Assembly (NCBI GenBank): GCA_934691725.1
Contig: CAKUTF010000002.1
Coordinates: forward strand, 34,167 to 66,166
DNA length: 32,000 nt
Direction of reading: 5' to 3'
Source of the DNA: an uncultured Fibrobacter sp.
Lineage (GTDB): Bacteria; Fibrobacterota; Fibrobacteria; Fibrobacterales; Fibrobacteraceae
Shown here: positions 1 to 32,000 of the stretch, one piece after another
Position numbering within the stretch: position 1 is the first letter of the stretch
How the letters are laid out: each line of letters starts with the position of its first letter
Program-made: the position numbers and the translations under genes
Notes under the pieces: generated by a model
The model's database searches: none
What the model was told of the DNA's origin: nothing
The model's input: only the letters and a program-made list of their open reading frames with translations

Positions 1-66
1 CAACGCATCCGTCGCGCTCTCCCTCGGCCTTTACGAAATCGCCCGCAAGCGCATCTAGAGGCTTCG

Positions 67-1230
67 GTGGAAATTCCCTGGGAAAATCCCGAACTTTTCC
101 GCCTTGTCGCAGAAGCAATCGAGCGAAACACGGACCATCTTAAACTTTCGGAGCTTCTTGCGAAAAGCCCGTTTGCGGAAATCCGCGGACCGGTCCTCGA
201 TTACATCGCGCTCGTTCCCAAATACCGGAAAAAATTCCGGACAAACGCATTTCTCGCCTGCGACAAGCTCGCCCTAGAACAATCCACCGCAAAAGACATC
301 GGAACCTACAAGGCGCAACTCTTCCCGAAGGCTTCCATCGACGACCTGTGCTGCGGCATGGGAGGAGACAGCTTTTTCCTTCCCAAGGAAGCGGATGTCC
401 GCGGATACGACCTTTCCCCGGAAAGGGTTGCCATGTATCGTTTCAATACACGGGCGATGGGTTTCGAGCGAAAAGCGGAAGTCGCGGACGTTCGAAGCGT
501 CAAGAACCGGGGCGAATATTTTACAATCGATTCCGCACGCCGTGAAAAGCTCGGAGACAGCCAGCGAAACTTTTCGGAGCTGACACCGTCGTTTTCGGAA
601 ATTCTCGAAATCGCAAGGCATTACCGGGGTGGAACCGCCAAGCTCCCACCCGGATATCCCACGGAAGAATTTCCGGCAAATGCGGAAATCGCCTATATCG
701 GGGCCCGAAACGACTGTCGCGAATGTCTTGTCCTTTTCGGTGAAATGGCGCGAAACCCGGGAAAAGTTCGAGCCGTAGCGATCGACGCATCCGGCGAAGC
801 GCACGAATGGCATTCGAAAACATCTCTTTCGGAAATTCCCGAACTTCCCACCGGCCCACTCCGGGAATTCATCGCCGAACCGATACCCGTCCTTGTCCGC
901 AGCCATCTATTTTCCGAAATCGCGCTAAAAAATTCCCCGACGGCAAGCCTGCTTTCTCCGAGAATCGCCTACGTCACAAGCCCCGCCCCCTTAGACAAGT
1001 TCGCATTTCACAATTACCGGGTACTAGGAAGCGTCCCCCTTTCCACGGGAAAAGTCAAGGCGCTTCTCAAGGCAAATGACATCGGGAAGCTCGCGCTAAA
1101 AAAACGCGGCGTCGAAATCGTTCCCGAAACGGAAATCAAGCGGCTCTCCCCCAAAGGATCGGAGGAAGGCGTCCTTTTTTACACCCGGATAAACGGCGAA
1201 AAGACGGCAATCCTCGCCGTTCCCGTCTAA
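67..1230 (+). CDS. class I SAM-dependent methyltransferase (family assignment tentative)
   Basis: 387-aa ORF starting at GTG. It has a glycine-rich SAM-binding motif I (DDLCCGMGGDSFF), then an acidic motif II-like YDLSPE and IDSARRE. All overlapping ORFs are short Arg/Pro-rich shadow frames. Confidence 0.7.
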   Translation: MEIPWENPELFRLVAEAIERNTDHLKLSELLAKSPFAEIRGPVLDYIALVPKYRKKFRTNAFLACDKLALEQSTAKDIGTYKAQLFPKASIDDLCCGMGGDSFFLPKEADVRGYDLSPERVAMYRFNTRAMGFERKAEVADVRSVKNRGEYFTIDSARREKLGDSQRNFSELTPSFSEILEIARHYRGGTAKLPPGYPTEEFPANAEIAYIGARNDCRECLVLFGEMARNPGKVRAVAIDASGEAHEWHSKTSLSEIPELPTGPLREFIAEPIPVLVRSHLFSEIALKNSPTASLLSPRIAYVTSPAPLDKFAFHNYRVLGSVPLSTGKVKALLKANDIGKLALKKRGVEIVPETEIKRLSPKGSEEGVLFYTRINGEKTAILAVPV

Positions 1231-1260
1231 ATCACGTTCAAATTCTTATCTTATCGGATT

Positions 1261-1929
1261 ATGGTAAAACTTGACCCCACATGGCTTGAACTTCTAAGCG
1301 ACCAGTTCGAAATGCCGTATTTCCAGCGTCTCAAGGCGACGCTCATCGAAGAGAAAAAAAAGTACACGGTCTATCCGCCCGGCTCCAAGATTTTCGCCGC
1401 CCTAGACGAATGTCCCGTCAACAAGGTCAAGGCGGTCATCATCGGACAGGACCCTTACCACAATCCGGGACAGGCCAACGGGCTCTGCTTCTCGGTTTCC
1501 GACGGTATCGAACCGCCCCCGTCGCTCGTAAACATCTTCCAGGAACTTCACGACGACCTGGGTATCCCCATTCCGCAAAGCGGCAACCTCGAAAACTGGG
1601 CACACCAGGGAATCCTCCTCTTAAATTCAAGCCTGACCGTCCGTGCCCACCAGGCCGCTTCCCACTCGGGAATCGGCTGGCAGCAGTTTACCGACACCAT
1701 CATCGAACGGATTTCCGCCATCAAGGAAAACCTCGTCTTTCTTCTGTGGGGAAACTACGCCATCCGCAAGAAAGCCCTAATCGCAAAGGATCGCGGGCAT
1801 CTGGTTCTCGAAGCGCCCCACCCCAGTCCGCTGTCCGCCTACCGGGGCTTTTTCGGCTGCAGGCATTTCAGCAAGGCCAACGCATTTCTCAAAAGCAAAG
1901 GCCTAGAGGAAATCAACTGGACACCTTGA
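1261..1929 (+). CDS. ung: uracil-DNA glycosylase
   Basis: 222 aa. Carries the family-1 UDG hallmarks GQDPYHNPGQANGLCFSV (catalytic water-activating loop) and HPSPLSA (Leu-intercalation loop). Size is typical. Confidence 0.95.
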   Translation: MVKLDPTWLELLSDQFEMPYFQRLKATLIEEKKKYTVYPPGSKIFAALDECPVNKVKAVIIGQDPYHNPGQANGLCFSVSDGIEPPPSLVNIFQELHDDLGIPIPQSGNLENWAHQGILLLNSSLTVRAHQAASHSGIGWQQFTDTIIERISAIKENLVFLLWGNYAIRKKALIAKDRGHLVLEAPHPSPLSAYRGFFGCRHFSKANAFLKSKGLEEINWTP

Positions 1930-1954
1930 CAATTTATCCGATATAAAATATATT
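1926..1954 (+). promoter_or_regulatory. sigma70-type promoter for tRNA-Ala
   Basis: TTGACA (1926-1931), an exact 17-nt spacer, then TATATT (1949-1954). The mature tRNA 5' end lies 13 nt downstream. Confidence 0.6.
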
Positions 1955-1966
1955 TGTGACGCAACC

Positions 1967-2040
1967 GGGGATATAGCTCAGTTTGGTAGAGCGATAGGTT
2001 CGCAATCTATAGGTCAGGGGTTCGATTCCCCTTATCTCCA
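1967..2040 (+). tRNA. tRNA-Ala (anticodon CGC)
   Basis: Hand-folded cloverleaf of 74 nt. Acceptor GGGGATA/TATCTCC includes the G3:U70 alanine identity pair. Anticodon loop TTCGCAA, T-loop TTCGATT, discriminator A. CCA is not encoded. Confidence 0.9.
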
Positions 2041-2045
2041 TAAAA

Positions 2046-2070
2046 GGTCCGCTACAGCGGATCTTTTTTT
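2046..2070 (+). terminator. intrinsic terminator after tRNA-Ala
   Basis: Hairpin GGTCCGC-TACA-GCGGATC (7 bp, one G.U) followed directly by TTTTTTT. Confidence 0.7.
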
Positions 2071-2121
2071 GTTTTAAGACACACTCAAAAGTTCATCTAA
2101 AAACATCCTAGGGAAAACGAA

Positions 2122-2171
2122 CTGTTTTTTGCCCGCGAACGGATTTACTTGACGATGATAATCTGCGCGAC
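2122..2171 (+). repeat. left copy of a ~50-nt inverted repeat (partner at 7109-7155)
   Basis: ctgttttttgcccgcgaacggatttacttgacgatgataatctgcgcgac. The reverse complement of 7109-7155 is ctgttttttgccgcgaacgggtttatttgacgatgataatccgcgac. Alignment gives 45 identities over 47 positions plus 3 gap nt. The copy contains TTGACG-N17-TTAAAT (2149-2177). Confidence 0.9.
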
Positions 2172-2218
2172 TTAAATCCGCCAAATATGGAAATGAAGAT
2201 GAGGGCTAGATAGATTTT

Positions 2219-3496
2219 TCACTTTATGTTTTCAAATCCCTTGAAATCGGATTGCCCTGAGATTGCGGAATCCAGGTCGCTCAGGGGCATCTTGAACAGG
2301 CCTTCCCAGGCGGCTGCGTAGATGGTGTCGCCAACCACATCCAAGCCATATGTAGCATCGCAGCCTTTATCGTCACACCAGCCGAGCATCATGGCTCGCC
2401 AGCCCTTGGGAACATTTCCGTAGGGCTCTCCATAATCCCCCATATATACCTTGGGGCAATGATTCACGTTCGGAGCCTTTCCCGAAATAAAGAGGCGCTT
2501 CCCGTCGGTAACCACATTCATGATGCGAAACAAGGAGCTTCTGTATATGGTGTAGGCTGTATCCCCGTAAACCGTGACATAGGGCGGAGTAATCATGCTG
2601 TCGAGCGCGATCCAAGATTCCGAACCGTCCCATTGATAGACTCGGTCATTTGTACCGTCAACTGCAACCAGCGAACCCTTGTAGGTTACAAGATCCACGA
2701 CCTCATAGACGTCGTGATACATGGAATTCCACATCATCTTGGGGAATTTGGGAAGCTCGGTCCAGGAAAGGGATGTCCCGTCCAATTTCCAGACGCCGTC
2801 TCCGGTTCCCACATACAGGGAACCTCCCATTTCTGCTGAAGATGTAAATTGAAGCGGCACCGTATCGTCTTTATACATGTCATAGCGGATTGAAGGTGTT
2901 GGCAGGCTTCGCCAGCCGGTATCATTCTGCAAAAGGATGCTTGCTGTAACAATTTTTGTATTCAAGGTATCGGGATAGCTTCCGATACTAACAATCAGGT
3001 TTCCTTTAAATTTTTGTATTCCAATGACATAATGCCATGCCGAAGCATCCTTTTTTACAACATTCAGCTCTTTCCATTCTTTTTTTTCTGGATTATACAC
3101 CAGAACATTTCCCGTTTTATTTGTTCCGACATAAATCCCTGAGGAATCAGCGAAAAGAGAAGAATTTCTAACATAGGCCGACGTCGGCGGTACAAGGGTG
3201 TCCCAGATGCCTGAGCCGATTCTAGAAACAAATAGCCTCGGGGTATAAGTCAAAGTCGTCCACGTATCGGATTGGTTCTCTACGGGGCTTGTCCACGCGT
3301 CCATCAGGACCAGCCAGTTGCCGGAATGCGTCACTTTCTGGAGACCGCCACCCCGTTGGGTAGAAATCACGGGAGTAAAGCCCGCGCTTCGCCAGCCTAC
3401 CGTGATGGGTTCGCTTTCGTGTTTCGGGTTCACGCCAGAATCGTCTGTGCAGGCAAGGAGAGCAAAGACCGTAAAAAGCAGGTATCCCTTCTTCAT
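2219..3496 (-). CDS. lipoprotein of unknown function (repeat-rich, possibly beta-propeller-like)
   Basis: 425 aa. N-terminus MKKGYLLFTVFALLAC has a lipobox (LLAC). Its ATG overlaps the stop of the upstream gene as ATGA (3493-3496). Overlapping frames are short. Confidence 0.8.
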   Translation of the reverse strand: MKKGYLLFTVFALLACTDDSGVNPKHESEPITVGWRSAGFTPVISTQRGGGLQKVTHSGNWLVLMDAWTSPVENQSDTWTTLTYTPRLFVSRIGSGIWDTLVPPTSAYVRNSSLFADSSGIYVGTNKTGNVLVYNPEKKEWKELNVVKKDASAWHYVIGIQKFKGNLIVSIGSYPDTLNTKIVTASILLQNDTGWRSLPTPSIRYDMYKDDTVPLQFTSSAEMGGSLYVGTGDGVWKLDGTSLSWTELPKFPKMMWNSMYHDVYEVVDLVTYKGSLVAVDGTNDRVYQWDGSESWIALDSMITPPYVTVYGDTAYTIYRSSLFRIMNVVTDGKRLFISGKAPNVNHCPKVYMGDYGEPYGNVPKGWRAMMLGWCDDKGCDATYGLDVVGDTIYAAAWEGLFKMPLSDLDSAISGQSDFKGFENIK

Positions 3497-6400
3497 CTTA
3501 TGTCCCTCCGGGCATATTGTGGAACGAGTAAATCCGGACCGTCATACGCCTCGCAAGCTTCAACGGAAGGGATTTGTCCGTATATCGCGTTCCCGTCGGA
3601 ATCGACCAGGGCGATTCCGCAGACAAGCTTGTCGAACTCGCTCCAGTCGGTCAGGCGAAGACCGACATTCCCTTCCGTTACCGATTCTTTGGAATAGAGA
3701 ATATGCCTGTCGAAAAACATGTCGAGTTCCCAAACGTTCCCGCCGACATTGGTCAAGGAAGGCTTGGATTCCGGTGTGTACCAGTCTTCGGGTGGCGGCT
3801 GCAAAGTTTTCCCCACAGGGACTCTAAACCACATTTTAGCGTGGTAATTCCGAAGGTTTACACTACCCGTGTTGGAAACCGTCACCTGCGGCTTGAACAT
3901 GTTCTTTTCCCATGGGGCGGCGTCTTTCCAGGAAACCGTTCCCTTGGGCGAAGCGACAATGCCGTCATCTACGCTCTCGAACATTTTGGGTTCCGCTCCC
4001 CAGAGGATTTCGCCTCCCTTGCCATATACGACAATCTTTCGGTCTATTTTCGGCAATCCGACATTGTAATCCGCCGACCAGTCGTTTAAATGCCTGTAAT
4101 CGGACCAGTCGCCGTAATGGATTCGGATTTGCCAGCCGTCCATTCCCGGAAACACGGAACGGGCTTTCAAAACGGAATCCGAGGCGTCCAGGACGAAACG
4201 CCACTGGTCGCCACCCAGGTTTTCAAGCGTTACCGGAATCTTCGGGTAGTCGATTTCCACGACGGGTTTTCGCGACGGATCGGCTGTGAAGTAATACGCG
4301 ACCTTGAATCCTCCTATATCGTTATTCGATGAATTCGCCACAAGGATTCTCGGACGGGAAGTGTTGCTTTCTTGTTCGCCTCTCGCTTCTCGATGCATGG
4401 CGAATATCGAGGACTTGGCAAAGAACTTGTCCTTTGGCGTACTCGGAGGCGTTTGTGTCGATGGGTCTGTCGCGTTTGCTACGCCAGCGACCACTCGCGG
4501 CAGGATGTCATCATTTCCATTGCCGACTGAATAGGTGACGTTTTCCGCCAGCTTCGGCATCGGGTAGGTCTTCACATACATTTTTCCCGAATAGTTGTTG
4601 AACGAGACGGAGATGTTTTGCCCTTCGCGGGAAACCGAAGGCGTCGTCGAAATCGATGCGCCGATGACGGTGTCCAAGACGGCGTTGCCGTTTTCATCGG
4701 TATAGGTGACGAAGGAACCGGTTTTCGGCCTGTAAGTCGCCTTTAAGAAGTGAGTTCCGTCGGATACGGTCACTTCCTGCACTCCGCTTTCCGTGAATAT
4801 CGGGGCTATGTCGAAATCCCCGGCCAAGCCCACGCTTCCCTGCTCTAGGTAAACCAGTCCCGCTCCCTGTTTCTGTAAAGTCCGGTCGCAGTAGAAATCG
4901 AGTGCGCATGATATGTCCAGTCCCTGTTTTGTCGATCCGTCGTTCTTGCCTTTCACGGGCATGTGCAGGACATCTTCCCACGGGGCCAGCGCGTCGTGGA
5001 ACAAATATGGGCGAGGATCTTTAAATCCTTTTATACCGTTTGGTTCTGTTTCAGGAATAATGCCCGCATCTCGATTTATAAATTTTTGGCTGTATTCTGT
5101 TACAGCGATATCGGTTTGGGAAAACCAGTTGTCTTGAACATTAACCAGCGCGTTCCAGAGGGTATCGTTGAACTCCACGTCGCTTATTTCGGCAACGCCC
5201 TGTTTTTTCGCCATTTCCATCGCATACGTTTTAAAATAGTCCCCCGCGGCAAAACATTCCCGGCTCTCGTCGTTTTTCGCGCAGATTTCGTTTGCTTCCT
5301 CGCCCAGGGAATAAAGAAGATCGGCAAGGAACCTCTTCGTTGACGGGGAGTACAGGGGGCGCAGGGTCACGTTGGTTCCGTCCGGTCGCTTAGGGTAAGC
5401 GTTCCCTAGATTCCGTATGAATGTGCCGTTTGCGTCCAGGTGGGCTCCTGCCTTTCTGATTTTACGGGCTTCCCGCGAAACGGAAGCCATGGTTTTGATG
5501 GTGTCGAGCGTTTTTGTCACGTTGAACGGTCCCGCTCCAACGCCGTCGATATACACCTCGGGAACATATTTCCCTACATACGGTCCCTTTACTGTCAGAT
5601 ACACGTCCGTTGCCCAGTCCGTAGCCGCTCCGTATAGCCACCCCAATATGCTCGCTGCAGGAGTAAAGACCTGGAGGATTCCCAGTGGGTTGTCCAGGCC
5701 GATTTTTCCAATGCCATCGGTAAATGCGCCGGCCGCTTCGTAGGCGTAGTTGTACCAGTGCAGGTCCAGCTTGGCGGTAATCAAGTCGTGTATTTGGGGA
5801 TTTCCATTTTCCTGTGCGTCCAGGTCGTCGATAATCGGCTTTAATCCCGAAAACTTTTTCCCTATGTCTTCTGTATTTTTCACGGCAAGTTCCGAACCGA
5901 AATGGGGAGTGTCGACCGTGATGACCTTCCCGATATGGTTCGCCGCGTTTTGAGGTCCATTTAAATTATCCCCGTCAGTTTGCAAACCTCGCAGCATTTC
6001 CCTGACGACAAGCCCTCCCTGGCTATGGGCTACGATGTCCACGACCAGCTCAGGTCGATTTTTCCATCCGAGCGAGTCGTCCGAACCGTAAAAATCATCC
6101 AGGACATCAATTAGTTGTTGGTACAGCTTTCGTGATTGGGAATTCGATGCGTCATTCCCGTCCCACTCCAGTCCCGCTTCCCGCCATTTGTCTCCTTCCA
6201 TCTTGCCGGGAGCCTGGAAGAAATAGATCCCGTTACTGTTTATATGGGCTTCGGAATTGTCTAGATTCTGCATCCTGGCGATAATGTCCGGCGCAGAACC
6301 GTTTTCGTATCTTTTTACGAGTCCCTTTTGAAAGGATTCCTCCGCCTTCTTTTTGTCGCCCGAAACATCCGTTTTCGGGATGACGCCCCAGACATCGTAG

Positions 6401-7038
6401 CTGCTGTTCAGACCGTGGACAAAGATGACGGGGCGTGGCAATTTTTTACCTGGCTCGCCCTGGTAAGTCCATTCCGGGAAAGCGACCCTTTGCTTCTCCC
6501 ACGATTTAACCAAGGCTTCCCGGTCGAAAGCGCCGTCATACCCGCTGAATTCCGAACACGATTCGTCAAACCGGCCGTTATCTTTGATGCAACGAAGCGG
6601 CTTTTCCGTCCATGCGTGCGCATGTGACTTGAACTCTTCGATTTTCTCGTTGCTCGGGTTGTAGAATTCGTTTAACTTGTGCGGGTCGCTGAAAAAATAA
6701 GAATGACCGTCATACTGCAGCTTGTTCAGGCAGGTAACGCGGTACGTTATCCGGACAATGCTTACCAGACAGTAATAATGGTAAGGATCAAACAAATCGT
6801 CCTTTCCGTCCCAGTAATAGTCCGCCCTCTCGTCAACCCGGACGATTTCAAAATTCTGCACGTTTCTGCATCTGTTGTACGGTAGGTAGGTCTTGTCGTA
6901 AGGTTCCGCCCAGCGGGTATCCTCGTCTATGTCTGCCGGAAAGTCTTTGTATTTAGAAACCGCTTTGTCGTAATCCTCTTCGGCAAAAGAGGCTGAAAAC
7001 AACAATAATGTGCTAAAAATGAATGTTTTTATTCCCAT
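3493..7038 (-). CDS. secreted alpha/beta-hydrolase (lipase/esterase) with two C-terminal CBM3-like modules
   Basis: 1181 aa.
- Signal peptide: MGIKTFIFSTLLLFSASFA.
- Oxyanion-type motif VIFVHGLNSSYDVWG and nucleophile elbow VDIVAHSQGG (an AHSxG pentapeptide, as in Bacillus family I.4 lipases).
- Two C-terminal modules match my recollection of CBM3 signatures: FKVAYYFTAD ... IRIHYGDWSDYRHLNDWSADY ... IVVYGKGGEILWGAEP, and VTVSNTGSVNLRNY ... GLRLTDWSEFD ... DGNAIYGQIP. Confidence 0.85.
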   Translation of the reverse strand: MGIKTFIFSTLLLFSASFAEEDYDKAVSKYKDFPADIDEDTRWAEPYDKTYLPYNRCRNVQNFEIVRVDERADYYWDGKDDLFDPYHYYCLVSIVRITYRVTCLNKLQYDGHSYFFSDPHKLNEFYNPSNEKIEEFKSHAHAWTEKPLRCIKDNGRFDESCSEFSGYDGAFDREALVKSWEKQRVAFPEWTYQGEPGKKLPRPVIFVHGLNSSYDVWGVIPKTDVSGDKKKAEESFQKGLVKRYENGSAPDIIARMQNLDNSEAHINSNGIYFFQAPGKMEGDKWREAGLEWDGNDASNSQSRKLYQQLIDVLDDFYGSDDSLGWKNRPELVVDIVAHSQGGLVVREMLRGLQTDGDNLNGPQNAANHIGKVITVDTPHFGSELAVKNTEDIGKKFSGLKPIIDDLDAQENGNPQIHDLITAKLDLHWYNYAYEAAGAFTDGIGKIGLDNPLGILQVFTPAASILGWLYGAATDWATDVYLTVKGPYVGKYVPEVYIDGVGAGPFNVTKTLDTIKTMASVSREARKIRKAGAHLDANGTFIRNLGNAYPKRPDGTNVTLRPLYSPSTKRFLADLLYSLGEEANEICAKNDESRECFAAGDYFKTYAMEMAKKQGVAEISDVEFNDTLWNALVNVQDNWFSQTDIAVTEYSQKFINRDAGIIPETEPNGIKGFKDPRPYLFHDALAPWEDVLHMPVKGKNDGSTKQGLDISCALDFYCDRTLQKQGAGLVYLEQGSVGLAGDFDIAPIFTESGVQEVTVSDGTHFLKATYRPKTGSFVTYTDENGNAVLDTVIGASISTTPSVSREGQNISVSFNNYSGKMYVKTYPMPKLAENVTYSVGNGNDDILPRVVAGVANATDPSTQTPPSTPKDKFFAKSSIFAMHREARGEQESNTSRPRILVANSSNNDIGGFKVAYYFTADPSRKPVVEIDYPKIPVTLENLGGDQWRFVLDASDSVLKARSVFPGMDGWQIRIHYGDWSDYRHLNDWSADYNVGLPKIDRKIVVYGKGGEILWGAEPKMFESVDDGIVASPKGTVSWKDAAPWEKNMFKPQVTVSNTGSVNLRNYHAKMWFRVPVGKTLQPPPEDWYTPESKPSLTNVGGNVWELDMFFDRHILYSKESVTEGNVGLRLTDWSEFDKLVCGIALVDSDGNAIYGQIPSVEACEAYDGPDLLVPQYARRDIR

Positions 7039-7041
7039 AGA

Positions 7042-7101
7042 ATGAGAAAATAGAAATAATTTGATTGAACGATGAGAAAATAGAAATAATTTGATTGAAC
7101 G
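7042..7101. repeat. perfect tandem duplication, 2 x 30 bp
   Basis: atgagaaaatagaaataatttgattgaacg occurs at 7042-7071 and again at 7072-7101. The repeat starts 4 nt upstream of the ATG (7038, minus strand) of the hydrolase gene. Confidence 0.97.
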
Positions 7102-7108
7102 TAAAGAT

Positions 7109-7155
7109 GTCGCGGATTATCATCGTCAAATAAACCCGTTCGCGGCAAAAAACAG
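7109..7155 (-). repeat. right copy of the ~50-nt inverted repeat (partner at 2122-2171)
   Basis: See the 2122-2171 entry. The orientation is inverted, so both copies read inward toward the hydrolase-lipoprotein operon. Confidence 0.9.
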
Positions 7156-7156
7156 C

Positions 7157-7188
7157 AAAAAAAAATCTCCGGGAAACGAATCCCGGGA
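7157..7188 (-). terminator. intrinsic terminator (minus strand)
   Basis: The minus strand reads TCCCGGGA-TTCGTT-TCCCGGAGA followed by nine T (plus-strand A-run 7157-7165). The stem is 6-7 bp and GC-rich. Confidence 0.55.
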
Positions 7189-7236
7189 ACAGCCAAGTTT
7201 CTAGCTTGTTGTTTCCAACCACGAAAAGGACAAGCG

Positions 7237-7447
7237 ATGAGACTCGACCGATATCTAAGATACCAAATTAAAGCCTTGCTGGATGCCGGGCATTCGCAGA
7301 AAAACGTCGCATGTCTTCCACCATTCGTGGGAATGTGGGGCGAACGAGAGCATGAACTGGCTGACACGGCAATATCTGCCGAAAGGGACGTCCTTTAGGG
7401 ACCTGACCAGGGATTCCATCGCAACCTGTCTCTGCAAAAAATGCTAG
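7237..7447 (+). pseudogene. IS30-family transposase relic (HTH N-terminus fused to C-terminal tail, catalytic core missing)
   Basis: The frame from ATG 7237 gives MRLDRYLRYQIKALLDAGHSQKNVA, which resembles an IS30 HTH. A second frame from 7343 gives NESMNWLTRQYLPKGTSFRDLTRDSIA, resembling the IS30 C-terminal ENTNGLLRQYFPKGTD motif. Only ~210 nt remain, frames are broken, and no DDE region is present. Both comparisons are from memory. Confidence 0.5.
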
Positions 7448-7522
7448 CCAATCATTGGTTTTCAGAGAATAGACACCTTTTTTACCATTTCACAGTGCGC
7501 AAATTTGAATTTTTCCCCATAT

Positions 7523-7548
7523 AAAAAGACCTCCGCATCGCAGAGGCC
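7523..7548 (-). terminator. intrinsic terminator after the 146-aa gene
   Basis: Minus strand GGCCTCTGC-GAT-GCGGAGGTC (9 bp with two G.U) followed by TTTTTAT. It lies 25 nt after the stop codon. Confidence 0.55.
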
Positions 7549-7572
7549 TCTAAGGAGAAAGAATTTTCAGGA

Positions 7573-8013
7573 TTAGTTTTCGTTGTTCTGCATTTCCATC
7601 GTTTCGCGGTCCATCGTGTGCTGCAGGTATTCCTTGAAGTCACGGTCGATGTTCACCCCGTCAAACTCTGCGGCATCGGCATCGAGAACGAAGACAGCGC
7701 TCGGGTTATCGAGCCAGCCGACAACGTCAACGCCTTCGAGGGTCATGGACTTGTCGCCCGCAGCCTTTGCCACGTATTCGACAGCGCTCTTGCCGACCCA
7801 TCCCTGGCCACAGGCACCCTTGACCAGCACGGCATCGCCTTCGTCCTTCACAATGCGGAGTTCTTCGTTAAAACCGACCGTGCAGACGACATCCGTACCG
7901 CCTCTTGTTTTTGTCAAATCGATATCGCCCTGCTTGGACTTCACGTTTTTCGGAGCGGCCGTCGCCACGACAACCATCAGCGCAAGAAGGCAAAACAAAA
8001 TTTTTTTAGTCAT
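7573..8013 (-). CDS. small secreted protein, unknown function (possibly SH3b-like)
   Basis: 146 aa with signal peptide MTKKILFCLLALMVVVATAAP. The central segment ELRIVKDEGDAVLVKGACGQGWVGKSAVEYV resembles bacterial SH3 domains. The overlapping 258-aa and 167-aa plus-strand ORFs look like low-complexity shadow frames. Confidence 0.75.
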   Translation of the reverse strand: MTKKILFCLLALMVVVATAAPKNVKSKQGDIDLTKTRGGTDVVCTVGFNEELRIVKDEGDAVLVKGACGQGWVGKSAVEYVAKAAGDKSMTLEGVDVVGWLDNPSAVFVLDADAAEFDGVNIDRDFKEYLQHTMDRETMEMQNNEN

Positions 8014-8117
8014 TTCACATCCTCGAATAGGGAAGAAATCTTTTTACACTCTATCCCAAATATATCCTTTATTTTGCCCAAACGACAAGATTTTTTTCTT
8101 TTTATATTCGCTTTTAT

Positions 8118-9119
8118 ATGAAAAAAATTGTTTTCACGCTCATTCTCCTGGTTTTTCTCGCCCTAGGCCTTCTCTATTTCGCAAGGGAAAAGGTTTTCTC
8201 CCCCACAAGCAACGCCCCGACGACATTCCAGGTCGAAAACGGAGCCTCCGCCGCAAAAATCGGAAAAGCGCTCGAAGCCCGCGGACTCGTTTCCAGCGGA
8301 AAACTTTTTTCGTGGTGGTGCCGCTACAGGAAAGCCTCTCTCAAGGCAGGATGGTATGACATTCCGGAGAAGACCAGCATTGCCGGTATCGTCGAGATTC
8401 TCTCTGCGGGGAAGACCGCTGTCCGCAAGGTGACGATTCCCGAAGGACGCGCTTCCTGGGAAATGCCCGCCTATTTCCGCAAGGCGCTCCCCGACTTCGA
8501 TTCGACTAAATGGGAATCGATCGTCCACGACCCGGATTTTGCGCGGGAACTCGGCATCGAAGCGGAAAGCCTCGAAGGCTACTTGCTCCCGGACACCTAC
8601 CCGATTGAAATCGGAGCTACGGAAAAGGATATCGCAAGGCAAATGGTCCGCGCGAATAAAAAGCTCCGCGATGAAATGAAAACGAAAGGGAGCCCGCTCT
8701 GGAAAGAACTCGGAAACTGGCACAGGATTCTCACGCTCGCAAGCGTCGTCGAAGAAGAAACCGGCAAGACGGACGAACGCCCGCTCATCGCAGGAGTATT
8801 CATCAACCGTCTGCGGCAAGGGATTCCCCTCGGAGCGGACCCCACGGTCCGGTTCATTTTCCGGAACCTGACCGGTCCCATCTACAAAAGCCAGCTCCAG
8901 AGCGAAAGCCCTTACAATACGCGGCGTTTTCCGGGACTGATGCCCGGCCCGATTTCCAATCCGGGACGCAAGGCCGTCGAAGCGGTCCTCTATCCGCAAA
9001 AGACCGACGCGCTTTACTTTGTCGCAAAAGACGACGGTTCGGGAACGCATTTTTTCGCAAAGAGCCTTTCGGAACACAACCGCTACAAATCGCAAGCGGC
9101 CAAGAATCGCGGCGAATGA
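8118..9119 (+). CDS. mltG: endolytic murein transglycosylase MltG (YceG-like)
   Basis: 333 aa with an N-terminal TM anchor. YceG-family blocks are present: LTLASVVEEETGKTDERPLIAGVFINRLRQGIPLGADPTVRF, YNTRRFPGLMPGPISNPG, and YFVAKDDGSGTHFFAKSLSEHN. Confidence 0.92.
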   Translation: MKKIVFTLILLVFLALGLLYFAREKVFSPTSNAPTTFQVENGASAAKIGKALEARGLVSSGKLFSWWCRYRKASLKAGWYDIPEKTSIAGIVEILSAGKTAVRKVTIPEGRASWEMPAYFRKALPDFDSTKWESIVHDPDFARELGIEAESLEGYLLPDTYPIEIGATEKDIARQMVRANKKLRDEMKTKGSPLWKELGNWHRILTLASVVEEETGKTDERPLIAGVFINRLRQGIPLGADPTVRFIFRNLTGPIYKSQLQSESPYNTRRFPGLMPGPISNPGRKAVEAVLYPQKTDALYFVAKDDGSGTHFFAKSLSEHNRYKSQAAKNRGE

Positions 9120-11282
9120 TTACCAGTTCGCTCCGACCTGGAAAAAGAGGCTGAAATCGCTTATGTTTTTCAGCTTTGGAAAATCGCTCAGAGAAACGAT
9201 TCGGTGTAGCCCTAAACGAAGGTCAAGCGTCCGGTAGGCAAAGCGTACCATCGGTTCGAAAAGCAAGCGGTTCGCCTCCAAATCGACAAACGGGTTTTCC
9301 TCGAAATCGCGCATGTAGGACGCAAAGACCCACGCCCCGAAAAAGCGTCCGTGCACGCCAAGACTCGCCCGGGCCGCCGCATAGTGGTGGGTCGCCGTTT
9401 CCAAAAAATTAAAGGAAGCGCTCCAAGGGGAAAGCTCCGGATGCATCCGAAACCAAAGATCCACCGCCCGAATCGTTCCGTCGCTCCAAGTGGCAAGCGG
9501 ATCGGGATAGACGTAGCCCTCGCCCGATTCCCGGCGAATGTGGACTCCCGCCAAGGCTCCAACCCCCAGAGCGAAAAAGCGGGTCGGAGAGAAGAATTTC
9601 TGGACGTCCAAGTTGGATGCGAGGTAAAGCGGGGCGTCGCCCGTACCGTCCGTCAGGTTCACCGAACGAAATCCCAGACTGCCCGAAATCCGGTAGCCTC
9701 GGTCCCCGAACCATTCTTCAAACCCGCAGCGACTACGTACAAACGAAACTTTAGGATACAGGGTGTTTACAAAAAAAGTTTCTTCTTCGTGAAAAGTTCG
9801 GAGTTCAGATTTTCCGAGGAGAACGTCCAGCGAAAAATCCGCCAGGGAATCTTTCCAGGCAAAGCGCAACTCCGCATCGTTTTCCCGAACTTCCCGAATG
9901 CGCAAACCTTTCGAAGCTTCCGAAAAATACCCGAGAAGCGGACGACGCCTAGAGATGTTTCCCCAGGCAGAAAACTCTCCGCGATAACCGAAAAAACCGC
10001 GCATCAAAAATCCGGGACGGACAGCATACGAATATTCCCCGACATAGCCGTCAACGGAAAGTGCGTATTCAAACTGGTTTACAAAACGAAAATCCAGTCC
10101 CGCATACGCCAAGGGTCCCGTCAAATTGGAGCCAAAACCTCCGACGCGAACTTCGAGAATCGATGTCGCCGAGGCGGAAATTTTCGCAATCCCTGCGGAA
10201 TCCATCTGGACTTGCACGGAATCATAGAACGGCGAATAGGCGATGCGTTTCAAGAAATTGCCCGGAGCGTCGATTCCCGTATCGGAAGGATTCCAGCGAG
10301 ACGAAATGTCGGAATAATAGAGCGAAGAAACCTGTTCAAAGGACGGCTCGATTTTAAACCGCGGAAGGATAGAATCCGACGGTTCGGGAGGCCGGTAAGT
10401 TCGCAAAGCGAGCGGGGAAAGTTCACCCAACTTTCTTTCCATGTCCGAATATCCCGCCTGCATCCATCCAAGCGGGGACTCTTCGGCAAACGAATGGGGA
10501 CGGACAACGGCCAGATGCCCCCCCGAATCTTTTCGGGCGCGAAAGAACTTCAAGGCGTTTTGAAATCCGGCAACGGCAAGCGGATCTTCCCGAAAGCCGT
10601 CATCCCGAACCGGGTAGGCCATGACATAAATCGAAAACGCAGACGAATCGTCCGGAAAAAAGAAAGGGCACTTCTCGCCCGAAGCGAACGAAAACGGGAG
10701 CGCCTCCACAACCTTCGAAGGCTTGAATTCGCCCGCTTTACACGAAAGTGCGGAAAAAGGAATCGCCGAAGAGTCCGCCCGGGTCAAAGCCTCTTGCAGC
10801 CGAAGCAGAAAGAGCGACTTTTCCAGAAAGGATTCATCGATTTCCAGGGATTTGGGACATAGCATCGCCCGTCCAGACGAATCTCCGAAAAAGGCAAAGC
10901 GAAACGCAAGCGCTGGCGCCCCCGAAAAAGCAACCGGCAAGTCAAACCATCGCCGTTCTGGCGTGTGCGGCAAAACCTGCGAAACAAAAAGCGTGTCGGT
11001 CAAGATCCGCTGGATTTCATCGAGTTCAAAACCCGAGGCCCAGAGCGACCCGACAAAAGCCCCCCACGAAGTCCCTACTACGGAATCCACCGGGACGCGG
11101 TAATCCCGCACGGCATACAGAACGCCTAACGAATACCACGGCGAACGACTCCCCCCTCCCAGATAAAGAACCGTTCTCGAAAACGGAACCGTTTTCTTTT
11201 GGAAATGCAGGGAATCGCCTTCGGCAAAGGAAAGCGTCAGAAACGCGAAAAGAGGAATCCAGAGCTTCCTGAGAAGGCACAT
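9120..11282 (-). CDS. patatin-like phospholipase with C-terminal beta-barrel (PlpD/FplA-like, type Vd autotransporter architecture)
   Basis: 720 aa. Signal peptide, patatin glycine-rich motif LGGGSRSPWYSLGVL and nucleophile GTSWG. The C-terminal half is long, rich in alternating aromatic/Gly residues, and ends ...FFQVGANW (terminal aromatic, typical of OM barrels). Length is close to P. aeruginosa PlpD. I could not confirm a POTRA region by eye. Confidence 0.8.
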   Translation of the reverse strand: MCLLRKLWIPLFAFLTLSFAEGDSLHFQKKTVPFSRTVLYLGGGSRSPWYSLGVLYAVRDYRVPVDSVVGTSWGAFVGSLWASGFELDEIQRILTDTLFVSQVLPHTPERRWFDLPVAFSGAPALAFRFAFFGDSSGRAMLCPKSLEIDESFLEKSLFLLRLQEALTRADSSAIPFSALSCKAGEFKPSKVVEALPFSFASGEKCPFFFPDDSSAFSIYVMAYPVRDDGFREDPLAVAGFQNALKFFRARKDSGGHLAVVRPHSFAEESPLGWMQAGYSDMERKLGELSPLALRTYRPPEPSDSILPRFKIEPSFEQVSSLYYSDISSRWNPSDTGIDAPGNFLKRIAYSPFYDSVQVQMDSAGIAKISASATSILEVRVGGFGSNLTGPLAYAGLDFRFVNQFEYALSVDGYVGEYSYAVRPGFLMRGFFGYRGEFSAWGNISRRRPLLGYFSEASKGLRIREVRENDAELRFAWKDSLADFSLDVLLGKSELRTFHEEETFFVNTLYPKVSFVRSRCGFEEWFGDRGYRISGSLGFRSVNLTDGTGDAPLYLASNLDVQKFFSPTRFFALGVGALAGVHIRRESGEGYVYPDPLATWSDGTIRAVDLWFRMHPELSPWSASFNFLETATHHYAAARASLGVHGRFFGAWVFASYMRDFEENPFVDLEANRLLFEPMVRFAYRTLDLRLGLHRIVSLSDFPKLKNISDFSLFFQVGANW

Positions 11283-11294
11283 CGCTACCCCGGA

Positions 11295-12188
11295 CTAGGC
11301 TTTCGGTGATTCAAAGATTTTTTCAAATTCGCCCGAAACGATTAGCGGAGCGACGCAAGAATCGACGTTAAAGACTTCCCACGACGGAACAAAGGACTTT
11401 CTGTCATCGGCAAGTACAAGCCTTTGGGTAACGACACCCCGGAGATTAGCCGCGAGAGAGGCTCGGAGGAGCTTCCTGTTTTCACAAGAAGTCGAAGAAG
11501 AAAGATAAGCCATGACGTCCCGCGCAGAACCTGCCGTATATGTGGCGACGACCAACGCTCCCGAAGCTGCGGCATCGAGAGCCGGAAGCAAGGCGTTTTC
11601 GTCTAGGTCTCCGAGCCAGAACAGGTCCGTCCCCGATAGGATTCCCTGCCGAATTTCCTCTTCCGCGGAAACCTTGGGACGTTTCCGCACGACAAGACTT
11701 TCTCCCGTCCGAATCCGGTATTCGGGAAGCGCGTCCAAGAAGCTCGCCCGGAGCGTCCGCCTTGAACACAGTTCCGAAACGAAAGCGGATGCGGTCGTCG
11801 TCTTTCCCGAAAGCTTTGGACCCGCGAACAGGACAAGCCCGGAATCCACACCAAGCAGGTTCATCGCCGCTTCGGGGAAAGCCAAGGTCGAAAGTTCCGG
11901 AGCGTCCATTCCGACAGGTCGCAAAACGACCGTCTTGCCAAAAGCCTCGCGAGAATAACGCACACGCCATTCCGTTTTCGCCCAAGGACCGCCACAAAAG
12001 GCGCCACTTTCCCCGACCAGGGGACCGAAAAAACTTTCCAGTTCGCCAAAAGAAAGCTTTTCCGCATTCGGAATGTTCCTCACGCGTCCTGCGATGCGAA
12101 GCGACGGGACAAAGCCCTCGGCTAAAATCAGATCCACCGCTCCGACCTGCAAAGCGTATTCCAGAACGCCATCCAAAGAATTTTCCAT
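11295..12188 (-). CDS. PilT-like secretion-ATPase family protein, degenerate catalytic motifs
   Basis: 297 aa. The N-terminus GAVDLILAEGFVPSLRIAGRV resembles PilT. Walker A GPKLSGKTTT is intact. The Walker B / catalytic Glu region reads LFWLGDLDE (canonical ILVGEMRD), and the His box reads SGALVVATYTAG (canonical TGHLV.sTLHT). Confidence 0.8.
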   Translation of the reverse strand: MENSLDGVLEYALQVGAVDLILAEGFVPSLRIAGRVRNIPNAEKLSFGELESFFGPLVGESGAFCGGPWAKTEWRVRYSREAFGKTVVLRPVGMDAPELSTLAFPEAAMNLLGVDSGLVLFAGPKLSGKTTTASAFVSELCSRRTLRASFLDALPEYRIRTGESLVVRKRPKVSAEEEIRQGILSGTDLFWLGDLDENALLPALDAAASGALVVATYTAGSARDVMAYLSSSTSCENRKLLRASLAANLRGVVTQRLVLADDRKSFVPSWEVFNVDSCVAPLIVSGEFEKIFESPKA

Positions 12189-12198
12189 ACACTATATC

Positions 12199-13785
12199 CT
12201 ATTTGCCCGGGCGATAGACGGCAAAACGGCGACGGTTCAAGGAATGCCGCCAAGCGTCCTCTCCGCGGATAAATCCCGAATCCACCAGATTTTGGAGGGA
12301 ATCGTCGAGCGAAATCCCTTGGTCTTTAGACATTATCGCTTGAGGCAACCGGGCGAGCTCCTTCCGGCGAATAATATCCGAAACCGAAGCGGTAACCTTC
12401 AGGGCTTCCGCGGCAAGGACCCAACCTTGGCCATCGATTACGGGGAGCAGATGCTGCACGATGATCCCCTTCAGTTCGTTCGATAACGCGTTCGCCAGTT
12501 CCTCTTCACTTTCACCTGCTTCGGAAAGCAAGCGGGAAAGCAGACCATAGATATCGTTACCCGTCGTTACGGCAAAGACCAGGACTCCCGAAGAAGCTGC
12601 CCGCAACAGCGACCAAAGCTCGTCGAGAGATTCCAGATGATCGAACAGGATGACATCCGCACCGGCGCGGGTTGCTTCCCGGACAGCCTCGCTTCCGGAT
12701 AGGACATGCAATCCGATCTCCTTTTGAAGGACCATCCCGCGGTCGCTTCGAAGCACGCGTTCAATCGGCTTCTCGACCGTTTCCAGAAGGACATCCCTGC
12801 CGTTCAATATCGCTTCGCCAAAAGCCCCGAGCGTCGTCGAGCGTCCGCTTTCCGAATTTCCGGCGATTAACACAAGCCCGCTTGAAAGCTTTAGGAAATC
12901 CTCACAGAACGCAGGCAGATACAATTTATCGAAAGAAATCGCCGTCGAAGAAATCAGGCGAATAGCAAGCGATGGAACAGTTTCGTTCCACGTAACCGCC
13001 AAGCGGTTCCGGCCAACCCCCGAAAGGGCGAAGGACTTGCAAAAATCCACTCCGACAACGGGTTCGTATCCGTCCGCAAAACCGTTTTTCGCTTCGGAGA
13101 GAAAAGCGGAAAGCCTAGACGCATCACAAATGGCGTCGCTCGCATAGACAAGCTTTCCAAACACGCGAAACGCAATCCGGGATTTTTCGGAAAGATAGAC
13201 ATCCGTCGCGTTGAGCTTCCGGGCAAAGGCAAGAATCTGCGAAAGGGAATTTTCCATCGAAAAACGCTCCGGGACTTCGACCGTTCCTTCCCCGCATTCG
13301 ATTTCAAAGCGGTCCGGCAAATCTTCTCCCGATTCGGAAAGTCCGCTATTCCCTGCCTGGAAAACGGCAACCGGCGCAATGCTCGTCTGTTCAAGCCCCG
13401 AAACCTTTTCGATCTGGACACTCGTCACGTTTGCTTGCCCGTAGGGATTGTTCCCTTCCAAGGCTATTGAAGGTTCGGGCTGCGACTTTGTTTCGGCAAT
13501 CGGTTCTGTTTTTGAGGCAGGCGTCGGAGCTTTCGCCGTCGGGCGTTCAAAAGGCGAATCGGTCGAAGCCTTGGGCTTTTCCGCCGCATTCAGCTTGACC
13601 TCCAAATCCCGAACATAGGAATCCACCGCATCATAAGTCGTTTGGTCGAGAATGCCGTTTTCGAGCAAGAGCCTTCCCAAATCGTGGGATTCGTCAATTT
13701 TATCCCAAAACTCCTGGATTTGCGCCTTTGTGACCAGGTTGTTCGAAAACAGGACCTTTGCCATTATCTGGTTTCTTGTCATCAT
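12199..13785 (-). CDS. GspE/PilB-PilT-like protein with T2SSE_N-like N-domain, degenerate catalytic motifs
   Basis: 528 aa. The N-terminal ~60 aa resemble a GspE/MshE N-domain (LVTKAQIQEFWDKIDESHDLGRLLLENGILD), followed by a Pro/Ala/Glu-rich linker and a PilT-like core. Walker A reads GNSESGRSTT (Lys to Arg). The Walker B region reads DVILFDHLES (no Glu). The His box reads SGVLVFAVTTG. Confidence 0.8.
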   Translation of the reverse strand: MMTRNQIMAKVLFSNNLVTKAQIQEFWDKIDESHDLGRLLLENGILDQTTYDAVDSYVRDLEVKLNAAEKPKASTDSPFERPTAKAPTPASKTEPIAETKSQPEPSIALEGNNPYGQANVTSVQIEKVSGLEQTSIAPVAVFQAGNSGLSESGEDLPDRFEIECGEGTVEVPERFSMENSLSQILAFARKLNATDVYLSEKSRIAFRVFGKLVYASDAICDASRLSAFLSEAKNGFADGYEPVVGVDFCKSFALSGVGRNRLAVTWNETVPSLAIRLISSTAISFDKLYLPAFCEDFLKLSSGLVLIAGNSESGRSTTLGAFGEAILNGRDVLLETVEKPIERVLRSDRGMVLQKEIGLHVLSGSEAVREATRAGADVILFDHLESLDELWSLLRAASSGVLVFAVTTGNDIYGLLSRLLSEAGESEEELANALSNELKGIIVQHLLPVIDGQGWVLAAEALKVTASVSDIIRRKELARLPQAIMSKDQGISLDDSLQNLVDSGFIRGEDAWRHSLNRRRFAVYRPGK

Positions 13786-14591
13786 ACAAAATCCCTGCGG
13801 CTAAACCACCAGCTAGAGATGGCAAGGAATATTCCGATGTAGCCGATTGCGTACAAACTATTCCACAAGATATAGTGCGAAGGAAGGGCGATACCGTGCA
13901 CGACATAAGACGCAATGTCAAAGCGGTACAGGCCGGGGAAAACGGCATGGACGATTTCTGCAGCCTTTTCCATCACGACGCTTTCCGTTCCCTCGACTTC
14001 CCCCATCCGACGGACAAAGCGCACCTGTTCCATCAGTTCATTCGAGAGCCGTCCGGCGATATAGACGCCTATCGTAAACAGTGCAGATAGAACCGGTGTC
14101 GAAAAAGTCGAAAAAAGAAGGGCGACCGCGACGACAATTGCCATTTCCCAAAAAATCAAAAGAACCGCCCAGAGAAGCGAAAGCGTCGGATTTGACCCCG
14201 TCCATACGAGAATCGCGTAATAGACCGACGTGAGCAAAACGAGGTGAACCGCGACAACGGCGAGCAGCCCTAGATATTTCCCGATGATGAAAACCGCGCG
14301 GCTGATGGGCTTCGAAAGAAGCGTAAGGACGGTTCTCCCCTGGATTTCCTTCTGGACAAGTCCGATTCCGACAAAAACCGAAATCAGAAGTCCCGAAAGC
14401 GACATGATGCTGAGGGTTGTCGATTTTATCACGTAAGAACGGTCGAAAACTGACCATTCCCCGAGCAAGATGCTGAAAAAAGCAAGCGCAATCGCAAGGA
14501 AAACGATATTGTAGAGAATCTTGTTTCGCACCGACTCGCGAAAAGTGTTCAGTGCGATGATCCCGATATTCTTAATGTTCTGCACGGGCAA
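13782..14591 (-). CDS. ABC-2 type transporter permease
   Basis: 269 aa with about 6 predicted hydrophobic helices. The N-terminus IALNTFRESVRNKILYN is typical of ABC-2 permeases. It overlaps the upstream ATPase gene by 20 nt, and shares an ATGA overlap with the downstream gene. Confidence 0.85.
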   Translation of the reverse strand: MPVQNIKNIGIIALNTFRESVRNKILYNIVFLAIALAFFSILLGEWSVFDRSYVIKSTTLSIMSLSGLLISVFVGIGLVQKEIQGRTVLTLLSKPISRAVFIIGKYLGLLAVVAVHLVLLTSVYYAILVWTGSNPTLSLLWAVLLIFWEMAIVVAVALLFSTFSTPVLSALFTIGVYIAGRLSNELMEQVRFVRRMGEVEGTESVVMEKAAEIVHAVFPGLYRFDIASYVVHGIALPSHYILWNSLYAIGYIGIFLAISSWWFSRRDFV

Positions 14592-15486
14592 TTTCCTCCG
14601 TCAAGACATCTTCGAGACTAGGACGTTTATGTTCGACGCATTCCACGGGAAGTCCCGAGCGAAGGCAAAAATTCAAAAAGCGGTCACGCGCAAGAGAATC
14701 CCGGCAGACCCATTCCCGCGGAGTTGTCCCCTGCGGCTTGACGCCTTCGGGAAGATCCGACAAGGGAATATCCGCTGCGACATGGACATGGTATTCCGCA
14801 GAAGCGTTCGACGTAAAGTCGTCAACCGTTCCCTCGCGGACGATTTTTCCGCCGACAATCATCGCGACGCGGTGGCTGATCGTTTCGACGTCCGACAGCA
14901 AGTGGCTCGAATAGAAGACCGTGACGCCTTCCCGGTTGAGCGAAAGAATCGCTTCGCGGACATCTTTTCTGCCTACTGGATCGAGCCCGCTCATCGGTTC
15001 ATCCAAAATCAAAAGGTCCGGCTTCGAAAGAATCGCCTGGGCGATGCCGACCCGCTGCATCATTCCCTTCGAATAGGTACGCAGCCGCCTGTTAATCCAG
15101 TCCTTGTCCGCATTCAAAAGGGACAGCGCCCAGTCAACCCGCTTTTCCAGGAAACATCCGGAAAGTCCGCAAAGCCTGCCGTAAAAACGCATCAGTTCGC
15201 GCCCCGTCAAATAGTCGTAAAAGTAAGGCTGTTCCGGCGAATATCCTAGATGACGACGGCATTCCACATCCGAAGGATCCCGCCCGCCGACCAGGACCTT
15301 TCCCGAATCCTTGCGGAGAAGCCCCGTTAAAAGCTTAATCGTCGTCGATTTTCCCGCACCGTTCGGGCCGATAAAGCCATAGATAACGCCTTTCGGAACA
15401 TGAAACGACACGCCGGAAAGCGCCTTTTTCGGTCGCAGAAGAAAACCCGAGCGATATGTCTTCTGGAGATTTTCGACCTGGATCAT
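14572..15486 (-). CDS. ABC transporter ATP-binding protein
   Basis: 304 aa. Walker A GPNGAGKSTT, signature-like YSKGMMQRVGIAQA, Walker B LLILDEP, H-loop SSHLL. Confidence 0.93.
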   Translation of the reverse strand: MIQVENLQKTYRSGFLLRPKKALSGVSFHVPKGVIYGFIGPNGAGKSTTIKLLTGLLRKDSGKVLVGGRDPSDVECRRHLGYSPEQPYFYDYLTGRELMRFYGRLCGLSGCFLEKRVDWALSLLNADKDWINRRLRTYSKGMMQRVGIAQAILSKPDLLILDEPMSGLDPVGRKDVREAILSLNREGVTVFYSSHLLSDVETISHRVAMIVGGKIVREGTVDDFTSNASAEYHVHVAADIPLSDLPEGVKPQGTTPREWVCRDSLARDRFLNFCLRSGLPVECVEHKRPSLEDVLTEEIARAEH

Positions 15487-15719
15487 TTTTCGTCCTCTTC
15501 ACCCTTCGCAATTTTCTTCAGCGTCTTGCGGTTGAAGACATAATAGAGTACGGCCCCGATCAAATAGACGAGCAGCCCCGCATAGAAGAAATAGTTGAGA
15601 GAGGATACGGGAAATCCCGGAAAAATCCGGTTGAGCAGCGGATGCCCAAAAAAGTACATCAAAACGAGAACGACGCCTAAGATTCGAAGCGCATACGTCA
15701 TTCCAACTTTCTTGTCCAT
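15483..15719 (-). CDS. small membrane protein (two TM helices), first gene of the operon
   Basis: 78 aa with two clear hydrophobic helices and a charged tail KKIAKGEEDEK. Its stop overlaps the ABC ATPase start as ATGA. It has no similarity I can recognise. Confidence 0.6.
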   Translation of the reverse strand: MDKKVGMTYALRILGVVLVLMYFFGHPLLNRIFPGFPVSSLNYFFYAGLLVYLIGAVLYYVFNRKTLKKIAKGEEDEK

Positions 15720-15813
15720 AAAAATTCTCCAAGAAGAAACCTTTCGGAGAAAAAATACACATAAAAAAAGAAAAGCGTTAGGCTACCTGGAAAATTCGCC
15801 CGATATTTGTTAT

Positions 15814-16080
15814 TAGTTGAGAGGATGGAATCAGTGGTCAATTAGCAATGAGTAATTAGGAGTGAGGAATTGGCTGTTTAGCGAGCCGGTGTCAGAGGTC
15901 AGCGACTAGCGAACAGTTAGGGAACAGGGAGTGGGAATTAGATTGCTGAGCGAACTGTTGCTAGAGCTTAGAGCTGAGATTTTAGAGCTTAGCAAATAGT
16001 TGATAGTGGACAGGAATCAGGACTCAGTGGTCAGAGCCTAGTTGATAGTGGATAGTTGAAAGAAAATAGGACTCAAAAAA
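15814..16080 (+). repeat. heptanucleotide NAG-N4 periodic array, sense on plus strand
   Basis: There are 19 in-phase 7-mers from 15948 to 16080, and 17 of them begin NAG (for example tagagct tagagct gagattt tagagct tagcaaa tagttga tagtgga caggaat caggact cagtggt cagagcc tagttga tagtgga tagttga). Earlier blocks use the same unit with 1-4 nt phase slips. By hand count there are 17 TAG triplets. The plus strand is strongly C-poor. No ORF is present. Confidence 0.9.
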
Positions 16081-16201
16081 GGCTCGCTCCGCGACCAATT
16101 CCTCATTCCTCATTTTCTTACCCGTCCGCGAAATATTCCCTCATCCCTAGTCCCCAAGAGCTTAAACGTCCACGGTTCTAAGCTCTCAGTTCTATCGACT
16201 A
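16081..16201 (-). repeat. heptanucleotide NAG-N4 array plus conserved core, sense on minus strand
   Basis: The minus strand, read from the TAG stop of the GGGPS-like gene, gives: tagtcga tagaact gagagct tagaacc gtggacg tttaagc tcttggg ... tagggat gagggaa ... gaggaat gaggaat tggtcgc g gagcgag cc. The plus strand here is G-poor, so composition flips at 16080/16081. Confidence 0.8.
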
Positions 16202-16957
16202 AGCTCTGACATGGATGGCATTCGCAAATTCGCGGAGAAGCCCCGGATCCTTCACTTTTTCCCAAAGCGTTCCTGTCACAATAATCTGCGCACCGGCGGA
16301 AACACGCACGGAAGCCGCTTCGGGTTCCCGGATTCCTCCCCCGGTGATAATCGTCATCTGTGTTGCCTTTCGCGTATAGGCGATATGCTCTACCGGAACC
16401 GGCGTCTCGGCACCGGAGCCTGCTTCAAGATAGACGTAACGCATTCCCATCAACTCCGCGGCGACAGAATGCACCATCGAGAGCTTCGGCTTGTTCGACG
16501 GAACGGGCATCGTGTTGCTGATATATTCCACGGCTGTGCGTTTTCCGCTGCTGATAAGCTCGTATGCCGTCGGAATCGCTTCGATGCCTAGAGACCTCAC
16601 CAGAACGCCTCCGCGGACCTGTTCGTCAATCAGATAGTTCGGGTTGCGGCCCGTCACAAGCGTCGTAAAAAGAATCGCGTCAAAGCCGGGAACCACCTGG
16701 GACGCTCCGCCCGGAAAGAGGATAACCGGAAGCGGGACCTCCTTTTTCAGTGCCAAAACCTGGGACGGAAGCTTGAAATTTCCCATGAACGATCCACCGA
16801 CGAGAAGCACATCCGCTCCGTTTTCGGCAGCAAGCGTTCCCGCTTTGAGGAGGGACGTGTCGTCCGATGTGTCGGGGTCGAGCAGCACGGCGAACAACGC
16901 GCCGCGCCTTTCGATAGCCTCGTTCAAGGCGGTTTCGGTCTTACCTATTTTAAGCAT
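16199..16957 (-). CDS. geranylgeranylglyceryl phosphate synthase family protein (GGGPS/PcrB family prenyltransferase)
   Basis: 252 aa, counting from the internal ATG at 16957 (MLKIGKTE...). Family blocks present: LLDPD, GADVLLVGGS, PVILFPGG, DAILFTTLVTGRNPNYLI, YVYLEAGSGAETPVP, IITGGGIR, IIVTGT. The 73-codon upstream extension in the ORF track is Arg/Ser/Cys-rich and overlaps the preceding gene, so I reject it. Confidence 0.87.
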   Translation of the reverse strand: MLKIGKTETALNEAIERRGALFAVLLDPDTSDDTSLLKAGTLAAENGADVLLVGGSFMGNFKLPSQVLALKKEVPLPVILFPGGASQVVPGFDAILFTTLVTGRNPNYLIDEQVRGGVLVRSLGIEAIPTAYELISSGKRTAVEYISNTMPVPSNKPKLSMVHSVAAELMGMRYVYLEAGSGAETPVPVEHIAYTRKATQMTIITGGGIREPEAASVRVSAGAQIIVTGTLWEKVKDPGLLREFANAIHVRA

Positions 16958-16985
16958 AGCGAAAATATAGGAAAGACTTGTCCCG

Positions 16986-19900
16986 TTACTTGCTCTTTTT
17001 ACGGCGAACGCCCCATTTGTCGCGCATCTCTTCCTGCACTTTCTTCTGCTTGTAGCGCACGACCAGTTTGAACTCGACGATATACACGCCGGAACCGACC
17101 AGGCGCCCCGAATGGTCCTTGTAGTTCCAGTTGACGAAGACTTTCTTATCCGTCGTGAGGCAGTTTCTTCCCGCACCGAATGCCGGGCTGTTGCACGGAA
17201 TGTTGAATGTCGTATCCGTCACGTATTGTCCTAGGTTGTCAAAGTAGCTCACGCTGAAATTCACGAAGACGTCACCCGGGTCGATGCTATCGAGGACAGC
17301 CGCATCGTAATTTCCGTCCGCATCGAGTTTCGCACCGTCAATGAGCTGGGGAACAAAGCGTTCGCCGAGAGAAATCAGATGCCCGAGCGTTCCTTCGTCG
17401 CGAAGGTCCGAAGTCCGCGTCTGGTTCGGCACGTAGGAAATGGAAACCGAGTTCAGCGTACTGGTGATGTATTTTTCCGGATCATAGGATCCCATCTTGA
17501 CGGATTCCACCAGCTTTCCGAGAAGCCCGCCGATAACCACGGGAGATGCGTTTTCAACCGTCTTGTTGCCGTAGATATCCGCAATGGAAGATTTTTCTCC
17601 GCGAACGACCAGGAGAGAATCCCCGGGCACGATGCCGTCCGTCGATTCGCGCAGCACAAGGCGCACCGACTTGCCGTCTGCCGCCCAGAGCATCCGGGAA
17701 GGCCGAATATCAATCGTATCGTTTCCATGGATGTAGGCGAAGAAGTCGTTTCCGACAAGCGAAGAATAATCGACCGGTTCAGAGAACGAAACCGTGAGCG
17801 TATCGCGGGAATCGCCGTAGCGGAGCGAAGCCGCCGTGACAACCGGAGCCATCTTGTCCGCAATTGCGATTGTCTGCTGCGCAACAAAGGTGTTCCCGAA
17901 AATATCGTAGTAGGTGTAGAGCGTTGCCGCAGGAACATTCGAACCGATGCTAGTCAAGCCCGGAGCGACATTGACATTGCTTCGGACCACCCATCCGACG
18001 CTCTTCCCGTCCGCGCCCAGAATCAGGTCGCGCGGCTGCGCCTGGAGTTCGATCAAAAGCCCACGGGAACTATACCACGGGAACGAGAAGTAGAAGTTTT
18101 CAACGTCTTCCGCCGTCACCTTCGAAGAGAACCTAACCGCAACGGAATCGAGCTTGCCGTCACCGTCCGTATCGTAATACTCGACCATTTCCGCTGCCGG
18201 ATAGCGATCCGTCACTTTTACAGGGACCTGGCGTTCGTATTCCGAAGTCGCGATGTAGGAAAGATTGTGGAACGAAGCTCCCGGAGCGAGCGTCACAAAG
18301 TCCGTCCGTCCGTTGAGACCTAGCGAATCGCCAACCAGAATGATAAGATTTTTCGTCGGCAGGTAAATCTTGACCGCATCCAGGTCAAAGCCCATCGCAT
18401 TCAGCCACACGACCATCTCGGGACTGTTCAGGTCCGCAGGGATGACATCGATATTAAACTCGACGAAAAGCGAATCCCTGCCCGTCTTGTTACGAATCGC
18501 ATAGGCCTGCTTGATGACATGTGAGCCGAGGAGGAGGAGGTTCGTGCTGCGGTTATAGTTCGCACCGGTCTCTTCGCTCGTATAGGTCACGATAACCCGA
18601 GCGTTGTCCGGGAAGCGGTCCCCGGAAAGCCCGAGTTCCGCGGCGCTCGCATAGATTCTCGACCCGGATACGGTCAGCGCACCGGAAAGCGGAAGCGTGT
18701 CACCGTTTACGACCAGGGCAAGTCCCGTCGCCGAAAGCCCCGCGGGAACCGTATCGGAGAGAATCACTTCCAGGGAATCCAAAAGACCGTCATCGTCCGC
18801 ATCCTGGATGTAAGCGACTTCCGCCTTGGGAATCGGGTCGTAGAAATTGATGCCGTCAAAGATGATCAGATGACCGTCCTTGTCGGTAATGTAGATGCTT
18901 CCCACGAGAACTGTCGTGTCTGCGGAAACCCAGAACGACTGGTCCTTCCCGGTAACGCCGATGGAAATGTTCGACGCCGGCGCATCCGTATTGGAAGGAT
19001 CCTTGAAAATCAGCCCCGCGGAACCGGAGATGTAGAGCGAATCCGCATCGCCGAAGTAATCGCGAATCTTATCCGCATCGAGCTTGATTTCGATAACATC
19101 GCCGACACTGACCGATTCGCGTCCGCTAGCAGGAATCGAATCGGAGCCGTAGCTAGGCAGATCCGTCGATTGGGAATTGCCTCCAGTCACATAGGTGTTC
19201 CCGTTGATGATAACCGTTCCCGGAACAGAGGAATCCGCAGGAATCGGGATAAGCTTGGAACCGCCGATGATAAGGGTATCTCCCTTGTCGCGCTTGTCGT
19301 TTGTCGGGTAGAGGTCCGAACCGTCCTGGTTTTCCGAACCTTCTTCGCCAAATCCTTCATAGACCGTGGTGTCCGTAACCCAAGGCGGAATCCATTCGTC
19401 TCCGCCACCCTTTACCGAGCTGGAGGAATTGTTACCTGTGCCGCTCGAAGAGCCCGGATTTTCCCCGCCAGCGGAACTCGAAGAATTGCCGCTACCACCG
19501 CCATTCGAAGAACTCGAACCGGCGTCTCCCGAACCGGAAGAGTTGCCCGCACCGCTCGAAGAGCCCGGATTTTCCCCGCCAGCGGAACTCGAAGAATTGC
19601 CGCTACCGCCGCCATTCGAAGAACTCGAATTCTTGCCGTCATTGCTGGAGGAGCTTAGGTCGGAATTCCCCGAACTTGAAGATTTAGACCCCGAGCCGCC
19701 GATTGAACTGGAAGATTTACCCGAACTCGAAGATTCATGGAAAACGTTTGCGCTGGACGAGCTTCTGGAACTCGAAGAAACCAGCGTCCCCGGATTCGTC
19801 GTCGCCGAGTGGCGGTTGGAACCCGCCCCGGCAATCGGAGCGAGGTCATCCAGATAGTTATCAATCCACTGAACATGCAGGAGGATGTTGTTATCGATCA

Positions 19901-20984
19901 GCTTGTTCGGGTTCGATGTGTAATCGAGGAAAATCAGATGCCCGGAATTCGAAGCGACAAAGATATGCCCCTTGTGGTCGGCTGTCCCCTGGTCCAAAAG
20001 CCAGCGGATTTCATTGGTTCCGCTAATCGCATAGCCCTTGGTTTCGGCCCAGTTCGCCGAAAAGCTTCCTGTCATCTTGTCATCGTAAAACAGATACTTT
20101 CGCAAATCGACGTCCGCAATCACCTTGCGCGTTTTCGGGTCTATCTGCACAATGTGGGAATCGCCGAACAGGAGAATCGTATTCGAATATTCGTCAAAGC
20201 TCGCTCCGTGCGCGCCTTTCAGCGAATCGATCAGCGTCTTGGTCTTTAATCCGGTGATGTACTTAGCCGGGCATGGCCTCGTATTGACACTGCAGGTCGT
20301 ATCCGTGATGATTCCAAACTGGGCATTGCTGTTCGAATTGCGGGAAATCGTTCCCAAGTTGCTCGAACGCGTATAGAACGCCTGTCCGGAATTGTCCCAG
20401 AGGAGCGTCGTGATGTTAGACACGGAGCCATAGACATTTACCCGGCGAATCTTGCTCAGGCGATCCGATGTCGTCGAATCCGTTTCATATAAAATCAGGT
20501 TTCCCGGAATGCCCGCCGACCAGAGAACCGTATTGTCCGGATTCATCATCAGGTGGAAAGTCGAAGCACCGACTCCCGAAGAAACGGTTTTTGCGATACA
20601 CTTCGACGAAAGCGTATCCGTCGCATTCATCTTGACTTTGTAGATTTCATTGTAGTCCTGCCCGGCGACAAGAAGATCGCCGTCCGGATGGTGCACGATG
20701 CCGTCCGCACCGGGAGTTCTACAAAGCAGTCTCTTGTTGGAAAGCTTGAGGTAGCCGTTACCGTCATAGTAATAGTCGAGAGCCTTGGCGCTCTGCTGCT
20801 GAGAATAACGCGTGTAATAGACGGTTTCCTTAGTGCTCGCCGAAGGATACAGGTCGCCTACCTGCTGGATCCAGACGCCTGTCGCAGGGTTGTAGGGGGT
20901 ATTGATAGCCGGGTCCGCATAGACAAACGCGGAAAGGAACGGGACTAGTCCCAAAGCGCAAAATACTTGTTTAATCTTTTTCAT
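16986..20984 (-). CDS. giant secreted protein: N-terminal propeller-like region, Ser/Gly-rich linker, Ig-like/Ca-binding modules, conserved basic C-terminal domain
   Basis: 1332 aa.
- Signal peptide MKKIKQVFCALGLVPFLSAFVYA.
- SD GGAGGAGG 8-16 nt upstream of the ATG.
- About 130 aa of S/G/N-rich linker.
- DxDxDG-type loops: DADDDGLLDSLEV and DTDGDGKLDSVAV.
- C-terminus VNWNYKDHSGRLVGSGVYIVEFKL ... KWGVRRKKSK, paralogous to the C-terminus of the 892-aa neighbour. Confidence 0.9.
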   Translation of the reverse strand: MKKIKQVFCALGLVPFLSAFVYADPAINTPYNPATGVWIQQVGDLYPSASTKETVYYTRYSQQQSAKALDYYYDGNGYLKLSNKRLLCRTPGADGIVHHPDGDLLVAGQDYNEIYKVKMNATDTLSSKCIAKTVSSGVGASTFHLMMNPDNTVLWSAGIPGNLILYETDSTTSDRLSKIRRVNVYGSVSNITTLLWDNSGQAFYTRSSNLGTISRNSNSNAQFGIITDTTCSVNTRPCPAKYITGLKTKTLIDSLKGAHGASFDEYSNTILLFGDSHIVQIDPKTRKVIADVDLRKYLFYDDKMTGSFSANWAETKGYAISGTNEIRWLLDQGTADHKGHIFVASNSGHLIFLDYTSNPNKLIDNNILLHVQWIDNYLDDLAPIAGAGSNRHSATTNPGTLVSSSSRSSSSANVFHESSSSGKSSSSIGGSGSKSSSSGNSDLSSSSNDGKNSSSSNGGGSGNSSSSAGGENPGSSSGAGNSSGSGDAGSSSSNGGGSGNSSSSAGGENPGSSSGTGNNSSSSVKGGGDEWIPPWVTDTTVYEGFGEEGSENQDGSDLYPTNDKRDKGDTLIIGGSKLIPIPADSSVPGTVIINGNTYVTGGNSQSTDLPSYGSDSIPASGRESVSVGDVIEIKLDADKIRDYFGDADSLYISGSAGLIFKDPSNTDAPASNISIGVTGKDQSFWVSADTTVLVGSIYITDKDGHLIIFDGINFYDPIPKAEVAYIQDADDDGLLDSLEVILSDTVPAGLSATGLALVVNGDTLPLSGALTVSGSRIYASAAELGLSGDRFPDNARVIVTYTSEETGANYNRSTNLLLLGSHVIKQAYAIRNKTGRDSLFVEFNIDVIPADLNSPEMVVWLNAMGFDLDAVKIYLPTKNLIILVGDSLGLNGRTDFVTLAPGASFHNLSYIATSEYERQVPVKVTDRYPAAEMVEYYDTDGDGKLDSVAVRFSSKVTAEDVENFYFSFPWYSSRGLLIELQAQPRDLILGADGKSVGWVVRSNVNVAPGLTSIGSNVPAATLYTYYDIFGNTFVAQQTIAIADKMAPVVTAASLRYGDSRDTLTVSFSEPVDYSSLVGNDFFAYIHGNDTIDIRPSRMLWAADGKSVRLVLRESTDGIVPGDSLLVVRGEKSSIADIYGNKTVENASPVVIGGLLGKLVESVKMGSYDPEKYITSTLNSVSISYVPNQTRTSDLRDEGTLGHLISLGERFVPQLIDGAKLDADGNYDAAVLDSIDPGDVFVNFSVSYFDNLGQYVTDTTFNIPCNSPAFGAGRNCLTTDKKVFVNWNYKDHSGRLVGSGVYIVEFKLVVRYKQKKVQEEMRDKWGVRRKKSK
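19441..19629. repeat. in-frame tandem repeat (period 111 bp) inside the Ser/Gly linker
   Basis: 78 nt at 19441-19518 are repeated at 19552-19629 with a single mismatch (accaccg vs accgccg). They encode SSNGGGSGNSSSSAGGENPGSSSG twice. Confidence 0.92.
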
Positions 20985-21002
20985 AGCGGTATCCTCCTCC
21001 GG

Positions 21003-23681
21003 TTAGTAGTCAAGCGCAAGGTGAGCCTTGCCGCCGTGAACGCCCCATTTGAAGATTTTATCATAGGTATAGGAATGTTTCTGCCCATAGACCTTCAGGT
21101 GGAACTGGACAAGATAGGCGCCTACGCCGACCTTTCGTCCCGAAGCGGAACGCAGATTCCAGCGCAGGTAAAGCCTTTTGGCATTGTCAAAGCAGTTTCC
21201 GGCAAAGTCGGGATCGTCGCACCGAATCTTCCCGTGGCCGCCGGCGACAAAATTTCCCAGATTCGTATAAACTTCCATCGACCAGTTCAAACCGACCTTT
21301 TCCAAGTCCAGGCTTTCGCCCGTCGAATCGTCAAAGATTGTCGCAAAGGCGATATCGAGCATCACGCCAAGCGATCCTTCCATCGCCTTTCCGGTCGAAG
21401 TTCCCTTCGGAAGCAGACGCTCGGTAAAGGCAGGACCGTCCGTATCAAGTCCCGCACGATCGACTGCGGCAATCGAAGCGGTTTCCATCACGACTCGCGG
21501 ATCTCCTTCAACGCCGACCAGACGGGAATTGTTCCCGACAAAATTTCCCCGAACGTCCGAAACCGCCGAAGCGACGATGAACAGGGAATCGTTCGGGTTG
21601 GCACGGGACAAAAGCTTTTCTCCCGACGCGACAGAAAGGCGCACTTCCGTACGGTTCTCGTTCCAGTCCGCTTGGGAAAAGTCGAAGAAAACGGTGTCGC
21701 CGCCGATGACAAACCCGAGGAAATTCGCATTGGAAATTTCGCTCACGTCGATTGCCTCGGAAAATTTCACGGTCAAGCAGTCCGCTTTGCGGCTGTTCCG
21801 CGATTCGGGCGAAAGGAACGTGGAACGGATTACCGGAGGAATCCGATCGTTCATGTCGAGATACTGGAACGCGGCAACGGTATCCCCGTTTACGACGGAA
21901 ACGTTTTCAAGGGCCGCATAACCGTAACTTCTGGATTCATCGATGGATGTAAGGCCTTTTTGGACTTTTGCCTGTTCCGATTCGGAAAGCTTGTAGGAAA
22001 CCATCTTGCCGTCCTTGGAAATCACCAAATCCTTAGACGGAGGCGAAATAATCAGCTCGTTTCCGGCGGAATCCTTCCAGAAGAACTGGAGCCGCATATT
22101 TTCAAGGTCTTCGGCGGTAATCGGATTTTCAAATCCCACCGTCACCGAATCCATCCGCCCGTCCGCATCGGAATCGAAAAATCCGTTGTTCTCGTTCGAA
22201 AGATAAACCCGTCCCGCATTCGTCACCTTCGCAGGCAAGTTGAACGTCGCAACGTTTCCGTCGGCGGTCACAAGCCCGAGATCACCTAGCCCCGAAACGA
22301 CGGAAAGGGAATCCCCGACTTTCACCGTCCCCGAAACAGTCGTCACCGTCCAGCGTTTGCCGTTTTTCGAAAGCGCTTCGATCCGAACCTTGTCGCCATT
22401 CGAAAGCCGCAGCACGGAACCAGCCGAGAATGCGGTATCCAACGCCTTGTTGAAATCGAGAACAAGCGTATCGCGCGCCCCGGAAACGCCTTCGATAAGC
22501 GTCGCCTTGAGGATTACGGGACCGATTCTGTCTTCCAGGACGGTCGAAAGTCCCGCCGACGTTCCGCTCAGCCTCGACTTGACAAAGACTTCCAGTTCAC
22601 CGTTCCCGAGCGTTTCGGAAAGCGATGTTTTCACATCGAGCAGTTCCATCCGTCCGCCGTTCAGGCTGCGCTTGTATTCGCCAGAAAACTCCTTTCGGGA
22701 AGCGCCGTTCGGGAAGATGTAAAAGATGCTGTCCCACGAAACGGAATCCGTCTTGCCCGAAAAATACGCGATGACGCTGTCGCCCTTGCCGTCGCCGTCC
22801 GCATCATAGATAAAGGCGCTGTCGAGAGTCGGCAGATAAGGATTTTCAAACGCGAACTTTCCCGGGAAAACCTCTTCCACAAAGAAAGTCGAATCCGAAG
22901 GATTGACAAGTCCCTTCGAAACAAAGCTCGCCCCGGAAACCGCCCCCGCCGAGCGAACCGAAAAATGCCCGACGCCTTTTTCTAAGATGACCCTATCCGT
23001 CGAATCGCCGGCAAGCGTCGTGAACATCAAACTTTCCGCACCGCGAATCGGTTCCAGATAAAAGGCGCGCTTGTTAATCGTCGTATCCGTCTTTCCGGCT
23101 GAAGGCCCCACGGGTATCACCGCGCGAACAGTCACCGTCATCGACGAATCCACCGGGAGCGAAAGCCTAGTCGTCGAATCGATGACAACCGTATCGCCCT
23201 GGGCATTCACATAGGAATATTCTAGACGCGGGACATAGAACGTATAATAGCGGAACACGACAGGCGCAGCACTTTCGCTCACCTGCATCCCGAGCGGAAG
23301 ATTTTTTACCGGAAAACGCGAAGAGACCTTGGCATAGAAAAATCCCCGGACAGAATCCGAAGTGACCTTTGCTGTCGGATGCGAAAGCTCCGTCGAAGAG
23401 CAGGCAGTCGTTCCCGAGGCATAATCCTTTTCGCACGGATTCAAAGTCAAGGAATCGTTCGCCGCATAAACCAGGAAATCCGCCGAACGGATTGCCTTCG
23501 AAGTGTCCGCGATATTTTCGGATTCGGGAACCGTCCACAGATAGGCGACAAGCGACGTATAAATCGAATAGTAGCCGCACTTCCCCGCTTCGGGGCACGT
23601 ATTCCCAAAAGCCATCGCCACTAGAAACAGTGCGATACCGAGAACCTGTGCAGGCAACAATTTAAGCGTCCGATAGAACAT
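21003..23681 (-). CDS. large secreted protein, paralog of the 1332-aa neighbour (Ig-like/Ca-binding modules and the same C-terminal domain)
   Basis: 892 aa. Signal peptide. DxDxDG-type loops DADGDGKGDSVIAYFSG and DSDADGRMDSVTVGFEN. C-terminus LRWNLRSASGRKVGVGAYLVQFHL ... KWGVHGG. The 440-aa plus-strand ORF opposite it is an Arg-rich shadow frame. Confidence 0.9.
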   Translation of the reverse strand: MFYRTLKLLPAQVLGIALFLVAMAFGNTCPEAGKCGYYSIYTSLVAYLWTVPESENIADTSKAIRSADFLVYAANDSLTLNPCEKDYASGTTACSSTELSHPTAKVTSDSVRGFFYAKVSSRFPVKNLPLGMQVSESAAPVVFRYYTFYVPRLEYSYVNAQGDTVVIDSTTRLSLPVDSSMTVTVRAVIPVGPSAGKTDTTINKRAFYLEPIRGAESLMFTTLAGDSTDRVILEKGVGHFSVRSAGAVSGASFVSKGLVNPSDSTFFVEEVFPGKFAFENPYLPTLDSAFIYDADGDGKGDSVIAYFSGKTDSVSWDSIFYIFPNGASRKEFSGEYKRSLNGGRMELLDVKTSLSETLGNGELEVFVKSRLSGTSAGLSTVLEDRIGPVILKATLIEGVSGARDTLVLDFNKALDTAFSAGSVLRLSNGDKVRIEALSKNGKRWTVTTVSGTVKVGDSLSVVSGLGDLGLVTADGNVATFNLPAKVTNAGRVYLSNENNGFFDSDADGRMDSVTVGFENPITAEDLENMRLQFFWKDSAGNELIISPPSKDLVISKDGKMVSYKLSESEQAKVQKGLTSIDESRSYGYAALENVSVVNGDTVAAFQYLDMNDRIPPVIRSTFLSPESRNSRKADCLTVKFSEAIDVSEISNANFLGFVIGGDTVFFDFSQADWNENRTEVRLSVASGEKLLSRANPNDSLFIVASAVSDVRGNFVGNNSRLVGVEGDPRVVMETASIAAVDRAGLDTDGPAFTERLLPKGTSTGKAMEGSLGVMLDIAFATIFDDSTGESLDLEKVGLNWSMEVYTNLGNFVAGGHGKIRCDDPDFAGNCFDNAKRLYLRWNLRSASGRKVGVGAYLVQFHLKVYGQKHSYTYDKIFKWGVHGGKAHLALDY

Positions 23682-23805
23682 ACCAGTGTCTCACAGAATA
23701 AGGATAGAACGATGACAATCCTGTCTAGAAAATTAACTTAATAATGACAGAAATGCTCGGATTTTGGCGATGTAAGGATTTTGCAATAGAGCAAGTTGGA
23801 ATAAA

Positions 23806-24990
23806 CTAATCCGGTATCAAATCCTCGACGATAGAATCCATCATCAGCCATCCGGCGCCAAGAAGTCGCAAAAGCGAACCGTCCCGTTCCAGATAGCCCT
23901 GTTCCATCCAGCGTTCTATCTTTTTTTCGGGAATTTTCACCGATTCCTCCAAGTCCAGCGCCTGCAAATCCAAACCGTCCCGTGTCCGCAGCGAAAGCCA
24001 GATGCGTTCCTCGACGCGTTCCTTTTTTCCGATTGCATCCTTTTCAAGCCCGGAATCCGGACAGCCTTCTTCGACCCAGCGTTTCCAGGCGATGTAGCGG
24101 GCGGGCGAAGCCGAACGGAAGCATCCGTCAAAGCTGTGGGCTCCCGGACCAAGTCCGAGATACTCGCCGCGTCGCCAGTAGTTCCGGTTATGCAAGCCTT
24201 CCTCGCCAGGCCTTGCAAAGTTCGATACCTCGTAGCGTTCGATTCCGTTTTCCTGCAAAATGCAAGCACCCGCTTCGTACATTTCGGGATAAAGATTTTC
24301 ATCGAGGGAGAAGCGCCCTTTCCGCATCCGATTTTCGAGAACCGTATTCGCTCCGAGCGTAAGCCCGTAAAAGCTCACATGCCCGATACCCGATTGTGCA
24401 AGCTCCGAAACGTCCGACCGAAACCGTTCGAGACTTTGCCCCGGAAGCCAGAACATGAGATCCGCCGAAGCGCGAGTTCCCGTTTCCCGCGTGAACTTGA
24501 CGAGCCTTGCAAGAGCTTCGCGATTTTCCCGTGACGTTCCGCGCCGACCGATCGCCTGCAGCAGGGAATCGTCAAAAGTCTGCAGCCCGAGACTGAAGCG
24601 GTTTACGCCGAGCGAAAAGGCTTTTTCGAGAAATTCAAAGTTCGCCGAATCCGGGTTGCATTCGATGTTCACTTCCAGAAGTTTCGAAAAATCCACGCCC
24701 AGTGTTCCAAGTCCGCGGACAAGCTTCGCAAGTTCCGACGCCGGAAGCTCGCTCGGCGTCCCGCCGCCCAAGTAGGACGTAGAAAATTCCGAGACGCCGA
24801 ATTTCCACCCGGAAAGCCGCAGTTCCGCTTCGCGGAGAAGCAACTCCACATATTCGGAAAAGAGCCGCGCCGATCCGGGAACTGTCGCAAAGTCGCAGTA
24901 ACCGCAGATTTTTTTGCAAAACGGAACATGAATATAAAGTCCTTTCATCGAATCCGAATATATATTATGCGCGTGGGAAAACGTTTTCAA
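23806..24990 (-). CDS. hemW: radical SAM heme chaperone HemW / oxygen-independent coproporphyrinogen-III oxidase-like protein
   Basis: 394 aa. Radical SAM cluster motif LYIHVPFCKKICGYCDF (CxxxCxxC) and a HemN-like C-terminal domain. The start may instead be ATG at 24948 (MKGLYIHVPFC), which matches the usual short N-terminus of this family. Confidence 0.88.
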   Translation of the reverse strand: MKTFSHAHNIYSDSMKGLYIHVPFCKKICGYCDFATVPGSARLFSEYVELLLREAELRLSGWKFGVSEFSTSYLGGGTPSELPASELAKLVRGLGTLGVDFSKLLEVNIECNPDSANFEFLEKAFSLGVNRFSLGLQTFDDSLLQAIGRRGTSRENREALARLVKFTRETGTRASADLMFWLPGQSLERFRSDVSELAQSGIGHVSFYGLTLGANTVLENRMRKGRFSLDENLYPEMYEAGACILQENGIERYEVSNFARPGEEGLHNRNYWRRGEYLGLGPGAHSFDGCFRSASPARYIAWKRWVEEGCPDSGLEKDAIGKKERVEERIWLSLRTRDGLDLQALDLEESVKIPEKKIERWMEQGYLERDGSLLRLLGAGWLMMDSIVEDLIPD

Positions 24991-25146
24991 ATCAAGTCGC
25001 TTTTCAAGAAAAGGATGCCATCCGTCCTGTTTTTTGTCCTGGCGGGAACCGTCCTCATCCTAGCGTCCGTTCTTCTCTTCGGACCTTCGTACAAGGATAT
25101 TTTCCTTGCGCTGATGCTGTGGAGCCTCCCCCTTTTTTTACATTGA
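24967..25146 (+). CDS. possible small membrane protein upstream of the cyclase (start uncertain; 25015 is an alternative)
   Basis: A basic N-terminus is followed by two hydrophobic segments (VLFFVLAGTVLILASVLLF and IFLALMLWSLPLFL). It ends 6 nt before the cyclase ATG. There is no homology evidence. Confidence 0.3.
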   Translation: MRVGKRFQIKSLFKKRMPSVLFFVLAGTVLILASVLLFGPSYKDIFLALMLWSLPLFLH

Positions 25147-25152
25147 CGTCCG

Positions 25153-26259
25153 ATGTCACTCTTTAGTTCCAGACTCCAGAAGAGAAAGATCAAGTCCATC
25201 GCGTTCTATGTGGCAATCTGGATTTTTTTCAGTCTCCTGTTTTTCTTTTTCCACTTCTACGGTTCGCCCAAGGCTTCCGACCCGGTTCTCTACCTGACCG
25301 CTATCCAGTTCGCCATCCTGACCGGACTTTCCCACGGAATCTACGACGTGATAATTCTCCGCGACGACCGCGATCCGCGACCGATTCCCGCCGCGATGCT
25401 CATCCGGCTCGGATACTTTACGGCTACGGTTTTCATCGACATTGCGATTTGTGTCCTGGTTTTCAACTGGTACGAGGACGGAGCCTTTATCGATGAACGC
25501 GGGTTGGAACTTTTACAACGCGCATTCCGAGAACCGGCGATCCAGGCGTTTGCCCTCTACGGGATTTTTTCGGGATTCTTTATCACGTTCATCCGTTCCG
25601 TAAACAAGAAGTTCGGGGCAAACGTATTCATCAACACGCTTCTCGGAAAGACCCAGGAGCCAAGAGAAGTCGGGCTGGTATTCATGTTCGTCGATTTGCG
25701 AAATTCCACACGGCTCGCCGAAGAAATGGGACATGTCCAATACAGCCGTTTCATGAAAGAGTATTACCGGCTACTTTCCAACTGCTGCGAGGAAAACGAC
25801 GGGGAAATCTACCAGATAGCCGGGGACGGCGTCTTTCTCACATGGCCTCTTGCCGCCTCCCGAAAGATTGCAAAGCCCATCCTGTGCTTCGAAGATCTCA
25901 AGCGGTGCTTTTTCCGCACCCGCAAGAGATTCCTTTCGGAATTCGGGCACTACCCGACTTTCAAGGCCGCGGCGCACTGGGGAAAGGTTATCATGACCGA
26001 AGTCGGAAACTTCCGGAGCGAGATAGCCTACCACGGAGACGCTATCAACACGACGTCCCGCTTGCAGGACCTCTGCAGCCGCCTAGGCGAAGAATTCCTG
26101 ATTTCGAGGGAGCTTCTGCAGGAACTTCCAAATGTCGGGAAATACAGCCCGCTCCCCAAGGGACCTTTCGAGCTCAAGGGCAAGAGCAGCGAAACATTCG
26201 TCTATGCTTTGCACTTCGAGGATACGGAAACTTCGCCGGCAGAATTCCAGAACAAATAG
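25153..26259 (+). CDS. membrane-anchored class III adenylate/guanylate cyclase
   Basis: 368 aa with about 4 N-terminal TM helices. Cyclase homology domain blocks: VFMFVDLRNSTRLAE, YQIAGDGVFLTW, AYHGDAINTTSRLQ. Confidence 0.88.
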   Translation: MSLFSSRLQKRKIKSIAFYVAIWIFFSLLFFFFHFYGSPKASDPVLYLTAIQFAILTGLSHGIYDVIILRDDRDPRPIPAAMLIRLGYFTATVFIDIAICVLVFNWYEDGAFIDERGLELLQRAFREPAIQAFALYGIFSGFFITFIRSVNKKFGANVFINTLLGKTQEPREVGLVFMFVDLRNSTRLAEEMGHVQYSRFMKEYYRLLSNCCEENDGEIYQIAGDGVFLTWPLAASRKIAKPILCFEDLKRCFFRTRKRFLSEFGHYPTFKAAAHWGKVIMTEVGNFRSEIAYHGDAINTTSRLQDLCSRLGEEFLISRELLQELPNVGKYSPLPKGPFELKGKSSETFVYALHFEDTETSPAEFQNK

Positions 26260-26262
26260 GAG

Positions 26263-27846
26263 ATGACGATGATCGGAAAGGTAAATGACGATTTTTTCAC
26301 CAAGGCGATTCTCGCAAAGACCGGATGCGCAAACGCCAAAGTCGTAATCGGTCCGTCGATGGGCGTGGATTCCGCAATCCTAAAGGTTCCCGGAGGCTTC
26401 ATGGCTATCGCCGAAGACCCGATTTTTCCGTCCGTCCGCATGACACCGAAGGATTTTGCCTACGTCACGGTCCACATCGGCGCAAGCGACGTCGCCGTCA
26501 TGGGCATCAAGCCGGAGTTCATGACTTATTCGCTCCTGCTCCCGCCGGACACGAAACAGGATTACATTGCAAGGCTCATCGCAGAAATCAGCGCCGAGGC
26601 GAAACGCCAAGGGATCGCTATCGTCGGAGGACACACGGGCTACTACGGAGCGGTCACCTGCCCGACCATCGGAGGAATCTCGGTCTGGGGCTACGGCAAG
26701 AAATACGTTTCGCCCAAAGGCGCCAAGGCTGGCGACAACCTGGTGATTACCAAGGGAGTAGCCATCGAGGCGGCAGCCCTCCTGGGTTTTGAACTGGGCG
26801 AAGCGCTCAAGGGAAAGCTCGACAGCAAGGATATCCGGCGCGCCGCCAAAAGGATGAAGGAAATTTCCGTCGTCAAGGATGCGGAAATCGCTTCGCGCTT
26901 TCGGGGCGTCCATGCGATGCACGATGCGACGGAAGGCGGAACCAAGCGCGGCGTCTGGGAAGTCGCCGAGGCTTCCGGAAAAGGCGTCCTGCTCGATACG
27001 GATTCATACAAGATTCCCCAGGACGTCGAAAACATCTGCCGGATTTTCGGACTCGACCCGTGGGAAATCATCAGCGAGGGAACGCTCGTCATCGCCGTTT
27101 CCCCAAAAGACACAAAACCGCTTCAAAAGGCGCTGGCCGCCGAGGGAATCGAGAGCGCGGTCATCGGAAAATTTACCGACAGAAAGTCCGGGCGGAAAAT
27201 GCTTCGAAACGGGAAGAAAGAAAACTTCCTGCCGCCGGCCAAGGATTTTTTCTGGGACGTTTTCTTCAACGCGGCGAACATACTCTCGCAGGGAAATGTC
27301 GAAGGCTCGCTTTCCGAAAGCGACAGGCTCTGTCGCGACCTCAAGGCTTGCGTCGATAGATTGAAAGCGGCGAACATCTACAAGATGCTCCCGGAGATAG
27401 GGATGAACATCGGCTACACGGAATCGGGAACGTCTAGGGAAGATGTGTGCGCTGTTCCCGGGCGAATTTTTCGCGTCGAAAACGAAACCTATTCCGTCCG
27501 AGAACCCAAGATGGGTATCAGCGTCTATATGGCGGACACGCTTCTTTCTATCCGGAAGAAATTTCCCGAAGCGAAATGCGTCGCCGATTTTCGCAACAAC
27601 CCGAAAATCCTTTCCGCCTGCAAAAAGGCGAAATTCCGAATCGTAGAAATGCCCACGCCCAAGGATTACTGGCAACGCGGAAACGATTACGACCGGGATT
27701 TAGAAAGCGTCATCGCCAAGGCTCCCGCCTTGCCGGATATCATCACGATTCCGGACCGGATCAATCTCGAAAAGCTGATTCTCGTCGTCGGGAAATCCCT
27801 AGAAGACTTCGAGCGGAAAGTCCTGAAAATCAACAGCGCACTGTAA
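26263..27846 (+). CDS. AIR-synthase-related (PurM/ThiL/HypE superfamily) protein fused to a ThiN-like thiamine-phosphate synthase domain
   Basis: 527 aa. The N-terminal ~330 aa show PurM-superfamily blocks (GVDSAILKV, HIGASDVAVMGIKPEFMTYSLLLP, GIAIVGGHTG). The C-terminal ~190 aa match my recollection of the ThiN domain (LPEIGMNIGY, DVCAVPGRI, ADFRNNP, PDIITIPDR ... EKLILVVGKSLEDF). The start may be the third codon, ATG 26269, which is better spaced from AGGAG at 26258-26262. Confidence 0.85.
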   Translation: MTMIGKVNDDFFTKAILAKTGCANAKVVIGPSMGVDSAILKVPGGFMAIAEDPIFPSVRMTPKDFAYVTVHIGASDVAVMGIKPEFMTYSLLLPPDTKQDYIARLIAEISAEAKRQGIAIVGGHTGYYGAVTCPTIGGISVWGYGKKYVSPKGAKAGDNLVITKGVAIEAAALLGFELGEALKGKLDSKDIRRAAKRMKEISVVKDAEIASRFRGVHAMHDATEGGTKRGVWEVAEASGKGVLLDTDSYKIPQDVENICRIFGLDPWEIISEGTLVIAVSPKDTKPLQKALAAEGIESAVIGKFTDRKSGRKMLRNGKKENFLPPAKDFFWDVFFNAANILSQGNVEGSLSESDRLCRDLKACVDRLKAANIYKMLPEIGMNIGYTESGTSREDVCAVPGRIFRVENETYSVREPKMGISVYMADTLLSIRKKFPEAKCVADFRNNPKILSACKKAKFRIVEMPTPKDYWQRGNDYDRDLESVIAKAPALPDIITIPDRINLEKLILVVGKSLEDFERKVLKINSAL

Positions 27847-27994
27847 TTTTCCCCTGCGGATTCAGGCGTTCCGAAAGGCTGAAGGTCAAAGCTTTCAGAA
27901 CTTGTTTTCATGTATGTCGGAGCATAGCTCGACAAGCTCGCTAGCCTGTCATTATCGGACGAGATTCCCTTGTCAAGCAAGGGAATGACATCAT

Positions 27995-28078
27995 CCCGCT
28001 AAACGCTTCCCAAAAGTTTAAATGTCCACGGCTCTGACCACTGCTCACTGACCACTAGCCACTGAACCTAGACGTCTG
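27995..28078 (-). repeat. second heptad element with the conserved 28-nt core
   Basis: The minus strand reads: cagacgt c taggtt cagtggc tagtggt cagtgag cagtggt cagagcc gtggaca tttaaac ttttggg aagcgtt tagcggg. Five YAG heptads are in exact phase (28030-28064). The core at 28009-28036 matches 16153-16180 at 23 of 28 positions. Confidence 0.8.
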
Positions 28079-28101
28079 CGGTTTCTTATGAAGACATTCT
28101 C

Positions 28102-28755
28102 TCAGCCTTCCCTTTTAAACTTCGCATGTCCCGATTCAAAGGCGCGCCGAAGATTTTCCGTAGCGAGCTTCGGGTCTTTCGCCGACATGATTTCCGAAAC
28201 CACGGCAAGCCCGTCAACACCGGAAGCAGCGACATCTTCGGCATTCGACAGATGGATTCCCCCGATAGCGACCAGCGGATGCCGCGAAAGGGACGCCGCC
28301 TTCCGAAGCCCTTCCGGTCCTAGTCCCTCTGCGGCATCGAGCTTTGTCGTCGTCGCAAAAGCCTGGAACGCGACATAATCTACATCGTAATCGTTCGCCG
28401 CGACAAGTTCCTCGTAGTTATCCGTCGAAAGCCCGATGATTTTATCCTTTCCGAGCAAGCGTCTCGCAACCGGATACGGCAAATCGCTCTGCCCGATGTG
28501 AAGACCGTCCGCATCGACAGCGAGCGCGATGTCTAGCCTGTCGTTGATGATAAGCGGCACGCCCGTTCCCGACAGCGTTTTTTTTAACTTCAAGGCAAGC
28601 TCGTAAAATTCGAGCGAAGAACACTCCTTTTCGCGGAGCTGGACAATGCCCACGCCACCGCGGAGCGATTCTTCCACGACCCTTTCAATCGGACGACCGA
28701 GCGAAAGTCCACGATCCGTTACCAGATAAACGTTAAGGTATTCCTTTGCGTCCAT
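28102..28755 (-). CDS. thiE: thiamine-phosphate synthase
   Basis: 217 aa. ThiE blocks: VYLVTD, IVQLREKE, LIINDRLDIALAVDADGLHIGQSDLP, PLVAIGGI, GVDGLAVVSEI. SD AAGGAG sits 5 nt upstream of the ATG. Confidence 0.92.
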   Translation of the reverse strand: MDAKEYLNVYLVTDRGLSLGRPIERVVEESLRGGVGIVQLREKECSSLEFYELALKLKKTLSGTGVPLIINDRLDIALAVDADGLHIGQSDLPYPVARRLLGKDKIIGLSTDNYEELVAANDYDVDYVAFQAFATTTKLDAAEGLGPEGLRKAASLSRHPLVAIGGIHLSNAEDVAASGVDGLAVVSEIMSAKDPKLATENLRRAFESGHAKFKREG

Positions 28756-28787
28756 AAAAACTCCTTGTTTTTCGATTTTTCGCCTCC

Positions 28788-28816
28788 AATATACTCAAGC
28801 ATCCACCGGTTTTCAA
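28788..28816 (-). promoter_or_regulatory. sigma70-type promoter for thiE
   Basis: The minus strand reads TTGAAA, a 17-nt spacer, then TATATT. The predicted leader is only ~25-30 nt, so there is no room for a TPP riboswitch. Confidence 0.45.
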
Positions 28817-28845
28817 AAAAAATCACATTTCTTTTCACATATCCC

Positions 28846-28874
28846 TTGACAGGCCTATTTTTTTTATCTATAAT
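28846..28874 (+). promoter_or_regulatory. consensus sigma70 promoter for tRNA-Gly
   Basis: TTGACA (28846-28851), an exact 17-nt spacer, then TATAAT (28869-28874). The tRNA 5' end lies 13 nt downstream. Confidence 0.65.
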
Positions 28875-28886
28875 TGGGTCGTCCTC

Positions 28887-28959
<73 letters not shown>

Positions 28960-28967
28960 CTTTAAAA

Positions 28968-28990
28968 GCCCCACATCTGTGGGGCTTTTT
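28968..28990 (+). terminator. intrinsic terminator after tRNA-Gly
   Basis: Perfect hairpin GCCCCAC-ATCT-GTGGGGC followed by TTTTT. Confidence 0.8.
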
Positions 28991-29043
28991 CATTGTTTCA
29001 AAACGCTCAGTCAACCTGCATTTTCTTTTGCTATTTTAAATAT

Positions 29044-30342
29044 ATGCTCCAAAAGATTTATATTCGCCACCTGGATGATTTTATCGGCAAGGACGTCGAA
29101 CTTTCGGGCTGGGCCACTCATGTCCGAAGCTCCGGAAAAGTCAGCTTCATCCAATTCCGGGACGGCACGGGATTTGTCCAGGTTGTCGCCAGCGTAAACG
29201 ACGTTCCCGAAGAGAACTTCGAACTTATCAAGCACCTTCCGCAGGAAAGCTCGGTCCGCATCCGGGGAAAGGTCGTTTCGCAGCCCAAGTCCCCGACAGG
29301 CGTAGAAGTCATCGCCTCCCACGTAGAGCTTGTATCCAGGACGGAAAATTACCCGATATCTCCCAAGGAGCACGGGACGGACTTTTTAATGGACTTGCGC
29401 CACCTGTGGATCCGCAGCCCGCGCGAACACGCCATTCTCACCATCCGGCATCACATCGTCCAGGCGATTCGCGAATACTTCGATTCCCGGGACTTCACGC
29501 TCGTCGATGCGCCGATCTTTACGCCCAACGAATGCGAAGGTTCCAGCACGCTCTTCAGCACGCCCTATTTCGACAGCACCGCCTATCTTTCGCAAAGCGG
29601 CCAGCTCTACATGGAAGCGGCCTGTGCGGCATTCGGTAGAGCCTACTGCTTCGGTCCGACATTCCGCGCCGAAAATTCAAACACGCGGCGTCACCTGACA
29701 GAATTCTGGATGGTCGAACCCGAAGTCGCTTACATGGACCTCGACGGAGATATCGAACTTGCCGAAGGCCTTGTACAGGCAATCGTCCAGAAAGTTCTCT
29801 CCGAAAACACCCGGGAACTAAAAATTCTCGGTCGCGACACCAAGGTTCTCGAAATTACCGCGAACGAACCGTTCGCCCGCATCAGCTACACAGACGCCGT
29901 AAAGATCATCCAGGACTCCGGGGTTTCATTCCAATGGGGAGACGATTTCGGCGGTGCGGACGAAACCATCGTCGGAAAGCATTTCGAAAGACCCGTCGTC
30001 GTCTATGACTATCCCGCGGAAATCAAGCCTTTCTACATGAAGCGCAGCGCGGAAAATCCGAAAGTCGTCCGCAATATGGACATTCTCGCTCCGGAAGGAT
30101 TCGGGGAAATCATCGGAGGTGGCCAACGCGAAGAAGATCTCGTGACGCTCGAAGCGTCCATCAGAAAGCAGGGACTTTCGCCCGAAACGTATTCCTGGTA
30201 CCTGGATGTTCGCCGCTACGGTTCCGTCCCTCATGCGGGATTCGGGCTAGGCCTTGAACGGACCGTCGCCTGGATTTGCAACCTGCCCCATGTCCGGGAA
30301 ACGGGCGCCTTTCCTCGCCTTCCCCACCGGCTAAAGCCCTGA
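29044..30342 (+). CDS. asnS: asparagine--tRNA ligase
   Basis: 432 aa from ATG 29044 (MLQKIYIRHL...). N-terminal OB-fold anticodon-binding domain and class II motifs, with the AsnRS-typical FRAENSNTRRHLTEFWMVEPE and GGGQREED ... GFGLGLER. The 17-codon upstream extension in the ORF track starts 3 nt after the tRNA terminator, so I reject it. Confidence 0.93.
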   Translation: MLQKIYIRHLDDFIGKDVELSGWATHVRSSGKVSFIQFRDGTGFVQVVASVNDVPEENFELIKHLPQESSVRIRGKVVSQPKSPTGVEVIASHVELVSRTENYPISPKEHGTDFLMDLRHLWIRSPREHAILTIRHHIVQAIREYFDSRDFTLVDAPIFTPNECEGSSTLFSTPYFDSTAYLSQSGQLYMEAACAAFGRAYCFGPTFRAENSNTRRHLTEFWMVEPEVAYMDLDGDIELAEGLVQAIVQKVLSENTRELKILGRDTKVLEITANEPFARISYTDAVKIIQDSGVSFQWGDDFGGADETIVGKHFERPVVVYDYPAEIKPFYMKRSAENPKVVRNMDILAPEGFGEIIGGGQREEDLVTLEASIRKQGLSPETYSWYLDVRRYGSVPHAGFGLGLERTVAWICNLPHVRETGAFPRLPHRLKP

Positions 30343-30398
30343 TTGACTTTTAAAGTGCCTTTTTATATTTTACAATCCGTTCTGAATAGGAGTTTTGA

Positions 30399-30938
30399 AT
30401 GCGTTTTTCGGTAAAAGCGATTGCGCTGGTTGCACTTTTTTCCATGTTTGCTTTTGGACAAACGGATGTTCCCAAACAGGAAGTCCCGACCTTGCAAAAG
30501 GATTCCACAGGAACCCCGATGAAAATCGACTTTATGCAGACACTCGCCGGGGTAAACGATCCGGGAATGCTCTTCGCCCATTTCAGCGGCAAGCCTCTTG
30601 TCATCTACTATTTCAGCCCGAAATGCCCGCATTGCCAAGCGAGCTTTCCCGAGATGCAAAATCTCATCAAGAAATACGAACCGAAAGGGCTGACGGGAAT
30701 AGGAATTTCCATCGGCGGAGGCATCAAGAAGAACGATGTGCGCCTTTTCATCGACCAGTTCAACGCGACGTTTCCCATTTTCCAGGACGTGAACGCCAAG
30801 TTCGGTCCCGCCTACGGAACAGGCTACGTTCCCGTCGTCTTCATCGTAAACAAGGACGGGACTTTTTACCGCTTCGGCGACCTGTCCAAAAAAAATTTCG
30901 AACAGGTCGATTCGCTTTTGAAGACGATGTTTCCTTGA
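30399..30938 (+). CDS. secreted TlpA/ResA-like thiol-disulfide oxidoreductase (thioredoxin fold)
   Basis: 179 aa with a signal peptide. CxxC active site in VIYYFSPKCPHCQASFPEM and a redoxin-like YVPVVFIVNKDG. AGGAG sits 6 nt upstream of the ATG, and a TTGACT -35-like hexamer is at 30343. Confidence 0.85.
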   Translation: MRFSVKAIALVALFSMFAFGQTDVPKQEVPTLQKDSTGTPMKIDFMQTLAGVNDPGMLFAHFSGKPLVIYYFSPKCPHCQASFPEMQNLIKKYEPKGLTGIGISIGGGIKKNDVRLFIDQFNATFPIFQDVNAKFGPAYGTGYVPVVFIVNKDGTFYRFGDLSKKNFEQVDSLLKTMFP

Positions 30939-30955
30939 ATTTTCTCCTTGCAACG

Positions 30956-30989
30956 AAAATCGCGCGGTTCAAGGAACCGCGCGATTTTT
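30956..30989. terminator. bidirectional intrinsic terminator between convergent genes
   Basis: Perfect 15-bp inverted repeat AAAATCGCGCGGTTC-AAG-GAACCGCGCGATTTT. The core is GC-rich, with an A-tract on one side and a T-tract on the other. Confidence 0.85.
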
Positions 30990-31009
30990 CGCTTTAAACC
31001 GGGTTTTCG

Positions 31010-32000
31010 CTACCAGACGAACTTCACGTCCGAAAGCCTGCGCTTGATCTCTTCCATCAAGGCTGCTTCCGAAGTCTCCGAATCCGCCGTGAATGTAACG
31101 CTGAAACGGATAAAGTGCCCCGCATCGTCCCAAGGAACCGTTGATATCTGCTTTTCGCGGATCAGCCACTGCGAAAAATCCTCGGCGCTCGAAAAACTTT
31201 CCCCACATTCGATTCCTTTCGGAGCTTGCGCATAGAGGTAAAAGCTTCCCTTCGGTTTTTTCACTTTGAAACCGACATCGGAAAGGGCCTTGACCAGTAA
31301 ATCGTGCCGCCTGGAATACTTCGCCACGGTCCTCTCCGTAATCGACGGTGTAGAAAGAGCCTCGACGCCCGCATATTGGATAGCCTTGAACTGCCCTGAA
31401 TCGTTGTTGTCCTTGACACACGCAAAGCCTTTCACGACCTTTTCGTTTCCCGCGACAAAGCCCAGACGCCAGCCCGTCATGTTGAACGCCTTCGAAAGGG
31501 ACTGGATTTCCACGCCGACTTCCTTCGCCCCGGGAACGGAGAGAAAACTGAGCGGAGCGTAGCCGTCAAAGGTAAGCGCCGCATAGGCCGCATCGGACAC
31601 GACGACTACATGGTTTTTCCGGGCAAAATCGACGACCTTTTCGAAAAATTCGGGAGTCGCCACGGCTCCCGTCGGATTGTTCGGGTAATTGATGTAGAGA
31701 AGTTTCGCACGCTTCGCTATTTCTGCAGGGACGCTCGACAGATCCGGCAAAAAATCGTTTTCGGGGAGAAGCGGAAGCGGATAGACTTCTCCGCCAAGGA
31801 ATCGGGTCATCGTTCCGAGAACTCCATACCCGGGAACCGTCACAATGGAAACATCGCCTGGATTGATAAAGGCCTGCGGAATCATCGCAAGAGCGGGCTT
31901 CGAACCAATGCTGTGACAAATTTCATTCTGCGGATCGAGGTCGCGGACGCCGAAAACGGATTCCATGTACTTCGCAGCCGCTTCCTGGAACGGCAAGATT
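31010..32000 (-). CDS. PLP-dependent aminotransferase class I/II (possibly LL-diaminopimelate aminotransferase type), N-terminus outside the window
   Basis: At least 328 aa with the frame open to the window edge. Blocks present: YINYPNNPTGAV, VVVSDAAYAALTFDG, and the PLP-lysine block SLSKAFNMTGWRLGFV. Confidence 0.88.
   Translation of the reverse strand, partial: ILPFQEAAAKYMESVFGVRDLDPQNEICHSIGSKPALAMIPQAFINPGDVSIVTVPGYGVLGTMTRFLGGEVYPLPLLPENDFLPDLSSVPAEIAKRAKLLYINYPNNPTGAVATPEFFEKVVDFARKNHVVVVSDAAYAALTFDGYAPLSFLSVPGAKEVGVEIQSLSKAFNMTGWRLGFVAGNEKVVKGFACVKDNNDSGQFKAIQYAGVEALSTPSITERTVAKYSRRHDLLVKALSDVGFKVKKPKGSFYLYAQAPKGIECGESFSSAEDFSQWLIREKQISTVPWDDAGHFIRFSVTFTADSETSEAALMEEIKRRLSDVKFVW

Follow-up and report, generated by a model that had tools for sequence, protein, structure and literature searches.

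The operon beside tRNA-Ala

The window analyzed here is a 32,000-nt stretch of a contig from an uncultured Fibrobacter sp. A tRNA-Ala gene (anticodon CGC) was detected on its plus strand at 1967–2040 (ARAGORN; Rfam RF00005, 71 bits), followed at 2042–2067 by a bidirectional terminator-like hairpin that was found by scanning both strands for terminators. Behind the 52 nt of filler that separate this terminator from it (2070–2121, without a match in any compared locus) begins the first copy of an inverted repeat, whose partner lies 5 kb away.

Both genes of a minus-strand operon lie between the two copies according to the ORF positions, in agreement with a preliminary description of the pair as bracketing a two-gene operon and its leader. 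The first gene (3493–7038) encodes a 1181-aa secreted esterase/lipase-family protein with an alpha/beta-hydrolase core and a CBM3-like region. Its Pfam matches (DUF7379, DUF676, Lipase_2 and CBM_3) are all weak, and its Fibrobacter homologues are annotated as esterase/lipase family protein; the Fibrobacter hydrolase family is large, with 108 homologues. The second gene (2219–3496) overlaps the first by 4 nt and encodes a 425-aa lipoprotein with the lipobox LLAC and weak Kelch-like repeats (Pfam). The operon leader contains a perfect 30-nt tandem duplication at 7042–7101 (Tandem Repeats Finder, 2.0 copies, 100%) and a putative minus-strand promoter, proposed from its motifs, with a −35 element TTTACG at 7105–7100 and a −10 element TATTTT at 7082–7077. 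A related operon at another locus (L031) has the 30-nt unit singly and the same TTTACG-N17-TATTTT arrangement.

The inverted repeat pair and the IS30 family

With 52 bits, the pair is the top inverted repeat in the window, and the best score from 30 window shuffles was 30.2 bits. Alignment of 2122–2171 with the reverse complement of 7109–7155 reproduced the 45 identities over 47 positions and 3 gap nt reported previously. The homologous repeated unit is narrower than these aligned spans and comprises only 2122–2167 and 7111–7155; the 2-nt gap formerly noted near the inner end of the right copy turned out to be an artefact that tip variants (CTGCG, CCGCG, CCGTG) cause in the alignment. The right copy is 91% identical to the left, and either is 80–87% identical to copies elsewhere (81–87% for the left copy), so by identity the nearest relative of each window copy is the other one.

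Each copy consists of a 27-nt left terminal inverted repeat and ~19 nt of sub-terminal sequence, located on the minus strand at 2141–2167 and 2122–2140 for the left copy, and on the plus strand at 7111–7137 and 7138–7155 for the right copy. A fuzzy scan for the terminal repeat gave matches at IS-related sites only and none in shuffles. Six other copies and two complete-ended relics served to define the tips, which fall at 2167 and 7111 and both point toward the operon, while the IS interiors point outward, the left one to the tRNA and the right one to a leader and transposase. The left terminal inverted repeat is the transposase binding site in IS30-family elements. On these comparisons, both repeat copies are very probably left-end remnants of an IS30-family insertion sequence.

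The module of terminal repeat, leader and ATG recurred at six unrelated Fibrobacter loci (L007, L018, L019 twice, L021 and L022), which answers an earlier proposal to check the repeat for multiple copies: it is a multi-copy IS end. Outside the window the unit is always joined to IS30 leader and transposase sequence and not to particular gene classes. In L021, L022 and L011, the left end reads CACGGATT(A/C)TCATCGTCAAGTAAATCC and the right end …AAATTTACTTGGCGACTTAAATCCGCC, or in short form CACGGATT… and …AATCCGCC, and the two match as an inverted repeat at 18 of 27 positions. Such imperfect terminal inverted repeats fall in the ~20–30 bp range of the IS30 family, and the window relic retains the left end only. 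The family encodes a transposase with a helix-turn-helix and an rve core: an intact relative in L021 spans ~1.07 kb, and at 1384–2340 it scores 277 bits and has HTH_38 and rve domains, and the relic transposase of L022 reaches 80.8 bits against the NF033563 cutoff of 80. IS30-family elements measure ~1.0–1.25 kb in total and have one open reading frame. All copies of the exact family are internally deleted (165–700 nt); a protein search for an intact one returned three short relic ORFs only, and two metagenome DNA scans for this IS gave no matches. L021 and L022 hold versions of 360–700 nt that retain both ends, and the ~165-nt element in L011 is reduced to the right end, part of the leader and the left end.

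The element shares with IS30, IS1655, ISApl1 and IS4351 a single transposase, with its helix-turn-helix at the N-terminus and its catalytic core at the C-terminus, whose fragments here match NF033563; of the imperfect ~27-nt terminal inverted repeats, the left one lies shortly before the transposase start, and functional sub-terminal sequence adjoins the repeats. Unlike these members, the window copies are non-functional fragments with no visible 2–3-bp target duplication. None flanks the L021, L022 or L011 elements either, and the preliminary description likewise saw none in the window; since all available copies are relics, this is only weak evidence against IS30 membership.

The right copy (7111–7155, plus strand) forms the left end of a resident IS30-family relic, as shown by the terminal-repeat scan and by alignment with L007, L018 and L019. 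Homology to positions 9–207 of the L022 element is unbroken over 7110–7311 (88.6%). It runs through an 81-nt leader at 7156–7236, which is kept in L007, L018, L019, L021 and L022 and holds a minus-strand terminator hairpin (7169–7186, terminator scan), into the first 25 transposase codons at 7237–7311, which comprise the helix-turn-helix start (translation; homology to relic ORFs P0001–P0003). A C-terminal fragment of 31 codons (…SWECGANESMNWLTRQYLPKGTSF…) follows in another frame at 7321–7413, corresponding to L022 positions 482–574 (BLAST); ~270 nt of L022 are absent between the two transposase fragments. The C-terminal fragment matches NF033563 (IS30 family transposase) at profile positions 221–256 (E=3.9e-8), and it stays under the 80-bit cutoff, at 33 bits, only owing to its length of 36 residues. 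The degraded element (7111–7413) thus consists of terminal repeat, leader, and 25 N-terminal plus 31 C-terminal codons; deletion has removed the catalytic core and the right end, leaving ~300 nt recognizable. No right-end repeat was detected at 7414–7572, a region that includes the stretch up to the collinear flank (7414–7489), and Smith-Waterman scores there were below the shuffle mean. An IS30 relic had been placed 82 nt beyond the right copy; an IS30-type remnant does begin at 7237, but this remnant and the right copy are one element, and the presumed 81-nt spacer is that element's own 5' leader, conserved together with the repeat in other genomes.

The left copy (2122–2167, minus strand) is an orphan IS30-family left end, recovered by the fuzzy scan at 2 mismatches and by BLAST to positions 14–54 of the L022 element, and its homology to the IS family stops at 2122. 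Abutting it on the plus strand is a 16-nt IS30-family right-end tip, GCGACTTAAATCCGCC, at 2167–2182, which matches the right ends of L021 and L022 at 16/16 positions and scores 32 against a shuffle maximum of 28. IS-derived sequence on this side reaches 2182 and unique DNA starts at 2183; five right-end copies part ways directly after CCGCC. The next 46 nt (2183–2228) contain the last 3 codons and the stop of the lipoprotein gene. The left copy is a composite of a minus-strand terminal repeat and a fused right-end tip. It is the last trace of a second, oppositely oriented IS copy of the same sub-lineage as the right copy. No reverse-complemented right-end repeat was detected in the filler at 2070–2121. 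Nested with a truncated right-end tip, the left copy differs from the end-to-end, tip-to-tip junction described for IS30 self-end targeting.

The same fusion bears on a promoter suggested earlier in the left copy: TTGACG-N17-TTAAAT is present as written, but the promoter rule rejects the match, and TTAAAT derives from the right-end tip. The repeats might also act at the RNA level, by pairing of transcript ends, as once proposed, or as a conserved promoter/terminator cassette. The unit does contain an outward-facing TTGACG, the neighboring leader has a minus-strand hairpin with a T-run, and the 3' untranslated region of the operon probably includes the left copy because no terminator precedes the tRNA hairpin. 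However, an mRNA starting from the best promoter candidate, which is located between the right copy and the ATG, would not include that copy, no Rfam match was found for the repeats, and elsewhere the unit travels with IS30 leader and transposase sequence, which makes a role in RNA highly improbable.

Variability of the site among relatives

Sister lineages, including L026–L029 and L034, are collinear with the window only up to 2069 (2069–2074) and again from 7490 (BLAST), with flanks 88–91% identical. The site beside tRNA-Ala is empty in L029 and L030, holds an operon 45%/34% identical to that of the window in L034 and L035, the lipoprotein gene only in L026 and L027, and a lipoprotein pseudogene in L028; the window lipoprotein is 34% identical to its same-site counterpart in L026. 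The synteny comparison proposed earlier therefore identifies the segment as a lineage-specific islet, in place of which relatives have nothing or another operon version between 2069 and 7490.

In the cargo-element reading, one of those suggested earlier, 2122–7155 would be one non-autonomous unit, closed off by the two copies as outward-facing terminal inverted repeats. The copies do bracket exactly the operon and its leader, and sister lineages are without the segment. IS tips are, however, the outermost ends of an element, and because both tips face the operon, the IS sequences do not contain the operon, which rules the pair out as terminal repeats of one such element. Besides this inside-out orientation, the right copy is continued on its outer side by its own leader and the start of the transposase, the limits of the islet are 2069 and 7490 rather than 2122 and 7155, and a target duplication is absent. 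We consider a cargo element of this kind very unlikely.

Equally slight is the chance that crossover at the repeats inverts the 5-kb segment, as in a phase-variation or expression switch. A 46-nt inverted repeat of 91% identity could in principle allow rare homologous inversion. In the four independent assemblies listed (L001, L002, L003 and L039), the segment nevertheless has one and the same orientation, which leaves the earlier inversion reading without support; no invertase or recombinase gene was found nearby among the window ORFs or by Pfam, the copies have diverged by 9% and so are not being homogenized, and flipping would not switch expression, since the operon has its own putative promoter inside the segment.

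The site also attracts other elements. L039 carries a 1041-nt IS256-family insertion (Zn-binding variant) at 2087–2093 with the 7-nt duplication AAAAGTT, and one end of this element also occurs in L026 and L028. The repeat pair is what past transposon activity ordinarily leaves behind at an insertion hot spot, and does not represent a novel kind of mobile element or a genetic switch. Presence or absence of a variable segment directly downstream of a tRNA is shared with integrase-mediated tRNA-linked islands; unlike in these, there is no integrase gene among the window ORFs, no second copy of the tRNA 3' 22-mer was found with up to 3 mismatches, and the boundary lies after the tRNA terminator and not inside the tRNA.

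The operon type of the window was also found at four other loci, two of them beside IS fragments. L031 and L036 contain the closest copies (91% DNA identity), and L032 and L037 more distant ones (70–72%). In all four, comparison of the 3' ends by BLAST places the end of operon-type homology at 2229. At the other side, the stretch homologous to L031 stops 4 nt away from the tip of the right copy, and L031 has a right-end remnant of its own 93 nt upstream of the hydrolase ATG. The same cargo thus occupies different sites in related genomes, as expected of a composite transposon; given the large hydrolase family, paralogy and genome rearrangement could account in part for finding the operon at five loci.

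Possible history of the operon and the insertion sequences

It is established what the repeats are, how they are oriented, that they occur in multiple copies and that the locus varies. Movement of the operon by the IS pair, as a composite transposon since decayed, is plausible, with the odds evenly balanced. In the most likely history, IS30-family copies would first have come to sit on either side of the window version of the operon; the block would then have been put, or rearranged, downstream of tRNA-Ala in this lineage, ousting the version of the sister lineages, and deletion would finally have eroded the IS copies and fixed the operon in place.

Published IS30 behavior fits this explanation. 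IS30-family elements move by copy-out-paste-in via a joined-ends intermediate (PMC9333248), yield insertions, adjacent deletions and inversions, and prefer their own ends as targets (PMC9333248; PMC10916398). Two IS copies around genes can move the block, e.g., ISApl1-mcr-1-ISApl1 (PMC10916398). According to the account in PMC10916398, citing Snesrud et al. 2018, the IS copies of Tn6330 are lost or truncated after mobilization and the cargo is left fixed with scars. Tn6330 (ISApl1-mcr-1-pap2-ISApl1) resembles the window in having an IS30-family pair around a short cargo block. Its IS copies are, however, direct repeats, whereas the window remnants are inverted with their left ends inside; its intact form and target duplications have been observed, whereas the window is known in the decayed state only; and it carries a resistance gene in place of a housekeeping-type Fibrobacter esterase/lipoprotein pair.

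Two complete or nearly complete IS copies would mark a composite transposon; here they are reduced to a 46-nt end on the left and a 300-nt relic on the right. Outer ends within one target duplication were not found, and the boundaries at 2069 and 7490 are without IS sequence. Both putative IS copies have lost their outer parts, and with them the outer ends and flanking duplication that would define a composite transposon. The remnants are incapable of transposition now, as neither a transposase nor matched outward-facing ends are left.

It is also possible, if somewhat doubtful, that two (or three) independent IS30-family insertions flank an operon brought by another route, such as a divergent allele recombining homologously across the conserved flanks; the IS would then have had no role and the inverted arrangement would be coincidental. 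Because IS256 insertions mark the site as a general IS hot spot (with a target duplication in L039, and an end in L026 and L028), two independent IS30 insertions are credible, and the family favors certain targets, its own ends included (PMC9333248). Moreover, the replaced segment stops exactly at the conserved flanks 2069 and 7490, as recombination predicts, and 46 nt separate the IS tip from the left breakpoint of operon homology at 2229, which counts against mobilization. On the other hand, the right breakpoint is just those 4 nt from its tip, both ends belong to one sub-lineage at 91% identity, and the related operon of L031 also has an adjoining IS30 end fragment at another locus.

Miniature derivatives of this IS family, namely the elements of L011, L021 and L022, are MITE-like; the window pair differs from these in being two left ends, 5 kb apart, with tips facing each other.

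Finally, the esterase-lipoprotein pair might be a recurrently mobile two-gene Fibrobacter cassette with inside-out IS30 ends as its possible vehicle, which we regard as unlikely. The segment between inverted left ends would in that case be captured by joined-ends chemistry together with own-end targeting, and the nested junction of left end and right-end tip at 2141–2182, possibly also that of L011, could be the footprint of the intermediate. The pair occurs at five different loci in five lineages, and its limits are tight, beginning ~25–70 nt ahead of the start codon and ending ~16 nt after the stop.

Identity of the inverted repeat

The preliminary description had reported an inverted repeat of about 50 nt around a two-gene operon, and this claim held: 2122-2171 aligns with the reverse complement of 7109-7155 at 45 identities over 47 positions, with 3 gap nucleotides. 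The pair is the strongest inverted repeat within the window, scoring 52 bits, whereas 30 shuffled versions of the window gave no inverted match above 30.2 bits. Its surroundings were also given correctly: a tRNA-Ala(CGC) gene (1967-2040), two minus-strand genes between the copies, encoding a 425-aa lipoprotein (2219-3496) and, overlapping it by 4 nt, a 1181-aa esterase/lipase-like protein (3493-7038), and IS30-like coding fragments from 7237. Identity to the window is 100% for an ENA metagenome scaffold (L001) and, across the region, 99.6% for two further strains. Source-named homologues of the UDG and hydrolase genes were all labelled Fibrobacter or Fibrobacteraceae.

A 20-nt core of the repeat was used as a single exact-match pattern and scanned against one genome per species. 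This gave 17 matches, four of which had extended similarity to the window copies: L011 and L018 from a Fibrobacter genome assembly, and L007 and L019 from gut bins labelled otherwise. The core scan and the aligned loci answer the earlier question of whether the repeat is multi-copy, as the unit recurs beyond the window as an IS end. In the alignment, homology between the right copy (7111-7155, plus strand), L007, L018 and L019 continued well past 47 nt, through an 81-nt hairpin-containing stretch and on into the 5' end of an IS30-type transposase gene (the ATG and first 25 codons). The IS30 relic described as lying 82 nt beyond the right copy is thus real, but it is not a separate neighbour; it is the same element, and the 81 nt in between are its leader.

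A protein search with the relic fragments returned three short ORFs only, whose contigs hold better-preserved, two-ended elements (L021 and L022). In these, the left end reads CACGGATT(C/A)TCATCGTCAAGTAAATCC, followed by GTTCGTGGCTGAAAACAG, the leader and the ATG, and the right end reads ...AAATTTACTTGGCGACTTAAATCCGCC. As an inverted repeat, the two ends are identical at 18 of 27 positions, and outside the tips independent copies diverge at once. The window relic matches positions 9-207 of the L022 element at 88.6% identity (7110-7311) and positions 482-574 at 87% (7321-7413). Assignment to the IS30 family is based on the NCBIfam IS30 model, which was matched by the C-terminal fragment in the window (E=3.9e-8), by the L022 relic (80.8 bits, cutoff 80) and by an intact relative of ~1.07 kb beside the element in L021 (277 bits, with HTH_38 and rve domains). 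A fuzzy scan with both 27-mers placed left ends at 7111-7137 (plus) and 2141-2167 (minus); the same scan on 219 kb of shuffled sequence gave zero matches. We conclude with high confidence that two IS30-family left ends make up the inverted repeat and face inward around the operon; one is part of the adjacent relic, and the other is an orphan to which a right-end tip is fused.

Between the two window copies identity is 91%, and with all other copies it is 80-87%, which suggests a common source. The element is apparently undescribed and was not matched to any named IS here. No intact transposase of this exact element was found, as the protein search gave the three relic ORFs only and both metagenome DNA scans were empty, and no target duplication was found among the copies compared.

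Two other identities were considered and rejected. The left-end core GATGATAATC looks like a Fur half-site; the 20-nt pattern also caught classical Fur boxes (TGATAATCATTATCA) in promoters of Lysinibacillus, Paenibacillus and Cytobacillus (L005, L013 and L015; Bacillaceae and Paenibacillaceae). A conserved promoter or Fur box was dismissed since in Fibrobacter the unit is always joined to the IS30 leader and transposase start; the likeness is probably coincidental. An IS256-family end, suggested by an IS256-type transposase fragment beside the unit in L018, was excluded because the IS30 start codon, on the other strand, separates the two, and also by the complete IS30 context in L021 and L022.

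L007 and L019 represent one IS30-relic locus beside a RhuM-like gene, on contigs binned as Alistipes onderdonkii and a Methanomethylophilaceae archaeon. Their IS30 module has ~90% DNA identity to the Fibrobacter element, which may reflect mis-binning or horizontal spread of the element.

Orientation of the copies and structure of the left copy

Elements of this family have the left-end tip at their very edge, with the transposase gene reading inward. The tip of the right copy is at 7111, and from there the interior (leader and ATG at 7237) extends in the direction opposite to the operon. On the minus strand, the left copy runs from 2167 to 2122 and consists of the left end and 19 nt of sub-terminal sequence, with the tip at 2167 and the interior toward the tRNA; IS-family homology ends at 2122. 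As both tips face the operon, the operon lies outside both IS fragments. This contradicts the proposal that the 5.0-kb segment is a unit with outward-facing terminal repeats, and a single cargo element bounded by terminal inverted repeats is disfavoured. No outer IS ends were found at the locus: a right end sought at 7414-7572 and a reverse-complemented right end sought at 2041-2122 both scored under the shuffle mean.

Directly past the tip of the left copy, 16 nt (2167-2182, GCGACTTAAATCCGCC) match the right-end tip of L021 and L022 at every base. Unique DNA follows after 2182, as it does past four other right-end copies. The left end is therefore joined directly to a right-end tip that is cut short, and the two tips point in the same direction; the TTAAAT previously read as a -10 box is part of this right-end tip. 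IS30 is known to insert beside its own ends (PMC9333248); the product described for such self-end targeting is a tip-to-tip left/right junction, whereas the arrangement here is nested.

A miniature IS30-family derivative of ~165 nt was observed in the Fibrobacter locus L011 (4090-4255), between a 1190-aa gene and a 145-aa gene. It comprises a right end, a partial leader with half of the hairpin deleted, and a left end with the same CTGCG tip variant followed by a degenerate, TTAAAT-containing stretch. It may share its junction with the left copy, with a match of only 12/22. The 1190-aa neighbour had made L011 a candidate orthologous locus, which was rejected as the proteins are unrelated.

The intervening pieces 2070-2121, 2183-2228 and 7414-7489 had no significant match in any fetched locus; a 14-nt match to the lipoprotein gene of the other operon type (see the relatives below) is in the wrong orientation (E=0.04).

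The hydrolase leader contains a perfect 30-nt tandem duplication (7042-7101), present as a single copy in the related operon of L031. It repeats the spacer and the -10 (TATTTT) of a putative promoter, TTTACG-N17-TATTTT, which is conserved in L031. Pairing of the copies at the ends of transcripts, another of the early proposals, is unlikely, as an Rfam search returned two tRNAs only, with no match for the repeat copies, and the best candidate for a promoter sits downstream of the right copy, before the start codon.

The variable tRNA-Ala locus and the history of the operon

Relatives were found through the UDG gene (85-98% protein identity). Their flanks align with the window at 83-91% DNA identity, on the left as far as 2069-2074 and on the right from 7490 onward. 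At UDG 85% (L029, L030), the 332 nt from tRNA-Ala to a 146-aa gene hold the tRNA alone. At UDG 90% (L034, L035), there is a 1210-aa hydrolase with a 414-aa lipoprotein, 45% and 34% identical to those of the window; at 89% (L026, L027), only the lipoprotein of this type is present, and at 92% (L028) it is a pseudogene. The synteny comparison recommended earlier thus revealed a variable segment, with absence, another operon version, or its lipoprotein alone. No IS30 end sequence was found in these seven loci (L026-L030, L034, L035). GC content, also proposed as a check, was 0.44-0.55 in the operon and 0.52-0.58 on either side of it; the slightly lower value of the lipoprotein gene has no diagnostic weight.

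The closest strain, L039 (96.5-97% DNA identity), carries both copies and the operon in unchanged orientation. It was rejected as a less decayed state, having the same two copies plus an unrelated insertion: a 1041-nt IS256-family element (L039 10834-11874; Zn-binding variant, IS1249-like) at window position 2087-2093, with a 7-nt duplication (AAAAGTT) and the transposase broken into two ORFs (207 aa and 59 aa). Contigs L040-L042 end at this element, and one of its ends (GGCTTATATGACAAAAGGG) also occurs in L026, L027 and L028, between the lipoprotein and 146-aa genes. The interval between tRNA-Ala and YceG is a variable IS hot spot. An integrase-type island was rejected because the tRNA 3' end is not duplicated; neither an integrase gene nor a second tRNA 3' end was found. 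The suggestion that the copies are inversion sites is likewise unsupported and disfavoured, with one orientation in four assemblies and no recombinase.

The operon type also occurs at other loci. All comparison genomes are metagenome contigs, so copy numbers and paralogy stay provisional. In L031 (92% protein identity; 90.9% DNA identity over 2229-7067) it adjoins LepA, in L036 (86-92% DNA) PRPP synthase, and in L032 and L033 (70% DNA) UvrD-like and PDZ genes, with an IS30 relic 6.8 kb off. In L037 and L038 (72% DNA) it lies between MurJ and rplM, with an IS256-type (Transposase_mut) fragment immediately upstream of the hydrolase gene (6405-6749); a similar fragment abuts the IS30 start in L018 (5340-5560). 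Several IS families thus cluster around these operons. The DNA common to these loci and the window is essentially both genes and very short flanks. Upstream, the match to L031 extends through CTTTACG (7100-7106), 4 nt short of the tip at 7111; downstream, all four comparisons end at 2229, within the last three codons of the window lipoprotein gene. Past the stop codons, L031 and L036 have just 16 nt in common. In L031, a separate right-end fragment of 21 nt lies 93 nt ahead of the ATG of the hydrolase gene.

Transposition in the IS30 family is of the copy-out-paste-in type, with a joined-ends intermediate; besides insertions, the elements cause inversions and adjacent deletions, and they target their own ends again (PMC9333248). 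A pair of IS copies can mobilise the genes between them and then decay, as in ISApl1-mcr-1-ISApl1 (PMC10916398). The single most likely history, which we hold with about even confidence, is that IS30-mediated relocation would have brought the operon to its present site, after which both IS copies would have eroded. It is favoured because operon homology breaks off where the IS ends lie, because the operon type is at different loci in lineages ~90% identical in DNA, and because the L031 copy has an IS30 fragment next to it. The main rival, a less likely but credible one, is that IS30 inserted independently at an IS-prone site around an operon brought in through recombination within the conserved flanking sequences. 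The hot-spot behaviour of the locus and the 46-nt gap from the left breakpoint to the IS tip speak for these independent insertions.

The repeat is real and its explanation ordinary: decayed IS30-family ends at an IS hot spot, bracketing a strain-variable operon. No new mechanism is revealed; what looked like an exotic cargo element bounded by 50-nt terminal repeats becomes a set of interpretable IS30-family scars. Relics of this element are scattered through gut and rumen Fibrobacter genomes, where gene callers currently give them as hypothetical ORFs of 50-100 aa, and the end sequences (CACGGATTATCATCGTCAAGTAAATCC ... AAATTTACTTGGCGACTTAAATCCGCC) let annotators spot relics and miniature derivatives. 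At tRNA-Ala/YceG, close lineages differ by exchange, loss or replacement of a large secreted esterase/lipase and the lipoprotein that accompanies it, which bears on strain-level variation of the surface and secreted enzyme repertoire in a major fibre degrader.

Other repeats in the window

A gene-free stretch of ~400 nt (15790-16210) contains nested imperfect inverted repeats (15854-15887 with 16081-16114, 79%; 15963-15992 with 16178-16207, 73%) and a 7-nt TAGAGCT array. One arm motif of these repeats (...CAGTGGTCAGAGCC) recurs inverted at 28030-28063, beside tRNA-Gly. Two 94-nt copies with 93% identity and 111 nt spacing (19425-19629) lie within a 1332-aa ORF (16986-20984, minus strand), whose product looks internally repetitive. 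Finally, a 22-nt inverted repeat (1330-1351 and 22490-22511; 95% identity, 36 bits against a shuffle maximum of 30 bits) has one arm inside the UDG gene and could be a coding coincidence.

Follow-up and report, generated by a model that had tools for sequence, protein, structure and literature searches.

What could bring together, in one tightly packed block, an ABC-2 transporter, two proteins with the fold of pilus retraction ATPases and a predicted outer-membrane patatin barrel? The block that raises this question belongs to an uncultured Fibrobacter sp. (GCA_934691725.1) and lies within a stretch of 32,000 nucleotides (CAKUTF010000002.1:34167-66166), here called the window. Its features are the following:

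9120-15719, minus strand: the block itself, with all six genes on this strand (ORF reading of the window)
15483-15719, minus strand: small membrane protein, 78 aa, first in order of transcription (ORF; hydropathy)
14572-15486, minus strand: ABC ATPase, 304 aa (PF00005, ABC_tran)
13782-14591, minus strand: ABC-2 permease, 269 aa, TTG start (PF12679, ABC2_membrane_2; hydropathy)
12199-13785, minus strand: PilT1, 528 aa (T2SSE, PF00437, and TIGR01420)
11295-12188, minus strand: PilT2, 297 aa (T2SSE, PF00437, and TIGR01420)
9120-11282, minus strand: patatin-POTRA-Omp85 protein, 720 aa (PF01734, Patatin; AF2 model)

The first-pass annotation had described six minus-strand genes joined by three overlaps and two short gaps, and the ORFs and junctions bear this out. 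In order of transcription, a 4-nt ATGA overlap (15483-15486) connects the small protein to the ABC ATPase, the ATPase and permease genes overlap by 20 nt with the TTG start or by 14 nt with an alternative GTG start at 14585, a second 4-nt ATGA overlap (13782-13785) connects the permease to PilT1, and gaps of 10 and 12 nt precede PilT2 and the patatin-barrel gene, respectively. Also as annotated, Pfam scans of the window's larger ORFs revealed neither pilin nor secretin genes and no gene for a PilC/GspF platform. The combination of an ABC-2 exporter, a PilT-like pair and a patatin barrel had been called unfamiliar from any described system, and in the literature searched we likewise found no description of it.

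The proposed tight coupling extends far beyond the window. The comparison of gene neighborhoods that had been suggested as a check shows the order and junctions of the block recurring in species-level genomes of about 70 related species and on contigs from distant metagenomic lineages. In the Fibrobacteraceae/Fibrobacterales, gene order is identical at every locus with enough contig (L007-L076). The ATGA overlap of permease and PilT1 genes is present at 69 of 75 loci and an overlap of 20 or 14 nt between the ATPase and permease genes at 69 of 72, and PilT1 and PilT2 are spaced by 14 nt or less at 75 of 75 (most commonly 2-14 nt). The outer flanks vary within the family, with MltG, TsaD or DUF5683 downstream and PcrB upstream at a distance of 47 nt to 7.5 kb. 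Beyond it, all six genes occur between unrelated flanks in the metagenomic loci L080, L081, L162 and L163, whose PilT1 proteins are 27-37% identical. What is co-inherited is an inner-membrane ABC-2 transporter, made up of a small two-helix subunit, a permease and an intact ABCA-like ATPase, together with a pair of PilT-fold paralogs and an outer-membrane patatin barrel.

Within the transporter part, the small protein has two hydrophobic helices (about residues 8-28 and 41-62, from hydropathy) and a conserved FPG(F/L)(P/E) loop; it matches no Pfam or NCBIfam family, and its orthologs occupy the equivalent place in every Fibrobacteraceae locus and in the four metagenomic loci named above. The ABC ATPase matches ABC_tran (E = 4e-28) and, among NCBIfam models, TIGR01188 (drrA; 190.7 bits) and GldA (172 bits), both under the cut-off. 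Its best PDB sequence matches are the nucleotide-binding domains (NBDs) of ABCA3/7/4/1 (E about 1e-60), with NosF behind (1e-41), and 75 of 75 orthologs carry the Walker A, the signature YSKGMMQR, the Walker B motif DEP and the H-loop. These matches place it in the DrrA/ABCA-like subfamily, and none of its catalytic motifs has been lost. The permease scores 33.4 bits against PF12679 (cut-off 27.2), has about six membrane helices according to hydropathy and, with 70-99% identity within the family, is more conserved than any other protein of the block. The features of an ABC-2 exporter are all present: a separate six-helix permease of the PF12679 type and an NBD whose Walker A, Q-loop, signature, Walker B and H-loop are intact.

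PilT1 consists of a four-helix N-domain (residues 1-69), a disordered linker (70-153) with the conserved short motifs EGNNPYG, LPDRF and GEG, and a complete PilT-fold core (about 160-528). Its match to TIGR01420 (E = 1.7e-47) stays below the cut-off (score 162 vs 319), and its alignment profile finds PilT 2ewv with E = 2.7e-46. The AF2 model (pLDDT 80.5) aligns in Foldseek with PilT4 6ojx (target TM-score 0.89) and with 3jvv, at target TM-scores of 0.89-0.90 and an rmsd of about 2.5. In the active site, the Walker A Lys is replaced by Arg (GNSESGRST), a substitution found in 74 of 75 orthologs, the Walker B (ILFDH) lacks its Glu, and the His box is gone (no His residues); R315, F381 and D382 are invariant in two ortholog alignments. 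The first-pass annotation had assigned a GspE/MshE-type N-domain to this protein, an assignment that finds no support. Residues 1-70 of the window protein and three orthologs gave no match to PF05157 or to PDB MshEN structures at E <= 10, and the full-length Pfam scan of PilT1 gave no T2SSE_N match either. MshEN domains carry the motif RLGxx(L/V/I)(L/V/I)xxG(L/V/I)(L/V/I)xxxxLxxxLxxQ with the binding Arg. PilT1 has a similar hydrophobic spacing, but in place of the c-di-GMP-binding Arg its first repeat has Ile/Met and its second the invariant Asp35. By sequence, an MshEN/GSPII c-di-GMP-binding domain is therefore unsupported, with no PF05157 match and no binding Arg.

PilT2 is likewise a sub-threshold match to TIGR01420 (E = 5e-23; score 82, cut-off 319). 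Aligned with canonical PilT, it retains the Walker A (GPKLSGKTT) and has a degenerate Asp box and no His box (no His residues). The Walker B reads WLGD, with Asp in place of Glu and with Asn or Gly in other members; the census of orthologs counted the Walker A Lys in 75 of 75 and D, N and G at the Walker B acid position in 46, 13 and 1, respectively. In the lineage of the window the protein lacks the last ~38 residues present in other members (332-337 aa), and this short form (294-297 aa) is common to the closest relatives (L007-L012 and L019). PilT2 is probably nucleotide-binding but not catalytic. The two proteins had been annotated as pseudo-ATPases, which is correct insofar as both lack catalytic residues, but overstated for PilT2, whose intact Walker A means that it is not fully degenerate. 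Tandem PilT-PilT fusion proteins are found among the relatives.

The sixth protein starts with a signal-like helix, followed by a patatin domain (about 37-290; PF01734 32.1 bits, cut-off 27.7), a POTRA-like beta-alpha-alpha-beta-beta unit (about 312-372; pLDDT around 88-91) and a C-terminal barrel of 16 long strands (374-716) in the AF2 model (overall pLDDT 86.1). The barrel and POTRA unit have no Pfam match; Foldseek relates the model best to TamA (4c00, E = 3e-11) and BamA, and also to CdiB and Sam50, and the best PDB sequence match is PlpD (5fqu, E = 1.1e-6), with identity limited to about 70 residues. These results agree with the earlier annotation as a PlpD-like patatin barrel, and the protein has the PlpD/type Vd architecture of patatin, one POTRA and Omp85 barrel, with a predicted outer-membrane location. 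An invariant pair, Cys181/Cys205, fits an extracytoplasmic location. The GGG loop (42-44) is conserved in the family, and Ser72 of the GTSWG motif is invariant in 45 of 45 sequences. At the canonical patatin Asp position, after strand 216-222, the window protein has Tyr223 (AYPVR), so that lipase activity is uncertain here; Asp occupies this position in 18 of the 45 aligned family members (ADPxR; ~40%), and no DG[GA] motif aligns.

The distant lineages reveal which parts of the module can change. The sixth proteins of L163 and L162 are homologous to that of the window over their full length (hhalign E = 8e-45 and 1e-8, respectively). L162 and L165 retain the canonical motifs (Walker A, Asp box, Walker B and His box) in both PilT-like proteins. 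By these motifs, the residues for hydrolysis have been lost in both PilT-fold proteins of the Fibrobacteraceae and kept in both of a distant lineage. L163 has lost the Walker A in both PilT-like proteins and still keeps the module. L162 also keeps it with a patatin domain that has lost its serine and Gly-rich loop, and therefore catalysis cannot be the universally conserved role. Reduced forms exist as well, namely PilT1, PilT2 and patatin (L166), PilT1 and patatin (L164), and PilT1 and PilT2; in L164, L165 and L166 the ABC genes are non-adjacent. Since the linkage of PilT-like and patatin-barrel genes persists in L164 and L166 without adjacent ABC genes, the ABC transporter is not an obligatory hub, contrary to what the first-pass annotation assumed.

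Taken together, the block suggests a cell-envelope machine that has not been described. The reading that we favor, tentatively, is that the six genes encode a single envelope module, conserved in the Fibrobacter family and in related uncultured lineages, whose most likely job is the handling of envelope glycerolipids. PilT1 and PilT2 would form a mixed cytoplasmic ring that was formerly a motor, as hinted at by the tandem fusions among relatives. In the Fibrobacteraceae this ring would sit on the inner-membrane complex as a scaffold or regulator without catalytic activity, in which PilT2 may have kept its ability to bind nucleotide, and the ABC ATPase would be the sole remaining energy source. 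Phospholipid at the outer membrane would be the ligand or the deacylation substrate of the patatin domain, and the ABC-2 pump would take lipid or products of its breakdown across the inner membrane. The module would thus be a functional, non-homologous analog of Mla plus PldA. The hints of a lipid substrate are the ABCA phospholipid transporters as closest solved relatives of the NBD and the conserved Ser72 and GGG loop. Against this, an ABCA-like NBD is a subfamily trait that also occurs in many ABC-2 exporters of substrates other than lipids, the module has no evident component that spans the periplasm, and the lipid reading is somewhat weakened by Tyr223, the loss of the serine in L162 and the non-adjacency of the ABC genes. 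That the proteins are coupled is deduced from the linkage of their genes.

Alternatively, the block might encode a secretion or surface-assembly machine derived from type IV filament ATPases, which we regard as an unlikely option. Here a PilT-type ring at the inner membrane, in which the ABC-2 complex stands in for the PilC/GspF platform, would power the export or insertion of a cargo through or alongside the Omp85 barrel, and patatin would be a passenger or plug instead of an enzyme of lipid homeostasis. Such a machine would accommodate the fact that the tightest and most persistent linkage is that of the PilT-like and Omp85-barrel genes, even without adjacent ABC genes, as well as the resemblance of the barrel to the translocases TamA, BamA and CdiB and the dispensability of the patatin catalytic residues in some lineages; distant members with fully canonical PilT motifs are what a working motor would require. 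However, neither the window nor any related locus examined contains the type IV pilus genes for pilin, prepilin peptidase, platform or secretin, the block has no conserved candidate cargo gene, both Fibrobacteraceae PilT-like proteins miss the hydrolysis residues, and, to our knowledge, type Vd proteins need no dedicated ATPase.

The invariant Walker A Lys of PilT2, preserved despite the lost catalytic residues, would fit a role of the PilT-like pair as a signaling device, an improbable reading in which the dead ring senses a nucleotide or second messenger through the PilT2 Walker A and the PilT1 N-domain and switches an ABC exporter whose substrate is unrelated to the patatin protein. The conserved helical N-domain of PilT1 and the short motifs in its disordered linker are typical of regulatory docking, and the ATGA overlap of permease and PilT1 genes is near-invariant. 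This reading is nevertheless opposed by an N-domain without MshEN signature residues or profile match and by the survival of the module in L163 after loss of both Walker A motifs, and it leaves the linkage of patatin-barrel and PilT-like genes without adjacent ABC genes unexplained.

It is quite improbable that inherited synteny alone joins two or three independent units, i.e., an ABC-2 exporter, ATPases for type IV pilus retraction and a type Vd lipase that acts by itself. In favor of this, most of the examined loci come from a single bacterial family, in which common descent is expected to preserve synteny, each unit functions on its own in other biological contexts, and a published survey counted the PilT-like genes of the block as type IV pili PilT (PMC4704652). 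The first-pass annotation had also considered that PilT-like homologs might normally reside in type IV pilus loci, but none of the examined orthologs does, and the block never adjoins pilus genes. Moreover, it persists with its overlapping start and stop codons while both flanks change, and it recurs at 27-37% PilT1 identity in entirely different neighborhoods. Lacking the residues for ATP hydrolysis, PilT1 and PilT2 are predicted to be unable to hydrolyze ATP and therefore cannot be retraction motors. An anti-phage or toxin system with a patatin phospholipase effector and ATPase sensors, as weakly matched by PADLOC (the ABC ATPase to mad3, mad8 and AriA; the patatin to a phospholipase effector model, E = 2e-4) and NCBIfam (anti-phage phospholipase, E = 0.006), is strongly disfavored and extremely improbable because the module is universal in the family members examined, where it occupies a constant chromosomal site surrounded by housekeeping genes and is not patchily distributed, and, in addition, the patatin protein carries a signal peptide and an outer-membrane barrel and all defense-library matches reflect generic ABC or patatin similarity.

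Among known systems, the GldA/GldF/GldG transporter of gliding Bacteroidota, a related phylum, belongs to the same ABC-2 subfamily as the transporter of the block; GldA is the second-best NCBIfam match of the ATPase and GldF the best of the permease. Both remain far from the equivalog cut-offs (GldA 172 vs 402.6; GldF 18 vs 288.5), GldG or a third Gld-type gene is absent from the block, and neither PilT-like nor patatin genes are part of the gld operon. An identity as GldAFG was rejected on the sub-cut-off scores and the missing GldG. In NosDFY, an ABC-2 complex drives a periplasmic partner mechanically rather than transporting a solute. NosY is in the same permease family (PF12679) and, among bacterial proteins of solved structure, NosF comes closest to the NBD (E = 1e-41), which makes NosDFY a precedent for an ABC-2 complex as mechanical driver of a partner protein. 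However, the block lacks NosD and NosL homologs and any connection with copper or N2O reductase, and instead of a periplasmic protein its transporter has PilT-like proteins of the cytoplasm and a barrel of the outer membrane as partners.

The Mla system (MlaFEDB-MlaC-MlaA) and PldA combine an inner-membrane ABC transporter, the non-catalytic cytoplasmic MlaB and a functionally linked outer-membrane phospholipase. The six-gene module would follow a similar logic, a likeness of arrangement and not of descent: Pfam and NCBIfam scans found no MCE (MlaD), MlaE, MlaC, MlaA or STAS-type domains in the six proteins, and the parts differ in kind, with a permease of the ABC-2 type, accessory proteins of PilT fold and, in place of a PldA barrel, a patatin-Omp85 protein as lipase. 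With PilT/PilU, PilT1 and PilT2 share the full two-domain PilT fold (target TM-score 0.86-0.90 to PilT4 and PaPilT), and their distant orthologs keep the canonical motifs, whereas the Fibrobacteraceae proteins have lost the catalytic residues. They come as a PilT1-PilT2 pair (PilT1 and patatin in the reduced L164) that never adjoins pilin, PilB, PilC or PilMNOPQ genes, and PilT1 alone adds an N-domain and a roughly 85-residue disordered linker. Finally, the 720-aa protein has the same domain order as the type Vd proteins PlpD and FplA, i.e., signal peptide, patatin, one POTRA-like unit and 16-strand Omp85 barrel, and likewise conserves the GxSxG serine and Gly-rich loop. It differs in that the DG[GA] Asp motif is unrecognizable, with Tyr in its place in the window, and in its genomic context: described type Vd proteins are encoded by stand-alone genes, whereas the 720-aa gene lies in an operon with an ABC-2 transporter and a PilT-like pair.

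The six genes at 9120–15719 of the window are all encoded on the minus strand, here in transcription order:

15483–15719, minus strand: small membrane protein (78 aa; two hydrophobic helices according to hydropathy)
14572–15486, minus strand: ABC ATPase of the DrrA/GldA-like subfamily (304 aa; Pfam and NCBIfam)
13782–14591, minus strand: ABC-2 permease (269 aa, TTG start; PF12679 above cut-off; about six helices)
12199–13785, minus strand: PilT1, T2SSE/PilT family (528 aa; TIGR01420 with E = 1.7e-47, far below the family cut-off)
11295–12188, minus strand: PilT2, T2SSE/PilT family (297 aa; TIGR01420 with E = 5e-23, far below the family cut-off)
9120–11282, minus strand: patatin-barrel protein (720 aa; N-terminal patatin domain according to Pfam)

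Open reading frames and junction sequences agree with the tightly packed block described in the first-pass annotation. The successive junctions are an ATGA overlap, a 20-nt overlap, a second ATGA overlap, a 10-nt gap and a 12-nt gap; the ATPase/permease overlap is 14 nt instead of 20 if GTG at 14585 is the permease start. Pfam scans of the larger ORFs in the 32-kb window likewise detected no pilin, secretin or platform gene, as that annotation had stated. An Rfam scan of the window yielded two tRNAs only, with nothing inside or upstream of the block. Counts in a sigma-70 promoter and terminator scan did not exceed those of shuffled controls and, as this clade uses a different promoter type, they do not bear on whether the block is transcribed as a single unit.

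The window derives from a member of the Fibrobacteraceae whose nearest relatives are Hallerella-like genomes (best protein matches 98% and 86–87% identical), and the named organisms among its protein matches are Fibrobacter, Hallerella, and Fibrobacteres. A PilT1 alignment was used to scan GTDB genomes, one for each species; this recovered 70 orthologue loci, and three further matches were ordinary PilT genes of other phyla. In tblastn searches with all window proteins, the six genes were found in identical order and strand at every locus with sufficient contig, and block genes were missing from family loci only at contig ends. The junctions are conserved as well: the ATPase and permease genes overlap by 20 or 14 nt in 69 of 72 loci, permease and PilT1 by 4 nt (ATGA) in 69 of 75, and the PilT1–PilT2 spacing is at most 14 nt in all 75, most commonly 2–14 nt. 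The six genes are a single, strongly conserved gene module, and the coupled unit proposed at first is upheld by the order and junctions shared among the family loci. Sequence divergence of the block within the family is large, with identities of 43–48% for PilT1, approximately 44% for PilT2, approximately 31% for the patatin-barrel protein and 70–75% for both ABC subunits. The flanks vary, with MltG, TsaD, or DUF5683 downstream and PcrB upstream at 47 nt to 7.5 kb.

Two peculiarities of individual loci were observed. In four Fibrobacter MAGs (L062, L064, L070, and L075; 10001 to approximately 12300), the PilT1 match begins only at query residue 104–107 or so, about 350–390 nt past the permease end, and the called junction is +11 to +89 nt, where other loci typically have −4 nt; PilT1 in these genomes seems to have a much expanded or rearranged N-terminal region or linker. 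Furthermore, a Fibrobacteraceae-type locus (PilT1 67–87% identical to the window, flanks up to 96%) occurs in six GTDB records titled Oscillospiraceae, Alistipes onderdonkii, Senegalimassilia, Sodaliphilus, Methanomethylophilaceae archaeon, and Eggerthellaceae (L007, L008, L010, L012, L019, and L027), which all belong to one "cleanbin" series and look mislabelled or mis-binned.

An exhaustive profile search uncovered more distant PilT1-type proteins that share the N-terminal motif (NQLLAKVLFTNKLATKEQI..W). Two of these distant loci, L080 and L081, encode a PilT1 of approximately 36–38% identity and possess all six genes within wholly different flanks, with PcrB absent. The set is also complete in L163, where both PilT-like proteins lack Walker A and the sixth protein (835 aa) shows full-length homology (hhalign E = 8e-45), and in L162, where both carry canonical motifs (GPVGCGKTT, DILVVSEL, and GHLVFGTMNT in PilT1; GPTGSGKST, IEEPVEF, VGEMRD, and GTLHTNSA in PilT2). 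The sixth protein of L162 is homologous (E = 1e-8), with GSGWG replacing GxSxG and the Gly-rich loop lost. On the contig of P0195, another protein from the PilT1 profile search, a six-gene arrangement stands beside a protein of the Fibrobacter-type paralogous family. Reduced forms consist of PilT1, PilT2, and the patatin-barrel gene (L166), PilT1 and the patatin-barrel gene (L164), or PilT1 and PilT2 (L165). Since these have no adjacent ABC genes, the PilT-like genes and the patatin-barrel gene are the most persistently linked of the block; according to context look-ups the ABC-2 unit is usually present, with inconstant adjacency. Homologs of the PilT-like genes residing normally in type IV pilus loci had been named as an observation that would speak against a module; on examination, the orthologues lie outside ordinary pilus loci. 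A metagenome scan with an alignment of active-type PilT1 relatives returned 80 loci, all of them ordinary PilT genes with neither patatin nor ABC-2 genes beside them, and is uninformative on the module because its automatically chosen patterns (SAAETGHLV and ALRQDPD) are generic to PilT. A further protein search seeded with the degenerate distant group found relatives of P0194 only and did not recover the other six query lineages.

In the AF2 model of PilT1 (pLDDT 80.5), a confident four-helix N-domain (residues 1–69) is followed by a disordered linker (70–153) and a complete PilT protomer (approximately 160–528) that superposes on PilT4 and PaPilT with target TM-scores of 0.86–0.90. Short invariant motifs mark the linker region: E110, N112, and G116 (EGNNPYG), L156-P157 (LPDRF), and G165 (GEG). 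The GspE/MshE-type N-domain suggested earlier found no support, as neither PF05157 nor MshEN matched even at E ≤ 10; the Arg positions of the MshEN motif are occupied by Ile/Met and an invariant Asp. In PilT1, the Walker A Lys is replaced by Arg (R315, invariant), Walker B reads ILFDH (F381-D382 invariant), and both His-box histidines are gone. PilT2 has Asp, Asn, or Gly in place of the catalytic Glu and lacks the His box. The initial description of both as pseudo-ATPases therefore stands for the loss of catalytic residues in the Fibrobacteraceae, but has to be qualified for PilT2, which has kept the Walker A Lys in all 75 orthologues. The last 38 or so residues of PilT2 are missing in the window and in L007–L012 and L019 (294–297 aa, compared with 332–337 aa in other family members); as this short form is common to the closest relatives, it represents a lineage-specific truncation and not an assembly error. 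Among the nearest non-orthologous relatives are proteins (P0201, P0209, P0215, P0216, P0222, P0241, P0266, and P0267) whose PilT cores are joined to one another (tandem PilT-PilT) or linked with HEAT repeats, WD40 propellers, or DUF4388, and the diversity of PilT-fold proteins outside pilus systems is large and little described.

The AF2 model of the 720-aa protein (pLDDT 86) comprises a patatin alpha/beta domain (approximately 37–290), a POTRA-like beta-alpha-alpha-beta-beta element (approximately 312–372), and sixteen long strands (374–716). Foldseek matched the C-terminal half to TamA, BamA, and CdiB (E down to 3e-11), and PlpD is the best PDB sequence match of the N-terminal part (E = 1.1e-6). 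Together, these results support the type Vd architecture assigned at first. Ser72, the GGG loop, and the Cys181/Cys205 pair are conserved. The canonical Asp is not: the residue after strand 216–222 is Asp in 18 of 45 aligned sequences (approximately 40%; ADPxR) and Tyr in the window (AYPVR). Whether the PilT-like pair and the patatin domain are catalytically competent depends on the lineage, while the architecture is constant.

The motifs of the ABC ATPase are complete in 75 of 75 orthologues, the distant ones included, and in the Fibrobacteraceae it is, by its motifs, the only unambiguously competent ATPase or enzyme of the block. By sequence, its best solved relatives are the nucleotide-binding domains of the phospholipid transporters ABCA3/7/4/1 (E of about 1e-60), with NosF behind (1e-41); this likeness is a trait of the subfamily and gives only a weak hint at the substrate.

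Further genes around the block:

3493–7038, minus strand: 1181-aa secreted protein (AHSQGG serine-esterase/lipase motif; weak matches to DUF7379, DUF676, PGAP1, and Lipase_2)
16199–16957, minus strand: PcrB/GGGPS-family prenyl-glycerol-phosphate synthase, upstream of the block (PF01884, E = 1e-36)
16986–20984, minus strand: 1332-aa protein with signal peptide and a Ser/Gly-rich low-complexity segment of approximately 130 residues (no Pfam match)
21003–23681, minus strand: large protein of 892 aa (no Pfam match)

With the first of these, another putatively lipolytic envelope or secreted protein is encoded within 2 kb of the block. PcrB is a near-constant neighbour in the Fibrobacteraceae, and it may or may not be significant that this ether-lipid enzyme lies beside a putative lipid module; as a seventh member it was rejected because of its variable distance and its absence from all distant loci. 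Between PcrB and the first gene of the block lies a 479-nt non-coding stretch (15720–16198) with no Rfam match, of which approximately 300 nt are markedly G-poor on the transcribed strand, with repeated CACTATCAACTA-like words. At the other end, the stop codons of the patatin-barrel gene and the convergent MltG/YceG gene (8118–9119; PF02618, E = 3e-78) abut at 9117–9122 with zero intergenic bases, leaving no space for separate terminators. Elsewhere, der, plsY, and gpsA (phospholipid synthesis) directly follow the block in L163 (9858–12779), and a PAP2 phosphatase and bacA are found near it in L165 and L080, respectively; this recurrence of lipid and envelope genes could be due to chance.

We consider it possible, if somewhat short of an even chance, that the module handles envelope glycerolipids in a manner analogous, not homologous, to Mla plus PldA; confidence is held at this level because at least one lineage does without lipase catalysis, which is also doubtful for the window. 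PilT1 and PilT2 would form a mixed ring, for which the tandem PilT-PilT fusions are a weak precedent. This ring may ancestrally have been a motor, and in the Fibrobacteraceae could now act as scaffold or regulator on the inner-membrane complex. More tentatively, and with the balance still against it, a hetero-oligomeric PilT-type ring, an inner-membrane ABC-2 transporter and an outer-membrane patatin-Omp85 protein might constitute an unrecognised class of trans-envelope machine, its ring active in some lineages and a fossilised scaffold in the Fibrobacteraceae. Such a machine might serve, for instance, lipid transfer or remodelling between both membranes, or vesicle shedding, and would have arisen by recruitment of a type IV filament ATPase to a task unrelated to filaments. 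As an unlikely alternative, PilT ring and Omp85 barrel might form the basis of a secretion or assembly machine without a filament; slightly less likely still is a nucleotide-sensing regulator of the ABC exporter. The unity of the six-gene system rests on gene linkage, and that its members are independent units sharing synteny alone appears very improbable. A defence or toxin system is hardly credible and was rejected, as the module is universal, its locus fixed, and PADLOC matches are generic only.

To our knowledge, every described PilT-family ATPase is a motor of a type IV filament, a type II secretion or a type IV secretion machine. A conserved PilT pair that is tied to an ABC-2 transporter and an Omp85-patatin without filament parts, and strictly retained across an entire bacterial family despite lost catalysis, suggests that the PilT fold has been put to a new use and that the envelope function concerned is core to Fibrobacter. 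This genus, known for its production of outer-membrane vesicles, has a major part in fibre degradation in the rumen and hindgut. Lineages range from those with active PilT motifs and a dead patatin domain to those in which the PilT motifs are dead and the patatin serine is conserved, and this series represents a natural experiment on mechanism. As Fibrobacter succinogenes S85 is culturable, the hypothesis is directly testable. In a phylum-wide genomic survey (PMC4704652), two to three "PilT" genes were listed for each Fibrobacteres genome and assigned to type IV pili; this count probably includes the PilT1/PilT2 pair, whose assignment as type IV pilus retraction ATPases is corrected by the present analysis.

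Compared with known systems, the PilT-like proteins match the PilT/PilU retraction ATPases in fold, but differ from them in motifs and genomic context. The ABC pair falls below both the GldA and GldF equivalog cut-offs and corresponds to an ABC-2 exporter of generic type; Mla components are absent from the block. The 720-aa protein has the architecture of type Vd (PlpD-like) proteins; those described are encoded by stand-alone genes, whereas this one is part of a six-gene block. The first-pass annotation did not recognise the combination from any described system, and no account of it was found in the full-text literature searched. As a system, the combination fits no known kind.

Follow-up and report, generated by a model that had tools for sequence, protein, structure and literature searches.

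Heptanucleotide tandem arrays in a PcrB-operon spacer and in other intergenic DNA of Fibrobacter

Cyanobacteria and a small number of other bacteria carry heptanucleotide tandem repeats, which have been on record since 1990 and are among the most abundant unexplained repeats of some bacterial genomes; to our knowledge, neither a function nor a reader has been shown for such arrays. The canonical units of STRR1, STRR2 and STRR3 (CCCCAGT, TTGGTCA and CAACAGT) belong to heterocystous cyanobacteria. REP and BIME elements of enterobacteria are dispersed imperfect palindromes located at operon ends or between cistrons and vary between strains; each REP element is a copy of a consensus roughly 35 nt long, moved by a RAYT transposase, and not a tandem 7-nt array. 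Fibrobacterota, the phylum considered here, are major fibre degraders of the rumen and of the hunter-gatherer gut.

Cyanobacterial STRRs are 7-bp tandem repeats lying between genes and often forming hairpins, as in hupS-hupL; their function is unknown, transcript stability or translational coupling having been suggested (PMC2670836). The G-rich heptamers GGGAATC of Xanthomonas and GGGGAYT of Nostoc occasionally occur in inverted pairs with stem-loop potential (PMC4692102). Arrays of TAACTGA and mixed heptamers were described in Beggiatoaceae, cyanobacteria and Bacteroidetes by MacGregor in 2015, with S1, Csp or CsrA-type proteins proposed as readers of the TAACTGA heptamers and a role in rearrangement suggested for the long arrays of Gramella and Microcystis (PMC4679880). 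Slippage is the proposed cause of heptamer repeats (PMC4692102; Mrazek 2007, as cited in PMC4679880). Among DNA- and RNA-binding proteins, HutP recognises three XAG motifs per face, separated by 4-nt spacers, and contacts the A and the G (PMC2425495); TRAP reads (G/U)AG (PMC3064811); and omega, the ParB of pSM19035, binds contiguous 7-bp heptads, direct and inverted, with one dimer per heptad (PMC9499535).

The window, i.e. the whole 32-kb stretch of DNA analysed, comes from an uncultured Fibrobacter sp. An earlier note on it had stated that no element like its period-7 arrays was described, which is not the case: heptamer repeats are on record as STRRs (PMC2670836), in Xanthomonas and Nostoc (PMC4692102) and in Beggiatoaceae and other groups (PMC4679880). 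A literature search for heptamer or intergenic repeats of Fibrobacter found no describing paper among those covered; this is not proof of absence, and heptanucleotide arrays are apparently previously unreported in Fibrobacterota. The window array is otherwise ordinary non-coding repeat DNA and not a new regulatory element.

Units and arms of the PcrB spacer

The repeat-bearing spacer (15720-16198) was non-coding by ORF analysis and extends from a gene of the PcrB family (GGGPS-like), its upstream flank, to a 78-aa ORF followed by an ABC-transporter operon. All these genes are on the minus strand, the two flanking operons being as the earlier note had placed them. PcrB of the window was 80-97 % identical to that of the Fibrobacter loci, and gene order was conserved.

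Identity at lag 7 over 15814-16201 amounted to 0.465, against 0.253±0.022 in 1000 dinucleotide-preserving shuffles (z 9.7), of which 0/1000 reached 0.465; the claimed period of seven thus stood well above shuffled controls. Lags 14 and 21 were likewise high, and lags 3, 5, 6, 8 and 9 were at or below background. Taken by part, z at lag 7 was 6.5 for the main array (15948-16080) and 3.5 for the minus-strand arm (16081-16201). Only lag 7 among lags 4 to 12 attained an identity of at least 0.5 in any 63-nt segment of the 32 kb, and period-7 rows were reported by TRF.

The main array consists of 19 in-phase plus-strand heptamers with consensus YAGNNNW, 17 of them starting with NAG. Conservation was concentrated in a few columns: A at position 2 and G at position 3 (18/19 each), W at position 7 (17/19) and Y at position 1 (16/19), positions 4-6 being approximately random. 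TAG was encountered 17 times on the plus strand of 15814-16080, compared with 6.8±2.4 in shuffles (maximum 15), and ten of these 17 triplets, from 15962 onward, share one phase. Both counts put forward earlier, 17/19 NAG-starting units and 17 TAG triplets, were reproduced. The sense (minus) strand of both flanking operons reads the main array as CTN, C-rich and G-poor. Blocks of main-array-type units with phase slips of 1-4 nt precede it on the plus strand (15814-15947), as had been described; stretches within them, of 34 nt (79 %) and 30 nt (73 %), are complementary to the short arm. A CRISPR array, with repeats of 24-48 nt and unique spacers of similar length, was ruled out by the contiguous 7-nt units.

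The depletion of C and the compositional flip reported at 16081 were confirmed: G and C were 0.32 and 0.12 in 15814-16080, and 0.14 and 0.36 in 16081-16201. By composition and lag-7 identity, the short arm (16081-16153, minus strand) comprises degenerate G-rich units, from GGGGACT, AGGGATG and AGGGAAT to AATGAGG, AATGAGG and AATTGGT, and carries the 7-nt and 14-nt strain indels. Runs of at least three G were confined to one short stretch of the spacer (16128-16150, minus strand), and a G-quadruplex role was rejected on this ground. Next to the short arm, RNA folding predicted a local minus-strand hairpin of heptamer units (GAGAGCUUAGAAC / GUUUAAGCUCU) at 16154-16189; its loop contains CCGTGGAC, a motif recurring beside the second array of the window, and the motif AGARCCGTGGACRTTTAARCTYTTGGG is common to 16158-16185 and 28013-28035.

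On the minus strand, at 16174-16208, lies a run of five in-phase NAG heptamers, CAGAGCT, TAGTCGA, TAGAACT, GAGAGCT and TAGAACC (regex scan and sequence). The TAG of its second unit is the PcrB stop codon (16199-16201), so that the run begins 7 nt inside the gene; the proposed coincidence of run and stop codon holds as an overlap, but not as an exact start at the stop. On the other side, the cluster is followed by the non-repetitive leader of the 78-aa gene (15720-15813, minus strand), delimited by comparison with L002-L007 and L081-L085. This leader has an SD-like GGAGA 7 nt before the ATG and is also conserved in relatives without arrays; judged from this comparison, it is the downstream boundary of the cluster and lies outside it, leaving 95 nt of conserved leader between the array and the next start codon.

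The second array of the window was missed by the earlier note. It lies on the minus strand at 28030-28064 (TRF and regex scan), begins 38 nt past the stop of a thiE-like gene, and reads CAGTGGC, TAGTGGT, CAGTGAG, CAGTGGT and CAGAGCC, having CAGTGGTCAGAGCC in common with the main array. Between strains its length varies by 14 nt and 49 nt, and the 49-nt insert (L209) shows units in common with the PcrB spacer. It adjoins a dispersed element of ~110 nt with internal hairpins (27912-28029, minus strand; alignment, fold z -3.1), for which Rfam has no family and of which a copy sits after PcrB in relative L001. A metagenome scan with CAGTGGTCAGAGCC for further arrays of the species gave essentially chance 14-mer matches; the contigs were therefore used as background control only.

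Distribution and variation in Fibrobacter

Over the window and 80 Fibrobacter loci (927 kb), lag 7 yielded 33 arrays, 26 of which were intergenic although intergenic DNA makes up only about 8-14 % of the loci; lags 4, 5, 8, 10, 11 and 13 yielded 0-3 arrays. In 85 kb of intergenic DNA from Fibrobacter, lag 7 picked out 45 arrays with a total length of 2.7 kb, as against 1-11 arrays at the other lags in 5-13. The 482 kb of unrelated metagenome contigs displayed five arrays at lag 7 and 12-30 at lags 4, 6, 8, 9, 10 and 12, lag 7 having no special standing there. Period 7 is the dominant tandem period over the 927 kb of Fibrobacter loci. A one-off slippage-derived repeat, as which the earlier note would have regarded the spacer had no further copies turned up, is contradicted by the additional copies in the window and in Fibrobacter relatives.

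Fibrobacter arrays displayed many different units, and quite different unit families occupied the orthologous spacers between PcrB and the next gene in other species. The commonest periodic dinucleotide of the genus was AG, recurring at least four times in 27 of 51 arrays, with GAG a commoner anchor than TAG; arrays without AG were also found (AATGTGG, ATCAATT and AAAAATG). TAACTGA-type units (AACTGAT, AACTGAA and AACTGAC) stood directly before a start codon in L063, L066 and L076. A G-rich arm was usually followed by a C-rich one: this order outnumbered its reverse by eight to one in a count which takes in orthologous loci and represents only about seven independent cases, and it holds from both directions. 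Single-arm arrays occurred genus-wide in both orientations relative to genes. Within 60 nt before a start, 15 arrays were C-rich in sense and nine G-rich, and within 60 nt after a stop nine were G-rich and four C-rich; this polarity is taken as a trend only because gene calls were crude and some loci are orthologous.

The architecture of the PcrB spacer recurred in five other assemblies of the same species, which encode an identical 78-aa protein and differ from the window by indels of 7, 14 and 81 nt; further, larger indels of 38 and 118 nt were seen also. An assembly artefact was rejected because the architecture is repeated in six independent assemblies. Sister species are far poorer in repeats, and more distant relatives have none. 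The PcrB spacer of L002/L003 (PcrB identity 94-96 %) holds only five units, a slightly diverged version of the run at 16174-16208; that of L004-L007 has no heptamers and that of L008-L011 is 40 nt long, spacers of sister species being as short as 120 nt or even 40 nt.

These features lead us to consider it probable that the PcrB spacer is a cluster of degenerate heptanucleotide tandem arrays, an STRR-type long SSR of a kind that is normal and abundant in Fibrobacter intergenic DNA. Comparison of alleles shows array length growing and shrinking in 7-nt steps, as slipped-strand mispairing would give. Units recur between the two arms of the spacer, in agreement with the reuse of words noted earlier; blocks of units have been copied within arrays, between loci and onto the opposite strand, whence the shared vocabulary of the two converging arms. 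Neighbouring units of the main array resembled each other barely more than pairs drawn at random did (P about 0.1). Recent expansion unit by unit is therefore not a complete explanation, and a simple recently expanded microsatellite was rejected. The array is probably tolerated because its spacer has the PcrB-operon stop codon at one end and the conserved leader of the following operon at the other; any effect it has would probably be generic, not sequence-specific.

Simple slippage does not account for two real features, the near-invariant AG at positions 2-3 and the G-rich-then-C-rich order. Neutral decay of a microsatellite should erode its seven positions alike, and here A and G are each kept in 18/19 units; nor is the eight-to-one arm order predicted by slippage. 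Any explanation is thus constrained twice, by a near-invariant AG with free spacers and by a G-rich arm placed before a C-rich one.

The arm order would follow directly if arrays were scars of DNA-end processing, G-rich heptamers being added reiteratively to 3' ends at a break or insertion and the ends then joined, so that either strand would always show a G-rich arm before a C-rich one. Array junctions indeed carry unrelated small hairpins or dispersed elements, arrays flank an inserted GNAT cassette in L022, and the rearrangement role suggested for Gramella and Microcystis points the same way. However, no enzyme for such a process is known or was identified, a fixed template would not yield units as varied as those of one arm, and the favourable count includes orthologous loci, with about seven independent cases; we hold this origin to be very improbable.

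The arrays seem to lie at places where a spacer tolerates the insertion of foreign segments. In metagenome assemblies they are likely to break contigs and to lead to mis-binning; being strain-variable in 7-nt steps, they could serve as typing markers.

Structure, transcription and candidate readers

The PcrB-spacer array codes for nothing and matched no known RNA family. Rfam gave no match at E<=1 over 15650-16300 and, at gathering score, only the two tRNAs in the whole window; a known RNA family was rejected for either spacer, the sole Rfam match in them at E<=1 being a chance-level Fluoride-riboswitch (E 0.59). Consensus scanning of 15720-16198 found no canonical promoter and no canonical terminator, although both tRNA genes of the window are flanked by canonical sigma-70 promoters and hairpin-plus-T terminators. 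The absence of an ORF, of CRISPR-like spacing and of a canonical terminator from the array had been correctly described.

At the flip point, sequence and folding identified a bulged hairpin (GGUCGC-GGA-GCGAGCC, 6-bp stem) followed by U6 (16074-16097, minus strand). This weak structure was missed both by the consensus terminator scan and by the earlier note; it might serve the PcrB operon as an intrinsic terminator, a role for which it is a weak candidate. Folding of the whole spacer was only marginally better than that of shuffles (z -1.9 to -2.1), and its complementary segments follow each other in crossed order (A B A' B'), not nested, so that they cannot all pair. A clean long hairpin between the two arms was rejected for these reasons. 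Arm pairs of L079, L065, L063, L060, L022, L030 and L054 beat their shuffles with fold z of -3 to -5, and such strong folds of many Fibrobacter arm pairs hint at possible selection for structure. A Rho loading site (rut) on the C-rich arm was also considered, but such arms directly precede starts of apparently co-transcribed genes as well.

Arrays might have been selected as operon boundaries, with a proximal NAG arm supplying stops in all frames, paired G-rich and C-rich arms that would act as 3'-end protection, termination signal or RNase III site, and, at the flip point, a hairpin with U6 as weak terminator; they would then be functional analogues of REP/BIME or of the hupS-hupL STRR hairpins. 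The cluster has a stop codon directly on one side and the leader of the following operon directly on the other, and its spacer is devoid of a canonical terminator in a window whose tRNA genes have canonical signals. The strong arm-pair folds elsewhere in the genus, the G-rich-first order from both directions and the transcript stability or translational coupling proposed for STRRs (PMC2670836) also agree with such a role. It nevertheless appears rather unlikely, given that the fold of the window is itself marginal, that its complementary segments are crossed, that the flip-point hairpin is weak and bulged, and that close relatives lack arrays. The all-frame stop suggested earlier fits the arm next to the PcrB stop codon but cannot hold in general, since TAG is genus-wide a less common anchor than GAG. 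If the cluster is, as favoured here, a long SSR tolerated in its spacer, transcripts from either side would still meet an arm rich in purines and stop codons first and then a partly pairing C-rich arm; the arms would thereby probably form a structured, untranslatable spacer which helps to uncouple the two operons.

The near-invariant AG raises the question of a reader. The earlier note had proposed an RNA or ssDNA track of NAG-N4 wrapped by an oligomeric NAG-reading protein; a reader of A and G every 7 nt could be HutP-like in geometry or have the 7-nt footprint of cold-shock-type proteins. The note had equated the spacing with that of HutP, correctly, since HutP recognises XAG-N4 and contacts only A and G (PMC2425495). 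A and G each persist in 18/19 units with free spacers, AG is the dominant periodic anchor genus-wide, and the S1, Csp or CsrA-type readers proposed by MacGregor for TAACTGA heptamers are in keeping with this proposal. Other observations weaken the proposal, and we judge it distinctly improbable: the main array shows NAG solely in antisense to the two flanking operons (CUN in sense), single-arm arrays lie either way round with respect to genes, some arrays have no AG at all, and copy number, hence length, varies between strains, arrays being missing in relatives. Moreover, the window encodes no candidate for such a protein, a scan of 20 of its ORFs having found no HutP, TRAP, cold-shock or RHH-type domain, and the array does not have the build of a HutP site, in which two groups of three motifs surround a terminator in a 5' leader. 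A HutP or TRAP site proper was rejected, the main array being antisense to both flanking operons.

A broader version is only slightly less doubtful and is put forward as a speculation with little chance of being right, namely that the (Y/K)AG-N4 heptad is a real code, a still undescribed oligomeric Fibrobacter protein reading A and G every 7 nt, in HutP-like geometry or with a cold-shock-type footprint, and head-to-head arms (5' NAG, then 3' CTN, on both strands) making a transcript or unwound strand that enters an operon boundary present the NAG track first from either side. If true, the CAGT-rich heptamers of cyanobacteria, a puzzle since 1990, might be explained in the same way.

Reading could also concern double-stranded DNA, the units being sites for an omega-like RHH protein that binds contiguous 7-bp heptads, with nucleoid organisation or repression as outcome. 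Gap-free units in both orientations are exactly the architecture of omega sites (PMC9499535), and the main array has 19 of them without gap. Against this, the consensus is YAGNNNW and not WATCACW, the arrays are at least five times longer, far more degenerate and strain-variable, and the locus is chromosomal with no RHH or ParA gene nearby; such a function seems highly unlikely.

Relation to known repeats and binding sites

The sites of the three proteins differ from the PcrB spacer in similar ways. NAG triplets with exactly 4-nt spacers, in phase in 17/19 units, recall HutP; a HutP site, however, has its motifs in two groups of three on either side of a terminator stem, on the transcribed strand of a 5' leader. 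The present spacer between operons instead contains at least 19 contiguous units, strain-variable in copy number and for the most part in antisense. TRAP sites have about 11 motifs with spacers of 2-3 nt, in contrast to the 4-nt spacers found here, where lags 5 and 6 were at or below background. Omega sites also display contiguous 7-bp units in mixed orientation, but these are 7-10 well-conserved WATCACW heptads over plasmid promoters, next to the omega/delta genes; the present locus is chromosomal, its units number more than 50 and are degenerate, and genes of that kind are missing from its neighbourhood. REP/BIME share with the arrays a dispersed, imperfectly palindromic and strain-variable occurrence in intergenic DNA at operon ends.

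Heptamer repeats are closer. As in Xanthomonas and Nostoc, period 7 is over-represented among long SSRs, the arrays are intergenic with occasional inverted pairs, and length and sequence vary extensively at one gene pair among close relatives. Arrays of those bacteria are made of a near-perfect single G-rich unit with G-quadruplex potential, while many unit types are found here and G-runs are local only (16128-16150). With the TAACTGA arrays those of Fibrobacter share mixed heptamers that fill long spacers which are short and repeat-free in the closest relatives (as for Gramella and Aequorivita), indels between strains in 7-nt increments, and arrays abutting start codons; the window differs in its YAGNNNW units and in the conserved leader of 95 nt, with an SD-like sequence, that separates array and start.

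STRRs resemble the Fibrobacter arrays in tandem 7-nt units, intergenic position and many loci per genome. CAGT- and TGGTCA-like words recur here, presumably as in STRR consensus units. The phylum is different, however, and the units are more heterogeneous, only AG (with Y before it and W at position 7) being constant. With a Fibrobacter host and YAGNNNW units in many variants, the arrays fall outside STRR1 to STRR3 in the strict sense and are therefore filed under the broader class of heptanucleotide, STRR-like long SSRs, whose 7-nt unit, intergenic location, many loci and length polymorphism in multiples of 7 nt were all found here. The window array is an addition to this known, poorly understood kind of repeat and extends the known range of heptanucleotide arrays to Fibrobacterota.

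Periodicity and setting of the spacer repeats

Genes on both sides of the spacer were on the minus strand: upstream, a PcrB-family gene (GGGPS/HepGPS-like, 16199-16957) with a 1332-aa ORF (16986-20984) and, downstream, a 78-aa ORF (15483-15719) with an ABC-transporter operon. No Pfam domain was detected at E<=0.001 in either this 1332-aa ORF or a second very large one of 892 aa (21003-23681, minus strand), both of which precede PcrB within its operon. The 95 nt leading up to the 78-aa gene (15720-15813) formed a non-repetitive leader with an SD-like GGAGA, which was kept in relatives lacking repeats; the repeats therefore occupy the gap from the stop codon to the next operon's leader.

The earlier note's transcription of 15814-16201 agreed with the sequence, and its claim of a seven-nucleotide period was borne out there, base identity at lag 7 being 0.465 versus 0.253±0.022 in 1000 dinucleotide-preserving shuffles (z 9.7; reached by 0 of 1000). 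The signal was echoed at offsets 14 and 21 and was absent at offsets 3, 5, 6, 8 and 9. Throughout the 32-kb window only offset 7, among offsets 4 to 12, gave at least 50% identity in any 63-nt stretch. Also recovered as the note had given them were 17 TAG triplets on the plus strand of 15814-16080 (6.8±2.4 expected), a NAG start in 17 of the 19 in-phase units from 15948, and a composition flip at 16081, from G 0.32 and C 0.12 to G 0.14 and C 0.36. Five in-phase NAG units ran on the minus strand from 16208 to 16174, the second of which supplied, as its TAG, the stop codon of the PcrB-family gene. A second array resembling the main one, absent from the note, was located at 28030-28064 (minus strand), 38 nt past the stop of a thiE-like gene; the two have the 14-mer CAGTGGTCAGAGCC in common.

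Neither a canonical sigma-70 promoter nor a hairpin-plus-T terminator was found in the spacer, nor any Rfam match even at E<=1; both tRNA genes of the window were flanked by textbook examples of such promoters and terminators. Exactly at the composition flip (16074-16097, minus strand), a run of T6 follows a weak, bulged hairpin, which is at most a candidate terminator.

A dispersed element roughly 110 nt long (GTGGACATTTAAAC..AGCGGGA..TGTCATTCCC..GATAATGACAGGCTAGCGAGCTTGTCGAGCTA, with internal hairpins) directly followed NAG arrays downstream of thiE in the window (27912-28035, minus strand) and of PcrB in related locus L001 (3830-3990), with a partial copy at window 16158-16185. It was more stably folded than shuffles (z -3.1), matched no Rfam family, and may represent either a small RNA or a MITE-like repeat. 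The canonical ThiE gene (28102-28755, minus strand) is convergent with a gene fusing ThiL-like AIR-synthase domains to a ThiN thiamine-phosphate synthase domain (26263-27846, plus strand); both types of thiamine-phosphate synthase are thus encoded side by side. Elsewhere in the window, a perfect 30-nt tandem duplication (ATGAGAAAATAGAAATAATTTGATTGAACG x2, 7042-7101), overlapped by several weak promoter-like matches, lay in the A+T-rich region immediately preceding a 1181-aa gene (3493-7038, minus strand).

Distribution and turnover in Fibrobacter

Scanning species-representative genomes with the PcrB protein yielded 80 loci, essentially all from Fibrobacter, of which the best matches (91-97% identity) were syntenic with the window. 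Six such Fibrobacter-type loci (L001, L004-L007 and L012; 91-97% protein identity) were filed under Oscillospiraceae, Alistipes, Sodaliphilus, Methanomethylophilaceae, Senegalimassilia and Eggerthellaceae bins, probably because bins in the MAG set of a single study were contaminated. Period-7 arrays were common in the Fibrobacter PcrB loci. The window and these loci together (927 kb) held 33 lag-7 arrays (26 of them intergenic), with 0-3 arrays at other lags not multiples of three. Intergenic DNA alone (85 kb) displayed 45 lag-7 arrays covering 2.7 kb, other lags from 5 to 13 giving 1-11 arrays. In 482 kb of unrelated metagenome contigs lag 7 was not favoured (five arrays versus 12-30 at several other lags). 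Given this frequency across Fibrobacter loci, the window element is one instance of a genus-wide family, and the earlier note's own check for further copies in this or related genomes came out in favour of a real element.

Five other metagenome assemblies encoding an identical 78-aa protein displayed the same spacer architecture, apart from a few substitutions and 7-, 14- and 81-nt indels. Among six assemblies the second array differed by 14 nt (two units), 49 nt (seven units) and larger insertions; GGGACTAGGGATGAG occurs in both the 49-nt insert and the PcrB spacer, and blocks therefore move between arrays. In sister species with 94-96% PcrB identity this spacer was about 120 nt long with five units only, while the next relatives carried unrelated sequence and others 40 nt. 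Orthologous spacers between PcrB and the next gene in other Fibrobacter species contained quite different units (for example AATGTGG with CACACTC; CCCTAAC; TGAGTTG with AACTGAT). Such variation typifies slippage-prone simple-sequence DNA in which blocks are copied, not conserved functional sequence.

The only array noticed to be conserved across species was of CTCGTCT type, kept immediately ahead of the start codon ATGAC(C/T)TGG at the same position in four Fibrobacter species (L025 7812-7873; L026 7800-7882; L057 8440-8509; L070 10819-10871); complementary GACGAAA/GACGAGA units occurred at loci L021, L060, L064-L066 and L076. At L022 (6780-8110), a toxin-antitoxin-like cassette of a 72-aa ORF and a GNAT acetyltransferase was bracketed by two near-identical array segments (GAGGG.CTAGAGGCTAGGATCTAGGGAGAAATATCACGG...), which suggests that arrays serve as insertion or recombination sites.

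Most likely reading, AG anchor, arm order and alternatives

With moderate confidence, the window element is most likely a hypervariable repeat cluster of the STRR or long-SSR kind, built of degenerate heptanucleotide units. It would arise through slippage in 7-nt steps and block copying, would be tolerated between two operons, and would have at most the generic effect of a structured, stop-rich spacer.

Slippage leaves four features unaccounted for: the AG anchor of the main array, its genus-wide counterpart, arm order and folding. In the 19-unit array (15948-16080), 18 of 19 units displayed A at position 2 and G at position 3, 16 a pyrimidine at position 1 and 17 A/T at position 7; positions 4-6 were near random, and adjacent units resembled each other barely more than random pairs did. 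Across the genus AG was the commonest lag-7 dinucleotide on the G-rich strand (at least four recurrences in 27 of 51 arrays) and GAG and TAG the commonest periodic triplets, although some Fibrobacter arrays lacked AG entirely. Where a spacer contained arms of opposite polarity, the G-rich arm preceded the C-rich one in eight cases and followed it in one; this order is its own reverse complement and so holds on both strands. As only about seven independent loci underlie the 8:1 ratio, the bias is suggestive rather than proven. Arm pairs of L079, L065, L063, L060, L022, L030 and L054 folded far better than shuffles (z -3 to -5), those of L021, L027 and L037 not to that degree. The window spacer was marginal (z -1.9 to -2.1), and the best two complementary segments in it (79% over 34 nt and 73% over 30 nt) stand in crossed order and cannot both pair. 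Small G+C-rich hairpins such as GTCATGCCCGGCTTGACCGGGCATC, resembling short dispersed palindromes, were seen at the junction of G-rich and C-rich arms in several species (L025 6935-6965; L027 6930-6985).

Two further readings were kept on account of the AG anchor and of arms running from G-rich to C-rich: an operon-boundary role under selection, which is unlikely, and a dedicated AG-reading protein, which is more doubtful still. For the latter, HutP binds three XAG motifs with 4-nt spacers per face, contacting A and G only (PMC2425495), and the earlier note had given this spacing correctly; TRAP binds 11 (G/U)AG motifs (PMC3064811), with shorter spacers. The likeness to HutP held for spacing and failed for all other features of its site. 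In that site a terminator stem in a 5' leader is flanked by two groups of three motifs, whereas the window displayed at least 19 contiguous units in an inter-operon spacer. NAG in the main array is read solely from the strand that is antisense to the two operons, and copy number varied among strains. Among the window's ORFs there was no gene for a HutP, TRAP, cold-shock or RHH protein. The RHH protein omega, which occupies arrays of 7-10 contiguous 7-bp heptads, both direct and inverted (PMC9499535), offers a DNA-level analogue, but consensus, length and gene context are all unlike those of the window arrays.

Comparison with known heptamer repeats

In the survey of Mrazek (2007), as quoted in PMC4679880 and PMC4692102, heptanucleotide repeats were more abundant than any other class of long simple-sequence repeat in most genomes, and polymerase slippage was the proposed cause. 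In the literature searched, no paper on such arrays in Fibrobacter was found. Cyanobacterial STRRs are 7-bp repeats, often hairpin-forming between genes and without known function (PMC2670836), and Xanthomonas GGGAATC arrays differ in length among close relatives and include inverted pairs (PMC4692102). The mixed heptamer arrays that MacGregor reported from Microcystis, Gramella and Aequorivita occupy long spacers whose counterparts in the nearest relatives are short and free of repeats, with strain indels in 7-nt steps (PMC4679880). These descriptions all match the window arrays. TAACTGA-type units also preceded a start codon at three Fibrobacter loci (L063, L066 and L076; 6830-6889), in the arrangement that MacGregor described for Beggiatoaceae.

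Follow-up and report, generated by a model that had tools for sequence, protein, structure and literature searches.

Introduction

REPs are imperfect palindromes of 20-40 nt that carry a GTAG or CGTC tag and have an associated RAYT transposase. In Nostoc punctiforme, blocks of 21-27 nt (SDR1-8) are said to have been found inside tandem heptamer repeats; they reportedly occur in many near-identical copies and are polymorphic between strains, and SDR4-6 reportedly have flanking inverted repeats. To our knowledge, very small mobile repeats are known only from cyanobacteria. An insertion of SDR5 is also mentioned in PMC4390886.

Heptanucleotide repeats are the commonest long simple repeats in most bacterial genomes according to Mrazek et al. 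(2007), as cited in PMC4679880. In the heptamers of Xanthomonas and Nostoc, the G-rich strand is the coding strand where the repeats lie 0-50 bp from a stop codon or overlap it, or the non-coding strand where they lie upstream of an ORF (Rehm et al., 2015; PMC4692102). Such repeats differ greatly from one close relative to the next, are for the most part transcribed in Xanthomonas and have no function known in the literature, and those of GGGNATC type form G4 structures in vitro (PMC4692102). Mixed heptamer arrays were described in Cyanobacteria and Bacteroidetes, with indels in 7-nt increments and with shorter, repeat-free spacers in relatives (MacGregor, 2015; PMC4679880).

Here we analyse a stretch of 32,000 nt (the window) in which two intergenic spacers carry similar short blocks, designated cores A and B. 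The best explanation of the data is that these cores are copies of one 21-47-nt block that lies in hypervariable NNNNYAG arrays of one uncultured species of the FCB group, a distant relative of Fibrobacter.

Results

The two cores and their heptad register

Core A, the subject of this work, occupies positions 28009-28036 and reads CAGAGCCGTGGACATTTAAACTTTTGGG on the minus strand (28036->28009), and core B occupies positions 16153-16180 and reads TAGAACCGTGGACGTTTAAGCTCTTGGG on the same strand (16180->16153). When both were re-read from the window, their identity at 23 of 28 positions and their common heptad register were found as originally predicted, and the layout of the heptads bore out the in-phase YAG units 5' of both cores and the GGGATGA(T/G)G-like stretch 3' of them (GGGATGATG and GGGATGAGG). 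Core A is preceded by an in-phase run of NNNNYAG heptads (28034-28082, minus strand), namely ACCGCAG, ACGTCTA, GGTTCAG, TGGCTAG, TGGTCAG, TGAGCAG and TGGTCAG, all of which end in AG except ACGTCTA (6/7), and the five heptads before core B all do so. In the heptad frame, core A consists of three non-YAG heptads, AGCCGTG GACATTT AAACTTT (28013-28033), with YAG heptads in the same phase on either side; the core proper is thus of 21 nt, or of 28 nt with its flanks, embedded in the arrays. The phase of the array is kept at copy A and is not kept 3' of copy B. Two full copies of the core, 82% identical, were found in the ~47 kb available from the host species, besides degenerate ones.

The exact 14-mer CAGTGGTCAGAGCC that had also been noted on the plus strand at 16025-16038 is present there and is identical to positions 28030-28043 of the minus strand, which shows that both arrays have a heptad vocabulary in common, in inverted orientation.

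The genes upstream of the cores are thiE (PF02581) for core A and a gene of the PcrB/GGGPS family (PF01884) for core B. The former stands alone on the minus strand, facing a convergent thiL-thiN fusion, and the latter is the last in a minus-strand unit of four genes, followed by a spacer of 479 nt and then by another minus-strand operon. Both cores do lie just 3' of a stop codon, as had been pointed out, starting at 65 nt from that of thiE and at 18 nt from that of PcrB.

The spacer downstream of thiE

Spacer A (27847-28101) contains seven in-phase heptads, after which come the core with its three non-YAG heptads, a further pair of YAG heptads and two hairpins; the array begins ~20 nt past the thiE stop codon. 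Most of it is taken up by a species-specific block on the minus strand (27904-28101), of ~198 nt in the window and of 212, ~286 and 316 nt in other strains, for which none of the sister lineages yielded a homolog. This block is bounded by the thiE stop codon on one side and by the remnant of an ancestral convergent terminator hairpin on the other, and CTGA lies at either end of the block. The closest sister (contig L108, 805-850) has an 11-bp bidirectional thiE/thiLN hairpin that includes the thiE stop codon (GGAAGGTTGAA...TTCAACCTTCC), and the terminator-like hairpin that follows thiL-thiN in the window (27879-27898, plus strand) corresponds by homology to the upper part of the bidirectional hairpin found in sister species. 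The block splits the ancestral thiE/thiLN terminator hairpin (27868-27903 and 28102-28112 of the window, compared with L108).

The other hairpin of spacer A is a two-level one downstream of the core (27948-27989, minus strand), with an inner stem formed by ATTCCCTTG and CAAGGGAAT. In strain contig L005 (10880-10925), its three top pairs and loop are swapped, with GTA CTCCGA TAC in the place of TTG CTTGA CAA and with complementarity fully retained; this replacement may have come about by a template switch or by conversion, or else through selection for the stem.

The spacer downstream of PcrB

Spacer B (15720-16198) contains two oppositely oriented arrays that converge on an A/T run. The right one (16085-16208, minus strand; 124 nt) is in the YAG sense, has its G-rich heptads on the coding strand and contains core B. 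It begins within the last three codons of PcrB and supplies a new TAG stop at 16199-16201, and the C-terminus of PcrB (16199-16215, minus strand), which is IHVKG* in all the sister species, is IHVRA* in the window. The heptad array has overwritten the last PcrB codons and provides the stop codon of the gene. The left array (15801-16075, plus strand) consists of ~275 nt of NNNNYAG heptads; its G-rich strand is the plus strand, which is here the non-coding one, and it lies ~80 nt upstream of the gene of the next minus-strand operon. Where these arrays meet, a weak GC hairpin (GGUCGCGGAGCGAGCC) is followed by U6 (16075-16096, minus strand), and this could possibly be the terminator of the PcrB operon, though the terminator scan made no call there.

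The arrays of both spacers have stop codons in all six frames, and no ORF of meaningful length was found across the cores or the arrays. Tandem Repeats Finder (TRF) reported rows of period 7 with 68-89% matches and low scores, and the lag-7 autocorrelation in the arrays reached 0.56-0.63 against a background of 0.25. The units are mostly unlike one another, YAG alone being conserved, and the near-identical units of a true simple-sequence repeat were not found; the arrays are better described as a degenerate heptad mosaic than as a simple-sequence repeat.

Sister lineages have the same genes without the arrays

Sister lineages were ranked by a lineage-specific protein of 892 aa, with identities of 92, 90, 89, 87, 87, 79, 73 and 65% and lower ones following; a match of 39% identity is named Fibrobacter sp. 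The gene order is kept in all eight sister lineages, with spacers of 9-61 nt after thiE and of 52-250 nt after PcrB. Neither an in-phase heptad array nor a core-like sequence was found in the ~160 kb from these eight lineages, and no proto-core was found in their spacers. The sister sequences cease to align with the window at the borders of 15801-16208 and ~27898-28098. Because the eight sisters have neither array nor core and the alignments break at the array edges, the arrays and the core are recent gains of one species and not conserved signals of thiE or PcrB. Past PcrB, the sisters share with the window the ~90 nt that precede the next operon, which are therefore its real promoter and leader.

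In the sister of 89% identity, which has the PcrB spacer of 250 nt, a C-rich heptad-like stretch (CTCAAAC TACTGAC TCCTGTT; L096-L098, 17582-17630) marginally resembles part of the left array of spacer B. Its score in L096 was 14 against a null maximum of 13, and it could be a proto-array or a case of parallel origin. In the sister of 73% identity (L099/L100, 7411-7421), there is no thiL-thiN fusion gene, and thiE is followed after 9 nt by a convergent cyclase-like gene.

The arrays are hypervariable between strains

Strain contigs were recognised by identical thiE or ABC-ATPase proteins; over 12-21 kb, their identity to the window is 98.6-100%. Four alleles of spacer A were found among six contigs, and two length alleles of spacer B among five full-length contigs, with differences in spacer length of +14, +76, +118 and about +88 nt. 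The 14 nt gained in L006 are an exact duplication of two heptads in the run 5' of core A. L089 differs by +14 nt and by +76 nt, and its 76-nt piece has an 18-nt direct repeat on either side, with one mismatch (TCTCAGCTCTAAG[C/T]TCTA). L003 has an insertion of 118 nt with only 1 nt of microhomology at the junction. L005 has three indels (39, 12 and 38 nt), a rearranged core and a second copy that resembles the core (CAGACGTCTAAGCTTTGG); in addition, four substitutions are clustered there within 10 nt, as they are in L003. The density of substitutions was 2.4-5.9% in spacer A compared to 0.6-1.3% in the flanks, and short assemblies break within spacer B. The repeats of the spacers are hypervariable between strains.

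Two further repeats were detected elsewhere in the window. A 111-nt (37-aa) tandem repeat lies within a 1332-aa protein of unknown function (19425-19629, minus strand), with units 92.6% identical, and strain L004 has one 111-nt unit fewer (1295 aa). A perfect 30-nt tandem duplication (ATGAGAAAATAGAAATAATTTGATTGAACG x2; 7042-7101) lies at the start codon of an 1181-aa gene, with its first bases upstream of the ATG. It shares its spacer (7039-7572, 534 nt) with a C-terminal remnant of an IS30-family transposase (~7310-7440, plus strand; NF033563, E 1.6e-8), a fragment below the cut-off of the family.

Origin of the arrays and of the shared block

The likeliest mechanism, to which we give rather better than even chances, is slippage combined with ectopic recombination or gene conversion between the arrays, the core itself being functionless. 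One species gained arrays right where thiE and PcrB end, and replication slippage would lengthen and shorten them in 7-nt steps, with larger deletions, insertions and multi-base replacements altering them as well. Blocks of the core type would be copied from array to array by ectopic recombination or gene conversion, in a direction and by a mechanism that we infer, as we do the slippage, and the core would have no role of its own in the expression of thiE or PcrB. As side effects, the arrays lengthen the 3' UTR, introduce stops in six frames, replace the C-terminus of PcrB and separate the arms of the ancestral hairpin. Retention of YAG in phase among diverged heptads is not predicted by slippage plus neutral drift, and hints at a constraint or at a biased generating process.

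Copies of the core in strain-specific insertions and searches elsewhere

It is conceivable, although unlikely, that the core is instead a very small mobile repeat similar to the SDRs, with an insertion mechanism of its own, and that it may seed arrays. Such mobility would agree with the core-like copies that lie within strain-specific insertions (that of 118 nt in L003 and the second copy in L005) and with a core proper of exactly three heptads that keeps the phase of the array at copy A. The SDRs of Nostoc would provide a precedent by analogy, and the remnant of the IS30 transposase, unrelated in sequence to the core, indicates past mobile DNA in the region. However, the insertions of L003 and L005 that carry core-like copies have ragged ends and no target duplication, and neither common boundaries nor terminal inverted repeats nor a target-site duplication unite the copies as a whole. 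The single nucleotide of microhomology at the L003 junction and the loss of phase after copy B also speak against insertion of a defined element, as do the identities of 80-85% between copies, which are thus not near-identical, and the presence of only two full copies in ~47 kb.

Searches outside the host species add to these objections. The core pattern had no match in 185,579 species genomes, a collection from which the host lineage is absent (best AsnRS identity 59%), and this result only shows that the block is not widespread. No match to the core was found in viral contigs, and the only copies that a four-copy nhmmer profile recovered from all the 1.9 Mb fetched were those in the two spacers and in the alleles of these. 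In JGI metagenomes, AGARCCGTGGACRTTTAARYT had no matches and GTGGACRTTTAARCTYTTGGG matched five orthologous contigs (L109, 6099-6121; L110-L113). The matching 23-mer of core A (GTGGACATTTAAACTTTTGGGAA) is there the reverse complement of a mutS leader plus ATG TCC AC. These contigs have 41-46% GC and no heptads, and the only named relative of their MutS is that of a Gemmataceae bacterium, at 61%. This match was rejected as a coincidence in an unrelated organism, ~2 chance matches being estimated on the assumption of ~1e12 searched positions.

RNA structure and termination at the cores

Slippage and copying between arrays, which remain our preferred reading, leave the core without a function, whereas the original prediction had proposed a 3'-UTR, termination or processing signal. 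We regard as quite improbable that the core acts in RNA as such a 3'-UTR signal, be it a terminator, a stabiliser, a processing site or a protein-binding site. The position of both cores near the stop codon of the upstream gene and on its strand would suit a signal of this kind, as would the transcription of most heptamer repeats in Xanthomonas (PMC4692102). A further point in its favour is a hairpin formed by the 3' half of core B and the heptads that precede it (16154-16189, minus strand; GAGAGCUUAGA/UUUAAGCUCUU), which with two preceding heptads folds at -15.2 kcal/mol, z -3.4 compared to shuffled sequences; a structure stronger than the shuffled ones counts against a functionless core.

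This hairpin has no equivalent at copy A, whose fold (-2.9 kcal/mol) is worse than those of its shuffles, nor does the L005 allele of core A fold into a hairpin like that of core B, so that the two copies have no common fold. In three of the five strains (contigs), an SNP breaks a pair of the copy B stem by creating a U-U mismatch, and in L005 the core is rearranged. Moreover, both orthologous sites are empty in the eight sisters, which have short spacers, with a plain hairpin in the closest one. Taken together, these observations do not support the role proposed for the core, be it in the 3' UTR, in termination or in processing.

The core does not resemble a terminator or a known RNA either. 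The terminator scan gave no terminator-like site at either core, the copy B hairpin lacking a U-tract, and only two tRNAs matched Rfam at the gathering threshold. Permissive Rfam scans of both spacers gave nothing but a match to the fluoride riboswitch (E 0.78), which was treated as chance.

Relatedness of the two cores

The resemblance of A and B might also be a matter of chance, aided by the heptad vocabulary that the arrays share. As far as the bare match is concerned, this has some basis: with a threshold of 23 identical positions, dinucleotide-shuffled windows gave 0.33 direct pairs of 28-mers each, and the real window contains three dispersed pairs of this kind, the core pair and two others (23-24/28) in coding DNA. 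The 23/28 match alone is near chance for a 32-kb window and is not significant, because of this frequency in shuffled windows and of the two further pairs. The exact match of 23 nt to the unrelated mutS leader in JGI contigs likewise illustrates what chance can produce. An expectation of zero for the degenerate core pattern was discarded as circular, since the pattern had been derived from both copies.

Nevertheless, we consider chance a very improbable explanation of the core pair. The core has no YAG signature, so the heptad grammar does not explain its recurrence, and still the two copies have the same strand, phase and position at both sites. In-phase arrays of AG heptads occur only in these two spacers (three sub-arrays) in ~47 kb of the host species, compared to 0-1 per shuffle. 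The similarity between A and B extends to 28/34, and the L005 allele of copy A matches copy B at 40 of 47 nt, including GGGACTAGGGATGAG (blastn-short, E ~1e-6 in a 2.5-kb database). In addition, the 118-nt insertion of L003 contains a further core copy, of 35 nt and 80% identical to B. Because both cores lie in the only two arrays, in the same strand and phase, and because of the 28/34 extension, the 40/47 allele and the L003 copy, cores A and B are related, a conclusion that draws on context, extension and strain alleles together.

A possible degenerate third copy (AAACCGCAGACGTCTAGGTTC; 28064-28084, minus strand), 17 nt past the thiE stop and matching B at 15 of 21 positions, was found post hoc and is a weak candidate, its first 10 nt also matching the ancestral spacer of the closest sister.

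The dispersed, modular family that had been proposed for the core therefore stands in part: as a modular repeat family it is supported, because the block is found in two heptad arrays and, in degenerate copies, in strain-specific insertions, and as a signal of gene ends it is not.

Finally, an action of the arrays, core included, at the level of DNA, as G-quadruplexes, bent DNA or protein-binding platforms, has the slimmest prospects of all, for despite GGG-containing heptads 3' of the core (GGGGACTAGGGATGAGGG) and, by analogy, the G4 structures of GGGNATC heptamers in vitro (PMC4692102), inspection of the bases 3' of both cores did not reveal four G3 tracts in succession with short loops between them, a G3 tract is missing from most heptads and the elements are absent in the sister species.

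Discussion

The following features of heptameric arrays are found at this locus: a tandem period of 7 nt, an intergenic position that follows the strand rule, and polymorphism between strains in 7-nt steps together with absence in relatives. With regard to position, the right array of spacer B overlaps the PcrB stop, that of spacer A lies ~20 nt past the thiE stop, and the left array of spacer B is on the non-coding strand upstream of a gene. At gene ends, arrays of heptamers are a widespread feature of bacteria. Heptad arrays were also found in ~7 of 80 unrelated AsnRS loci (1.23 Mb), with units such as TAGTCAG, TTGTCAG, TTGGCAG, CCGTCAG, CTATGAG and others, and in loci of Latescibacterota, Kryptoniota and Gemmatimonadales the arrays begin 0-30 nt past stop codons. 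As arrays past stop codons are both published and present in unrelated phyla, the location immediately downstream of a gene and on its strand characterises the class as a whole and not the core. That distant phyla follow the same rule of position and strand could be due to a function or to some targeted process. Among the sites seen in these unrelated loci are L010 13742-13785, L066 3189-3281, where the stop codon lies within the first heptad, and L068 6157-6193, 8377-8413 and 11348-11405.

We hold it doubtful that the core is a tiny block of 21-47 nt, self-propagating or gene-converting, that rides in stop-codon-anchored arrays or seeds them in a Fibrobacter-related lineage. If it were so, very small mobile repeats would gain a second example, phylogenetically independent of the first and caught in a recent burst, and a self-propagating block could expose the mechanism that builds heptamer arrays at gene ends. 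The locus reveals no new regulatory element, and its usefulness lies in the study of how heptad arrays arise: it allows a comparison of before and after, with eight syntenic relatives in which the sites are empty, one species in which they are filled and strains in which they are changing. To this, the shared core adds modest evidence for the movement of blocks between arrays.

With respect to known systems, REPs and the BIMEs of enterobacteria, and also REPINs, are similar to the elements described here in being short, modular, extragenic and mosaic, and often lie past stops or between convergent genes. Unlike them, copy A is not palindromic, the ends of the core show by inspection no GTAG or CGTC tag, and no RAYT-type transposase was called in the loci read; the core does not belong among the REPs or REPINs.

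The TAACTGA arrays of Beggiatoaceae, Cyanobacteria and Bacteroidetes are closer in grammar, since the reverse complement TTATCAG fits the NNNNYAG/CTRNNNN pattern found here (PMC4679880), even if no TAACTGA unit occurs in the arrays of this locus. They are also alike in their mixed arrays within long spacers, 7-nt indels, repeat-free relatives and assembly breaks (PMC4679880). Most BOGUAY repeats, in contrast, have the "forward" orientation and precede a start codon by a few nt (PMC4679880), whereas the arrays described here are at or after stops, with one upstream of a start.

The STRR of cyanobacteria and the GGGNATC or GGGGA(C/T)T repeats of Xanthomonas and Nostoc have in common with our arrays the period of 7 nt, the intergenic site, the strand asymmetry and the variability. 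They differ in that nearly every unit is distinct here, with YAG alone kept, in that a non-heptad block is common to the arrays, and in the host, which is here an uncultured bacterium of the FCB group.

For the core, the closest analogue is that of the Nostoc SDRs, since both are short blocks (21-27 nt) within heptamer arrays, dispersed and polymorphic between strains. Whereas the SDRs reportedly have many near-identical copies, the core has two full copies (82%) in ~47 kb and no consistent inverted repeat, and its mobility is only hypothetical. The locus thus represents a known kind of element, the degenerate heptameric intergenic repeat mosaic, with a new host and with a low-copy block shared between its arrays.
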